A stretch of DNA of 64,000 nucleotides from Lepidodermella squamata. Its lineage: Eukaryota > Animalia > Gastrotricha. The notes under the pieces were generated by a model. The model worked only from the letters and a program-made list of their open reading frames with translations. It did not search any database and was not told the origin of the DNA. The position numbers were made by a program, and so were the translations under genes. Where the stretch lies: the NCBI GenBank assembly GCA_047495785.1, contig JBLDXI010000011.1, positions 186,001 to 250,000 of the forward strand. The letters run 5' to 3'. This document shows, in pieces, positions 1-64,000 of this stretch (positions are counted from its first letter, which is position 1; each line of letters begins with the position of its first letter).

Positions 1-436
1 TAGACACATTTGGGCCGTAGTCGATTTCGCCGGTCGCCGTCAGCGGGTACGTCGGCTTCGGCTTTTTAACCGGCGTCGGCGCGGGAGTCTGCTGGCCATT
101 CGCCGACAACTGGCGCTTTTGCAACCGGCCACCGCCCTGCTGCTGCTGAGCTGCTGCTGGTTGATGCTCTGCGGCGATGGCGTCGAAGTACACGTCATCG
201 TCAACCGCCGTTGTCAACACGTCGTGCCGGTCGAAAAACTCTTTCGGCGAGCGAATCTCCGGCCGTTTGCGCGCTGCCTCGCTGCCGGGCAAATCACCGA
301 TGCACAGGATCAGAAGTAGCAGCAGCGACACGCCAAACGATAGCAGCAATTTGCGGCGACGAGTATTACTCGGTTGTAGTACTGGTTTCAAGTGAACGAC
401 TGCTGCTGTTGTTGATGTTGGGATCGTTGCGGTCAT
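1..436 (-). CDS. 5' part of a secreted or type II membrane precursor protein (runs off the window edge)
   Basis: ATG at 436 on the minus strand stays open to position 1: MTATIPTSTTAAVVHLKPVLQPSNTRRRKLLLSFGVSLLLLLILCIGDLPGSEAARKRPEIRSPKEFF...GGGRLQKRQLSANGQQ...YGPNVS. A basic stretch plus hydrophobic segment suggests a signal or anchor; RKR and QKR are basic sites. It is absent from the ORF track because no stop lies in the window. Confidence 0.6.
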   Translation of the reverse strand, partial: MTATIPTSTTAAVVHLKPVLQPSNTRRRKLLLSFGVSLLLLLILCIGDLPGSEAARKRPEIRSPKEFFDRHDVLTTAVDDDVYFDAIAAEHQPAAAQQQQGGGRLQKRQLSANGQQTPAPTPVKKPKPTYPLTATGEIDYGPNVS

Positions 437-3400
437 TTGGATGAGCCGCCGGCGCGCGTCTCGCGCATCTTCAACACCACCGCAGCGGCACCATCGGCAC
501 CTGATCGCTCGATCGTGATAATGATGAAACCGATACTGATGCGGAGACTGCTGATGAGGCTGAGACTGACTGGCTCTTACAGAGTCGCTGGTTGTGGTTG
601 GGGCCAGCGCGCGTCGCTCTCCTGCTTTCGCGCTGTCTATCTCGTAACATTAAACCCCTATTATCGAATCGATAGCAATAAAATCAATCACCTTGAATGG
701 CAAAAATGGGTTCAATCGAAAATTTTCAAGGATTTTCGCGAGGAAAAAGCATTTTCGAACTTTCGATAAAATATTCACGAAAAAAATCCGCTAAAATTGA
801 GACTGGCATTGAAATTAGGGCGAGCGTTCGCAGAAAAATCTGAATTATTTATGAATTTTCATCGTGAAATGGAAAATCAATAGATCGAGGATAATTTTCC
901 TGCAGTTGGTCTAAAATCAACTAAAAATACAGAAAAAATTAGCAGGAATACACATGGGAAAATACTGGTCGTTACAGTCGCCTAGAAACGCGTGGGACAT
1001 GAAATTAGGGGAAATGACCACATTTTCTAGTTTCTAGGAACCCTCGAAATTCAACGAAATTTCTACGAAAAAACATTGGAAGGAGAGTGGCTAATTCCAG
1101 TAAAACCACAGCTATTCAAATATTAAGAGATAACTCGTGATGCTCTTAATTCGCAATAAAATGAAGGAAGCCGCCGCCGCGCGTGCTTGGTATAATAAAT
1201 CCCGGGCCGCAATTATTGCGTATAGAATGTAGGTCAAACCGTTGAGTTAAATATAGGTCATCTTCCGTGCAATGCAAATAATTCTAAATTTTTCCAAAAA
1301 AAACGAGAATAGTGCGAATTTTTTCGATGACGGAAATTCCTGGACGAAAAAAAGACGGCTAGCAGCAGCAGTAGCAGCTATTAATCGGCGCTATTTTCGG
1401 CTTGCGACGCCAGTCCACAGGGACACACGAGTCACGGTGGCGCACCGGCTGCTGCGCATCATCATGATTGTTTAACGAGCGCACCCGCGCGCGAAAAAAC
1501 TTGCGCAGCCGCTTTTTTGCGCACCGGCCATCACCGACAGGCCTCGCGAGACCGCCGCCAACGACGACGAAAATGCGCGCGCGAGTGCGATGTTGTTCAT
1601 CGAAGATTTTTTTCAGTGTAATACTCATAATCAAGTGGAGGAAGCGAAAGTGATATATTTTCAGCCTTAATTTTAAACAGTGCGATTGTTTATTCAAATT
1701 GACTGGTGGTGGTGGCAAAAAAATATACCAACAGGGAATGATCCACTTTACTGTTTTATCTAGAACGATGGCGAGAAAAAATGCTGGAAAATTCCGAAAT
1801 ATTCGCGTTTAATCTTGAAAAATCAAACATCCCATGGCTGATATCGATTTACACTTCAGACGTTACTTTTGGCTGAGAGTGAATTCAATAAAAATAATAA
1901 TTAAATCTACTAAGATCTATAAGTGGCAAAATTTCCTGATTTTTGTTTTTTTCCGAATTTTCGGAAATCTTGGGCGAAAATGAAAGTTAGCGATGTAATG
2001 TAGGCCAGATGGTATCAGAAATATACTACAAATTTGATCCCGAACCCGTCATTTATTGTTTAGTAAAGGCGAATTTAGCTTAATTTTCCACCATTTATAA
2101 AATTCTTGAAATTATTGCCAATTTCTTTACGATGACCTCAAAACGGACATTTTTCACTATTGTAAAGAAAAAAGGTTATCCTATTAAAAAAAATCGCTGA
2201 GGATGAATATTCTATTTCGAATTAATAGGAAGTTCAATTGTTGCCAATTTAACCGAAACGATGCAGGATATAATATTATTACGTCCGGCCTCGGATGGCT
2301 GAAATAGGTGAATCGATATAACTGTTACCTACTATAGATCAATGCGCAATGAGAAAACCGATATAGGTGCCTAGAATAGAATATAAGAGCAGAGTGCATT
2401 CACATCATCATCGTGATTTCACTCTACTTGAGTTATTATTGTTGCACATCACGCGCGCGGATGAAGAGCAGCCGTCGTAAAAAGGCGGAAAAATTAGTAA
2501 AATGGGGCGCGAGAATAAGACGAAAAGCGCGCTCGCTCGCTCGCTCGCTCATTTCCTACTATACTAGGCTAATAGCGGCGGCGATTTCTGGCGCCGCAGC
2601 TGCTACAGCTGCTAATAGCCTAAAAGAAGACGGCGGAAGTAGTCGGGATGGCGAAACGAAAGAAAGAAGTGCTCAGGCGCGGCTAAGATGAAGGGCGAGG
2701 CGACACATGTCGCGCGCGCGCGCCTGTGTCCACGCGCGATGGATGGTAATAAAATTTCACATGAGGCCGCCGAACTAGCCAGCGAATAATATAAATAAAT
2801 AAACAACACTCACTCGCCCGCCCGCCTGCATGCTTATACAATATAGTATAGTAACTATATATCCGCAAATGTTATAAGATGAGCATCAGAGATACGAACG
2901 AACGAACGACATCGCGAGCGAGCAATTTACGTCGATACAACGCCGGCCCACCGATGCGCATAAATGCGGCGTATTTTGTAAAATTTTACGCTTTAGTTTT
3001 TTCTGCGAGCGCGTAATGAAGCGCGCGCGCGCGGCAGCGGCGCATTAGCCGCGCACAAATAACATCATCATCATCATATATCGCCGTTGCCGTCGTCTTC
3101 TTCTTCTTATAGCTGCGGCAACAATAATAACGCAGCAGTTTTTTTTCGGTGCATCAACTGCTGCATTTTCTTGTCGTTGTTGTCTTCATCGGAAAAAACC
3201 CAAGGCCTGCTGGCGTGCGATGAATTATTCATCGAACTGCTGTTGCTCTCGCGCACCTGTTATTTACGGCGACGACGATGATGATGTCAACCGTGACCTG
3301 AGACAAACACTAACTATATAGTATCTTTGAAGCTATCAATCACAGGTGCCTCGATAGGCGCGCGGTCGAACCACAAAAACAACATCATCCGACATGCAAG

Positions 3401-6400
3401 CGAGCTCGTGCCAAGAATCGATTCGCCAAAAACTAATTTAGCAGACTCGGTTATTTTTTTTAAAGAAATATTCGCACGCTAACTATTGTGAGAAAAATCA
3501 GGAGAAACGGAAAAATCGAATAAAAAATTGAGTTCGAACGCTAAATTAAAGGTTCCAGCTATGATTCCGGATCGGAATTTCGGCAATCGGCGATTTCGAT
3601 TATCGATTTTGAAAATGAGTCGATAAATCCCCATTTCAACTTTCCTGAGGGTTCCAGGTAGCCAGAAGCGATCAGAAAGGGAAAAAGTGAATCGACGAAA
3701 ATCGCAAGAATTAAGGGCTGGAACCTTAGTTTTTCAGCTTAGAAAAAATTCAGGAAAAAATGAAATAGTAGTTGGACCTTCCCGAAATTTAAAAAAATAT
3801 TAGGAAATTCTCAATTCTAAGTTCATTTTCTTCCAAATGTTCGGGTTCATCTAATTTTTCGTATACGCGAAGACTTGAAAGATTATTGAATGTAATAATA
3901 GAACGAATAACAATATTATTATTTTAATAAATTAGATTAAATTAAAAATCCTAAATAAAGAAGAAAAAACTCAAGCTTTTGTTATCCTAATAAAGAAAAC
4001 AATTCGTTGAGTGTATTTTCATAATATTTAATCCCGGCTATTTTTAACCGGCGAACGAAAAAAAAATGTAACCAGGATAAATAATTGGAGACAAAGTTAT
4101 AATATTGGAACCGCAGGGGAGCAGAGAGAGAGAAAAATTGCGTGGTCGTCGTAGTGATATTACGACTTGTTAAAAACGATAAGAAAATCGTCATGGTTGA
4201 TTCCGGAAACTTGCGGGCGCACCGTGTGCTCATTAGACGCGGAAAATCGCTTGATCAAGAGGTGCTTGACCGCGGCGGCGGACGAACGAACGAACGAAAA
4301 AAACCGCGCCGGCTTCGTTCGTGAGTGGGCTATTACAACAAACAACACGACGACGACTCAGCCAGTGAGTGAGAGAGTGAGTGGGGATTAAAAATGCTGT
4401 GTATTATGCCGGCGCCCAAAAACAACACGGCCGCGCTCGCTCGCGGATGAGGTATGGCATTATCTATCGATCTGAGTAGCTGCTGTGATGGTCGCCCCGT
4501 TTGTCATCTATCATCTATCATCGCCGCGTGATGAATGATGGGCGCGACACGGCAGCAGCAGCAAAATAATAATAAAGATGAGTGCAATAAATATAATAGC
4601 CGCGCGTCGCCGTAGTCGATAAAACATCAATATCATCGCGTTTTTGCCGCGCGGTTATAAATATTAAAATACTCACTTCGATAAAAGTCAAAGCCACATA
4701 GGATGACTGCTGACCCCAACCGCAACCGAAATTGGGTCAGTCTTATGTTGATGATCGAAAATATTACAGGTGGAAATCGCGCATAATATTAATTTTTTGA
4801 AGACATATCAGCCCTCTGGTGATTTATAATTTTGATGCACACGCACATCACAGGCCTGCGGTTATTTTCGGTATCGTTAATTAGATTTTCGCGAGACAAG
4901 CCGAATTATTTTTTTCTCAATTTCTGGGACGCGCAGGCGAAATCGATCGGGAATTACAATATTATTACTGCTGTGGATAGCAAGTGTATCGAGTCACGAG
5001 CGAAAAACAAGAATGTGGAAATAAATAAGGAATAAACAAAATAATAGGTTATAAGGATTAAATTTCAGAAAATTAATACAATTTCTAAGGAAAACACCAG
5101 CAAAAAGTTTAAATATTTTCTCGAATTTTTTTCACAAAAATTCAAGCGCATTTTCAGGGTCCTGCGATACTTTCAGCAAAGCCAAAATCGTTTGTGTATT
5201 TTCTGAAATTTCTGGAATTTCTGGAATTTATATGAAAAAAATTAAAATTTTGATTCCTACAGTATAAAAGACCTTTCCGTTCTATAGCCTTAGCCATTAG
5301 TCCCATTTTTTCACCTAATAATTACACCTAATTTATTGATTAAATGACGAGACAAAAGGCTTGATTTGGCGATTTACGAAAATTCAAACAGAATATCTTT
5401 TAGCGGAACCAAAGTCGAAAAATACTCAAGCGTCATTTTTTGAATAATTCTACGAATTTTAGGCGAAGCTTGGGTCCTGAATTAAACAACGCAGTCTTAT
5501 GCCGGATTTTACTGGTGATTTTTTAAATTTTTTTGGTCAATTTTGAAAAGTTATTTCAGGCCACTAGAAAATTTCAAAATTTGGTTCCGAATTAATTTTT
5601 TCGATTCAAAGTGATTGGCACAATGAAAGGTTAGCATCTCGTCGATATTTTGATTTTGAAAATCCTACTAATAAATTCCACGAGGATTCGGACGAGGAGT
5701 AGGCCGACAACAAAACATCCACCCACCCACATTCAAAATAATATTTCGTAAAATAATTAAGGAATGACACTTAATTAATTGAGCTATGATATTAGGAAAA
5801 CATACGCTAAGGGGCGCATCTATAATTAAAATCAAATTTCGGCTGATACAAAAATACATTAGAAAAGGGTGAAGATGGCGATATGATGGGCGGTGATGGT
5901 AGAAAGAAATCAATGATCGGGTAAACAAGTCGATAATTTAATGCGATATAATGGCTACTATTACTTGGTTGTATTGATTGGCTGCCCCGGCGCCATTTTC
6001 ACGCTCATCGGCACGGTTCGTTGGCTAGTTTGTTATATTGCTGATGATGGGCCGTTGCTGAGATTGCGCTCACGATGCGCGATAACAGCAGCAGCAGCAG
6101 CGCAATTTTTCAACACTTGGCACGTAGATAGATAGAATATAAAGTATAAAATGTTTACATCGTTAACGAAAAAACAAGGCCGATGAGCGGCCGCAGGCAG
6201 GGATATTTTCTCGCTCACCGATTGTGTTGTTTATTACTACTTACTTACCTTGATGGGCAGAGGGCGGGACGCTCGAGAGGCTTCTTATGAATTCATTCAT
6301 CGCTGCTGCTGCTGAGCATTTTCATTCAGGTACTTTTTAACACGCGCGCGCCATGATCGCGCTTCTCATATATTTACGACGAGATTTTTCAACACACGCG

Positions 6401-6772
6401 ATCACGTACGCGCGCGCGTATCATCATCATCGATTAGCCAAAACCGCGCCTCGTCTCGCCTGCCTCTCATTATACTGCAATGATATATCTGCTCGTTCAC
6501 CAAATTCAGTGGCGAAAAAATAAAAATAGGTAATACTGCTGATGATGCCTGCAGGCGAATCAAAATATTATATACGGTTGATTAAACACGCGCAGTTATT
6601 ATCATCCACAGTTTTTTATTGCGTGTTTTTCATATTATTATTATGATAATTGTAACAAAAATCAAGAAGAAAAATTGCGCAGTATTCTGTTTTTTTTGTA
6701 GCCGCATTCACTAGTAGTCTCAGTTTTTCTTTCTTTACAAATTTTGTTATTCTCGCTCCAAGTATTACAGTA

Positions 6773-9700
6773 TCACTGCCTCGCAAGTCTCTGTTGGTTA
6801 AATTTTCGAAAAAAATTAAAATAAAAAAATAGAAAAAAATGGTGTAGCTGACCTGTTTGAAGGAGGTATAATTGCCTTGGTAGTAGAAAAGCTTCTTGTC
6901 GTACACGTAAATGATCACTGAGCTGACATTGTCCAGGAAATTTCGATCGTGCGTCGTGAATATCAACGAATTCGGCCAATCTACAATTGATAGAGAAATG
7001 AAGATGATACAAATTATAGAAAAAATCGGTTTTAAAATCGAAATTGTTCAAAATTGTTCAGAATTCCAGAGACTTTTTGGAATATTTGGAATATTTTTCG
7101 AGTCCAGGAATTATTCATGATTTTTTTTTAATTTTGGAAAAATCTGCATATTTTTTCGTTGGGTGAAGTTTTCTCAATTGGGCGAAAATCGCAATCATGG
7201 TAACTAACAGATTATCCGAAATTGTGTGTAAAATTCTCTGAGAAAAACGAATCCTACGTGTTCAATAATCTTTCAGGAATTGAATTGAATTAAATATTAA
7301 ATTAAATCATGAGAGGAAAAAAGCCAAAAGTTTGGGATACATATAGCGAATTCAGTACTAAATTATTCTAAATTCTAATCAGTTCCAACTCCCCAAGTTT
7401 AAGACTCAGCCTCTAACCCTAAACCTAACCAATTAAATAACCGAATATTTTGGTAAGATTTTGGTAAGATTTAGCCCACAATTTTTCATTTATTTTTTCT
7501 GATTTTTATTGGTTCTCGAATGTTTAAAAGCTAAAATTTTTGTAGTTAAAAATGTGGATATTCCACTTCAAATTATTGTAAAATACCCATCTGGTGATAG
7601 TTTGCACCAGAAATTGAATCTTTTAAACATTATTCGAGTAACAAAAATGGTTCTTACTTTGAAGGTACGCCTCCAGCCACATGATGGAGTCGACGGAGAG
7701 CAGCTGCGTCGGCTGGTCGATGAGCAGGAGGGCCGGCTCGGCGTAGAGCGCCTGGGCGAGGCAGCAGACGCGGCGCGAGCGCGGGCTGAGGCGCGACACG
7801 GCCGTGCGCTGCATCTCGGCCGAGAAGCCGAGCCCGTCGAGGATGTGCCGCGCCTTCGCCTCGGCGTCGCCCGAACCTAAGAAGCACAGCTTCTCGTAGA
7901 CGCGCCGCAGCATCATGAACGCGTCCTTCGGCGACACGCTAGCCATCGATGTCCCATCTATACATTGCCGAACAGCACACAAAATCAGCAAAAAATTGAC
8001 AAATTTTAATAAATTATTTTACAATTTTTTTTAAAAAGATGTCATAAATTACTGGATTTTTTTTAATTTTACCTGATTTTAAATTTCACTCAAGGATAAA
8101 AATAAATTAACCAATTCAAAATTCAACATGCATGGTTCAATGAAGCCGAGCCAGAATTCGAGACATTAGGGCTCATAAATGGTTGAAAATCAAAGCCATC
8201 ACTGATTTTCTTGATTTTTCAAAGAATTTTACGAAATTTCTTAATTTTAATCTCATCCCAATTCCTCAATTATTAGGAATGGCGATCCTCCATGTAAGTT
8301 GGAAACGATTTTGAAAAAATCAAAATGGAAATTTCATGGGACTTGGATTATTGGTATTGAAATATCTCGGAGGAAATTTGAATTGTGAAATTTCTCATTC
8401 CCAAGATTTTCTTCACAGGAAAACTTTCAACCTTGAATCAACCTTGAATCTTATTCAATGCTTATTTCCCGTGAAAAGATTCAAAGCAAAATTCAATGTG
8501 AGAAAATGAAATGTTGGATTTTTAAAGTTGTTCAATAATTCGAGAAATGTTGCTTAGTTTCGAATCAAACTGGTAATCTTTTGATAAATATAATTAAAAA
8601 ATATCAACAAATTGGGAATAATTAATTATTCATCTACGAAAGGCGGAACTTCAATTAAAAAAAAAATTAAACATTTTTTAAAATAATTTTTCAATGTATT
8701 TTCCGTTTATATTTTATTTGATTATGTTGTTAAATTTTACCTGGAAGCGTGATGCCGGGCGGGACGGCGGCGGTTGGGGCGACGCCGCGCATGGCCTGCT
8801 CGAGGTAGGCCTCCTCGGCCTTGAGCTCGCGCCACCGCCGTTCGTGCTCGATGACGAAATCGATGGGCGTGAGGTGGCTGGCCTCGAGCCGCGCCGCCAG
8901 CTCCGCGTCCGCCTCGTCCCAGTAGACGTCGAGCGTGGGCCCGCCCAGCGACGACGTCATGTCCACGAACGCGATCTGCGCCGGCGGCAGCAGGCTCGCG
9001 AACGCCGGGTCGCGGGCGACGAAGCGCAACAGCTGCGAGGTGCCGCACTCGCTCGGCCCGATCAAGCCGTATCGCTTGCCGTGCGCGATCGACAAATTCG
9101 CACCTACGAACAGCATCGTTGGTGGAGGGGCATTTCTGTTTCAGAAAAAAAACATAGAAATATAACAAGTAATATTTCGAAAGGTGAGAAAATTGCCCAA
9201 ACATTTGCTGCTCAAGCTAGAAAATTCTCTTTTCCTTTAATTTTTCCGTATTTGTCTTGATAATACCCAACACGATCATAGGATTTTAATATTTTCAGCT
9301 ACCTCGTACCACCGGCTAAGTAGACAAGTTTTGAACGAGAGCTTCGAAAAGGTAAATCGGATTATCGGAAAAATCACTGATTTGTAAAATCGATACTTGA
9401 AATCGATATCGGCTCTGGAGGCTTAAATAAGCCTCGTAAACTGACCGACCGATGGCCCGAAACGTGGGTCAGGCGTAAAACTCGAAAAACCGGAGAAATC
9501 TAGCGCAAGAGCCTCAAATTCATCTTGTTGGGACCAACAATTTAGATAGTTTTCTGGGTCCATCCATTTACTGCTATGATTTTCACAATTTTAGAGTTGC
9601 GACCAGTTATTAGTTGAATTTTTCAATTTACTTAATTTTCTTAATTTTTTGTCTAATTTGTTCGAAATCTTGAAATTTCACGAATCAGTGACTAATTGAT

Positions 9701-12700
9701 ATCAGCATTCTCCGAGGCCGACATTGGAAAACTCAATAGGGCAGCTGAAATAAAATTATATGGAGAATCCCTAAGGCAGAAAAAACAAAAATCGGGATTA
9801 GAACCTCATTTTTATGAAAAATTGTGGAATATTCCAACTGAGCTTCCACGTCTTTTCGAGCACCATCTTTTTTAGAGGAAAATTGGTCTTTTCCCGAAAT
9901 TTTCTCTAAGCAAGATTCCAAAAAAATTGAAAAATTCATGATTTATTTGTTTCTTTTTTAGTTTTTTTCTCAAAAACGGAAATTTTAGACTACGGGTGTG
10001 AAGATAGTTAATTGACTTACACATGGTTGGATCCGTTGGGCTTGCGCTGCGCCCGCTGTTCGGCAATGTTGATGTTCTGAACAAACAGCAGGTAGCCTTT
10101 GCACTTGGCCGGCTGCGGGCGCGCCGCCTCAGCCGCCGCCGCAGCCGCCGACATGGGCGGACCAGCAGCCGCAGCAGCAGTCGCAGGCACAGCTACAACG
10201 GCATTCGGGTTCATCGCCACGACAACAGGCACCCCGTTAGGCCCACTGCTAGTAGCCGTCGTAGCAGTCGCAGCGCCAACACTCGTAGCCGGCGCCGCCA
10301 TGGTGACAGCCGCCGCCGCAGACGCAGCGACAGCCGCGCTCCGTTGCGCCGCCATCATCAGCATGACATTATCGAGGTTGGTAGCTGCCGCCGCATTCGG
10401 AATCGCCTGCTGTTGCTGGTTTGGCCGTTGCGCAACTGGCTGCTGCACGGGCCGGAACGCCCCAGCCGAGCCTAGTTGCTGCTGCTGCTGCGCCGCAACA
10501 GCCGGTGGCAGCAATGTGACCTGGGCGCCCGGGCGAGGACTCGCCTTCCTCGCCACTGGCATCACCGGCGCAGCGTGGCTGGGCGGTGGCAGCTTCGGCT
10601 TCGTCGATTTAGCCTTGGCTGCTGGAACCGCCGTTGCTGGCACAGGCGTTGGGACAATTGTAACAGTCACCTGTGGTTGTGGTTGTGGTTGCGCTACTGC
10701 CGCTGCTGGCATAGGGGGTGTTGCTGCGGCGGGAGGGCTGGGGCCTTCGGCGGACAATTTGCGCTGCGCCGCTTCCTTGGCCTGGCTCAGGAACTCGAAG
10801 ATCATCGACGACATGGTGCGCGATGTCGACGTGCTGTTGATGGCGGCCGCTGCTATGGCGTGAGCCGCCTCCAAATCGTCATCCGATGCGTCCGATTCGA
10901 TGCGAATCGCCTGCGTTGTAGCACCTGCAATCACAAATTATTATAGCAAATGTTCCTCATACGAGTCCAGGCTATAGTAAATTGATAAGAAAAACTCTCA
11001 AACCCAACCTTTCGGACATAAGGATCGGTCTCCCCCTTAGGTGTTCTTGCCTGGAACTCTCGAGCTGGTGGGCATATGTTATACCCCCTGTCCAAGTCCT
11101 CTACGCGACTGTATTAGCATCTTACCAGTTCCGGTTTCGATTTCCTCCACTCAACCCTATTCTCGGATCTCTTTGATCCACCTTGTTCCAGGTCTTCCCC
11201 AACAAGTTCACAAAATTCCCAAAAAGAATAGGAACCAGATCCAGTAACTCTTTCGGTTGGTTACAGGGGTGACGTATCCAGCGGTTTGGTCGCCTTCTCC
11301 CGGGCAGAATCTCTCAATTTTCAATTCAACAGTCATTCCTATCTATTTCTGGCAGTCCGTTAAATCAAGCCTGCCTTATTTTTCATCTAGCGATCTTTTA
11401 CCAACTTTGGATTCAGGCCGTCGACCTACTGAGCAGGTGGCCGGCCTGTGACGAGCCGCAAAACGAAAGATTCAGAAGCCGACACGCCTTCGTCAGCAAA
11501 ATTCCGCATTTAACGCACATATTTTGTTGCACGCGGGCAGTAAGCCTTCAGCTACGAGCATTACGACATGATGTTCGCCTTATGCGACGATTACCCAGTT
11601 TTTATTTCACGCTTACGAGTGAAAACCAGCGTTAATTTCAGACACGTTTTAAAACCTAGCGCACTCATGAACGCAATCAAAACACATTTGAAGCATTTTT
11701 AATGAGGGGGTAGGTAATTTACGCGGAACCGACTCTACGAAATCGCACGAAATCGCCCAATTTCTCTTTGACCACCCCCTTATCTCCCCCGCCTCCCCGA
11801 TTCAGTCAACAAATAGTCGAGAAGGAAAATTGATTCTACACAAAAGATGGCAACTGATGAAAACACGGAATTGTTATCGAATTTCGAAGCAATTGAGCTT
11901 TCAAATTTTGAACGACAATTTGATAATTCGAAAGTTGTCAAAAGAGGTGCTCGCCAATTGACAACCTTCGAAAGAAAGAGGCTCTCCTTAAAATTAAAAG
12001 CCTTTTCTCAATTGAATCTCGAGACCCCGTCCGCAAGGAAAAGAAAGAAACTTGTTCAATGATTACGAATTACGACTCATTCTTGCCTTCCCTGCGCACG
12101 AAGCCTCCAATCAATGATACTCCCGAACTTGAAAACAAAAACCCAATCGGATAAGTGAATTTGCAGCTCAAAAGAGGATTAGTATTGATTCAAGTGAAAA
12201 ACGTACTTGGTGCATCCTTGGCCGAGGCTGCAGCAGCTACTAACAATGGAACAGGCGTTGTTTCGTGCTGCTGCAACTGAGATCGAACGCCGGCCATTGA
12301 TTGAGCAACAACAGGAGCTGCAGGCGAAGACGACACGGAGGATGAAGCCGACGAAGCGACGGTCATGTCGATGACAGACGGCGGGTTCGGCGTCGCTTTT
12401 CGCTGCTGTTGCTGCTGCGAGGCCTGCGTGAAGACAGTGGTTTGAACCACAGCAGGCGCCGCCGTCGTAGTAACCGTTGTAGCTGGGCTTGGCGCCGGCC
12501 GTAGCGTAGTCGAGTAATTGGCCGGTTGGTTCTGAGGCGACGTGCTGGCGAACGAGCCGACGTCGTGCGCCGACTCGGCTTCCTCGATCACGCCGTCTTC
12601 GTCGTCGACGAGGCCCTCCGCCTCCGCGATGCCTTTCGCCATCTCTTCCGCTGCCAGCGCTTTCGCCAATAGCTGCTTGTCGAAAATAAACACATAAAAA

Positions 12701-15700
12701 ATTAAAACAACAACATTAATAATAATAACAGTAACGGCCAATTCACAGTATCCGATTTTGAAGGGAGGGCCAAGGCATTCGAAGTACAGGGGTGCTGGGG
12801 TGTCGCGACACCCCAGCTCGGGGATTCCAACCAGAAGAAGGGTGAAAAACCACAGGGGGCCCTTTAATTGCTTTGGCTGGGTATTGGAAAACGCTTCACT
12901 ACCAGGATCCCAGTGCGCGAAGTACGGGGGGGAATGAGGTGTATCTTACCCCACAGTTCACAAGGCCAAAGTGGAAATTCCCCCAAAAAACCACAGGGGG
13001 ATCCTTTGGTCATAAAATTTGGGCCCGAAAATACCCCCTAGCTCGAGGATCCTACTTCGCACAATTATGCGAAGAATTATCATGGCCCATCAGCCACAAG
13101 TGAAGGTGCCGCCATTCCGTCCTATTCTTAATTTTCATCTTTCCATCTTTCCATCTTTTAAATGAAAGCGATAATCGAACATTGAAAAGCTATTGTTTTT
13201 GGTATACATCAAGTCATTTGAACTTTTTCAAACAAAAACTCGGCAATCGTATGATAAATGATAAGAGGGCTGATAAGAGGGAAGACATGATCACGTACAC
13301 ATCTGGCTTGTCCCACAAAATTACGCATACAACGAAAATACATACACACACAGGCCGTTTTTTTTCATTTGCGGCTCTTTCCTCCGAGAGTAATAATTTG
13401 TAAGACCAAATCCGAAAAAAATCCGGAGAAATTAGGTTCTAGGTAAAATACCGATAATTACCGAGCCAGTTATCAGCCGGTCTCTCCCGGTAAATATGAC
13501 TTCTTTTCGGTGGAATCACTGACAAAGCGTGGGAAATGTCCCAGTCGGTTTGATAATAGAAAAAGGGTTACATTTCCATATAAAATGTTTTGCAAAATTC
13601 GGAAAACTGTTGCGCAACTTATGGGACATGCTACATAATTACGGGACTTTTACTATACGTCGAGTTCAACTTAAGAGCGCAAGCATCATCTCCCGTTTTG
13701 TCCTAACATAAGCCGCGAGTCCGTTAACAATTTATTTGTGGATGCAATACTACAAAATTTCGGTTGTAACGGACAATGGGATAGTTTGCTATGCTGCAAA
13801 CTTGGAAAGGCACATTTTCCTATCATTCCACACGTTAAATTTACCAAGATCCGAACCGTCTTGATCTTGGTTCTCAAAATCAATAATATGACTACAATTA
13901 TTGATTGCAGGGCCCTTGTTTTGATTATAAAAGAAGAACTGACCTGATAACCAATGCCGGGGGTGTTTGATACAGGAGTACTCGCAGATTCGTCCTTCAC
14001 CTCGTCGCAGTTGCTCGCCTCAGGGGTGGCAACCGCCATCGAAGCCGGTTGTTCAGTCTCCGAATCCTCCGGCTGCTGAAGCGGCTCAGCCTCTTCAACA
14101 GCGTCCTCAGCCGCAGCCTGTGGCGGCGATACGCCATACTTCTCCTCAGGCTCGTCCTGCGCATTGTGCTCGGACAGCGGCGATAGTTCCATGTCATCGG
14201 AAGACCCACCGCCATACGCATCCTGCTTCGCCACGCCGTTCTGCTTCGAATCCTGATCTTCGTCTTCCTCGACCTCCGAGTTGAGATGCGAGGCTGGCTG
14301 TTGCGACACGGGTGTGACCTGCTGCAGAGGGTCGCTGCTGGCGTGGATACTCCGCGTGCTGTGCAGCCACGCGACCAGCTGCGTGAACACGTGCCGCTTG
14401 TACGACGTCAGCTGCGACCACGACTTGTCGGCGCGTCGCAGGGCGCCGAACACGCCCCGCACCGGGCAGCCGATGCACTGCGCGAGGTCGTGCTATATAC
14501 ATCGAATCGCGATAAAAACTCAGAGTGAAACATCGAGTTGACATACCGCGTCCATGTTGAGCGCCCGCAACATGTGATTCACCTCATCGGCGATTGTTCG
14601 GGTGTCTAAAGGTGACTGAATGGAAAAGAAAATAAGAATGAAGCCAGGAATCGTTTGGTTGCTCAGAACCGAATTGTCCGAGGCTCACCTTGAAAAGCAA
14701 CAGATTAAATAATATGAGACGTTATGAGTGACTCGGTCTTTTCTCACGTCTCATATTGCCCAAAAACCTCTGATTATGGTTAAAATTCCCTTCAACTCAA
14801 GTAACTAAAAAGACTTTTAACCGAAATCGAACATTTCTAATGCATATAGATGTCTAATCTCATACTCTTTGCAGGGGGAGGGGGAAAGCTAGGTTTGTAG
14901 CCCCTTGTTAGGTTTGTTTGAAGGCTATCTGCTCGTGATTTCTGATTGCAATTCTTCTAATTAGAAGCTTTATTTTGTGAAAACTTAGCCTAAAACTTCG
15001 ATTCTAGTCCTTCGAGGTCCCATCGAAGGTAAAATTTCTCCTCTCAGCTCCCTTATAATAGAACTTAAAGAAAACCGATTGAAACAAACAGAAAAATCTC
15101 AAATCATATTTGTGTAGTAATTTATGAATATCTGACCTCTGCCTCATTACGAGATTTCGAAATCGAAGCGCGACGCGGCCGAGCGCTAAATTTCTTGACG
15201 TCACGACTTACATTATCGGAAATGCTCATATCAGCTGATGGAGACTGAAAAACGACCGCAAATTGAATTAACGCAAAATTCTGATTACTTAGCAGACTCA
15301 CATTTTGATTCTGATTCTGCTCCGCCATTGATCCGGCGCTGTTATTGTCACTGTCACTCGCCGTTGACGGGTCACCGCTCAACTCAGCCGAACCCTGCCC
15401 ATGCTGCCTGGCTTCCTCTTCAAAGGACTGATAGGACGGCGCGGCGATCTGACCAGGCATCGGCGGCATGTCCGATTGCGATGGGGGTGGTGGCGGAGGC
15501 GGTGGAGGAGGCGGCGGAGGTGGAGGAGGGGGAGGTGGTGGCGGAATCGGCGGCATTTGCAGAGCCTGCTGTGGGCGCCTCGGGTCCGTCGGTCGGTTCG
15601 GGCTGTTCGCCTGTTGCTTTGAGCGGGTCGCTGTCGCCGCGATGGCACTTGTCAACAGCGGCGGAGGGATCGGCGGCGGGGGAGGAGGTGGGACTGGCGC

Positions 15701-16383
15701 TGGACCCGGGGCAACACCATACCTGAAAAATGAAGGTGGAAAATTGTCCCTACATTTTCTTCAAATTAATCCTTGAAACCGGTCCCAAGGGCGTAAATTG
15801 AACAATCTAGACATTTGGTTTCTAATAGGCTTGAATTTTGTTCGTGGAAACCCCATTGTTTAAGAGAATGAATTGGATCTTACCTGTGTTGAACGGGGGG
15901 TCGCTGTTGGCGTTGTTGTTGCTGCCAGCGCTGCTCCTCGTGATAGCGCCAGGCGTTGTAGCCGGGAGGAGGCTGGTGAGGCGGCGGGGGCGGCGGGCCG
16001 TAGCCACCGCCGTAGCCGCTGTAGTAGCGAGGAGGCTCGCCCCAGTCGTTGCTGTAGCCGCGGACTGAGGGCGGCCCGGGGGGACCACCGTATCGCCGCT
16101 GTTTCGGGCCGGGTGGTCCTGGTTCGTCGGGCTAACGTGATAATCAAAAATAACTTTCATTAACAATTGGAACTTCCCGGTTTAAAGGTGTAACCCAAGG
16201 CGAAAAAAAGAGATTAGGTCTTGGAAAGTGACTTACTTGCTGCCAATGCTGAGGTTGAGGCGGCGTTTCGTCCCAGTTGGGGAAAGCCGGCGGCGCGTAG
16301 TTCGGCTCAACTTGGTACCGAGGAGCGCCGCGTTTCAAGCCCGCTGAGCCCTGTTGTTCGTGCTGCGAGCTTGGATCGCCCAT
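6773..16383 (-). CDS. ~1225-aa protein: Pro/Gly/Tyr/Gln-rich N-terminus, CUT-like domain, acidic and Ala/Pro/Gln linkers, single degenerate ABC-F-type NBD
   Basis: 12 phase-consistent GT-AG exons: 16237-16383, 15884-16131, 15302-15722, 15212-15244, 14547-14615, 13944-14492, 12207-12672, 10021-10924, 8741-9135, 7658-7957, 6853-6980, 6773-6790 (3678 nt). CUT-like segment: LDTRTIADEVNHML...LRRADKSWSQLTSYKRHVFTQLVAWLH. ABC-F-like segments: HGKRYGLIGP, AEAKARHILDGLGFSAEMQ, EPALLLIDQPT, THDRNFLDNV, YYQGNYTSFK. Confidence 0.75.
12794..12817. repeat. 24-bp perfect palindrome within a GC-rich intronic repeat fragment
   Basis: GCTGGGGTGTCG|CGACACCCCAGC. Nearby G/C-run motifs at 12780-13062 look like MITE debris. 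Confidence 0.6.
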
Positions 16384-19300
16384 CGATCGTCTCGATCAGA
16401 CGGACAATTTAAGCTTTGTTAAAATCTATTTCTTTGGAGCAAATTTCATAATTATCGTCAGCGTTGAGTCGCACGGCTTAATTAAGGCCAGAAATTAGCC
16501 GTAATAGGCAAAATGGCCAGCCGACATTCTTCTACTTCAAAACATACCTCTGTTTTGGCAACATTTCACAGCTGCGCGTTGCTCATCCAACAAAGGCTAT
16601 TCAACGCAAGACAATAGATGTGCGGAGACCTGAAGTCTATTACTGGCTCTCTCTCTCACTCGCTCGCTGTCTTTCACCCGGGGTCGCACAAATGGCACCA
16701 CGAGCGAGTGTCGAACGAAAACAATGGCTACGCTGGTACTTGAAAAGATATAAAAAATTAAAAGTTGAGATTGGATAAAACCACAATAACAGTCCAACGT
16801 AAATGATCCGACCTCCGAGTTTGCCAAAAATAGAATTTTCAAATTTAAATAACACAACAAATTTTGGCGCTGTGCCAATACTTATTTCACGAAAATTTGG
16901 CAAAAACGTCATAGAAAAGAGTCACTTCCTAACCAATTTCCAAAATACTTTCTCACAGAATTAAGACAAATCTCACCTACCTAACGAACGATTCTGTCGC
17001 CAGCATTTCTTTATCTGTCAAATTTCGAGTATGGAATGATCTCCCGAGCAAGGCAGCATCTAAATTTGAAAACGGCATGGGAAATAGTGAACATTGCAAA
17101 TTTCGCGAATTTTCTACAGGAACTCGGGGGACTAATTATTCAGGTCAAAATAAAAACCAAAAATGGAGCTAGCCGTCGGGAGTCGGGAATGAATTTGGGT
17201 GTGACTCCAATTCCCACCTACTCATTTGCATAATTTTACAAAAGCGTCATTTCAAACCTGGCCAATGAACTTTGTATCCAGAGCACAGAGGCTGCGTAAA
17301 ATCCGGACCGCTTTTGTGTGTATAGCAAATGGTTGAAAAAAATTGAACCCATGCAGTGTTGCACCAGTCGCGCTGCGTATTACAAATCTAGCTCTCACGC
17401 TTTTATTTCATACGCAAAAACTTTTTCATCAAACGCCGGCCGTCGTGGTGGTGGCGGTTGATGAGAAAAAAACGTGGAACTAATTTAGGGGGCCGCGGGC
17501 AACGTTAAAGGTATCGGTACGCCGCGTTACGCTACCACATTAAGATAATGCGCTTTAAATTGCTTTTCTCTCTCGTTCGTGTGCGCAATCTTTTGGCTGT
17601 GTGGCCGGTGTCTACGGCCGGCGAAGCGTTGTCAACGCGGTCCTGAGCGCACCGAGAGCATACTACGCTCGACGGCAATTGTTTTCGTGGCTAAATTTTT
17701 TTTGCTATTACGACACGTCACGTATTGCCTGGAAAGCGGTACCGTATCAACGCGAAATACGCTCCAAGCCATCGGATATTTTTCGTAAGACTTTTGGCGA
17801 ACTAAGATTGCTATACGAATCCTAAAACCTGAATTAGCTCTAGTTCCAAGGGTGGGATAGTTTGAAAATGTTGAAATTTTACCTGGATTTCCTAATACGA
17901 TTGGTTGCCAATTTTTCGGTTGAGGATTGCACTGGCTAGGTCAAAGTCCAAAGCTGAGTTGTTATTGTTATTGTTGTGAGGAGAGAAAAAAATCTCGATT
18001 TTTTTTAAATTTTCACGTGTAGTCGGCAATGACAATTAAGAACGACAGAAGAATGATGATGAAGTTGTTTTCGCCATCGCTGCTACGACTCGTATTGTAA
18101 TGCATGGCTCGCCCGGCGCGTGGTGGTTGTTAGATGGCAGGTGAACACACACGCATACACACATTGTGGTGAGGCGATGATCGTGGTGACGTGGCGCAAA
18201 CACCTCTCGGCTGGGAGATTGACAAGGCAGGGCGGCGACGGGTGTTGAAAAACAACCGCCCAGCCGCAGTGAGAGGTAAAAATTCTGCCTCACGCTGCGC
18301 CTGGACGGGTTTCTGAAAAAATACAAACAATCACATGCGACATGATGATGTAAGAAAAAGGAAAATACATCCCTAGCGGTCAATAAATGAGCCATGGGGT
18401 GGAATTCTCCTTGTTAATTTGTTGCTTATACATTTATCCAAACGGAGCCATACCAAAATTTAATGAGGCTAAATTTGAAGTTGGGAAAAATGACACTCTT
18501 TCGCAAGTTTTGGGAGACATTTCAGGCAGTCCTGCGATCTCGCGAGATGAAGCGCTATACTTGATGTTATTTGCAGCGAAACAGGAATGGATTGGATGCG
18601 GGAAGGCGGCCGATTTTGTCTTTCAGAACGTAAGCTTAGTACAATTTCATAGGTTCAACAATTTAAATCTCTGAAAGAAATTCATCGACTAATGGCGAGT
18701 TATTGTAGTCTGAGAAACAACGCACGGGGTTTAAACATAGAAATAGAATAGGCGGCTGAATTTTTCATTAGAATTTTGAATATGCTCTGATAATTTTCAC
18801 AAAGATACGGCTGAATTTGTTTTTCATATTATAGCTCACCTCTTCCTTGAAACGTAAACGAATCGTCTCTCTATACGTAATTGTTGACCATACATTATGC
18901 GTTTTGCTTTCCAGAAAATTATAGGCAGATCTTCTAAGGAATACATTTCAACGAAGAAACCTATGCCTATGTGCCGAAGGTAGGTTCACGTTCACGGTAT
19001 GTTTTTTTCAACTGTGCATCATCGCTACCAGATGAACGCTTAGCTACAACATAATGAAAAAATACGCGTTCTCAGTAGTCACCGTGAAAACATGTATTAT
19101 AACCCGACCTAATGTGAGATGGAAAATTATCTCGCGAAAAAAAGTGAGCTTGAAGAAACCCTGGTACATGGAATAAACTCATTCAAAAATACGCTTGTTT
19201 TTTGAAAAATGAGCTTTTTAAATATTTTTCTATGATCACGTCTTTTGATTGAATAACAAGAGATGTATTGCTTACACCAAAATAAATGCGCTTCCCGTTG

Positions 19301-20187
19301 GCCTTTTGAACTTGTGCTTTGTCATGCAGCTTTTTATGACCAGCATTAGTCATCAGAAAACGGTAAGTTAGCAAGCCTTTCACTGGCTCTGAACTCATCA
19401 AAATTACCCGCCCACTGTAGCAATATTTCTTCTGTCATTTTTCACATGTCATGTGGCGAAAAAAAACTTCGCTCAAATTATGTGGCCATAAGCCAAAGAC
19501 CTGTATATTTATGTTACCCACGTGCGTAGTGGTCTTAAGGAACCCCTGGCGTTTAATTGCTTTTGAAGACCTGTCGTGGCATTACTACGTTTGAATTCGT
19601 CGCCATGTTTTTTTTCACAAACACATATTGTCCAAATATCGTAGGAGGTAGCTGCTGCCACCTCAGACGAAACTGCTTTCGTCTATGTTGAGAAGACACT
19701 TGCACGTGTGCAAGTTTCTGTTCTTACAAAGGTATTCCTGCCCCGATGTTTTTGTCAATTTGATGGTGAGTGAATTTTAATGTTTAAAAGCTTATTTGAA
19801 TCAAAAATACTTATGTCGCATAAAATCTGACGTGAAAAAGCTTTGAATTGAGCAATCTTCCCGGGAATTTTCTCCAGCATATAGCTTATTTGTAAATTCG
19901 TGGATGACGCGGCTCGTAACATTCAAGTTACCCATCGTAAGTTCGGCCACATCACACGTGTGGAAAAAAAACAAAATTGCTAATGACCACGTCGAAGAAG
20001 CGGCCACGTTGCCGTAAGTGATATTCTGGCAAATTAAACACTTTCCACCGGTCACAGGGCAACTAAAGATGAATGACGACTAAGATTCGACTAAGCATCC
20101 CCAGAGGCTCAACATGTCAAGCACATACACTTGATTGAAATTCCATTTTCATTCCATTATCTCAACAGATATCACTAAAATAGCTGG

Positions 20188-23100
20188 TTATTGTTCAACC
20201 GGATTATCGATAGCTTCCTCTGTAACTTCGTCGTCTCGACTAGCAATTTGCTGCTTCAAGTATCTGATGACTTTGTTCAGCTTTTTCCGTCTCAATCGCC
20301 ACTCAGCTATTTGCGACTCAGCTCTCGTCGCCAGCGAGTCGCCCTTTGAGTCTAAGAGTTCAACCTGCTCGACTTGCTCGTTGAAAGTCACCCGCCGACT
20401 GCCACCGCCATCTTCCAACTCGTCCTCATCCTCGTTTTCTACCCTCGCCAAACTCACCTGCCGCCTCTCGCCGAATGAAGTCGACGCAACTTCCAATTGC
20501 TCAGCTATTGCGTCGTGGCGTTTCTCAGCCATCGTAAGAGGGGTCTCGAAATTGCCATCCGTCAGTTCGGCTAGTAGCAGAGCAGCGGGTGTGACATTCG
20601 CAGATTCTGGATCAATCATATTTCGGGTTCGTTGCAACACCGGGACATGCGCCTCGAGCAAGGCCTCAACTGAATGCAGATTCGCGTTCACCGAGGCGTG
20701 ATGTAGGGGCACTCGACCGTAGGCATTTCGGCAACTAAGAAGCCGTAGAATCGCTTCCTCGCGTTTCACATGGCCTGTAAAATTAACGATAAATTTGTCA
20801 ACCATTAACATTTGAGAGGTCAGGTTTCGCGAATTTCATGAACTCGTGAGATTATGGCAAGGTAATAGATGTCAAGCTGAGAATTATTGCTGAATGCTGA
20901 ATAGCTAGCAGTGATCTTACTGCAGGGAGTATGGAGGTGATAGGTACCCCCTAACCCTAGGGGTTCGGGAATTGGGAAATTTGTTGAAAAAAACAAAATT
21001 TGTTCCCCTTATGTTTTCAAAATGAAAGTTGGATGTTGCTGTCTGCCATCCCTTTGCAACTGGGAACTAGGCTTCCCCTTCCAGGAGTTCTTCCGGATGG
21101 CCCACTACGGATTGTTTATAACCCCCCCCCCCCCCCCCGACTCAACCCTGGTCTCGAATCACTTGCGCAATTCTCACTTGTTAACGGTCTCTGTTACCTA
21201 GGATATGACGAATCAGACGATGATTGCCGCGGGTTGCAGCAACGTGAAGTGGCGTATCGCCCTTTTCGCCGTATTCACAATCACTAGGAAGTCGTGAATG
21301 TTGTAGCCAAGCAGTAAATCCACCCATACCTTCTCTCGCCGTGTAAAACGAAGCTAAAACGTCGTAGAATTTGATCGACTCGCGACCACCGGGGATCCCA
21401 GCTACCATATGCATAGGACAGCCATTGGTTTTACCCGCGACATTGATGCAGCAGTTTTTATCGATGTTGGGGCCATGCTTACTGAGCAGAAGTCGAACGG
21501 CGCCCAGATTCCGGCCTCGAATTGCGAGGTGAAGCGGCCGGTCGTTGCTGCGATCGGCTGTTTCGAAATTAGCCCCGCTGTTGAGCAGAAATCGAACAAC
21601 TGCTAAGCGCCTTTCATCGGCTGCTTCATCTGCAATGGTATAGGTATATAGTTTGAGGACAACAAAAATAGCAGAAAGGCAATCATCACCACGCCAAATT
21701 CATTCTCAATCGAAACGTAAATTGAATGTTCATTCTCACGTCAAATTGCTTTACCTATGCTTCGAGTTGTTGCTGTAGCTAATTGAGCATTATTATATAA
21801 TTTGTGGTGTAGGTGTTATTCGTTTTATGACTGCGTGTGTTTACTAGTAATGAGCATGCGCGTCAATGTGTTGATGATACGAGCCCATCTCAGGCTAGGC
21901 CGTGTGTGTTGAAGCAACCAGTACGCGTAATGATTATTCGCCACGTTTTGAAGCTTTCCACATCAAAACTACCCAAGCCAAGTCATACGTGGCATAATAA
22001 CAACTTGGGGATAGGTATAGAATCATTCATTTCTGTAAGTATTTCACGTGGAGAGAATGAAGTTATACTACAGCCTACAGCTTTAACGAAATGGCAATGA
22101 TGAATTAAAATGATGATGATGATGAATTAAAAAGAGATTCGAATGTTGGCACAGCCGGCAAATTCAGATCGCTATGCTGATTTTTTTCAGGTTTTGGTAG
22201 CAGCAAAGTTTCAAAATGGCTTGATGTTGAGACAAAAATCTTTTAGTTGGTAAACTCGACGCATGAGCAAGTTGCAAAGCTAAGCTTAAATCTTAGTTTC
22301 CAGTAATGAAAAACGATCCTGAATATTGCCAATTTCCGGCTCGGCACGTAATTTTCAAAGGTTCCTTTCCTCCCTTGTTCGAAGTTCGAAGTCAGATCGA
22401 ACCCAACCGAAGTGTTAAGAACATCGTTAAACATTTTCTTACAGATAGAGCTAACAAAAATGGAAGGGGTTAATTAAAGACTCTTGCTCTGAAGCAAAAC
22501 TGGATCGGTAGAAACTAAAAACAAAAATGTGAGCGATATATCTGATCTGACAGTCGTCAAGTTTTCAAGAGCTATGACAAGCTAGCAACTAAGATTCCGG
22601 GTTTTCTTACTAACCTCCAAATGCTGTACCGCTGGCATATGCTGACGCTACAAGTTCCAACTCTTCTTCAACATCGCCTCGAGCCATCTGAACCAGAACT
22701 AGATGCAAAGCCGTTTGCTGACCAGGTTCAGTCCGAGTATCAACATTCGCACCAGCATCAAGCAACAGCTGCATCGCATCGTATTGATTAGCCAAAGCAG
22801 CTGATTGGAATGGCGTACAGCCATTACGGCCTCGAGCTTCACGCATCTTACCAGAACTTTCAAGCAAAAGGCCTAGAACACCTAGGTGTCCAGTTGCTGC
22901 TGCGGTATGAACAGGCAAATTTCCATTCGCATCGCTTGTTTTCACTAAATTTGGATCTCGATCAATGAGAAGACGAGCGATCGCGACCTTATCAGCGTAG
23001 GCTGATGAGTTGACGGGCCGGGCTACGGGCACAAAACGGCACTCGGCCAACTCGCGAGATGTCGCAGCTTCGACTACTCGGGTTTCAGATTCGAGCAACT

Positions 23101-26100
23101 CGACAAAGGCCGATTTGTTGCAATCGCCATCCAGCCATGTCGCTGCGTTGTGCAGGGCTGTTTTGCCATTGAACCCCCTAGCTGTTACATCGACCTTAAA
23201 GTCAATCAGCAATTTTGCATGACGAGCATGACCGGCGAGGCAAGCGGCGTGGAGACTTGTATTGCCATGCGAGTCTCGGCTGTTGACCTTAGCCCCGGCT
23301 GATAACAGAGCCTCTAAGACTTCGATAGCTCCGTTTGGAACAACGCAAGCTAGATGAAGTGGGGTTCTAGCGACGTCTTCAGGGCCACTCCTAGCCTCCA
23401 GGGCTGCTTGGCATGCAATGAGCAGAGCCGCGACCTCGAGTTGAGCGAACACTGCGGCCCAGTGCAAAGGTGTGCGGCCATACGAGTCGCGAGATTCGAG
23501 GTAGGAAGCGAGTCGACCAATCGATTTCGCATCTTCGAGCAGAAATCTCGCAATTTCGGCTTGGCCACCCCGAGTTGCGGCATGCAGCAACGTATAGGGA
23601 TTATTAATATTCGCCTATGGAATTAAATATACCTTTTTCAAGAATTCAGGTCCAGCTGTCTTACCAAGCTAAGTCTCTTCCCGCGAGCATGTTGTACAAA
23701 AAGTTGAAAGACCCGAGTTGAGCCTAGCTGAGCTGCGAGAAGAAACGGTGTCACGCCAGCTTCCTCTTCAATCGCGTCAAGGGGTGGCCGACTCGGAGCA
23801 TGTGGATCAGCCCCGTGATCTAACAGGACCCTAGCCGCCTCGAGATGATCACCCATGGCAGCTTTGTGCAGCGAAGTGTGGCCTCGACGTAGGCAGACAC
23901 TTTCGACAGTGAACAGGTCTTTTGTCCTCTCATCACCGCTGAGCAAGAAAGCGGTGGATAATCGACCGGTTCTGGCACAGAACTGAAGGGCGTTCTCGCC
24001 AAGGCCATTTCTCACAATGTCATCCAGATTCATCTTTTGCTTTTCTGCAACTTCGATCATTTTGTCGAGTACATATCTGAGAAAGGTTTGAATTTGAAAA
24101 CTCATTTTTGTCTAAGGTATGCATGTCAGTTTTTTCGAAGTTGAACAGTAAACGTGTCAATAAGGTATGTATTCACGCGACTAGTTCTGTGTCTAAGGTA
24201 TGTACTGACTTACTTTGCGAATTCGAAGTTTTTGTAATAGCACGCCAAATGCAACGCAGGGGCTTCATCATGGTCTTTCGGCCCAGATTTCGCCGTCACC
24301 CTAGCGTTGAATTGTTCGACTAGTAGTCGAGCTATGGTGACATCGCCATGCTCACTAGCGATCAGTAGTAAAGACGTCCTTCCCAGCGAGTTTCTCGCCT
24401 CTAAATTTACATTGCCCTTTTCTAGCAACAATCGAATCATCGACTCGTCCTTTTTTCGAACAGCAAGATGAAGGGCAGTATTTCCTTCAGGCACATCTTT
24501 GATATTCGGACGAACATTAAACTCGGTAAGCAGAGCCTCAGCCATGACAATATCACTTCGTTGTACAGCTTGATGTATTACTGTTGCCTGCCCGCCATCG
24601 TTCATGGGCATAGTTCTAACATCGACTCTAGCTTTGAACGTTTTAACCAGGATCTTCGCAATCTCGACATAGCCGTGATGAACAGCTTCATGTAGCCCAT
24701 TGCGGCCAGTTGTCAGCCGGTTGAAAGTTTCATCGATAAGTGGCGCATTGCCAGAGCGTGAACACAGCAAGCGAACTGACTCGATGTCATTCGTTGATAT
24801 CGCGTAGTGAAGGGGCAGGTCACCCTTAGCATCAGCTTCGCCTAATAAAAAGCCACGCCGCCATGCTGAAAGCAATTTGGTAGCACCTCTTTTCTTGTAG
24901 TGAACCGCTATGTGTAAAGATGTGACACCATCCAAGCCTAAAATAAAATTTTAAATGTTCATATCCGCGAATTTTTCGAGCTCTACCTAAAGAAGGGAGA
25001 GAGCACCGAACGTTTATCTCAGTGTTGAATTCTAGCAGAGCCATTTGAATGAAATCGCATGAATCCCAGCGAGCTGCGACGTGTAGTGGGGTCATTTTCG
25101 CCTTGTCTCTCGTCACCTGTTCCAGGGGGCGAAATTTCTCAAGTCCATGTGCGATGATGAGCCGCCTAGCGAACGCGCATGAGTTGTATCGGGCGGCTGT
25201 GTGAATCACAGCCTCGCCTTGGCTCGTTCGCTGCTCGTCGAGGTAACGGCGGGGGTCGGCGCTGATTTCTAGCAAAAAACCGAGGACGGACGGCTGGTTG
25301 TAGCGAGCAGCGACGTGGTACAAGCCCTGCTCATCGCCGTTTTCATCCGAGTATTCTTCGTGTGGCGAGAGGTAGTCCTCCTTATAGCTTTTTTGAGATA
25401 CGAAAAACTTGCGTAATTTCTCGACATCGCCTGACTTGACCATTTCAACCAACTGACTTCTCTGAAAACAGCAATAATTGAATAAAATCCGGCTTTTTAA
25501 GGTTGAATTCGCGGCTTTTTAATGCCGTGGGAAAAATATTGGCAATTTATGTTGCACATTTCCCCATCCGCCGGTGTTTCCTCCGCGCGCGCGCTCATAT
25601 TGGCTGGGCCTTGTTGCCCAACAACTAAGATAATTACAGCCTTCAGGCGCGCGCGCACGGACGAGAACAAAGACGACTGCGCCCTGCGCTGAGTCTGCAA
25701 AATGCTTTCAAGAAAATAAATAAGCTTAAATTAAGGCAGATTTTGTTGTCGAAAAACTTGACAACATTTGGATTAGCATGTACTTAGTTCTTATTTACCC
25801 ATCGATTGAATAGAAAATAGAAAATAGTGCGCGCGCAAAATTCAAATCTACCTAACAAATTGCGAAAGCGCGCACGAGCTATTTTCGGTGAATTTGGGGT
25901 AATTTCATCAAGATATAGCTGAACACTCTAACCATTTGATTATTTTCGCGCTACATCGAATTGATTGAAAAATGTTCTTGCCCTTGAAAGTTTGTGCGTT
26001 TGAAAAGTTACCGCTCATTACTAGAGCCGCTTATGTAGAAGCGGATGTAGAAATTCCTTAGAATGATCAAAGCTCAAGCGCTTCTTAAAATGTAGAAAAA

Positions 26101-27042
26101 CTGCGATTTCATAAAAGCGAAATAATATCATGATGGACTATGGCGGCGCGATTTTATTTTGCTTGGAAATATTTTTGAGCGCCCTGTCGATTGTAAGGCA
26201 TCATCATATCTCGCACATCTTCTTGATTAGCAATTTTTTGAAACTTGGTACTAATTGAAAAATTTACTCTCCATGCGCGCGCTTCACACGATATAAGTAT
26301 TGGACTTGCTCAATTCGGGCTAGCTGACTTGCGGTTTTTTGTGATTTCGCAGCGCGCGCGTAGAAAGCTTGAGACTAATAGTGTATTAGTGTATTCAAGG
26401 TAGAAAGCTGCAATTATTTGTTGCGCAATAAATGCACGCGACGTGCGGTTACGCGTAAATTTAACCAACCAATAGCAATGCGTGCGTGGAGGAAACACCG
26501 GCGGATGGGGAAATGTGCATTTATGTTCAATTTTTTGAATTTAATGATAGGGGAAGAATTACAGTTTTGTCACGTGATTCCTTCCGTTTCCATGTTGCCA
26601 ACATAACGTGAACAACTTGCAGCAGCTCTTCATTGTCCGCTTTCGCGTTGAACAGCTTATCAACTCGGTCACGCTTCATTTGCATCAAATCACTAGTCGA
26701 TACCTTGTTTTCTGTGGTGATTTCATCAATTTTCCGAATTTTGATTTTTTTAATTAATTTACCGATTAGGACTGAGCAAATGCGTTCGCAGTCTTCCTGC
26801 TCTAGGTCTTCTGTCATGCGCTCGACTCGCTGCAGCTCCAGGTCGGGATGGGTCCTAACCATGGCGGAAAGCTTGAGCCCGAGACTGCTTTTACGCTCAG
26901 ACCGAGCCGTCATCACCGTTTTCTCGCTGCCACTTCTCGCCTCCCGCTGCTGTTGTTGTTGTTTTTGTTGGTCATCATTTTCGCCCACTGCCGTTGTCGC
27001 AACATCAGTAGATAGCAATGATGATGGTGACTGGGCCATCAT
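20188..27042 (-). CDS. ~1350-aa multi-ankyrin-repeat protein with C-terminal RVxF motif and basic helical tail
   Basis: 8 phase-consistent exons: 26763-27042, 26563-26711, 24987-25461, 24214-24937, 23665-24076, 22615-23614, 21198-21629, 20188-20774 (4059 nt). Many G-x-T-P/A-L-H ankyrin motifs (GNTALHLAV, GRTPLHWAA, GDTPLHVAA). Confidence 0.85.
25554..26518. mobile_element. Non-autonomous Mutator-like (MULE) DNA element in intron 2 of the ankyrin gene
   Basis: 31-bp perfect terminal inverted repeats GCACATTTCCCCATCCGCCGGTGTTTCCTCC (imperfect to ~54 bp), flanked by a perfect 9-bp direct repeat ATTTATGTT (25545-25553 and 26519-26527). No transposase ORF. Confidence 0.8.
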
Positions 27043-28715
27043 CAGTCACAACTACTAAGTATAGGTGTATTCTAACAACTGCGGCCTAACTACTCAAGTA
27101 TTAGCAGATACACCACCTGCTGTAGGTAGGTATGGGCGCGGGAGTCTACGCACCGTTTCCTTTGTGTGTGTGCGCACACTCGTGATGAATAATTCATGCA
27201 TGGCGGCAGTGGTCGTCGTCTTTTTCGCCGCGCACAAAAATAACGCAATAAAAGAAGAACGGGCGACACGCGCCACGGGTGTAACCGCAGCATATATCAT
27301 TATCTCCATCTGCGCGTTTCCACATCGTTATCTCACTCTCTGCAAAGATGAGTGATAATGGCCGGCCGCGGACGTCTGCTCGCTTTGTCATTTCGCATTA
27401 CGAGGCAGGTGATTGCTGTTTAATTAATTGATGCAATGGTCTGTTTTCTGTCTCTTTCTCTCTCTCATCGTCTATCATAGACAGAGATTAGCCGCTTCGT
27501 GCGCTCACTACAATGGAGTGCGAGGCCGAGAACGTGCCTCATCCTGTCGCGGCCTCTATTATGCGCGCGATTTCGCTTTTAGATACATCCTGCGACAGAC
27601 GCGCGCGCATTTGTCTCATGCGCGCTCTCTAATGTTCTCGCTGCTTTAAATTAGTATCGTATCAAGTGTTTCACATCCATGTGCGCATCCTGGTGCCGGT
27701 GCCACACTCACACATAAAGCGTACAATAAGTAACAGCGTTCACTCGCCATATCAATTATTATCAATTTAGGCGAGCGACCCCGGCGAGTTAACATCCACA
27801 AGCTAATTGCTCGCCGCGCATCAGTGATGTTTTAATTGCAATCTAACAATTCTATTTTCGTTGATAAATCTTCTTCAGTTGCTTAAATCTCGGTTCCAAA
27901 ATTCTGGGATCCGCGGAATTATATTCAATTTGGAATACCCGTTCCCCTTCGATTAGGCTTGTTCCTTATCCATTTTCTAATTATTCATATTTTGTTTACC
28001 TATTAATAGACCAAACCTACCTATTTATCCTCGAATTTCCGGAGGGGTCTCAGTTTTATCTTCAAATTCAGTGTAAAATTATGTATAGGATACATTCTTC
28101 ACCATATAGAATTAATAATTGCCTCTATTTCGTAGAAATATTCGACCTGTGGGATACGCAACATACGGATTCCATCCCGCTACAGCCTCATTTGATTACG
28201 CCAAAAATATTATGTTTCCAGAGGGAATTTCAAACAAAAAGCCCGGGAGAACCCAATGGTGACTGGTTTGGTTTTCTACTTTTTATACGGTTGGACCTAA
28301 TACACCCTAAGACTTAATTGATCCCCAGTCCTGTTTTGCTAGGCATTTCACGACATTTTACGACATTGCAAATTTACTTTACATCAGAAACAAGTTTCCC
28401 TGTCTCATCCTATTTCCACTCGCTTTCTGATTTAATGAAATTTTTCATCTTCTGTTGTCACATTTTCGCAGCAGAGGGATTATGAAAATGATTATTTTAT
28501 TTTTTTAACTGCCCCGCGACTGAGTTTTTATACCCTTCGGGTTTTTAGGAAACCAGCAGATTACCAGGTTCAATTTATTACAACAACAGTTTAATGTGAA
28601 ATCATTGCCAAGGCAGATTGCTCGTTTAGGAAGTCCTCAATACCTGTTCGCCCCTTGCAATTCTGGCCTGAAAACTTTTTCTTTCATAGGAATATCTTAA
28701 GCTATTGTTACAATA

Positions 28716-29663
28716 ATGAGCGAAGAAGACGGCGGAAGTGATTTCGCGTCTCAGTCGCCCGACCAGCCGATGCAGCACCGCAGCAACATCATCGGCGTGT
28801 GCTGGCGAAAATGGTGGTCCATTGTGCATCAGCCTCTGCCGGACGCGAAATCGCCCCAGAAAATGACTCCAACCGATCGATGGCTGGTCACTGCCCTGAT
28901 TGTTCTAGTTACTCTATCACTAGCCGCATTTGTCCTCCTTCTCTCCAGCTCAATCGCTTATCGATTCTTCAGAACGGAACCTTCGAAACTCAACATGGCA
29001 AAAATCGATTTTTCGAATTTGATCGATAACACGTCGACAGCTCTACAGCAGAATCGATTTCAAAGCGTTGTGCTAATCATCGATTATTTCAGCAATGAAG
29101 AAACTGACGGCAATTCAACCATCGGCCGCGGCGCGTATGGCATGATGCGAAAAATCGAACGCATCTACGCCAATCGATTCGAATCGATCGTGCATTGCGC
29201 TCCTTACGAAAATCTAGCGAATCTTAGCCGATACTTACAAATCGATTCGCCAATGATGTGCCTAGGTCTAGCCGCGAAATCGATGGCTGATTCGAAAATC
29301 GACGGTTTCCTAGTTTTAAACGATCGTTACATCGCTAATCTTTGGTCTCTCATGAAATTCAGTGGGCTGGATTTTGCGAAAATTTGGCTGCAGAAGCCGC
29401 TTGTCGATTTCGACGATTGCTCATACTTCGAAAAGAAGCCAAATAATTTGTCGAAAATTCTGGAACATCGAACTGGTGGCTCAAGGCGTTGTTTCACCGG
29501 ATCAGCTGATTTGTATTACGTTCCCATGGGATACCAAGACCCTGCGACTGACGCGTTGGCTATAATGGCAAACTATCGGGTTCCACTTGATTTCGGAGTT
29601 CATTCGGCGTTGAGATCTCTGCCTGTTGATGACGGATCATATGTTCAATTCATCGTTGTTTAG
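28716..29663 (+). CDS. Type II membrane protein resembling the DUF288/STELLO-like putative glycosyltransferase C-terminal region
   Basis: Single-exon 315-aa ORF with one N-terminal TM helix (WLVTALIVLVTLSLAAFVLLL). DGFLVLNDRYIANLWSL, DFAKIW and CFTGSADLYYVP resemble remembered DUF288 motifs. Confidence 0.6.
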   Translation: MSEEDGGSDFASQSPDQPMQHRSNIIGVCWRKWWSIVHQPLPDAKSPQKMTPTDRWLVTALIVLVTLSLAAFVLLLSSSIAYRFFRTEPSKLNMAKIDFSNLIDNTSTALQQNRFQSVVLIIDYFSNEETDGNSTIGRGAYGMMRKIERIYANRFESIVHCAPYENLANLSRYLQIDSPMMCLGLAAKSMADSKIDGFLVLNDRYIANLWSLMKFSGLDFAKIWLQKPLVDFDDCSYFEKKPNNLSKILEHRTGGSRRCFTGSADLYYVPMGYQDPATDALAIMANYRVPLDFGVHSALRSLPVDDGSYVQFIVV

Positions 29664-29940
29664 CTTGTCTACCTCTTTTCAAAATGATTCTCGCTCTGTT
29701 CTTTTATCCGCTAGGATTGATGTATCTATTTTCATGATGATGAAATAAAGTAATTCGGAAGCTTCTTTGTTTCTTCCTAGTCAGAATATTTTCAGGTAGA
29801 TCGTGGAATGATTTTGAAACCACGAGGAATTTCGGCCGCAAGCTGAAAGCGAAAGCTTAAATAGTTCAAGATCTTTAGATTTTGGTCAAAGTTTTTGGAT
29901 GGTTTCCACACTATTTTATTCCGGAATTCACAGAAGTAAT

Positions 29941-32900
29941 TTAAAAATGATTCAAGATACGGAGATTGTTCTCCGTCAATCGATCCCAATGTTTGATTTC
30001 AATCGACGCGAATCCGAACGAGGAGATTCGTGGAAGGAGATTCGTGGAGGAGATTCGTGGAATTACGAAGAGGGCATTGATTTTCAAAAATCGCAGAAGC
30101 AGCAGAACATTTTCGAAAGTTTGCTTGTTGTTGAACGAATGTGGTGAAACGAACGCGATGACAGCGGACGAATTCGAGGCGCCTAGACGCGAATAAATAT
30201 CGATTCAATTAAGTAAAAATGGCTCATACGCAATTTTACCAATTTTTTGCAGTCGATGCAATACATCATCAGTGAAGCCGCCGTTGTTGCCGAAGTAAAT
30301 CATGGAATCTACAACTCTCGATAAATCGGAACTCGATATCGAGTCGGAAAGAGATAAGGCCTTGTAAGCAGCTGTTCGACCGCCGAAATCAATGAGTTCG
30401 ACCTTATTTCGTGACAACAGGTTATTCAAATCTTTACATAGTTAGAAATCTTACTTGTGCTGAGCCGTCGTTGATTGAAAGGTGCTGAGCTATGACGGCG
30501 ACGGCGGCTTTCACCTTCTGAAATTGATGAATAGGCACTGCGAAGGACGAATCGAGCAGGAAATGCACATCGAGTCGCTTATTCACAACTGTAATCGCGG
30601 GACGGAATAGATTCGTAAGAATCCTACAATTTTGGCTTACTTACTTTCTAAAAGGCAGGAGCTTGAGCAGCCATCACCATTAGCAGTGTTTGCGTCATCG
30701 CATTCTTCACCTCGAGAAGGCTCGAGAATTCCATTGCCACATGCCTGCAAAATACACAAAATTGCACCGCTATTCTATTGAACCTAAGACAAGACCTATG
30801 GTTCGATTAAGTGGCATGCTCTTCTAGGTCTAACAAATCGCTGAACTATTTTAAACAATTGTTTATACCTGGGTAATGAACGTGACAGTTGTGCTATGCG
30901 CCACAGTGTAAGTTACGCCAGTAGTTGACACAGCCGTGGAATATCGCGTGGACGTGGAATCGGTTGTTGAGCTAAGAGTTGATGATGCGGTGGAAGTTGG
31001 AGCTGAAGAACTGACTGGCGTTGTGGATTGTGTAACAGCTGTGCTACTTTCCGTAGTGGTGGACGTTAAACTTGTCGACGTGGACGCGGTTGGGGAACTG
31101 GTGGAATCCGTTGATGTAGTGGTAGTAACAGTAGTAGAAGTTAAATAGCTTGTTGTTGAAGTTGTGGTTGGTGTTAACGATGTCGAAGAACTGCTTGCTG
31201 TCGTGGGATATGTTGATGTTGTTGTGGTACTAGAACTAGTGAACGTTGAGCTTGTCGCACTAGTCGTTGAAGAGCTTGTTGAAGGTGCAGATGTCGAGGT
31301 TGTTGTAGATGAAGTTGTACTGCTGGTCGTTGAAGAACTAGTTGTAGTAGGGCTGGGCGAGACTTCAAACGCGTAAACGGACGTAACATTAACCGCTACG
31401 TTCCCAATATCGAATACGTAAACCCTTAGAACGTTCGAGCCAGAAGCCACCATGGCGCTTAGGCCTGATACGTTGACACTCGAGAAGCAGACTAGAGAAA
31501 GTGAGCCTGATTGCAATGCAACTGTCAGCTGGTCATTGATGAGTTGCGCGACAAACACGAAAGAAGACGAAGTTCCGTTGAAAATCGGCGAGCAGGCGGT
31601 TGAGTTGCGGAGATAGCTGCTGCCTGGCGGTCTCACGTAAGCCCACGGCCATGTTGGCGTATATGTCACGTACATTGGCCCGTTCGGCATGAGTTGCAGC
31701 CAAACAGCCAGGCCGTTCAGGTTTTGGTATGTTGCAGCATTCGGAACAGCTGCGAACAAAATCATTGACTATTCATTTCTCAAATTAATTACATCCTATT
31801 GATGACGCAAGGAAACGGTTATCTTCATATGAGCTCAGCATAGCTCAGGATATAAGAAATTTCTGCGTGCAACAGTTTGAGTGATTATGTATCTGCTGTT
31901 TTTATTTAGAAAATGTTCGTAGATTTTTATCTCGTAAAATGCGTAATGTTTTTGTTTAGAGATTGCGCTTAGTTTTGATGTTTGTTTTTGCTGATTGCTG
32001 ATTGTCGGAAACGCGGGGTAAAACTAAACTAGTGACCGATTTTTAGATTCTAAATTCTAAACCAAATCAGTGAGAGCACGCTAGGCGCGACGAGTGCAGA
32101 TACAGTGAGTGCAAGTATGTACTGGCGAGACATGGAAAAAAAATCCACTCACTAATGACGACGCAATGAAAGTTTCCCACTGCATCTAAATGTCTGCCGA
32201 AGTTGTTTTTTAGAGTCTATTGTCCGTTGAAAACATGTCCATCGGTTCCTAAAATACTGCGGGATTCGACTATTTTTCACACCTCGCACTCAGCACGCGC
32301 ACTCTCAACACTACGCCACCTGCGTGCAATGCTGGTTACACTAAAAAGCTGGACATGGCATCTCACAGTTACTGATGGCTACGACTATACGACAAGAATG
32401 ATCGGATACGCAATTTCCGATATGAAAGCTTAGCTTTAGTTCAAAACTGAGACCTTAATGATCTTGAAAAAAATCGCACCTATGGCTCATGTTTTCTGGA
32501 ATCGATTGAAATGTCAATATTGGCTACTGCATATTTCCTACAATATCTAGTCGTAATCGTAATGAACAAAAACATGACCCAGGACCAATCTGGACTCATA
32601 ATTTATGCATGGATGCATAATCACGGCATTCCGTTATTATTGCTCTCGACTCACTTGTCTGTACATCGATGAGCGTGGAAGACAATACGAAGCCAAACCA
32701 GGCGGAACTCCCGTTGGTTCTGTACCGGCTTTGAGCTCTCACCTCAAAGCGCCAGTTCGCGAACGTGCCCGGGCAGGCCTAAACCCGAAAGATCTATATA
32801 GTAAAAAGTAAAACCAAGTCAAATATGGACTTACGGCATTAGGCTTGATGCCAGCTAGGGAATCTACCGATGAATTCATGTTTCCAAGCATGTAAGACGA

Positions 32901-33122
32901 CGGCTGAGCAACAGCCCCATAAACGGTAGTGTAGTTAGCGTCGGTTATGCTGGCATTCAGCTTGTCGAATGACAAGGAGCTGACGAAGGTCGTTATGTTG
33001 TACGCTGCTGGTAGCTGCACTGCGCTGGTTGTAACGTCTGGATCGATGCCAAGCACCGAATCTCCCACCAGAGCCATCACCGCAAGGGAGAACCAAGCCG
33101 GAAAAATGGAGATCATTGACAT
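29941..33122 (-). CDS. Secreted L-type-lectin-like / Ser-Thr mucin / Cys-rich repeat / vWA protein, copy 1 (~643 aa)
   Basis: Exons 32835-33122, 32655-32778, 30869-31749, 30645-30744, 30455-30588, 30240-30402, 29941-30182 (1932 nt). Signal peptide; [29 protein letters not shown]; vWA start [10 protein letters not shown]...FQKVK. Confidence 0.8.
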
Positions 33123-35074
33123 GTAGCAGCTATCATGTACACTTGTTAAAAATGCATACACGGCTTCTATTGATAGTTAGAGCTTAGTTGAAAGTCAAAC
33201 CGAGTCAATGGGCTATGTATTAGTTTGAAAAGTTGTTCAATACTGCCACACTTTTAAAGCCAAGACAGACTGCCTAACCCTGCTCTTCAAATCCACGGAA
33301 GCCCTTCATTCACTAGGAACCAGTCAGCGCGCGACTTTCACGGGAGATGGGGCTCATCCCCCAGCTCGGCAAGACCGGACAGGAGAATGAAGGCAAGAGG
33401 CTTTGGAGCTGTTTTAGAGGGAGATCTTCAAAATTTCATCGCTTGGATCGTTTTCTTATGTTTGAAAACACTAAAAGCAAAAACAGCGAAATTCCCATTC
33501 CAGCTCCAGGATCCAAGATGGCACCCTGGAACCAGGGGAACCTCGAAGTGCCTTGTTAATGTGAAATATTCTCACCCCAAACCAAAACCTCAGAAACCTG
33601 ACGCACAGAAAGCAAGACCATTGATGATTTTTCATGACCCTGAACTTAGACTTAACTACCCCAGCATTCATATGCGTCTGATTTCATAAATCAGATCCAA
33701 AGCCCTGGCCGTCTTCATAACCCTAATCATCAAGCTTAACTGCACTAAATTGAAGTAAAAGGTCCTAGTGATGGTTTTGTAGAATGAAAGGACAGTTTCA
33801 TTGAGAATTCAGCTATATACCATGCACGCTTTGGCGTTTTAGGTTTTATGAGAACAGGCGTGGCGAAAAGGACGATGTGTCATACCAACGAGAAAACTGA
33901 GCGCAGAAGCAGCTTCGGCCTTTGAGATAATTTTGGATGCGTCAACGGCATAGAGGCTTACGACTCTAAATTGAATGCCTGAATATTTAGCGAATATGAA
34001 TTCACTAAATATTTACGCTGTTTGTATGAAAAACATGTTCAAGCCCCAGGCATTACGTGTCGGAAAGTAATGCGTTTTCAACCTTGTTCGATAAATAAGC
34101 TCTCGACTCTCGACGGTCACGGAAAAAGCGGAAGCGCCTATGATGGCTTTTTGAACTACTTTTTGGAGATGATACCTAGCTCCGTTATAAGCTCTGCAGC
34201 TAGCTGTAATAACAGTTTTAAAATCTGAATTTAACTACTGGCCACTATTTGACATTGATTATTCCAAAACCTTGATCTTACACCTCGCCCTTCTGCCCTA
34301 TTCTTTATTCGCTATGTCCGAATCCTATTTCCAAGCTCAATACCTAATGCCAGCATAGTTTCCAGCTTTGCAGCGTAACTTTTTACAGTAACTTGAGAAC
34401 AGGCGTGGTGTGGCTGCCCGATGAGTCGTAGCCACAAACAAATTATTATCACGTAGCGACTTGCGAGAGATGCGTGTATCCAATAACACAACAGCCTTGA
34501 ATCCAACCGAGGCTGAAAAGTCATAAATATTTAATGACAATTCGCAACAACGGACCAAAGAGCTTTCGTGTAGGTACTTTAACCACTGACAAAGGTTGTT
34601 CAAAATTCAGGCTGACGCAAATTGGTTGTTTTTCTAGCTTATTTTTAGCCTCTAAGGCTTATTGAACACTTGGATTTTTTCATTCCGAATTAACAAGCTA
34701 CTCGGCATGCAACCATTGGTTTTCAGCAGTGTGTTTCCGATTTCGAGGTTACCTATACTAAAAGTAGGTGAATTGATTAATTTTGCAAAAAACATTCATT
34801 TCAGCACTTGATTTCCCGAAGCGAGAAGCGATAGGTCACATGCGCAATTGTTGCAGGTCGCATTTTAGAAGCATTAAAATCAGGGAGATGGTAGAGAAAA
34901 GCAAACCTATTCTAAATCGAAATTTTTGGAATCTTCCAGCCTTAAATTCGCTCATACCTCATACTGAAACTAAAAGCATAATGGATATCCCGATGTTAAA
35001 ACGCTAAGATGGCGGCAGAATATTGAAAAAACTTCAACTATGCTCTCGTCTTTTACATCATCATAAAATGGGCA

Positions 35075-38000
35075 TCACAAATTGATCAAGTAATTTAAGG
35101 CATGATAGTTACTCTCGGCCAATCGATCCCAATGCTTGATTTCTACCGATTCGTAACCAAACGAAGAAATTCGCCGCGAAAATGTTGCGTCCAGACTTGG
35201 AAGAAGTACGAAAAAGACGCTGATTTTCAGCGATCGTAGTAAGAGTAGGAAATTTTCGGAAGTTTGCCCATCCCCAAACGAGAACGGTGAAACAAACGCG
35301 ATGACAGCCGATGAATACGAGGCACCTAGATGCAAATCAATCAGATAATCAAACATTGATCGGGCGAAGTTTCACCTATGCTTAGCAATCGATCAGCAAA
35401 ATCGCCCATGTTGCCAAAATACACCAGCGAATCGACTACTTTCGGCAAATCGGTACTCGACAAAGAGTCGGAATAAGACGTAACGTTGTAACCGGCTGAT
35501 CGGCCACCGTAATCAGTAAGTGCAACCTTCATAACGATGGGGGTCTATAGGCAAAATTGCTCGTTTCGAAATGCTCACCCGTGCTGAGCCGTCGTTGATT
35601 GAAAGGTGCTGAGCTATGACTGCAGCCGCAGCTTTGACCTTCTGGAATTGATGGATTGGCACAGTGAAGGAGGAATCGAGCAAGAAATGCACGTCGAGTC
35701 GCTTATTCACAGCTGTAATTTCTTAAAAATTAAATTCATCAGCCTCAGCTTTTCTAATATTGACGTACTCTCTAATAGGCAAGAACTTGAGCAGCCATCG
35801 CCATCCATCAAATTTCCGTCATCGCATTCTTCGCCGTTTGAAGGCTCGAACAGCCCGTTACCACAAGGCTGAAATGAAGAACGTGAAAACGATTGTGATA
35901 ACAGTTGTTAAGAACAGGACATATATAGGTCGTTTTGGTCGTGTAAAACAGTTGGTGATAGAAAACCATACCTGGAGGTTGAACATGCCAATGAGACCTA
36001 TCGCTGCAGCTGAGGTAACATCTGTACTTGAGATTATTGTGGAAATGCTTGAAGTTGACAAGGAACTAGCGATTGTGGATGTTGAACTCGACTCTGTTGT
36101 TGAGCTGCCAGTCGTTGTTGCGGTTGAAGTTGGAGCTGAAGAACTGCTTCTCGTCGTAGTAAATGTCGAGGCTGTGGTACTAGCAGTAGTAGACGTTGAC
36201 ATTGTTGTAGTTGACGTTGAAGAGCTTGTTGTTGAAGTTGTGGTTGGTGTTGAAGAAGTCGAAGAAGTGCTTGCTGTCGTAGATTCCGTTGATGTTGTCG
36301 TAGTGCTAGCAGTAGTAGACGTTGAGCTGGCCGGAGTTGAAGACGTTGAAGAGCTTGTTGAAGTTGTCGATGTTGAACTGGTAGGCGTGACAGTTGTTGT
36401 AGATGAAGATTTCGATGAAGTACTGCTGGTCGTTGACGTAGAAGTAGATGTAGTAGTCGGCGTTGGTGAGACTTCAAACGCGTAAACTGAGGTAACATTA
36501 ACATCCACATTCCAGTCATCAAATAAGTAAACCCTTAGAATATTCGAGCCAGAAGTCACCATAGAACTAAGGCCTGATACGTTGACGCTCGAGAAACAGA
36601 CTAGGGAAAGTGAGCCTGATTGCAACGCAACTGTCAGCTGGTCATTGACGAGTTGCGCAACAAAAACGAAAGAAGACGAAGTGCCGTTGAAAATCGGCGA
36701 GCAGGCGGTTGAGTTGCGGAGATAGCTGCTGCCTGGTGGTCTCACGTAAGACCATGGCCACGTGGGCGTGTATGTCACGTACATTGGCCCGTTCGGCATG
36801 AGTTGCAGCCAAACAGCCAGGCCGTTCACGTTGTTGTACGTCGCATAGCTCGTATAAGCTATAGAAAAAGCAGGAATTAGGAATTCTATGCAAACATATT
36901 CATAGTTCATAATACAATGAATCGATATTGGAATAAATGTTACTCCATAGAGTAAGTAGTGAACACGTTTGCTATGTGTAATTCCAAGAGAGATCAGAAT
37001 CGTTTCATATCACTTTCACAGTTGATGTCTTCCATATCCCCGGAAAACATTTCTAGTTGTACTGATTTTCTCAGTTTTCGTTTTCTTTCTTCTGCGTTAG
37101 CCTTGGGCGTGGAATCACCAGGACCGTAAGAATCCAGTTCACTAGCGATCTCCACTTGTTAATGAGATTCTTTTTTGTTTAGCCGAATGGGTATTATGAC
37201 TCAAAAATGAAAAACCAGTCGCCTAATCCGACATGTTTCAGCTTTTATTCAGCCATCTTCAGGGTCTGACAACAAGTAAGGAAATCAACAATCAAGTTTC
37301 GAGACTAATATTAAAACAAGTTTACCAATTTTGTCACCAATCGTTTTTTTTTCCGTGTAATTATCAAAAATTTTTGATAATTACACGGAAAAAAAAACGA
37401 TTGGTGACAAAATCAGAAGATCAGAAGATCAGAAGATGGCTGAATAAAAGCTGAAACATGTCGGATTAGGCGACTGGTTTTTCATTTCTGAGTCATAATT
37501 ATGATATCGCTTTTCCATCAAATCCTACGACTAAAAATCGAATGGGTATTGTTCATTAATTCCTCAAGGGCCCACGTGGAAATATTTCTATTTATCATGC
37601 ATTCATTGAGAGTTGGTGAGTTGGTAACTGAAAAAAATATTTCTAGTTGTGATGAACACGATTATAATTGTGCGCTCCTATCTCTTTATTCGTTGAATTT
37701 TTCTACTCGATTGAATTCCTGAGTCGAAAGTTGTGTCGGAGTAAATAAACTGTTAGCAATTTTAAAACACAAAATAAATGTTTCACCAGCTGTGCCAAGT
37801 TGGCAATAGTAAATCGCACTTAGGTAAAAAACGTGATCGAAGTTGCGATTCAAGTCGACACAGTTTCAAATTATCGCTTACATTTCCGAGCGCAGGAATA
37901 CACCTACAATGTCTATTTTTCTCACCAATCGAATTTTATTCATCGATTGAACATACGCGTTGATCGCAATATCAGAGTAAATAAACTGTTTCAAAACAAA

Positions 38001-40168
38001 TAATGAATTGCTCATTTTTTATCAGCTGTGCAAACTAAGCTGAAGTATTGAGTGTAGGAAATTGCAGTTTGGCAGCTATTAAATTGTAAAATCAAAATGC
38101 GTGAAAACGTATGCGTATGTTGCTAGTCGAAACAGTTTCAAATCATTGATTACAAATTTCACAAGCGACAACTGAAATGTCATATTTAACCCTATTTCTC
38201 GCATTTACACTATCTATGACGCCTTTATTTACATCGACGGCTTACATTTCCTCTGAAGAGAAGCTGCTACGCCATTTCACAGAGGAATGCGACGTGAAAA
38301 GCCTAACCCGCCCTGATGTCAATGCAACAACGCCAACAGTTGTCAAGGTTCAATTTCAACCCTCTCGTTTCGTTTCGCTGGATGAAAAGTCTCAAACATT
38401 CAGCGTAATGGCGTCTATTGGCTTGTTTTGGAACCATCCTTGTGTCGCGTGGGATCCTAAAGACTGGGGCGGAACTGAAATGTTCAAAGTTAAGGCAGAT
38501 GAAACGTGGACGCCGCCACTCTACTCAATGAACGCAGCTGAATTGATGCCAATACTCAATTTGATAACTGATCAAGACGCGTGGTATTTCCACTATACCG
38601 GAATGGTAGAAGCGTGGATCTACGGCATCAATCAAGCATTTTGCAGTTTAAGGTAGACTGAACAATGGAGTCCCAATTTTTTACTATTTCCTTAACAGCT
38701 TGGAGAAATTCCCTTTTGATACCCAAACATGTACATTCAATTTCGAATCGTTCGAAGCGGCCAACTATATGTCATTAGTTATAAGCAACGATTCCTCGCT
38801 CTTGGAGGATGAGAAATCACCATTTATCAGCCATGTCGATGTTTGGAAGAACGAGGGCTTCACGTTCCAGCGAATAGACATTGGCCGTGGCGGCCCCCTG
38901 AAGACGACCTATCGCTGCGCCTTCACGTTCAAGCTACGCCGCATGCCCGGCCTCTACATGGTCAACATATTCTACCCCACTTTCTGCCTCACCATCCTGC
39001 TTTTCGGGTCGATTTTCATCCCGATAGAGTCGCCGGATCGATCCATGTTCTGCGTCACGGTCCTACTGGCGTTTTCAGTCGCCCAATCAACGATTAACAA
39101 CATCATTCCTACGACGAATGAAATGCCTTATGCGTTGATTTTCGTCACGGTTCAACTCGGCGCTGCTGTGGTCATTACGATGTACTGCTTGATTTCATGC
39201 GAGCTAGCTAACAGGCAACATGGGCTGACTTCGCGATCAATTTGCGGTCGGAAAATGTCGACACTTCGATTGATGGACATTGCAGCTTATAGCAGCATAT
39301 TCGTCGTTATCATTTTAACAGATGTTGGGATTTTCATGAAAATGACAAGTTTTCCTTAAGTTCGACTATGGCTTGTCCATTTTCAACTTCTTGGTATTGC
39401 TGAGGATTGCCCATACTTTACGGTTAATTGGTTTCACGATTAAATTTTCGGAATTCGATGTATAATGTTACGTATGATTCAGAAGACTTCTGATTTATCG
39501 ATTTTAAACCAGGTAGGTAGAGCGATTAGCTTCAATTTGCTGGCAAAATCGAATCAAATCGATTTATAGTAACTCCGCAGCTACAACTGAAGTCAACAAT
39601 CCATCTAAGGTTAAAACCGGCTAAAGTCGTGAAGATACTCGTTTGTGATGTATGAGGTCAAGATTTAATCGATTTAGAATTTAGAGTATTGGTAAGCAAA
39701 TGTGTCGACTTACTGGATTGTACACTGATGAGTGATGATGATAATACGAAGCCGAACCAGCCTGAACTTCCGTCGTTCCTATACCGGCTTTGAACTCTAA
39801 TTTCAACTCGCCAGTTCACAAAAGTAGCCGGGCAGCTCTGAAGGACAAAAGATTCAACAAACAATTGTTTAATTCTAATGTAGACTTACCGAGCTAGGTT
39901 TGATGAGGGAAATGGCTTCTCCCATGGAATTCATGCTAGCAAGCATGTATGACGTTGTCAGTGCAACAGCCGAATAAACGGTGGTATAACTGGCGTCGGG
40001 TATGCTTAGATTCAGCTTATCGAATGACAAGGAGCTGACGAAGGTCGTTACGTTGTAGGCTGCAGGTAGCTGCAGTGCGCTGGTTGTAACGTCTGGATCG
40101 ATGCTTTTCGCTTCTTTTGCCATCTGCATTGTGGCGAGAAGGGTAAAATAGGCAAAATTGAAGGCCAT
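35075..40168 (-). CDS. Secreted lectin-like / mucin / Cys-rich repeat / vWA protein, copy 2 (~641 aa); intron 2 hosts an antisense ion-channel gene
   Basis: Exons 39890-40168, 39714-39837, 35972-36858, 35769-35868, 35579-35712, 35376-35526, 35075-35325 (1926 nt). Same intron phases and same 124-, 100- and 134-nt exon sizes as copies 1 and 3. Confidence 0.78.
37193..37499. mobile_element. Foldback/MITE-like element: ~68-bp terminal inverted repeats enclosing an 86-bp perfect palindrome
   Basis: ATTATGACTCAAAAATGAAAAACCAGTCGCC...CAGCCATCTTC (from 37193) is inverted at ~37432-37499. Internal palindrome at 37328-37413 is centred on AAAAA|TTTTT. Confidence 0.7.
38177..39359 (+). CDS. Cys-loop (pentameric) ligand-gated ion channel subunit, paralog 1 (~378 aa)
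   Basis: Exons 38177-38652 and 38699-39359 (46-nt intron). Signal peptide, WTPPL loop A, Cys-loop [15 protein letters not shown] (C-x13-C), pre-M1 LRR, four TM helices, very short M3-M4 loop. Confidence 0.9.
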
Positions 40169-42020
40169 TGACAATTAAATATATCCTACATTGTATTCAG
40201 GCATGAAGAAGAAAGTGACACGAAAAAACCGGAAAATCCGCCTGGTTCTTAGCCTGCAACATAATTCTAGTGCCAACACAAGAAGCCTAAATGAAACCTA
40301 ACCCAAATTTCTATGTCTTATTCAAATGCGTCTTATTCCACGAACATAAGCCTGATTCTAACCCTAATCCCATTAATCCCATTGGCTTTGTTCATTCGGA
40401 ATCTCTTGAGTACTGTCGAAATTGCTATGAGGCTCTTTAATAGTCCTTGAACCCTTTAAGGGGCGAGGTGGTGATGTCAACAAGCCTGGAAGCTGGCAAT
40501 GTGGTTCGAAAAATCCCGATGTGTACCCTTCAGTGAGATATTTGCTTCATCAGGACACACGGGCGTAGTGGCGTAGTTAGCTGCAAAAACACCCCGCAGA
40601 CATTTCTAAAATTGATATTGCGCAGCATATTAGAGCCTCGAGCCTCAGAGAAGGGTGAGTACACATATTACAGCCTTACTCTTGTGTCCAGTCCTTTATG
40701 AACTTATGTACGTCCGAAGATTTTCATAGTGCAATCACTCACGCACACGTGAACCCCGCAAATATGTTGTTAAAAATTCGCGCAAATGCGCTACCTCTGC
40801 TTGTAGCTTTTTAGGCTGGTTTTGACTTTAGACAACATGTCGACTCCCCTTGATTACAACAAGACGAAAAAAACAAGCCTGTCGCAAATTGCGAATTCGA
40901 TATTTATCATTCGGCGATTACGAACTACTTGAAATTCATATTTTTAATTCATGAACTCATTAAAATTCATACCTATTTCAATGTTCCAGAGGAGAAGAAA
41001 CTTTTGCGCATGCAAAATTTGCATGAAATGACGCCTACAATATGGAAATGCCGCTAAATGCTTGCAGATAAATGCCGTTATTTCTCTTCAGGCTTGTTTA
41101 GTAGATACGGCGATTGTTCACTAATTCGGCTAATTAGGCTATTTTTGTCAAGTTTTTATTTTCGAATTCGCAGTTTTCTATTATTAGTGATATCGACATG
41201 AGGACGTTGACAAAACTGGTGAAGATGAAGATTACGAACGATCCATAGATCGAACGGATTCCTCGAAGACGTGGCTTATACACATTACAATAGAAGACGG
41301 AAAAAAATTTCAGATTAGGTAATTTAGTACGTGATACGCAAATGCCATATTGGTGGAATATGGACGCCTCGGCTACGAGCAACTGCAACCTGAACGCCTG
41401 AAGTTTTCCAGGTGGAGTTGATGACAGCGCAAATGGATTCGTCTGATACGAGTTGCCGCAATTCCCAACTGATTTTTCAGGTTATTTAGGAAGTTATGAA
41501 GGAAGCAAGCAAAATTTAGACTTCGACCTGCGACTAAACTTGTTTTTCTCCAATTATCCACGAGATTCATTTATGTTTTTGACGTTTCATTATGCGTGCC
41601 AAAGATTTTTCCGCATTTTATTTCCGATCCCATGAGAATATACCCTTGAAGAATTCATCTGGTCAATCCCTGAAGAAAATCAGGAGAAAGAACACTCGTA
41701 GACTCAGAAGCATGATTGATCTCTACTACATGATTGCGGAGATGTATGCGCCAAGCCATCGAATTGTATTCATCGATTGAACATATGCGTCGATCGCAAT
41801 ATCAGAGTAAATAAACGGTTCGTGATTCTAAAACAAATAATAAACTGCTCATTTAATGCCAACTGTGCAAACTCAGATATAGGATTGCGCGTAGGAAATT
41901 GCACTTTGGCAGCTATTAAATTAGTAAAATCAAAATGCGTAAAACAAGTTGCGCTTCTATGGTTGACACACTTTAAAATCATAGGTTTAATTCACCAGCA
42001 AAGGAATAGAAACAAGCAAA

Positions 42021-43219
42021 ATGGCCGCATGTTTAACCCTACTTCTCACATTGGCTCTGTCTGGGATGCCGTTATTCACAGCAGCAGCTTATATTTCCTC
42101 CGAAGAGGGGCTGCTCCGCCATTTCACTGAGGAATGCGACGTTAAAAGCATAACACGGCCTGATGTCAATGCAACAACGCCAACAGTTGTTACGGTTCAA
42201 TTTCTACCAGCTCGTTTCATTGCGCTGGATGAAAAGTCCCAAACATTCAGCGTGATGGCATCTATCGGCTTGTTTTGGAACCATCCTTGCGTCGCGTGGG
42301 ATCCTGATGGCTGGGGCGGAGGGGCTTCGTTCAGAGTAAAAGCAGTTGAAACCTGGACCCCGCCACTTTATGCAATGAACGCGGCTGAAGTGATGCCGAT
42401 TGTCAATTTGATAACTGATCAGGATTTGTGGTATTTTGGCTCTGATGGCTTAGTAACTGCGTGGATCTACGGCATCAATCGAGCTTTTTGTATTTTAAGG
42501 TACATTTTTATATTAATTCCACTTAATTTTTTTTTATCATATTATCATGTTTTAAAAGATTGGAGAAATTCCCGTTTGACACTCAAATATGCACATTCAA
42601 TTTTGAATCGTTCGAAGATGCCAGCTATATCACGCTAGCTTTGAGCAACGATTCTAGTCTTGTCCAGGATGGGAGTTCGCCATTTCTCAGCCAGGTCGAT
42701 GTTTGGACGAACGAGGGCTTCACGTTCCAGCGAATAGACATTGGCCGTGGCGGCCCCCTGAAGACGACCTATCGTTGCGCCTTCACGTTCAAACTCCGCC
42801 GCATGCCCGGCCTCTACATGGTCAACATATTCTACCCCACTTTCTGCCTCACCATCCTGCTTTTCGGGTCGATTTTCATTCCGATAGAGTCGCCGGATCG
42901 ATCCATGTTCTGCGTCACGGTCCTACTAGCGTTTTCGGTCGCCCAATCAACGATTAACAACATCATTCCGACGACGAATGAAATGCCGTATGCGTTGATT
43001 TTTGTCACGGTTCAACTCGGCGCAGCTGTGGTCATTACGCTGTATTGTTTGATTTCATGCGAGCTGGCGAACAGGCAAAATGAAGCTGGGAAGTCTGTCC
43101 GATCAATATGCGGTCGAAAAATTTCGACACTTCGATTGATGGATATTGCAGCTTATAGCATCATGTTTTTCGTTCTAGCCGCAGCCGATATTGGGATTTT
43201 CGTGAAAATGACAAGTTAA
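42021..43219 (+). CDS. Cys-loop ligand-gated ion channel subunit, paralog 2 (~379 aa)
   Basis: Exons 42021-42499 and 42559-43219. Cys-loop [15 protein letters not shown]; TM region nearly identical to paralog 1. Confidence 0.9.
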
Positions 43220-43532
43220 ACTTGTCGAATGACCGAAAACAGTCGAACTTGTAGCTGCTATGTGCTATCTTACTATCATGTGTTATCTTGCTCCCCTAGC
43301 GTGAACAGGTGCAAAGCTAATTTTCAAGAATGAAGCGACCTATTTCTAAAGTAGTAAAGCTTCAGAGTTGCTTTCAAGGTTAATGAATGCGAAGCAGATT
43401 TACTAACGAGTCTCAACATTCGGTATTGCTTACAAATGCCATGTACTTCCTCTCAAGGTCATTTTTTGTTTATCTCTTCATCCAACTTTAAAAGTGGAGT
43501 CTCGTAAAGGTAATGCGTCTCTTTCAAAATCG

Positions 43533-43958
43533 TCAGATGTGTCCACTGCAAATGGCCGTGGCCTGCTCGAGGCAACGCTGCAGCTTTTTCGGCTTGTTCT
43601 TCGCGCCGTCCGCCTTCTTGCACAACAGCTTCTGCAACTTTTCCACGCATGCTTCATCCTGGACGATCACCTTCATGGCCCCGGCCAAGTCGACGCCAGT
43701 CGCTGCGACGATAGGCGAGCGGCGGTAGTCTTCCAGGTTCTGCGAGACGCCGGTTCGCAACGATTTGAACAGGTTTGTCGCAGGTTTTGAAACCGAGCCG
43801 GCTGTCATGTACAGTGGTTTGCGGTTCGGCAGTGTCGCTGAGCTGTTTGTTGACGTACCTCGAAACGGGACCAGCGACAAGCTGAAGCCAGCGCCGCTCG
43901 ACAAACTGGCAAGAGATGAGATCGTCGAAAGAAATACAACAACCTTGAACTTGTTCAT
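43533..43958 (-). CDS. Small secreted protein of unknown family, paralog A (141 aa)
   Basis: Signal peptide MNKFKVVVFLSTISSLASLSSG; basic C-terminal domain with 4 Cys. A close paralog at 49392-49823 keeps the frame, with only in-frame indels. Confidence 0.75.
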   Translation of the reverse strand: MNKFKVVVFLSTISSLASLSSGAGFSLSLVPFRGTSTNSSATLPNRKPLYMTAGSVSKPATNLFKSLRTGVSQNLEDYRRSPIVAATGVDLAGAMKVIVQDEACVEKLQKLLCKKADGAKNKPKKLQRCLEQATAICSGHI

Positions 43959-44030
43959 TCTTTGCTGCGATAAGTTGATAAATGTGCGGAGTTTTCATCG
44001 TCGGCAGCAGTGGGCAGACGTGTTTTCCAC

Positions 44031-44103
44031 GCGCGTAATTCATTAATTAGCTAATTAAGGCATGCGCCGGAAAAATATTAGCCCATTACGAGCGAGGTCG
44101 ATA
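44031..44103 (-). promoter_or_regulatory. Conserved upstream block of the small secreted paralogs, rich in TAAT/ATTA sites (copy A)
   Basis: GCGTAATTCATTAATTAGCTAATTAAGGCATGCGCCGGAA lies ~80-145 nt upstream of the ATG and is matched at 49906-49980. Confidence 0.4.
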
Positions 44104-44833
44104 GTCAGCATCTCGCCATTAGCCTTGTGGTTCGTGTTTTTTACTATATGCTATACGCCACTTCGCGGACATCGAAGTGCATTGGGAATGACATCAGAGT
44201 AGGATTCGCACACCCATTTTTCTGCATTCTCTATCTAGGCTCGATTAGCAAAATCGTTCAATTAAATACAATGAAAGATGGATCTTCTATTTTTACTATG
44301 AAGGATTCGTACGTTATGCGCCACAAGTAAAAATAGGCATTGCTTTTTGGTTTTTCTCGTGAAAATCTATGGTTTGCAGGCGTCTTTTCTTTTTATTTTA
44401 TCATTAGGTAGGGAGCCTGATGAGCCCATTTGCAAATTTTGAGCTTATCCTTGAAGTTCCTGGGCCAGTTTCTAGTGGAGCAAGTTCGTATTACCAGCTA
44501 TGAATCACTTATTGTGTTGGTCGCCAATAATTATTGATACGATGCGTTCATTTTGACAACTTAGCTCTTTTGATCCTTGAGAAATTTTGAAACCGGGGTT
44601 TCAAATTATTGTGAGTAGATTATGAATTTGTCAAAAGGTAATTTTCGACCGGGTAAGGACAAGTACCTTGTTCCGCGCGCACGACGAAATGTTCACATTT
44701 AAAATAACATTGTTTTATTGGTTAAATGTCATAACCCCGATGACAAATAAAACCTTGTCGCTGAATAGGCAGAATAATGAGGAAAATAGTCAACAATGCA
44801 ACACGTCCATTAGATACATAATGCAATTAGAAA

Positions 44834-47519
44834 TCAAACATTGATTAAGTAATTTAACACGCGATAGTTGTTCTCTTTTAATCGAACCCAATGCTTAATT
44901 TCAACTGAATCGTAACCGAATGCGGAGATTCTTGGAAGAGTAGATGTCGTGTCTCCACCAGGGAGAATTACGAAAAGGACTTTGATTTTCCAAAATCGCA
45001 GTAGTTGTAGAAAGGTTTCGGACGTTTGCTTGTCTTTGAACGAAGAGGGTGAAACGAATGCGATGATAACGGGCGAATTCGCGGCACCTAGATGCGGGTA
45101 TAAATATAACGTTTCAACAGAATAACAATAATTGAACGCAGGTTTACCAATTTGTTGCAATCGTCGCAACGCATTATCAGTGAACCCGCCGTCGCTGCCG
45201 AAGTAAATCATTGAATCGACAGCTCTCCTAAAATCAGGGATTGATAACGAGTCGGAAAGAGATAATGCCTTGAAAGCAGCTGTTCGACCGCCAAAATCAA
45301 TGAGTTCGACCTTTCGAAACAACAGGTGATTAAAGTCTTTACATGGTAAGAAATCTTACTCGTGCTGAGCCGTTGTTGATTGAAAGGTGCTGAGCTATGA
45401 CGGCAACGGCGGCTTTAACCTTCTGGAATTGATGAATAGGAACTGCGTAGGAGGAATCGAGCAGGAAATGCACGTCGAGTCGCTTATTCACAACTGTAAT
45501 TGCGGGACGGAATAGATTCGTAAGAATCCTACAACTTTGGCTTACTTACTTTCTAAAAGGCAGGAGCTTGAGCAGCCATCACCAGCGGCAGTGTTAGCGT
45601 CATCACATTCTTCACCTCGAAGAGGCTCGAACAAACCATTGCCGCAAGTCTGAAATGGAGAACAACAGAAATGTATGGAACTTTCGCAATCACAGTTCCA
45701 TGTTGGTCGATTGACATTCAGTTCGACCGAATTCCTATCACAAACCTAAAATTAGGGTGACCCTTGATAGGGCGATCATAAATTTATCAAATTCTACATA
45801 TATTCTAAAATCATCCCAGTTGGCCATGAATTGGTTTATAACCCAAAACAGAGGCGATCGGGTTGATTTGGGCCAGTAAAATCATAATGGAAATTTGCCT
45901 TATTACTGCAGTTGAGGTAACACCTTTAATTGAACCAATTGGAAAATGCTTACCCTCAACATAGAAGTAGTTGTTGTGGATGTTGAACTCAACTCTGTTG
46001 TTGACCTGCCAGTCGTTGTTGCCGTTGAAGTTGGAACTGAAGAACTGCTTCTCGTCGTTGTGTATGTCGAGGCTGTGGTACTAGCAGTAGTAGACGTTGA
46101 GATTGCTGCGGTTGACGTTGGAGAGCTTGTTGTTGAAGTTGTGGATGGAGTTGTTGAAGACGTCGAAGAACTGCTCGTTGTCGTTGGATATTTTGGTGTT
46201 GTTGTCGTAGTACTAGCAGTAGTAGACGTTGAGCTGGTCGGAGTTGAAGTCGTTGAAGAGCTTGTTGGGCTTTTCGATGTTGAACTTGTTGTAGTTGTAG
46301 GAGTCGTTGTCGTTGTTGAAGATGTCGAAGTACTTCTGCTGGTCGTTGATGTGCTAGTGGTAGTCGGGCTGGCTGCGACTTGAAAAGCATAAACAGAATT
46401 AACGTTAACCCCGGCATCCCAATTATCAAACGAGAAGAGCATCAGCGAATTCGACCCAGATGTCACCATGGAGCTGAGCCCTGTTACGCCGACACTCGAG
46501 AAGCAAACCAGAGAAACTGAAGCTGATTGCAATGCAACTGTCAACTCGTCATTGATGAGTTGCACGACAAGAATGAACGAAGATGAGGTCCCGGTGAAAA
46601 TCGATGAGCAGGCGGTGGAGTTGACGAGGTAGCTGCTGCCTGGCGGTCTCACGTAAGCCCACGGCCATGTTGGCGTGTATGTTACGTACATTGGCCCATT
46701 CGGCATTAGTTGCAGCCAAACAGCCAAGCCGTTCAGGTTGTTGTACGTTGGAGTATTCGAACGAGCTGTAGAAAAGCAAGAGTTCAGACTATTATGTACC
46801 TCAGAAAAGTTGTACAGTGACTTCCAGTGCTTTTGAATAACATTCAAGATAAATTTTGAATTCAGCAATGTTAGCATTTTTAGATCCGCTTATAACTAGA
46901 AGTCTGGTGTTTGTTTTCCCGTGTGATCTCCTAGCACTCCTAGCTTTGAGCGATTCATCTATTCTCCCATTCTTATGATAATATCTGAGATTCCTCTATC
47001 GATCGAGTTAAGAATTAATGATTCAGCTTCATTTTGCCGCTGGTTTGATTAAAAAAATCGGTTGACTGACGTGATTGTATACCGACGGCCGTAGAAGATA
47101 GGACGAAGCCGAACCAGCCGGAGCTTCCGTCGTTTTTGTACGTGATTTGAACTCCAACTTCAACTCGCCAATTCACAAAAGTAGTAGGGCAGTTCTGAAA
47201 AACAATAGATTCAACAAACAGACGTTTAATTTTAATCTAGACTCACCGAGCTGGGTTTGATGAGGGAAATCGCATCTTTAAGTTGATCCATGTTAGAAAG
47301 CTTGTAAGACTTTGGTTCAGTCATAGCCGCATTAGCTGTAGTATAAGGAGAGTCGGGTATGCTTGCATTCTGCTTATCGAACGACATCGAACTCACAAAG
47401 GTTGTTACGTTGTAAGCTGCGGGCAGCTGTAATGCACTTGTTGTGACGCTTGGATCAACGCTTTTCGCAATTTTGATCATGGACGCCGAAATGATAAAAT
47501 AGGCCAGGATGTAGACCAT
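44834..47519 (-). CDS. Secreted lectin-like / mucin / Cys-rich repeat / vWA protein, copy 3 (~619 aa)
   Basis: Exons 47247-47519, 47071-47194, 45954-46765, 45550-45649, 45360-45493, 45148-45310, 44834-45087 (1860 nt). Confidence 0.8.
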
Positions 47520-49391
47520 TGACAATTTATTGAACCTATAGTTAAAACTGAAGCAACAAATGAACATGTCAATTCTGTCACTCTTTAACTAACAAATTCT
47601 CCTAACCCTAACAAATAGCGATAGCATACCCAACCTCGGATGACATCAAATTTGCTGAACTAAACTTCACATAATTGAGCTCACACTACCCGGTCCCCCA
47701 GTTCTAGAGTTCAAGGCAAGATAACTATGGTAATATGTAGCATGTTCAACAATTCAATTTGGATACTACCACTTGGCTTAAAGATCCTACTTCACAGCCC
47801 TAGGCATCTTGACCAACATTTAAAACGCAAATAACAAATTCTTCCAATTCTAACCTACTCAAGCCCAATCGCTCTAAATCCTAAATCCAGCGATAAAATC
47901 GTGTTGTTTAGCAACAATTCCTAAATAACAGGAAAATTAGCAATGTTTTTTGAAGAGGTAGGTCATCCCATGTTTGATGTTTTTCCTAGGTCACATGGTT
48001 TCGAACATGTTTTTGTGTTGAGCCACTAACACGCCCCCCACAAGATATTTTAAAAATTGTTATCGGAACTTTGTTTTCGCATTTTTTTACGGTGCATCGT
48101 CCAGGCCTGCCTGAGAAAACAAACATCATCATATCATAGCTCTTCATCTCTTCCGCCTAGAGTCCCCAGCGTATAAGTACGTTTTGTACGATATTCATTC
48201 AAAATGCAAGCACTCACTACATGCCTTACCCCGCAAATAGCTTTTAATTCACGAAAATGCACAGACTTTGCTTTTGTTCTGATTTGGGACTGTCGCTTAC
48301 ACCTGAATACAACACGACAAACAAGCACCTGTCGCTAAAATAAAGTTAACATTCTGCAATTTCGAACTGCGAGGAACTCGTATATTATGGCTCGCCTTTG
48401 TTACAGTGTGGTCTGAAACACGGGAAGAATGCGCATTTCTTCAAATAATTGCGCTTTCAGCTTACGATCACAAAGCCAGCAATCAATTTCTTCAATCTCT
48501 TGATCATCCTGATCCTATTTACTTTGCCGTTTACTTGGAATTAGCTCGCCTTGTTTCCTACATTCGCGTCTCCACCTTCTCTCCTACGATCACTAACTCG
48601 ATCACTAACTACGCCAGATAATTTGAGGTATGAATAAAAGATATTTTCTCGCACAAGTCTTAATCATTGTACATTTGATATTTTTTTTAAATTTTTGTCG
48701 GGCTTGTGTGAGGAACCTTCTTTTACTGCGTGACTCTGAGCCGCGATATTTCTGAATGGTTTCTGAACTTTTTTAAATGAAGTCAATTTTCGTTTAAAAA
48801 ATTGCATACCTAATGAAAAAAAGCTGGTTGACGAAATGAACTCAACTAGTGCGCAGCAACAAAGTCATGTGCCCATCACATGATTGCCTACATTCAATTT
48901 AATTTTCAACTACGATTGGCGAATTGCAGTTTCACTATATAGATCAGCTTTGAAAAACAAAACGGTCATAAAATTCAAAGCCCAACGATTTATTTTTTAA
49001 TTTACTTGGGTGTCAGTTGCCAAATGCCAGAGACAGCGAATAATAGTCCACAATCTCTATCGATGGTACCAGTTAACCGCGAGATTACTGTTCCCATTAG
49101 TCTTGCAATCGACGAGAACCCAAGAGAACCAAATTAATTCCAATAGCTGAATAAGGATCACGAGAAATACCTGAATTATACCTCATAATCGCGATCGTAG
49201 CATCTCGAGATCAAATTTCGATAATTAGTTTGATGTAATATAATTGGCTTAAGACAACTCTCAAATTCTAGTGTCCATCCTATCACGTAACAGTCATTTT
49301 CATGTTTATTTCAACATCCAATGTTCAAAAGCGGTCTTCATCTGTAAAAAGCGATGATTATATTATATGAAATTAAGCTATGGATGAATCG

Positions 49392-49823
49392 TCAGATATG
49401 TCCACTGCAAATGACAGTCGCCAGATCGAGGCAGTGCTGCAACTTTTTCGCCTTGTTCTTCGCACTCTCCACCTTCTTGCACAACAGCTTCTGCAACTTG
49501 TCGACGCACGCCTCGTCCTTCACGATCAGCTTCACGGCACCCGTCACGTCAACCCCTGTTGCTGCGGCGATGGGCGAACGGCGGTAGTCTTCCAGGTTCT
49601 GCGAGACGCCGGACCGCAGTGATTTGAACAGGTTTGTCGCTGGTTTTGAGGCCGGGCCGGCTCCTGTTGCTGACATGTGAACTGGCTTTCGGTTCGGCAG
49701 TGTTGCCGAACTGTTTGACGTGCCCCGAAACGGAACTAGGGACAAGCTGAAGCCAGCGCCGCTCGACAGGCTGGCAAGAGCCGCGAAGATTGACAAAAAA
49801 GCAACTAGCTTCAACTGGTTCAT
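49392..49823 (-). CDS. Small secreted protein of unknown family, paralog B (143 aa)
   Basis: Signal peptide; shares GAGFSLSLVPFRGTS, GVSQNLEDYRRSPI, KLQKLLCKK and ICSGHI with 43533-43958. Confidence 0.75.
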   Translation of the reverse strand: MNQLKLVAFLSIFAALASLSSGAGFSLSLVPFRGTSNSSATLPNRKPVHMSATGAGPASKPATNLFKSLRSGVSQNLEDYRRSPIAAATGVDVTGAVKLIVKDEACVDKLQKLLCKKVESAKNKAKKLQHCLDLATVICSGHI

Positions 49824-50604
49824 ATTTCACGGTTTTTTACTGGATTTGATGAAAATTCAGCTGTGATTTTATGGTCGGTAGCATCGCCAAGACCTGTTTT
49901 ATATACGCGTGTAATTCATTAAATTAACTAATTGAAGCATGCGTCGGAAGAATATAAACCCATCACGGGCGTGGTCGATACGCAGTCAACAGACTATCAG
50001 CTACGCCCCATTCATGTGATGTTAGTGTTTTTTCACGATGAGTGATTGCCTCTCGGACATGCAAGAGCAATTAGAAATGACATCATCACTGCAGAATTAG
50101 CATCGGTTGTTTTTTTAATTCTCAAGTAAAATTGCATAATAGAGCATGAAATGATAGAAAAAATGGCACTATTTTCGGACGGACCCCTACTAAAAAAAGC
50201 GAGCAGTGCCGAAATTTAATTATTATTTCCTTCCTGTAATTAATAAATAATATCCATATAGCAAAAATCCATTACGGGAAGTCATTGTGCCAGAAAATCA
50301 GGAAAATTCTTATCCCAGAAGGAAATCAATCTGGAGCTCAATACATCTTAATGAAGCAGATCTGAATGGTAAAATAATATCTGTCCATAATGAATTATTG
50401 CGTGACCTATTGTTCATCTACTGGCTATGTGGACTTGATCTGGCAAGGCAACGTTTCCAATTGTAAAAATTAGGTTAGAAACCAGCGGCCTTGGATTGAG
50501 CTTGTATGGTAACTGTATGGTTTATGCCATCGCATTTTGCCTCGCATTTTTCAAATAACTCCGTAACCATGAGGACTTTTTGGAGCGGGTTTCACCAGTG
50601 GATA

Positions 50605-50764
50605 GATCGGGTTTACGACATCTTGACCCATGACACCTTGACCCAACGTAACATCTTGGCAAAAATCATTAACCCAAGACATTTTGTACCATAGATTATC
50701 ATGGGAATACTTGGGTCAAGATGTCGATGGGGGCGTCTTGGGTCAAAATGACGCCATCCCGATC
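50605..50764. mobile_element. Small MITE-like element with internal TTGACCCA repeats
   Basis: Imperfect ~30-bp inverted ends (GATCGGG...TTGACCCA / TGGGTCAA...CCCGATC), with the TTGACCCA unit repeated in both orientations. Confidence 0.5.
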
Positions 50765-51305
50765 GATCTAGTCTGTTGTAAACTTTCCTAAAATCCTCGT
50801 TAGATGAGGTTAAAATATTGGTGACGAAAATGCTTCTTGTGTTTTTAGTGGATTCGCGTCTCCGTGAAATTACCTCCTGTAAATCATTCTCCAAACTAGT
50901 CCTTTGGTAGCTACGACGGCGCTTGTAGGCTTCGCTGAGTGAGTGGAAAAGCCAACTACCGGTTTTTCAGACCTTGGAAAGGGTCGAGCAGATCATGTCC
51001 TATAGAAATGACACGCTCCTCCTCGCCCAGTCGCTTTGATAATCATACTGAACTATGAAATCAAAGTCGCAGCCGTATATCAACTGATTTGTCGAAAGCT
51101 TTTAACACGCCGCACCCGTTTGGCCTGATTCAATCGAAAAGCTCGAATATTATTTTCCAAGATTCATCACATCAAAGTGTCAAACAGTTTAATTACAGAA
51201 TTTTCTCTAGTGTAACCAAGCGTTCGAACCAGCAATAACTATTGCAAATTGTAACGAACGCAAACAGTATATACATTTTACATAAAGGAACTTGTTGTAA
51301 CTTTC

Positions 51306-52970
51306 TCAGAAACTGTTGATAACTAAATAAGCGTACAAATTGATGATAGAAAATGCAAATAGGCAGGCACACGCAGCGGCGAGATCGAAAAGCCTCGATT
51401 TGGCTATTCTAGGCATCAACCGCCCTGAGACGTAACGTTTGCTTTTCGGATTTTTGATTTGCATCTCGTGATGCCTCATGCTGGTAGCTCGCATTATCAA
51501 GTTGAAAACTGAAATCAGCCCGACTAGAACAGTCAGCATAGTCGCGTAATCGGACAGAAGCGACCGGCGATTGACAGTGATGAACAGCTGAGAATGGCAG
51601 ATTATGAAAGCGAGGAAAATCAAGCCTGATATAATAGGCCTCGCATTCAAATAAGGCGGCAATAACATTGTCAGCGAGGCGAAAATCAATAGAATAAAGC
51701 GTGGAATTAGCGAATTGATGACAAAAATTCTAGAATTTCTCTGAAAATTCAGCGATAATTCAGCCGCTTTCGGATTAACAATTTCGATTGTTAAATAATC
51801 AAAAGTCCAGCAGGTGTCGATGATTTTACCGTTGATTTTCGCGAGATTGACCCAGAAAAGTCCTATCGGTATCAAGTCGGATGAGAAAACCGAAGTGCAT
51901 CGCAGTGAATCGAACGGGAATTTCTCCTGATTCCCACTGCATTGAGCTCTGAAAATTGCCGTTAAATTCCGGGAAAATCGATAATTTTCCGATTTATCGA
52001 TTTTATGTGACTTCGACTTGATGTCCCCCGCGAATTTGATTTCCGGTTCGGCAATCACATCGTCATAGTTGCATTGATCGATTTTGCGTTCCATCGATAT
52101 TTCACCTTCGAATTCAAGTGATTGATCGGATATCGATTTCAGGCTATCGATAATCAGATAAATCGATAAATCAGCCGTTGGATTTAGTTTCTCGCATTTC
52201 GATTTTTCAACCAGTCGATAAACGTCAAATTTTGATATTATCACAGGTGACAAGTGGCCGATCAATCGAATTTTCGCCGATCCGTTCCTTATTAGATCAC
52301 TTAGACCTTGAAATTCGCGATTTTTGAATGTATTCACTGAAATGTTTGTAACGGGGTAAAAAGTTGATATCGAGAAATTTCCTTCGATGATTTCGATGAC
52401 GATTGCAAAGCTATCGGTTTCACCCAAAACTGATCGTGAAATCGACTTCTCATCGATTTTGCTGGGTCTCAGATATTTCACGTAAGTGTGACCATCAGCA
52501 GTCAAATGTTGCGAAATCGCAAGTCCAAACGCGCTCGAATTCGTTCGATTTTTCGAGAAATTAATTTCTGAAAGAGATTATCATTTCCGTTTTTTTACAT
52601 GAAAATTATTTCTTTTACCGTTTGGATTCGAAGAAATAACCAATCCAAACCAGCCATTTTCGGCTGATTTATCGATTTTCAGCGCAACTTCGATTCTAAG
52701 ATTTCGAATTGTTTGATTGATCGAATTGATCGATTCAATCGCACCATAAGAAGCTGTTTCACTGCTGGACAGCTGGATTAAGCCATCGGAATCGACAATT
52801 CGAGCATCGCCTGATAGGCGAAATTTCATGTCCAAAACTAGGTCATTTTGATCTAGCGATAATTCCGGCTGATGAATTGCCCAAAAATCGCCTGTTATTG
52901 GTGAGATTGGCGATGTAAATTGTAGTTTTAGCAGCAAGGCCGGTAAAATTTCCGCAAGCGATCGAAACAT
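51306..52970 (-). CDS. L-type-lectin-like domain fused to a divergent Cys-loop ion channel subunit (~537 aa)
   Basis: Exons 52619-52970 and 51306-52567 (51-nt phase-1 intron). N-terminal FRLSGDARIVDSDGLIQLS...LRIEVAL...NGWFGLVISS...FGLAI...GHTYV; Cys-loop CSGNQEKFPFDSLRC; four TM helices, the last after RLFD. Confidence 0.8.
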
Positions 52971-53241
52971 GACGAGGCGAAAAATATATAAGTGTTTTGC
53001 CCAGTGAAGAAAAATGGATGAGCGCCAGATTTATGCAAATTATAATTTAATTATGCTAATGAAATGTTGCCGCCACATGACCGCTTTTCTGTTTTTTTTC
53101 GAAATGACAAGAAAAATAACCGCTTATTAATGATGTCACTTGAGCGTAGAATTTTATTGCATATCGCATCAAATTTGTTATGAATATTTTTTCGCAAATA
53201 AATAGCAGTTGACTCGAATATCGGCTTTGATTTTTTTCGTA

Positions 53242-56200
53242 TCAGAAGGCAATCATAGCTGCGTAGAAATTGATGGCCATGAAAATGAGAACAGCTGTTA
53301 GGAAAGCGACTATATCGAACAGCCGAGGCAGCGTCAGACTTGGGAAACATCGATAATTCATCGGCACCGTCATGTGCTCCTCATCGGCAACCTGTACGAA
53401 AAAAATTTGGATACAATTTTAAAAATTAAAAAAAATTCAATTAAAATAATTAAAATTTTGTAATTTGAATTTTTGAATTAACCAAAAAAGAAAGCGACAC
53501 CAAGTTGCTTCTGATTACAACTTTATTTATAACGGGCAACGTTTCGGTCCTTGCGTGGACCATCATCAGGCTACAACAAAAGAAAACACAACAAGAAATT
53601 ATTACAGTAAAAGACGAAAGCACAACAGGGTATCAGGATGAACCAACCAAGGACCACGCAAGGACCGAAACGTTGCCCGTTATAAATAAAGTTGTAATCA
53701 GAAGCAACTTGGTGTCGCTTTCTTTTTTGGTTAATCTGTACCCGACTCGGGTTTTCATTTTCTCACTGAATTTTTGAAGTTTTAAAATATTTACCAGAGT
53801 GCAAACAGCCATGTAATACATAGCAATAGTGCCGGTTAGACCGGTTAGCAGTAGAATGTACTCGGCGAATAGAATGCTTTGCGATGTCTGCGGAACTCCA
53901 TCCAACACGTCCGACTGGGCTACGATCAGCGCGAGTAAAATTGTGCCGCAAAACACTGACCGATCCGCTTGATTTGGCTGCATCAAAAACGACCTGAAAA
54001 ATTTGAAAAAACCAATTTGTCAACCATTTCTCAATTTTTCCCACGCAAGTAAATTTTGAATTTTTTGACAATTGACGGATTTCAACGGAATTTTAAAAAT
54101 TAAAATTAAAATTTCCACAATCCCAAAAAATTAGAAAAATCATTAAAAATGTAATAGAATTTTAAAAAAATTGAAGAAAATTAAAATAATTTGAAAAAAA
54201 TTACCCAAAAACTAGGGCAACCAAAATGTAGCACGGGACGAGTAAATTGATCATGTAGTGAGACGGATTTCTCGCAAAGGACAGCCGGGCAGTCGCATAG
54301 CTTGCGGTTCCGTTTTTCCGCAGCAGCGATCGCATAGTTCCGAAGCTTTTGCTACCATGCAGAAACAGCCAAATTTGCCCGCTTGACGATGCGAGATTTT
54401 CGACGTTGACGTGCAGGCCGCCGAACGTGACGTACTCGGGCGGTTCTTCGATGAGGAACGTGTAGTCGCACATTTGCGTGTCGAACGGGAACCGGCGCAG
54501 GTCGAGGTAGCACTTCGAGTTGAAATTGCCCAGCCGCGTCCAATGAAAGTACAGGGTTCGGTTCGGTTTATCAGGCAGATACCTGTATATGAAAGCAACG
54601 AGAAAACCTCAATAAAATTTGAAATTTTAAAATATTTTCAATTTTTTTCAATTTTAGAAACAAAAATATTTATAATTGCGAGATGGAGCATGACGAAGTA
54701 TCTAAATAATTAGGATATATAGGAATAGAAATTGGATCAAGATTCCTAGACTTAAAATTTGAAATTAAATTTCGAAAAAATTAGAAACTTAAATATATTT
54801 AAATAGCTTCAAAATTAAGAGAATAAAAAATTGTGAAATTTTCAAAAATATTGAAATTCTGAAAAAATTCAAAAAAAATCTAAATAAAATTCGTTTATTG
54901 AAATTTTGAAATTTTTGGCCAATTGGCAAATTTTCAGAAAAATTATCAAGGTTGTTTGCGCATTTTACTCCGAATTGAAAAAAAATAAAGACTCACATAA
55001 TTTGGGTGTGTTCGAGAAATTGCCGACCAGCCACGTGCAAATCGTTCGAGCTATTGGCGAAAATAACTCGCGGCTGCCAAATAACAGCCGGCTCATCGAC
55101 AACAACGCGCTCGGCGTAGTCGACGTCGGGCGCCGTGTTATTCGCCCGGCACGTGGTCACCTCCCAGCGCAGGTACAACGAGCCCATGATGTTAATCTCC
55201 TCCGACATGGGGTCAATCGACCGCAGCCGTTCTATCGTGAATATCACGTAGATTTTGGTGCCGTAGCCGGGCGATCGCACGCGGTGCCGGATGTAAGGGC
55301 ACGTAGTTAGGTTGTGAACGGTAATTTCCGGGAATATATTCCCGTCAACGAGGGTCGGAATCGGGAAGTCGTCCTGAGAGTCGTCGCGGTTCAGCGAGTA
55401 GTACGCGCTTGGTTCGAGCCGGTGGACGTAAATGCTGGCTATTGATACGTCCCCATCGAGGCCGGAGTGGCCAGCTAGGCGAATTTTTGTTGTGCCTCGT
55501 TGGAAAATAGACGCGAGACCTGGCAGCGAGGCGTTCGTCACGCATGACGCCGATATTACCTGACCAGTCGAGTTTCGTTTGAATATCGATACCTTAAATT
55601 AATTCGAAAATTCGAAAAAATTAAAATTAAAAAAAAAACTTCAAAATAATACAAAATAACATTCAGAAAAATATGACTAGCTGGAAAAAAATATTCAAAG
55701 AATTCAAAAATTCAAAACATCTTGAAAATTCAAATTCAAAAACAATCAAAAATTTGAAAAAATCAAAATAATTGAAAACTCAAAATTCACAATTTTCCCG
55801 AATTTCCAAAAATTTCAAAAATTATAAAATGGAATTTTTCTCACCGAAATCGAATCGTTAACGCATTGAACGATCATGAGTAACTTTTCGCTGCCCGAAT
55901 TGGTGAAGAAATCGTTATTTCCGCAACTTGGCTGCGATATAAAATCAGCGTTGCCTGGAATCAGGACCATGTCCATCAATTGCTCTGGGGCGTAGGTCAC
56001 GTATAGCTGGCCCCGAGGCGATAATTGCCACCACAATGCGACGCCGAATAGGCCGGAGAACGAGTCGTAAAATGCAGTGCTCACTTCATTCGAATAGCCT
56101 ATAAAATTTATAGTAAGTTGATATCCGCAATTTCGTACCGTGATTCATTCGTAACGTGATATTTTCAGATTACGAAGAGTAAATTCGTATCAATTCATAT

Positions 56201-56869
56201 TTTGTCAATTTGAAATTGTGTTACGGAATGTCCCGTTACGAATTTGCGGGTACTAACTTACTATTCACCCCTAAAATCGGAAAATCAGAAATATAATTGA
56301 AAATTGGAAAAAATCAATTCCAGCGGAAATTACCGTAGGTCACGCGGCCTGAAGATAGAAGAACTCCGAACCAACCGTGAGAGCCATTTGTCAGATAATT
56401 CGTCTCGAATTCAATTTCGACTCGCACATCGCCAATTTGCGCAACCTGAAATTTGAATATTTTGTCAACTTTTTCGTTTTTGTATTTTTCGTAATTTTGA
56501 ATCAATAAAATTTTTTAACATTTTTGCAAAACAATATTTTTTATGATAAAATTCTACAATTTTTGCGCTTACACTTGCTGATGTTGCAGCGCCATAGGAC
56601 GAGCGGTTCAAATCAGTAATTTTGATGCCATCCGTTGTAAGAGCCGCATTGCCGAATAAATTAAAATTCGACGCCGTCGAGTGGTTGGTCGCATTCGGGT
56701 AGAAAGAAACCGACGGCAGGTAGACGCTGTTGAACGCAAACGGGAGCGGAAATAAATCTTCGCGGGCAGGCATGTCGATTTTCGGGTGGTACGATCGCGT
56801 TGTATAGGCCGAAATCAGAACGGTCAGAAAATCAGAAATTATCAACAGCACAAACATAAAATTGGCCAT
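53242..56869 (-). CDS. L-type-lectin-like domain fused to a Cys-loop ion channel subunit (~661 aa)
   Basis: Exons 56573-56869, 56334-56445, 55845-56098, 54997-55592, 54205-54582, 53795-53993, 53242-53391 (1986 nt). Signal peptide; NFNLFGNAALTTDGIKIT...SSYGA; GWFGVLLSS; IWQPRV; Cys-loop CYLDLRRFPFDTQMC. The true M4 exon reads RLFDIVAFLTAVLIFMAINFYAAMIAF*. Confidence 0.85.
53477..53735. repeat. 82-bp perfect inverted repeat in the last intron of the lectin-channel gene (Penelope-like remnant candidate)
   Basis: 53477-53558 is the exact reverse complement of 53654-53735. It contains AATAAA and overlaps a hammerhead-like core. Confidence 0.8.
53538..53569 (-). ncRNA. Minimal hammerhead-ribozyme-like motif
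   Basis: Minus strand reads CUGAUGA-U-GGUCC-ACGCAA-GGACC-GAAA-CGUU: both catalytic boxes, a 5-bp stem II and palindromic AACGUU. Stem I pairing is weak. Confidence 0.45.
56111..56262. mobile_element. ~150-bp MITE-like element in intron 2 of the lectin-channel gene
   Basis: Left end TAGTAAGTTGATATCCGCAATTTCGTA versus the reverse complement of the right end TAGTAAGTTAGTACCCGCAAATTCGTA. Confidence 0.55.
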
Positions 56870-57781
56870 AGATCTCTCTAAAAATTCAAAAAAAATTCTA
56901 AAAACTTCACAAAAATTTGAATAAAATATATCATAAATATTAGGTTATCCAAAAGCGTGATAAATATTTATCGATAGGGTGACCAAAGCCGTGATACAAG
57001 ATACAAGCCATGCGCGATGATTGGGTCATCGCGGGCGCAATAAAATAAAATTTTCATATGCGAAATTTGTCATCATAGCGTGTAAGATCTAATAACCACC
57101 ACCATATTATACACTGATGTGTGTAGTATGAAATTGAGCCACAAACGAGCATACATAGAAGCACTCAGTATACTATATGGTATCAGCGGCTGCTACGTGG
57201 CGGTAACACCTTATTTGTTGCGCAACTCGACGGGCGCGCACGAAAAGGCGCAGCAGTTTTATTGCCCGAGGTCACGCACTTGCGCGCGCGGCCTGTGCGC
57301 ACATGAAAAAAATCATTTAATCGCCTGGAAAAAATCACTTCATCAATCGGTTTGATTATAAATTGAGATTTTTAAATATATAACATTTTTTTCAAATTTA
57401 TGAATAAAGTTTCAAGCATTTTCAAGCGAAAATACTGATGGTACCTGTTCATCACGCAATGTTGATGTTTCATTCGAACTAATTGCTCGAATCACATCTT
57501 ACAATCATTCATTAATAAAATCTTTATTTATTCCTTTTTATTTTATTACATTTTTTATTTTTTATTTTATTTTTTGTTAACAAAAATACCAATTTGTTAA
57601 CGTTTTTTTTATTTGGCTCGTGTATACATTTTTTTTAAATTCGTGCGCAGAGCATTGCGTGACTCTTTTTTCAACTACCAGCGCTAATAAAAAAATAAAA
57701 ATTTTGTAAAAAAACCGTTTTCATTATAACGTGTGTTGGCTATTTTCACATAAAATACCTAATAATGTAATTTTATATAAA

Positions 57782-59816
57782 ATGTCATCGTCTTTGCTAG
57801 ACTTCCGAGACCGGCGCATCCGTCGTCTTGAAAATGTCACGATTCTCGCTGCAATAATCACAGACGACCCATTTTTGATTTCGAAATCGAACTCGGCCAT
57901 CGAATGCACGTCGCGGTGCGTGCGCATATTCGATCACTTTGACCACGCGTGTGCGAGTGCGGAGACAGTGCGCAAAATCGGGTCAAGTGGGCGCGAATTT
58001 TATTACGCCATCGGAACAGGCAAGTCACACGCCGCCAGCGCCATCGATGCGGCGCTTAACATGCTGCAAATATTTTGCGAATTAAACAACGGGCTTCAGG
58101 TAAAAGTTTTAGCAATTTTTCAAAATATTTCCAATAATTTAAAAAAAATCAGTAAAATCGAATTTCGTCAATTTAGAAACCCTGGTAAAAATTCTGGAAA
58201 AACTGGAATTTGAATCCTGCAATTTATATTTTTAATTTGTTTAAATTTATATTTTTTTGGAATACATTTAATTTAATTGTTCTCAGGCAACCACTGTGCA
58301 AATCGGAGTTCATTCAGGCCATGTTTACGCCGGAGTGATCGGCAACCGCCGGCCGCGCTTTGACATTTGGTCACCGGATGTTGATGTCGCGAGAGCTGTC
58401 GCCTCGGCCGCCTCGCCCAACTCGATCCTCGCCTCAATCTCAACTTTCACGCTGTGCAAATGCCCGCCTGATTACGCGGATTACAATCAACAGGATGGGG
58501 CTGACTGCGTGGAAATAACTCCACCGTTCCGCTTCATTGAAGGCCCCTCAGTAATGAGGATGCAAACATTCCGCGTCCATGCTTGGCTACCTGATATAGA
58601 TCGAACTGCATGCATTACGCGGAAAAATCGGTAAATTGAATTTTAGATTGAATTTTTGTCTTAGCTTCAGGATTTTCACAAATTAAAAAAAAATTAGGAA
58701 TAATCGCAGTATTTAATTCTTAAATTTAATTTTTTTTAATTGTTTAATTTTTAAACAAATATTTACTTATTTTTATTTCATTATTTTATTTTAAATTAAA
58801 TTAATTATTTGAGATGTAAAATTTCCATTTTCCAAATTTCAAATTCATGTTTCCGAATTTCCAAATTTTGACAATTTTTCCAGCTCAATTTTCAGCAACT
58901 ACGTGGTACCTTATTGCGGAGTGGCCGTGATTTGCCTGCTTCTCAACACCCTCGGCACCCTGGAACCCGAGCTGTACCTAAGCGAAGTGACACGCTTCAT
59001 CGAACGCGTCGAGCACCTCATGGGCCGTGAGCCTTTCTTCGGCCGAATCGACCTCGTTCGCAACGATGCCATCGGACCTACGCTAGTCCTGAGCTGCTCA
59101 CTCGAGGAGCCGTACTACCCAGGCCGTAATGTTATGTACCTGCTGTACTTCGCCTTTGTGTTGATTGAAGAATGCCGAGTGCGAAATCCGCACATTCGCC
59201 TGCTCATCGGCATCGATTTGGGCGATGTAGTCCCAGTCACGCTTGGCCGATCTAATGCTAATGATTTCAAACCTCAATTCGCTATATGTGGCGAACCAGT
59301 TGATACAGCTAGTCGAATGTGCAATACAGGTAATATTAAATTTTGAAAATCACGAGAAAATTTCGGAAATGCTGAACGTGAAATATTTTGAAAATGAACC
59401 TGAAATTTAAAAAATAATTCAAGTTTGAAAATTTGAAATCTTAAGATCAGTTTCGGTAAAATCGCAAAATTGCGGAAATTTATTTCGAAAATTTGAAAAA
59501 AAATTAAAAATAATTTCCGTGAAATTTTAAATTAGATTTTTCTAAATCGAATTTTAATTCTGAATTTCAAATTTAAATTTTCAAATTTTAACTTGATTTA
59601 CCGTGACAAATAATCTGTTTTTCAGGAATGTGTGATGCCGTTCAAGTTACAGGCCGCGTTGTGCAACATTTGAACGGCAAATTTCGGTTTGTTGACGCAG
59701 AGAAGCCGGTGGAAATCGGCCGGGAATCAATTGAAACCTTTATCGCTGTCGACCCGGTCGTCGTACAGAGGTATTCAAATCACGTCGGCGAGTATTCGTC
59801 TCGCAGCTTCTATTAA
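57782..59816 (+). CDS. Soluble tandem class III nucleotidyl-cyclase-like (C1-C2) protein, probably catalytically inactive (~432 aa)
   Basis: Exons 57782-58099, 58287-58630, 58884(or 58896)-59329, 59626-59816, phase-consistent. C1-like: ENVTIL...IGVHSGHVYAGVIG...FDIWSPDV. C2-like: IGIDLGDVV...KPQFAICGEPVDTASRMCNTG...VQVT. Confidence 0.8.
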
Positions 59817-60876
59817 TTTACGAGAACTCGAACAGCCGTAGCAAAACTCTGATTCTGGTTTATTCATGATTTTGAAAAACAAGTGAAGAACAAAATGAAC
59901 TGTCGATAAATTCAAATAAGCTTTATCATCGACAATCCCTGAGGTAACAAATTGTAAGAACGTTGATTTCATTTTCGTTGTGAGTTTGATGAAGTCTATT
60001 TATGAAGCAGTAACCATTTCGGCTGCCAAAATGGAACTAACGTTCCCCTTTTTCGTTACCTGTTTGCGAAGCGTATTCACTTTATATCGCTCTAGTTTGC
60101 TCTCAACTTTTGCAATGAGAAACGTTTCTTTCCGGTCCAAAGTGAAAATCTCGGTTGTTGACATCACTCCCTTCTAAGAATACGGTCCAATTTAGGTGTC
60201 CTACAGCAAAATAACAACAAAGATAAAACCTGGAAAATAGCAATTTTCAAAAATGAACTTTTCAATTAAAATCACGAGAGGCATTTCCGCCACCGATGTC
60301 TCAAATTGTATTCCAATTCAACGAGGATTTCAGGAAAGATTACAACAGGACTAGATCTATCGACAGGTGAAACCCGCTCCAAAAGTTCCTCATGGTTACG
60401 GAGGCAAGCAACTTACAATCCATAATTTTGTTCTTGCGTTCTTGCGCATGGCAGCAATAATACAAAACATGGAACCAGCTACCTAAAACCGTTTTCCCGT
60501 GGGCAACAGACCCTGAATCGTTCTAACAAGTGCACGCGTTTTTTTCATGAAACGATGCCACAGCTTATGTTGGCCGTTCTGTGTGTGGATCGAGCTTTAG
60601 CTTGGATATCTTTTCACCGTATCTAATTTTCCTACATAAAGGATATTTCACCCTTACAAGGCGAACGTTTTTTCAGCCGAGAAAAAACTCGAATTTTTTT
60701 TTTAATTTCCAGCAAATTAAGGAAGGAATCTGAAAATCGGCAACCGCATGCTTTGCAAGGGAATTTAGTCATCAATTTGGTGCATAAAAACAGCTGCATT
60801 CTCCCATATCGGCAACTTTCCATATTTATTAATCAATGAAATATAACGGTAAGTTTCTAATGTGCGTTCATGGGCC

Positions 60877-62190
60877 TCACGGAGTTTGGCACATCTCAAA
60901 AGCAGAGACGCCATAGGCGTTGCCTGTGCCTGCATATGACACAGGATTCGGTGAGAGCAGCACGCAACACTCCTGGAAAGTTGCAGCGTCTTTCGCATCG
61001 CCTTTTGTAGACTAAAAGCATAGTGTGAATAAACAAATAAGCATAGAATTTTCATTAGCCAAAAAGGTATACCAGGGTGTCGGTGACGGCAGTGTGTGTC
61101 GGATCCGATGCGGTGTAAGGGAAGCGGAAACAAAATGAATTTGGAACTCCAGAGCTGGCTGCAGCTGTTATTTTGTATGGCTTGCTACGGTCGGCTCTTG
61201 CTCTCACGCCGTTATAGGTGGCGTGCCGAGAACAATCTCGTATAGCAGACCAAAGTTGAATTTGTTCAGCGTTAGCAGCGTTACAGCAGGCAGAGAAAGA
61301 GGCGAAGGTGTTCACAAAAGATGGATCAGCATTTGTAAATGCCTGAAATGAAATAGTAGGTAGGCTGTTGAATCGCAGATGGGTGAGTTGATGCTTACCG
61401 ATCCTGTTTTGAGAACCGAGTCGCACGCACTGGCATCAGCCGTGCAGAATGCAACATTTCCTCTTGCGACATTTGGACTGCCCTGCGTCGCGGTTAGCTA
61501 GCACATCCCGTAGACTGGCTGTTATAATATACGAAAATTCACGGCTATTCACATATCGTTAGCGTCGTTGAATAACTCGGATTTAGGCTTGTTTACATCC
61601 GTTTAAAAGTCACGGGTGCCAAGTAAAAAGTGGCCTTTTTACGTCTATGAAGGAGCAAAAACAAAATACTTTTTACTTGTCACCTATCACCTTAAAATGG
61701 ATGTAAACAAGCCCAAATCCGAGTTATTCAACGACGTTAACGATATGTTCTGTGGCAAATGAATGTCCTTCGCTTACAGAGGCCGTGCAAGCTTGTCCGT
61801 CCGGGCACTGAGTTGCTGCTTTGGCGATGCAGTCCTTCGCACTGCGACGCATGTGTTGGTTGTTGCATCGCATATGTTTGCTGCTGCAGTGCAGGACGAG
61901 CCAGAGTTGTAGGGGTTGGTCGCTGTGTAACACGCCTGGCCATTCGGGCAAGTTCCATAGGCGAGTCGGTTACGGTCGCCGATCTCGGGCACGGGGTTGT
62001 CGATGCGGAGGATGAGATATTCCATGTTAAATTCAAGTAATTCTGAAGACCACTTTTGAAAGCCACTTTCCTCAGAAGTTATTAAATAGCGGAAATTTCA
62101 CCTCCGGCTGTCAGTAACTCGAGCATCATTTTTCTTTCGAACACGAGCTGTGGCGTGCTGAACTTTGCTATACAGCTGGTCGCATTCGTG
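60877..62190 (-). pseudogene. Cys-rich multi-exon gene with a frameshift and a premature stop (5' end uncertain)
   Basis: Exons ~61778-62040, 61399-61518, 61073-61342, 60877-61011. The repeated CPNGQAC/CPDGQAC motifs fall in different frames (shift near 61845), and there is an in-frame TAG at 61498-61500. Confidence 0.6.
61551..61748. mobile_element. ~200-bp MITE with ~55-bp inverted repeats in an intron of the Cys-rich pseudogene
   Basis: ACATATCGTTAGCGTCGTTGAATAACTCGGATTTAGGCTTGTTTACATCC is inverted at ~61698-61748. Confidence 0.7.
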
Positions 62191-64000
62191 TGGCGGGGAA
62201 ATCGACGGAAAATTACACAGCCCTGCGAACCGCCGCTTGCCAAATGCGACAAGCAAATGCCGTTGTACTTTTATCAATTTTTACAGCCATTATAATGAGT
62301 AGAAATTGGCTACGCAACAAAGGCAGAAAGCTGCTCCAACACGCAATTCGCCAGTGGATAAGGGTAAATCGCCATCACCATTTCAAATTAACTCACGCGC
62401 TTCAGGTGTGTAGAGCAGCTGGAGTAAAGGGTGCATAATAACAAATTAATAAATTAGATACGGTAAAAAGATATCGCAGCTAATGCCTGGCCAGCACACA
62501 CAACTTGAGTGCTACACACATGCCGCGGCATCTGTTCGCACATGAAAATACTGGGCACACAGCGCCCGATTGCGCTTGTTACTAATGGCTTAACATTATG
62601 AAATTAGTTCGAAGAAAATGTAAAATTAAGAAATATTACATTCAAGTACCAATCTCCCAGTGAGCAGTGAGCATCGAGGTGGGACGATGGTGGAACCTGC
62701 CATGAAAGCGCCCTAACGGCTGGTACAACTTACTCTGTTGTTTTGGTGATCAGTTTTTTGACAGATGCCAACTGATTCTGGAATCTACAAATTCATGCTC
62801 CATGCTACTTCATTGGTCTTGAAGGAGCCAGAAGCTTTCCGACTTTCCGTGAATTTTCCGACAGATAACATTCGAATGATGTCATTCGGCGAAGAAATAG
62901 TCTAAAATTGTACCTGACTCAGTTTTTCACGCTGTTCATTAATATGAAAACCGCATTTCAAAATTCGCCATGGATCAAAAGTCCTATCTCCACATTCGTG
63001 GATTTTTTTGCAGGTCATTCTTTTTCCATCAGAAAAATAGCATGAGTTCGAATAGGGCATCACAAAGATTATTCAATCACGACAAAAAATGGCGATGACT
63101 CAGTGCAGTATTCGATGCCGAGTGAAAATAAATCGGCAAAAGAGGGAAAAAAGCCAAAAATGAATGCTTTCGCAAGGACTCGAGCCACAACCTTAAAAAA
63201 ACACGAACAAAAAAATGAAAAAATCCACCAAAAAGTCCTATCTGCAGCGAATGTCTTTATTGTGCAATAACGATGCGTCACCGGTAAAAATGGCCGGCGC
63301 CATTCGATCCGCCGGGTTTGATTACCCCTGTTCTTCACATCAGTGACAATTTCTAGTGAAAATTTCGGAAATAAAGCTGTTTTTTCGATTTTCCTCGAAA
63401 TAAATTGTTTTGGAGATCGGACTTTTAGCCGCGCCAACGACGAATTCATATCTTGTCCTACACACCTTGTCTGTGTATCCATGCTCGAACCCAAATCCAT
63501 GCAGGGAGAGATATCCAGCCCGTGTGTGCGATGCATGCGATGCGGCCGATGCATGGATCCTAGTTTGGTTTCAAGTTCGAGCAGGTTCGAGTTGACTGTT
63601 TATGTTTAGAATGCTCGGAAGCAATCGCGTATCAACAATCATCAGTATTCCGTAGGATGAAATATGTCAATGAGCTTTGATGATCGTCTTGTTTCGGGCA
63701 ACGAGAAAATTCATATCTGAGTGAATTCACAATTCTACCATCAATCCCAGTATATCAATGCCATAATATAAATTCAATGCAATTCGGCGCTGGCTTTATG
63801 CGAAGAGATGACACTGCGTGTGTTCTGCTGCTCATTGTTTTTTGTAGGCCATGCATAGGCTTGGCTATCTTTTCACCGTATCTAAATTTTATGATGTTTT
63901 CGAGCGCTCTTGACTGTATATGTAGCAATTACTTGGCCACGTAATGTAATGGCTGAGCCGATCTGGCGTATGGATGGCAATTATCAGTTATATTGCCGTG

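Follow-up and report, generated by a model that had tools for sequence, protein, structure and literature searches.

ABC-F proteins are two-domain, ATP-driven ribosome factors, and one bacterial member, Uup, carries a DNA-binding C-terminal domain that provides a precedent for a DNA-binding appendage on this family. Uup has two active nucleotide-binding domains (NBDs) and binds DNA through a C-terminal coiled coil instead of a helix–turn–helix (HTH). Mammalian ABCF1 (ABC50) is an OCT4/SOX2 coactivator that works through its low-complexity domain; ATP binding and hydrolysis are dispensable for this role, the NBDs still contribute, and the ATPase-dead protein still coactivates transcription (PMC8555894).

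The window analyzed here is a 64,000-nucleotide stretch of Lepidodermella squamata DNA (JBLDXI010000011.1, 186,001–250,000, forward strand), and all positions below are window positions. Its minus strand carries, from 16383 to 6773, a gene joining a CUT-like segment to an ABC-F-derived domain. Our main reading, to which we assign a probability of about 0.6, is that this is one 12-exon gene combining a CUT-shaped HTH with a dead NBD1, whose product most likely acts as a nuclear scaffold. The combination of a CUT-like HTH with a dead ABCF1-type NBD1 is a new domain architecture; a literature search for CUT plus ABC-F found no described protein.

Comparison with described systems sets out what is shared and what is lost. 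In both sequence and fold, the C-terminal domain matches ABCF1 (5zxd) best, here as in the one other lineage found, and ABCF1 likewise places a low-complexity region (K/E-rich or polyQ) ahead of the NBD. Unlike ABCF1, the fusion protein has an N-terminal HTH domain and retains NBD1 only—without PtIM and NBD2—and has lost the Walker A Lys, Q-loop Gln, LSGG, Walker B Glu, and D-loop. Bacteriophage MuB shows an analogous design, with a small lambda-repressor-like HTH N-terminal to a P-loop NTPase domain, but it is a catalytically active AAA+ ATPase with no sequence relationship to the fusion protein. The likeness to ONECUT/HNF-6, CUX, and SATB lies in a predicted five-helix lambda-repressor-like fold and in the spacing PL[DN]T ... 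W ... [FY]..L..W[LM]; the fusion gene differs from genes for CUT-domain proteins in having a single copy of the CUT-like domain and no homeodomain anywhere.

The phase is unbroken across all 12 exons, every intron is GT..AG, and the coding length is 3,681 nt, equivalent to 1,226 codons plus TGA at 6775–6773 (Table 1). The initial annotation had quoted a CUT-like peptide spliced from exons 14547–14615 and 13944–14492 and had described the downstream phases as running unbroken into the ABC-F region; both descriptions hold. The first of these exons has an acceptor ending in TTCCATTCAG, the donor GTATGT, and the product SPLDTRTIADEVNHMLRALNMDA, and the second has an acceptor ending in GTATATAG, the donor GTCAGT, and the first residues HDLAQCIGCPVRGVFGALRRADKSWSQLTSYKRHVFTQLVAWLHS. 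With both in phase 0, their splice product is exactly the quoted peptide; no single ORF in the window's list contains it intact. At the four phase-1/2 junctions toward the ABC region, the split codons AGT, GTA, GAT, and AAT all read through. No Met comes before exon 5 within its open stretch, so an exon upstream of it is required. Exons 1–4 are joined to the gene through splice phase alone, with no support from the orthologue, and exon 4 is the least certain exon of the model. Within the window, tblastn found no second copy of the gene, and an Rfam scan gave no match.

Table 1. Exons and associated features of the fusion gene, in window positions
Feature	Position	Strand	Description
Exon 1	16237..16383	-	ATG 16383, first after an in-frame stop; 49 codons, P/Q-rich; donor GTAAGT
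Exon 2	15884..16131	-	Low complexity, G/P/Y/Q-rich; acceptor AG, donor GTAAGA; phase 0 in, 2 out
Exon 3	15302..15722	-	Run of ~22 prolines, disordered; split codon AGG; donor GTGAGT
Exon 4	15212..15244	-	33-nt micro-exon SPSADMSISDN; good acceptor, donor GTAAGT, phase 0
Exon 5	14547..14615	-	CUT-like helix 1 (SPLDTRTIADEVNHMLRALNMDA); colinear with P0001 PLNTALLVKNIQRIAREKDWNL
Exon 6, first 45 codons	14358..14492	-	CUT-like helices 2–5 (HDL...WSQL...QLVAWLHS)
Exon 6, remainder	13944..14357	-	Linker, acidic, disordered
Exon 7	12207..12675	-	Linker, A/T/S/Q-rich; NAGNAG acceptor (12675 or 12672)
Exon 8, main part	10101..10924	-	Linker, A/P/Q-rich
Exon 8, tail	10021..10100	-	ABC domain begins (KGYLLFVQNINIAEQ...); 22 aa are 50% identical to P0001 300–321, immediately ahead of its NBD
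Exon 9	8741..9135	-	Degenerate Walker A GPSECGTS; Q-loop Gln -> Met; start of helical subdomain
Exon 10	7658..7957	-	Signature region LSPRSRRV (for LSGGWRMR); Walker B LLLIDQPT
Exon 11	6853..6980	-	H-loop THDRNFLD; last NBD strands (DKKLFYYQGNYTSFKQ)
Exon 12	6773..6790	-	RLARQ plus TGA; protein ends just past NBD1
AATAAA	6615..6620	-	Poly(A) signal at 6620, ~150 nt past the stop

The ortholog search proposed in the initial annotation yielded one relative lineage with the same architecture, represented on two independent metagenome contigs, by P0001 (545 aa) and P0014 (550 aa). In each, a single uninterrupted ORF runs from the CUT-like segment through a charged linker to the ABC domain, and the window exons are colinear with it, which bears out the claim that both domains belong to one polypeptide. 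The CUT-like part of exon 6 aligns with P0001 83–125 without gaps (21% identity, E 0.002), exon 9 at 41% identity (E 7e-23), and exon 10 at 47% (E 3e-28); across the CUT-like domain, the two family members share ~20% identity. In the relative, the ORF is followed by its only intron (~75 nt), which agrees in codon and phase with the E10/E11 intron of the window. The relative's last exon has 46 codons, is 78% identical to window exon 11 (E 8e-26), and ends FKSRLSS*, likewise directly past NBD1.

Three joins of the predicted gene can thus be read against the relative: E5/E6 (..MDA/HDL..) is colinear with an unspliced ORF (..WNLHDL..), E10/E11 coincides with the shared intron, and E11/E12 (FKQ/RLARQ*) is paralleled by the unspliced relative C terminus. 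With these joins matched, the unbroken exon chain predicted from the sequence exceeds chance. Comparative sequence evidence shows the locus at 16383–6773 to be one 12-exon gene, predicted to be read as a single transcript and to encode a protein of ~1,226 residues.

A HMMER search of the protein library with exon 9 returned a single cluster of relatives; the remaining matches were 12 ordinary ABC proteins at E > 1e-7. One other lineage with the CUT-like plus ABC-F design among ~15 billion predicted proteins implies a family that is narrow in range or largely unannotated. Word searches with P0001, whole and as residues 52–132, gave no further relatives, a metagenome-contig scan with the last-exon alignment returned ordinary bacterial ABC-F genes alone (37–53% identity), and Pfam gave no match on the genes next to that of the relative.

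To describe the variant pattern, the window exons were compared with genomic DNA run X1, the only public run containing the locus; its contigs are unspliced and without exon joints. Within the species, exonic differences were overwhelmingly silent: 33/37 fall at third codon positions, and 34/37 are synonymous (binomial p = 2.5e-12). Synonymous changes account for 6/6 differences in the linker part of exon 6, 6/7 in exon 7, 18/20 in the whole of exon 8 (where a single 3-nt indel keeps the frame), and 4/4 in exon 9. This pattern indicates that exons 6–9 are under purifying selection.

These data bear on whether the locus might instead hold two adjacent genes, a low-complexity CUT-like gene (exons 1–6 or 1–7) and an ABC-only gene whose start lies in exon 8, ahead of it, or at the exon 9 Met, with the phases coinciding by accident. 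The joins E6-E7-E8-E9 are predicted from genomic DNA, the introns across them are long (885–1,282 nt) and repeat-bearing, exon 9 offers an in-frame ATG (ORF 8730–9116), and read-through of the E6 donor would yield a CUT-only product. Such a division is nonetheless very unlikely, given that, on both independent contigs of the relative, one ORF spans the two domains without interruption. Exon 8 contains 270 linker codons and closes with the conserved NBD start GY[IL]LFV..INI; the relative has Leu in place of the exon 9 Met; and the linker exons, read in the predicted frames, show purifying selection.

The C-terminal region proved to be ABC-F-derived, as had been claimed for it: exon 10 matches human ABCF1 NBD1 residues 111–196 at E 1e-21, with YheS, YbiT, ARB1, EttA, and Uup next, and exons 9, 10, and 11 correspond successively to ABCF1 residues 19–53, 111–196, and 198–238. 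The NBD of P0001 matches ABCF1 at E 1.6e-24. Of the two Pfam profiles proposed as checks, ABC_tran matched P0001 (E 2.2e-10, 41.7 bits; gathering cut-off, 25) and scored under the cut-off with window exons scanned singly (16.6 and 23.6 bits) because introns split the domain; the CUT profile, considered below, gave no match. An AlphaFold model of the P0001 NBD finds 5zxd as its best Foldseek match (E 1.3e-5), with ABC-F proteins filling the top ten; its first 43 residues have low confidence, probably because the last exon was left out. The tail of exon 8 is probably strand beta-1 of the ABC domain, in the part where the model is of low confidence.

Alignment with seven canonical ABC proteins reveals replacements across the catalytic motifs. 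The Walker A Lys is gone (GPSECGTS in the window and GPSGSGSS or GPNGSGSS in the relatives, against canonical GPNGCGKS), and the window P-loop additionally replaces Gly with Glu. The Q-loop reads VDM or IDM where the canonical sequence has.EQ; the signature reads LSPRSRR in the window and LSPKSRK in the relative, for LSGGWRM; Walker B reads IDQPT and VDQPS, respectively, for LDEPT, a Glu-to-Gln change; and the D-loop reads LLSVD for HLD, so that LD becomes LS. Retained in both lineages are the H-loop His (THDRNFLD in the window, SHDRSFLD in the relatives) and the Walker B Asp. The window protein stops 5 codons past NBD1, leaving no PtIM linker and no NBD2, and no NBD2-like frame was found in the 6.7 kb downstream (window 1–6700). 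Sequence comparison thus shows a single ABCF1-type NBD1 with its catalytic motifs lost in both lineages. The initial annotation was silent on this single-NBD state and on the lost motifs. Given both, its term "translation-factor-derived" describes the origin of the domain and probably not its activity.

A functionless pseudogene, whether a decaying or a recently shuffled ABCF1 copy, might be suspected from the loss of all catalytic motifs in a gene known from genomic DNA alone. This account is disfavoured and scarcely credible in view of a frame open across 12 exons, the preponderance of synonymous X1 differences, and the recurrence of the same degenerate motifs (LSP[KR]SR[KR]VC, DQP[ST], and LLSVD, nearly alike) and the same end point in a relative at 40–50% identity. 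Shared replacements together with mostly synonymous change mark the domain as an old, conserved pseudo-ATPase.

Whether such a domain is inert is a separate matter. Like the degenerate sites found in heterodimeric ABC proteins, it could bind a nucleotide, ATP or another, without hydrolysis and act as a dimerisation module or as a switch under ligand control; the P-loop glycine pattern kept in P0001 and P0014 and the retained Walker B Asp and H-loop His are compatible with this. We consider it unlikely, since neither lineage keeps the Walker A Lys, and ABC proteins mutated at this residue generally lose nucleotide binding. The window's Gly-to-Glu change and the loss of the Q-loop Gln, LSGG, and D-loop argue in the same direction, and there is no second NBD to complete a composite site.

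For the N-terminal domain, an AlphaFold model of residues 52–132 of P0001—the orthologue's CUT-like segment, not the window protein—has a pLDDT of 71. When it was compared by VIA-align with 48,161 PDB representatives, ranks 1–5 were all CUT domains: HNF-6, CUX2, SATB1 (two entries), and SATB2 (2d5v, 1x2l, 1yse, 2o49, and 2csf). These matches align 66–76 of 81 residues at Z 6.8–6.2, in a range (6–7) often reached by chance with helical models. The MuB N-terminal domain (2mqk) follows at rank 6 with Z 6.0, statistically tied with the CUT matches, HNF1 is close behind, and the SATB1 CUT-like N-terminal domain, an oligomerisation-associated module, reaches Z 5.3. In Foldseek, the best TM-score of the P0001 model (0.63) belongs to CUX2 CUT domains, amid Xre-type HTH proteins. 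The independent ESM Atlas model of residues 57–132 matches bacterial HTH_3 proteins (TM 0.52–0.65) and not CUT, and an Atlas shape search with the AlphaFold model of the segment gave TM <= 0.51. Among the language-model neighbours are HNF-1_N and CUT clusters, though at scores <0.9, which makes them leads only.

At the sequence level, Pfam CUT (PF02376) matched neither window exons 5 and 6 at E <= 1 nor the complete orthologous domain (P0001:50-135) even at E <= 10, and P0001 alone found no PDB CUT chain by sequence. ONECUT matches emerged at E 0.4–0.8, in register with the fold match, only through a profile including the window rows. Unlike ONECUT/CUX/SATB domains, the fusion protein lacks the recognition motif S-Q-G-T-(L/I)-S, which is replaced by PVRGVF in the window and NIRALL in P0001; the PKPW turn is not kept either (DKSW and DIPW). 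Of the two motifs, the Trp and, in the window only, the Gly are retained. Common to both lineages are an Arg at the Q position of "SQG" and two Trp. A homeodomain matched in no window exon and not in P0001. The initial annotation's remarks on a diverged recognition segment and an absent homeodomain agree with these results, and its CUT-like designation fares unevenly, carried by the structural ranking and not by the family profile.

Alternatively, the domain could be a generic or independently arisen helical bundle that resembles lambda repressor in the manner of Xre, POU-specific, HNF1, or MuB N-terminal domains, is unrelated by descent to CUT, and perhaps mediates protein contacts as part of an adaptor without a nucleic-acid role. 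The missing profile and sequence matches, the modest Z scores with MuB and HNF1 so near, the bacterial HTH_3 matches of the Atlas model, the lost SQGT motif, and the oligomerisation-associated SATB1 module all fit such an origin. Against it stand the five leading CUT ranks with most of the segment aligned, the top Foldseek scores, the agreement in register between the weak ONECUT matches and the fold match, the language-model leads, and the retained Arg and Trp residues. We rate this origin as possible, on the unlikely side. Our preferred assignment, made at model level, is a ~68-residue helical domain of lambda-repressor-like HTH type whose predicted shape is closest to the CUT domains of ONECUT/CUX/SATB. 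As applied to the modelled fold, the label "CUT" is a resemblance at fold level, not family membership.

The preferred reading of the whole protein is a nuclear scaffold, proposed on the precedent of mammalian ABCF1 coactivation without ATP binding or hydrolysis. The fusion protein would be unable to clamp the ribosome or hydrolyse ATP in the ABC-F manner. The CUT-like HTH may tie it to nucleic acid, probably DNA, and a partner could dock on the fixed surface of the dead NBD1. In P0001, the segment PIKKKKKRLRP lies immediately N-terminal to the CUT-like domain, a hint in the sequence of nuclear location. The protein carries long low-complexity stretches, P/Q/A-rich and acidic, which may give multivalent, coactivator-type contacts. 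If this is correct, a conserved single-domain ABC-F derivative joined to an HTH, with its catalytic motifs lost, would constitute a new pseudo-enzyme family and a natural test of the ABCF1 functions that do not need ATP, one of which mammalian ABCF1 has in transcription. It would also extend the list of CUT-shaped domains that occur apart from a homeodomain.

More tentatively, and with considerable doubt, the protein may represent an undescribed class of DNA-tethered regulators in which a CUT-type HTH brings an ATP-independent, ABCF1-derived docking domain and low-complexity regions to chromatin. The ATPase-independent coactivation of ABCF1 would then have become a permanent, stand-alone function, a natural conversion of a translation ATPase into a transcription-factor module.

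Comparison with a relative answers most of the question raised by the initial annotation, which placed a CUT-like DNA-binding domain and an ABC-F-derived domain in one polypeptide. Querying the whole library with exon 9 by HMMER returned a single real relative, P0001 (545 aa, E = 8e-15); P0014, 97% identical, belongs to the same cluster. Their metagenome contigs (L001 and L002), from different samples and different assemblers, each carry CUT-like segment, linker, and ABC domain in one uninterrupted ORF. In order, this ORF contains a K-rich stretch (PIKKKKKRLRP), the counterpart of the CUT-like segment (PLNTALLVKNIQRIAREKDWNLHDLSVEVDINIRALLIAFEKSDIPWTMHNYRRKILYRKLARWMEV), an acidic, K/E-rich linker of ~190 residues, and the ABC domain as far as ..WLSSYLK. 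A GT..AG intron of ~75 nt (L001 2595–2669) then interrupts the relative's gene, matching the window's exon 10/11 intron, 6981–7657, exactly in codon and phase (YLK-G/AT-WPG versus YLQ-A/AT-WPN in the window), and the last exon ends ..GNYSSFKSRLSS before the stop.

Window exons are colinear with the relative's protein: the start of exon 6 (21% identity over 43 aa, gap-free, E = 0.002), the tail of exon 8 (50% over 22 aa, E = 9e-4), and exons 9 (41%, E = 7e-23), 10 (47%, E = 3e-28), and 11 (78%, E = 8e-26). The exon 11/12 join (FKQ/RLARQ-stop) parallels the relative's unspliced FKSRLSS-stop. Because exon 8, which contributes ~270 linker codons, also encodes at its 3′ end the conserved start of the ABC domain, GY[IL]LFV..INI, the domain is incomplete without that exon. 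We place the probability of the fused architecture at about 0.9.

The relative's gene has one intron only; the window gene's remaining ten lack a counterpart there, and therefore reflect either gain in the window lineage or loss in the relative's. The relative's metagenome contigs have 36% GC and a short GT-AG intron, and the genes called beside its copy, L001 3391–3930 (+) and 4852–5445 (−), match no Pfam family.

All introns of the 12-exon window gene have GT..AG borders, and the chain totals 3,681 nt (1,226 codons plus TGA), with an AATAAA at 6620, ~150 nt 3′ of its end. Splicing exons 5 and 6, which have good splice sites, both in phase 0, reproduces exactly the CUT-like peptide of the initial annotation, intact in none of the window's mechanically listed single ORFs. 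The case for exons 1–4 consists of splice phase and the absence of an own Met in exon 5. Exon 7 has a NAGNAG tandem acceptor (12672–12677, ..CAAG/CAG/CTA..), where both choices keep phase 0 and differ by one Gln.

Exons of the gene encoding the CUT-like segment and ABC-F-derived domain (window coordinates)
Exon	Position	Strand	Basis or splice sites
1	16383–16237	−	hand-rebuilt chain, script-checked
2	16131–15884	−	hand-rebuilt chain, script-checked
3	15722–15302	−	hand-rebuilt chain, script-checked
4	15244–15212	−	hand-rebuilt chain, script-checked
5	14615–14547	−	acceptor TTCCATTCAG, donor GTATGT, phase 0
6	14492–13944	−	acceptor GTATATAG, donor GTCAGT, phase 0
7	12675–12207	−	hand-rebuilt chain, script-checked
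8	10924–10021	−	hand-rebuilt chain, script-checked
9	9135–8741	−	hand-rebuilt chain, script-checked
10	7957–7658	−	hand-rebuilt chain, script-checked
11	6980–6853	−	hand-rebuilt chain, script-checked
12	6790–6773	−	hand-rebuilt chain, script-checked

The only public run holding the locus, X1, consists of genomic DNA in unspliced contigs; its variants were compared across exons 6–9, with exons 1–4 outside the compared stretch. Exons 6–9 contain 37 listed sites at which X1 and the window disagree; 15 further differences lie outside this list. Third positions of the predicted frames account for 33 of the 37, and synonymous changes for 34 (binomial P = 2.5e-12). A single exonic indel is listed, an in-frame 3-nt insertion in X1 at 10282, within exon 8's Ala/Ser-rich region. 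Since the listed differences are chiefly third-position or synonymous and the sole listed exonic indel is in frame, the linker exons are coding and constrained rather than spurious open frames. X1 also has a 9-nt deletion at 10931, in the intron immediately 5′ of the exon 8 acceptor. Summed X1 contig depth is very high in intron segments 9297–9495, 12680–13077, and 13277–13475 (~45,000, 5,500, and 300, against ~60 in exons), which look like high-copy interspersed repeats within the gene's long introns.

The ABC-F derivation of the C-terminal part was borne out. Pfam ABC_tran matches to single window exons stay below threshold because introns split the domain; P0001 reaches 2.2e-10, above the gathering score. 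Among solved structures, exons 9, 10, and 11 match NBD1, the first nucleotide-binding domain, of human ABCF1 (residues 19–53, 111–196, and 198–238; E = 1e-21 for exon 10), followed by the ABC-F proteins YheS, YbiT, ARB1, EttA, and Uup; the P0001 domain gives the same order. An AlphaFold model of that domain (pLDDT 68, pTM 0.66) has ABCF1 5zxd as its best Foldseek match (E = 1.3e-5), then nine more ABC-F chains. The window protein stops five codons past the last NBD1 strand, where the relative also ends, and the 6.7 kb downstream of the gene hold no frame resembling the second domain, NBD2.

ABC motifs of window and relative beside those of seven canonical ABC proteins (alignment A6)
Motif	Canonical	Window	Relative
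Walker A	GPNGCGKS	GPSECGTS	GPSGSGSS / GPNGSGSS
Q-loop	.EQ.	VDM	IDM
Signature	LSGGWRMR	LSPRSRRV	LSPKSRKV
Walker B	LLLLDEPT	LLLIDQPT	LLIVDQPS
D-loop region	NHLD	QLLS	NLLS
H-loop	His kept	THDRNFLD	SHDRSFLD

Of these motifs, the H-loop His alone is retained in window and relative. Because the losses are common to two lineages elsewhere 40–50% identical, the aligned residues point to an old, conserved pseudo-ATPase.

The CUT-like claim held at the level of fold but not of family profile. Pfam CUT did not match the window exons or, even with the threshold relaxed to E ≤ 10, the full domain of the orthologue, placing the domain outside that family; P0001 alone retrieved no CUT chain from the PDB, and a profile including window rows reached the CUT domains of ONECUT1 and ONECUT2, in the register anticipated, at E = 0.4–0.8 only. 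By sequence, the CUT resemblance is weak. Both lineages have lost the SQGT recognition motif and retain the Arg at the Q position and both Trp residues. Against 48,161 PDB representatives, an AlphaFold model of orthologue segment P0001 52–132 (pLDDT 71; helices 13–27, 31–38, 42–51, and 61–78 plus a short turn) ranked CUT domains first through fifth: HNF-6 (Z 6.8, rmsd 2.8, 68 aligned), CUX2 (6.7), SATB1 twice (6.5), and SATB2 (6.2). Below came the MuB N-terminal domain (6.0), HNF-1A (5.5), and the SATB1 CUT-like N-terminal domain (5.3), with POU-specific and Xre-type helix-turn-helix (HTH) domains trailing near 4. Foldseek returned nothing significant for this model, listing Xre-type HTH proteins; the top TM-scores in that list, 0.63, belong to CUX2 CUT domains. 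An independent predictor's model (ESM Atlas, P0001 residues 57–132) matched HTH_3 proteins (TM 0.52–0.65), and HNF-1_N and CUT clusters are among the language-model neighbors of P0001, at scores that amount to leads only. The predicted lambda-repressor-like HTH fold is thus well supported; closest similarity to CUT is supported by rank, not by margin, because Z under 8 is common by the aligner's own warning. On these models, we consider a CUT-type or lambda-repressor-like fold likely.

Lacking a second NBD, an inter-NBD linker, and catalytic residues, the protein presumably cannot act in the ABC-F ribosome-factor mode. We tentatively suggest, at somewhat under even odds, a scaffold or DNA-tether mechanism, the most economical model being a three-part nuclear scaffold: the predicted HTH would tether the protein to nucleic acid, the dead NBD1 would offer a fixed docking surface, and the long low-complexity regions (the window's poly-P, poly-Q, and poly-A; the relative's K/E-rich stretches) could make multivalent contacts. 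The nearest precedent is ATP-independent coactivation by mammalian ABCF1, which coactivates OCT4/SOX2 transcription via a low-complexity domain rich in polyQ and K/E; this activity needs neither the binding nor the hydrolysis of ATP, though the NBDs do contribute to it (PMC8555894).

The literature searched held no description of a CUT plus ABC-F protein, and a library-wide search, word searches, and a metagenome scan gave no relatives beyond P0001 and P0014. Queries throughout were individual window exons or the protein of the orthologue. We regard the protein as having a new domain architecture and as founding a new family of pseudo-ATPases, both from known folds. Its rarity is provisional, because the library (one representative per 50% cluster of ~15 billion predicted proteins) lacks the window's own protein and its invertebrate coverage cannot be gauged.

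Elsewhere in the window, an ankyrin-repeat-rich gene occupies 22610–24935 (−), with two long open segments (Pfam Ank, E = 1e-35 and 9e-32). Similar open segments at 38700–39359 and 42560–43219 (+), with weak Cys-loop channel matches below the gathering score (Neur_chan_LBD and Neur_chan_memb), are probably a tandem duplicate pair.
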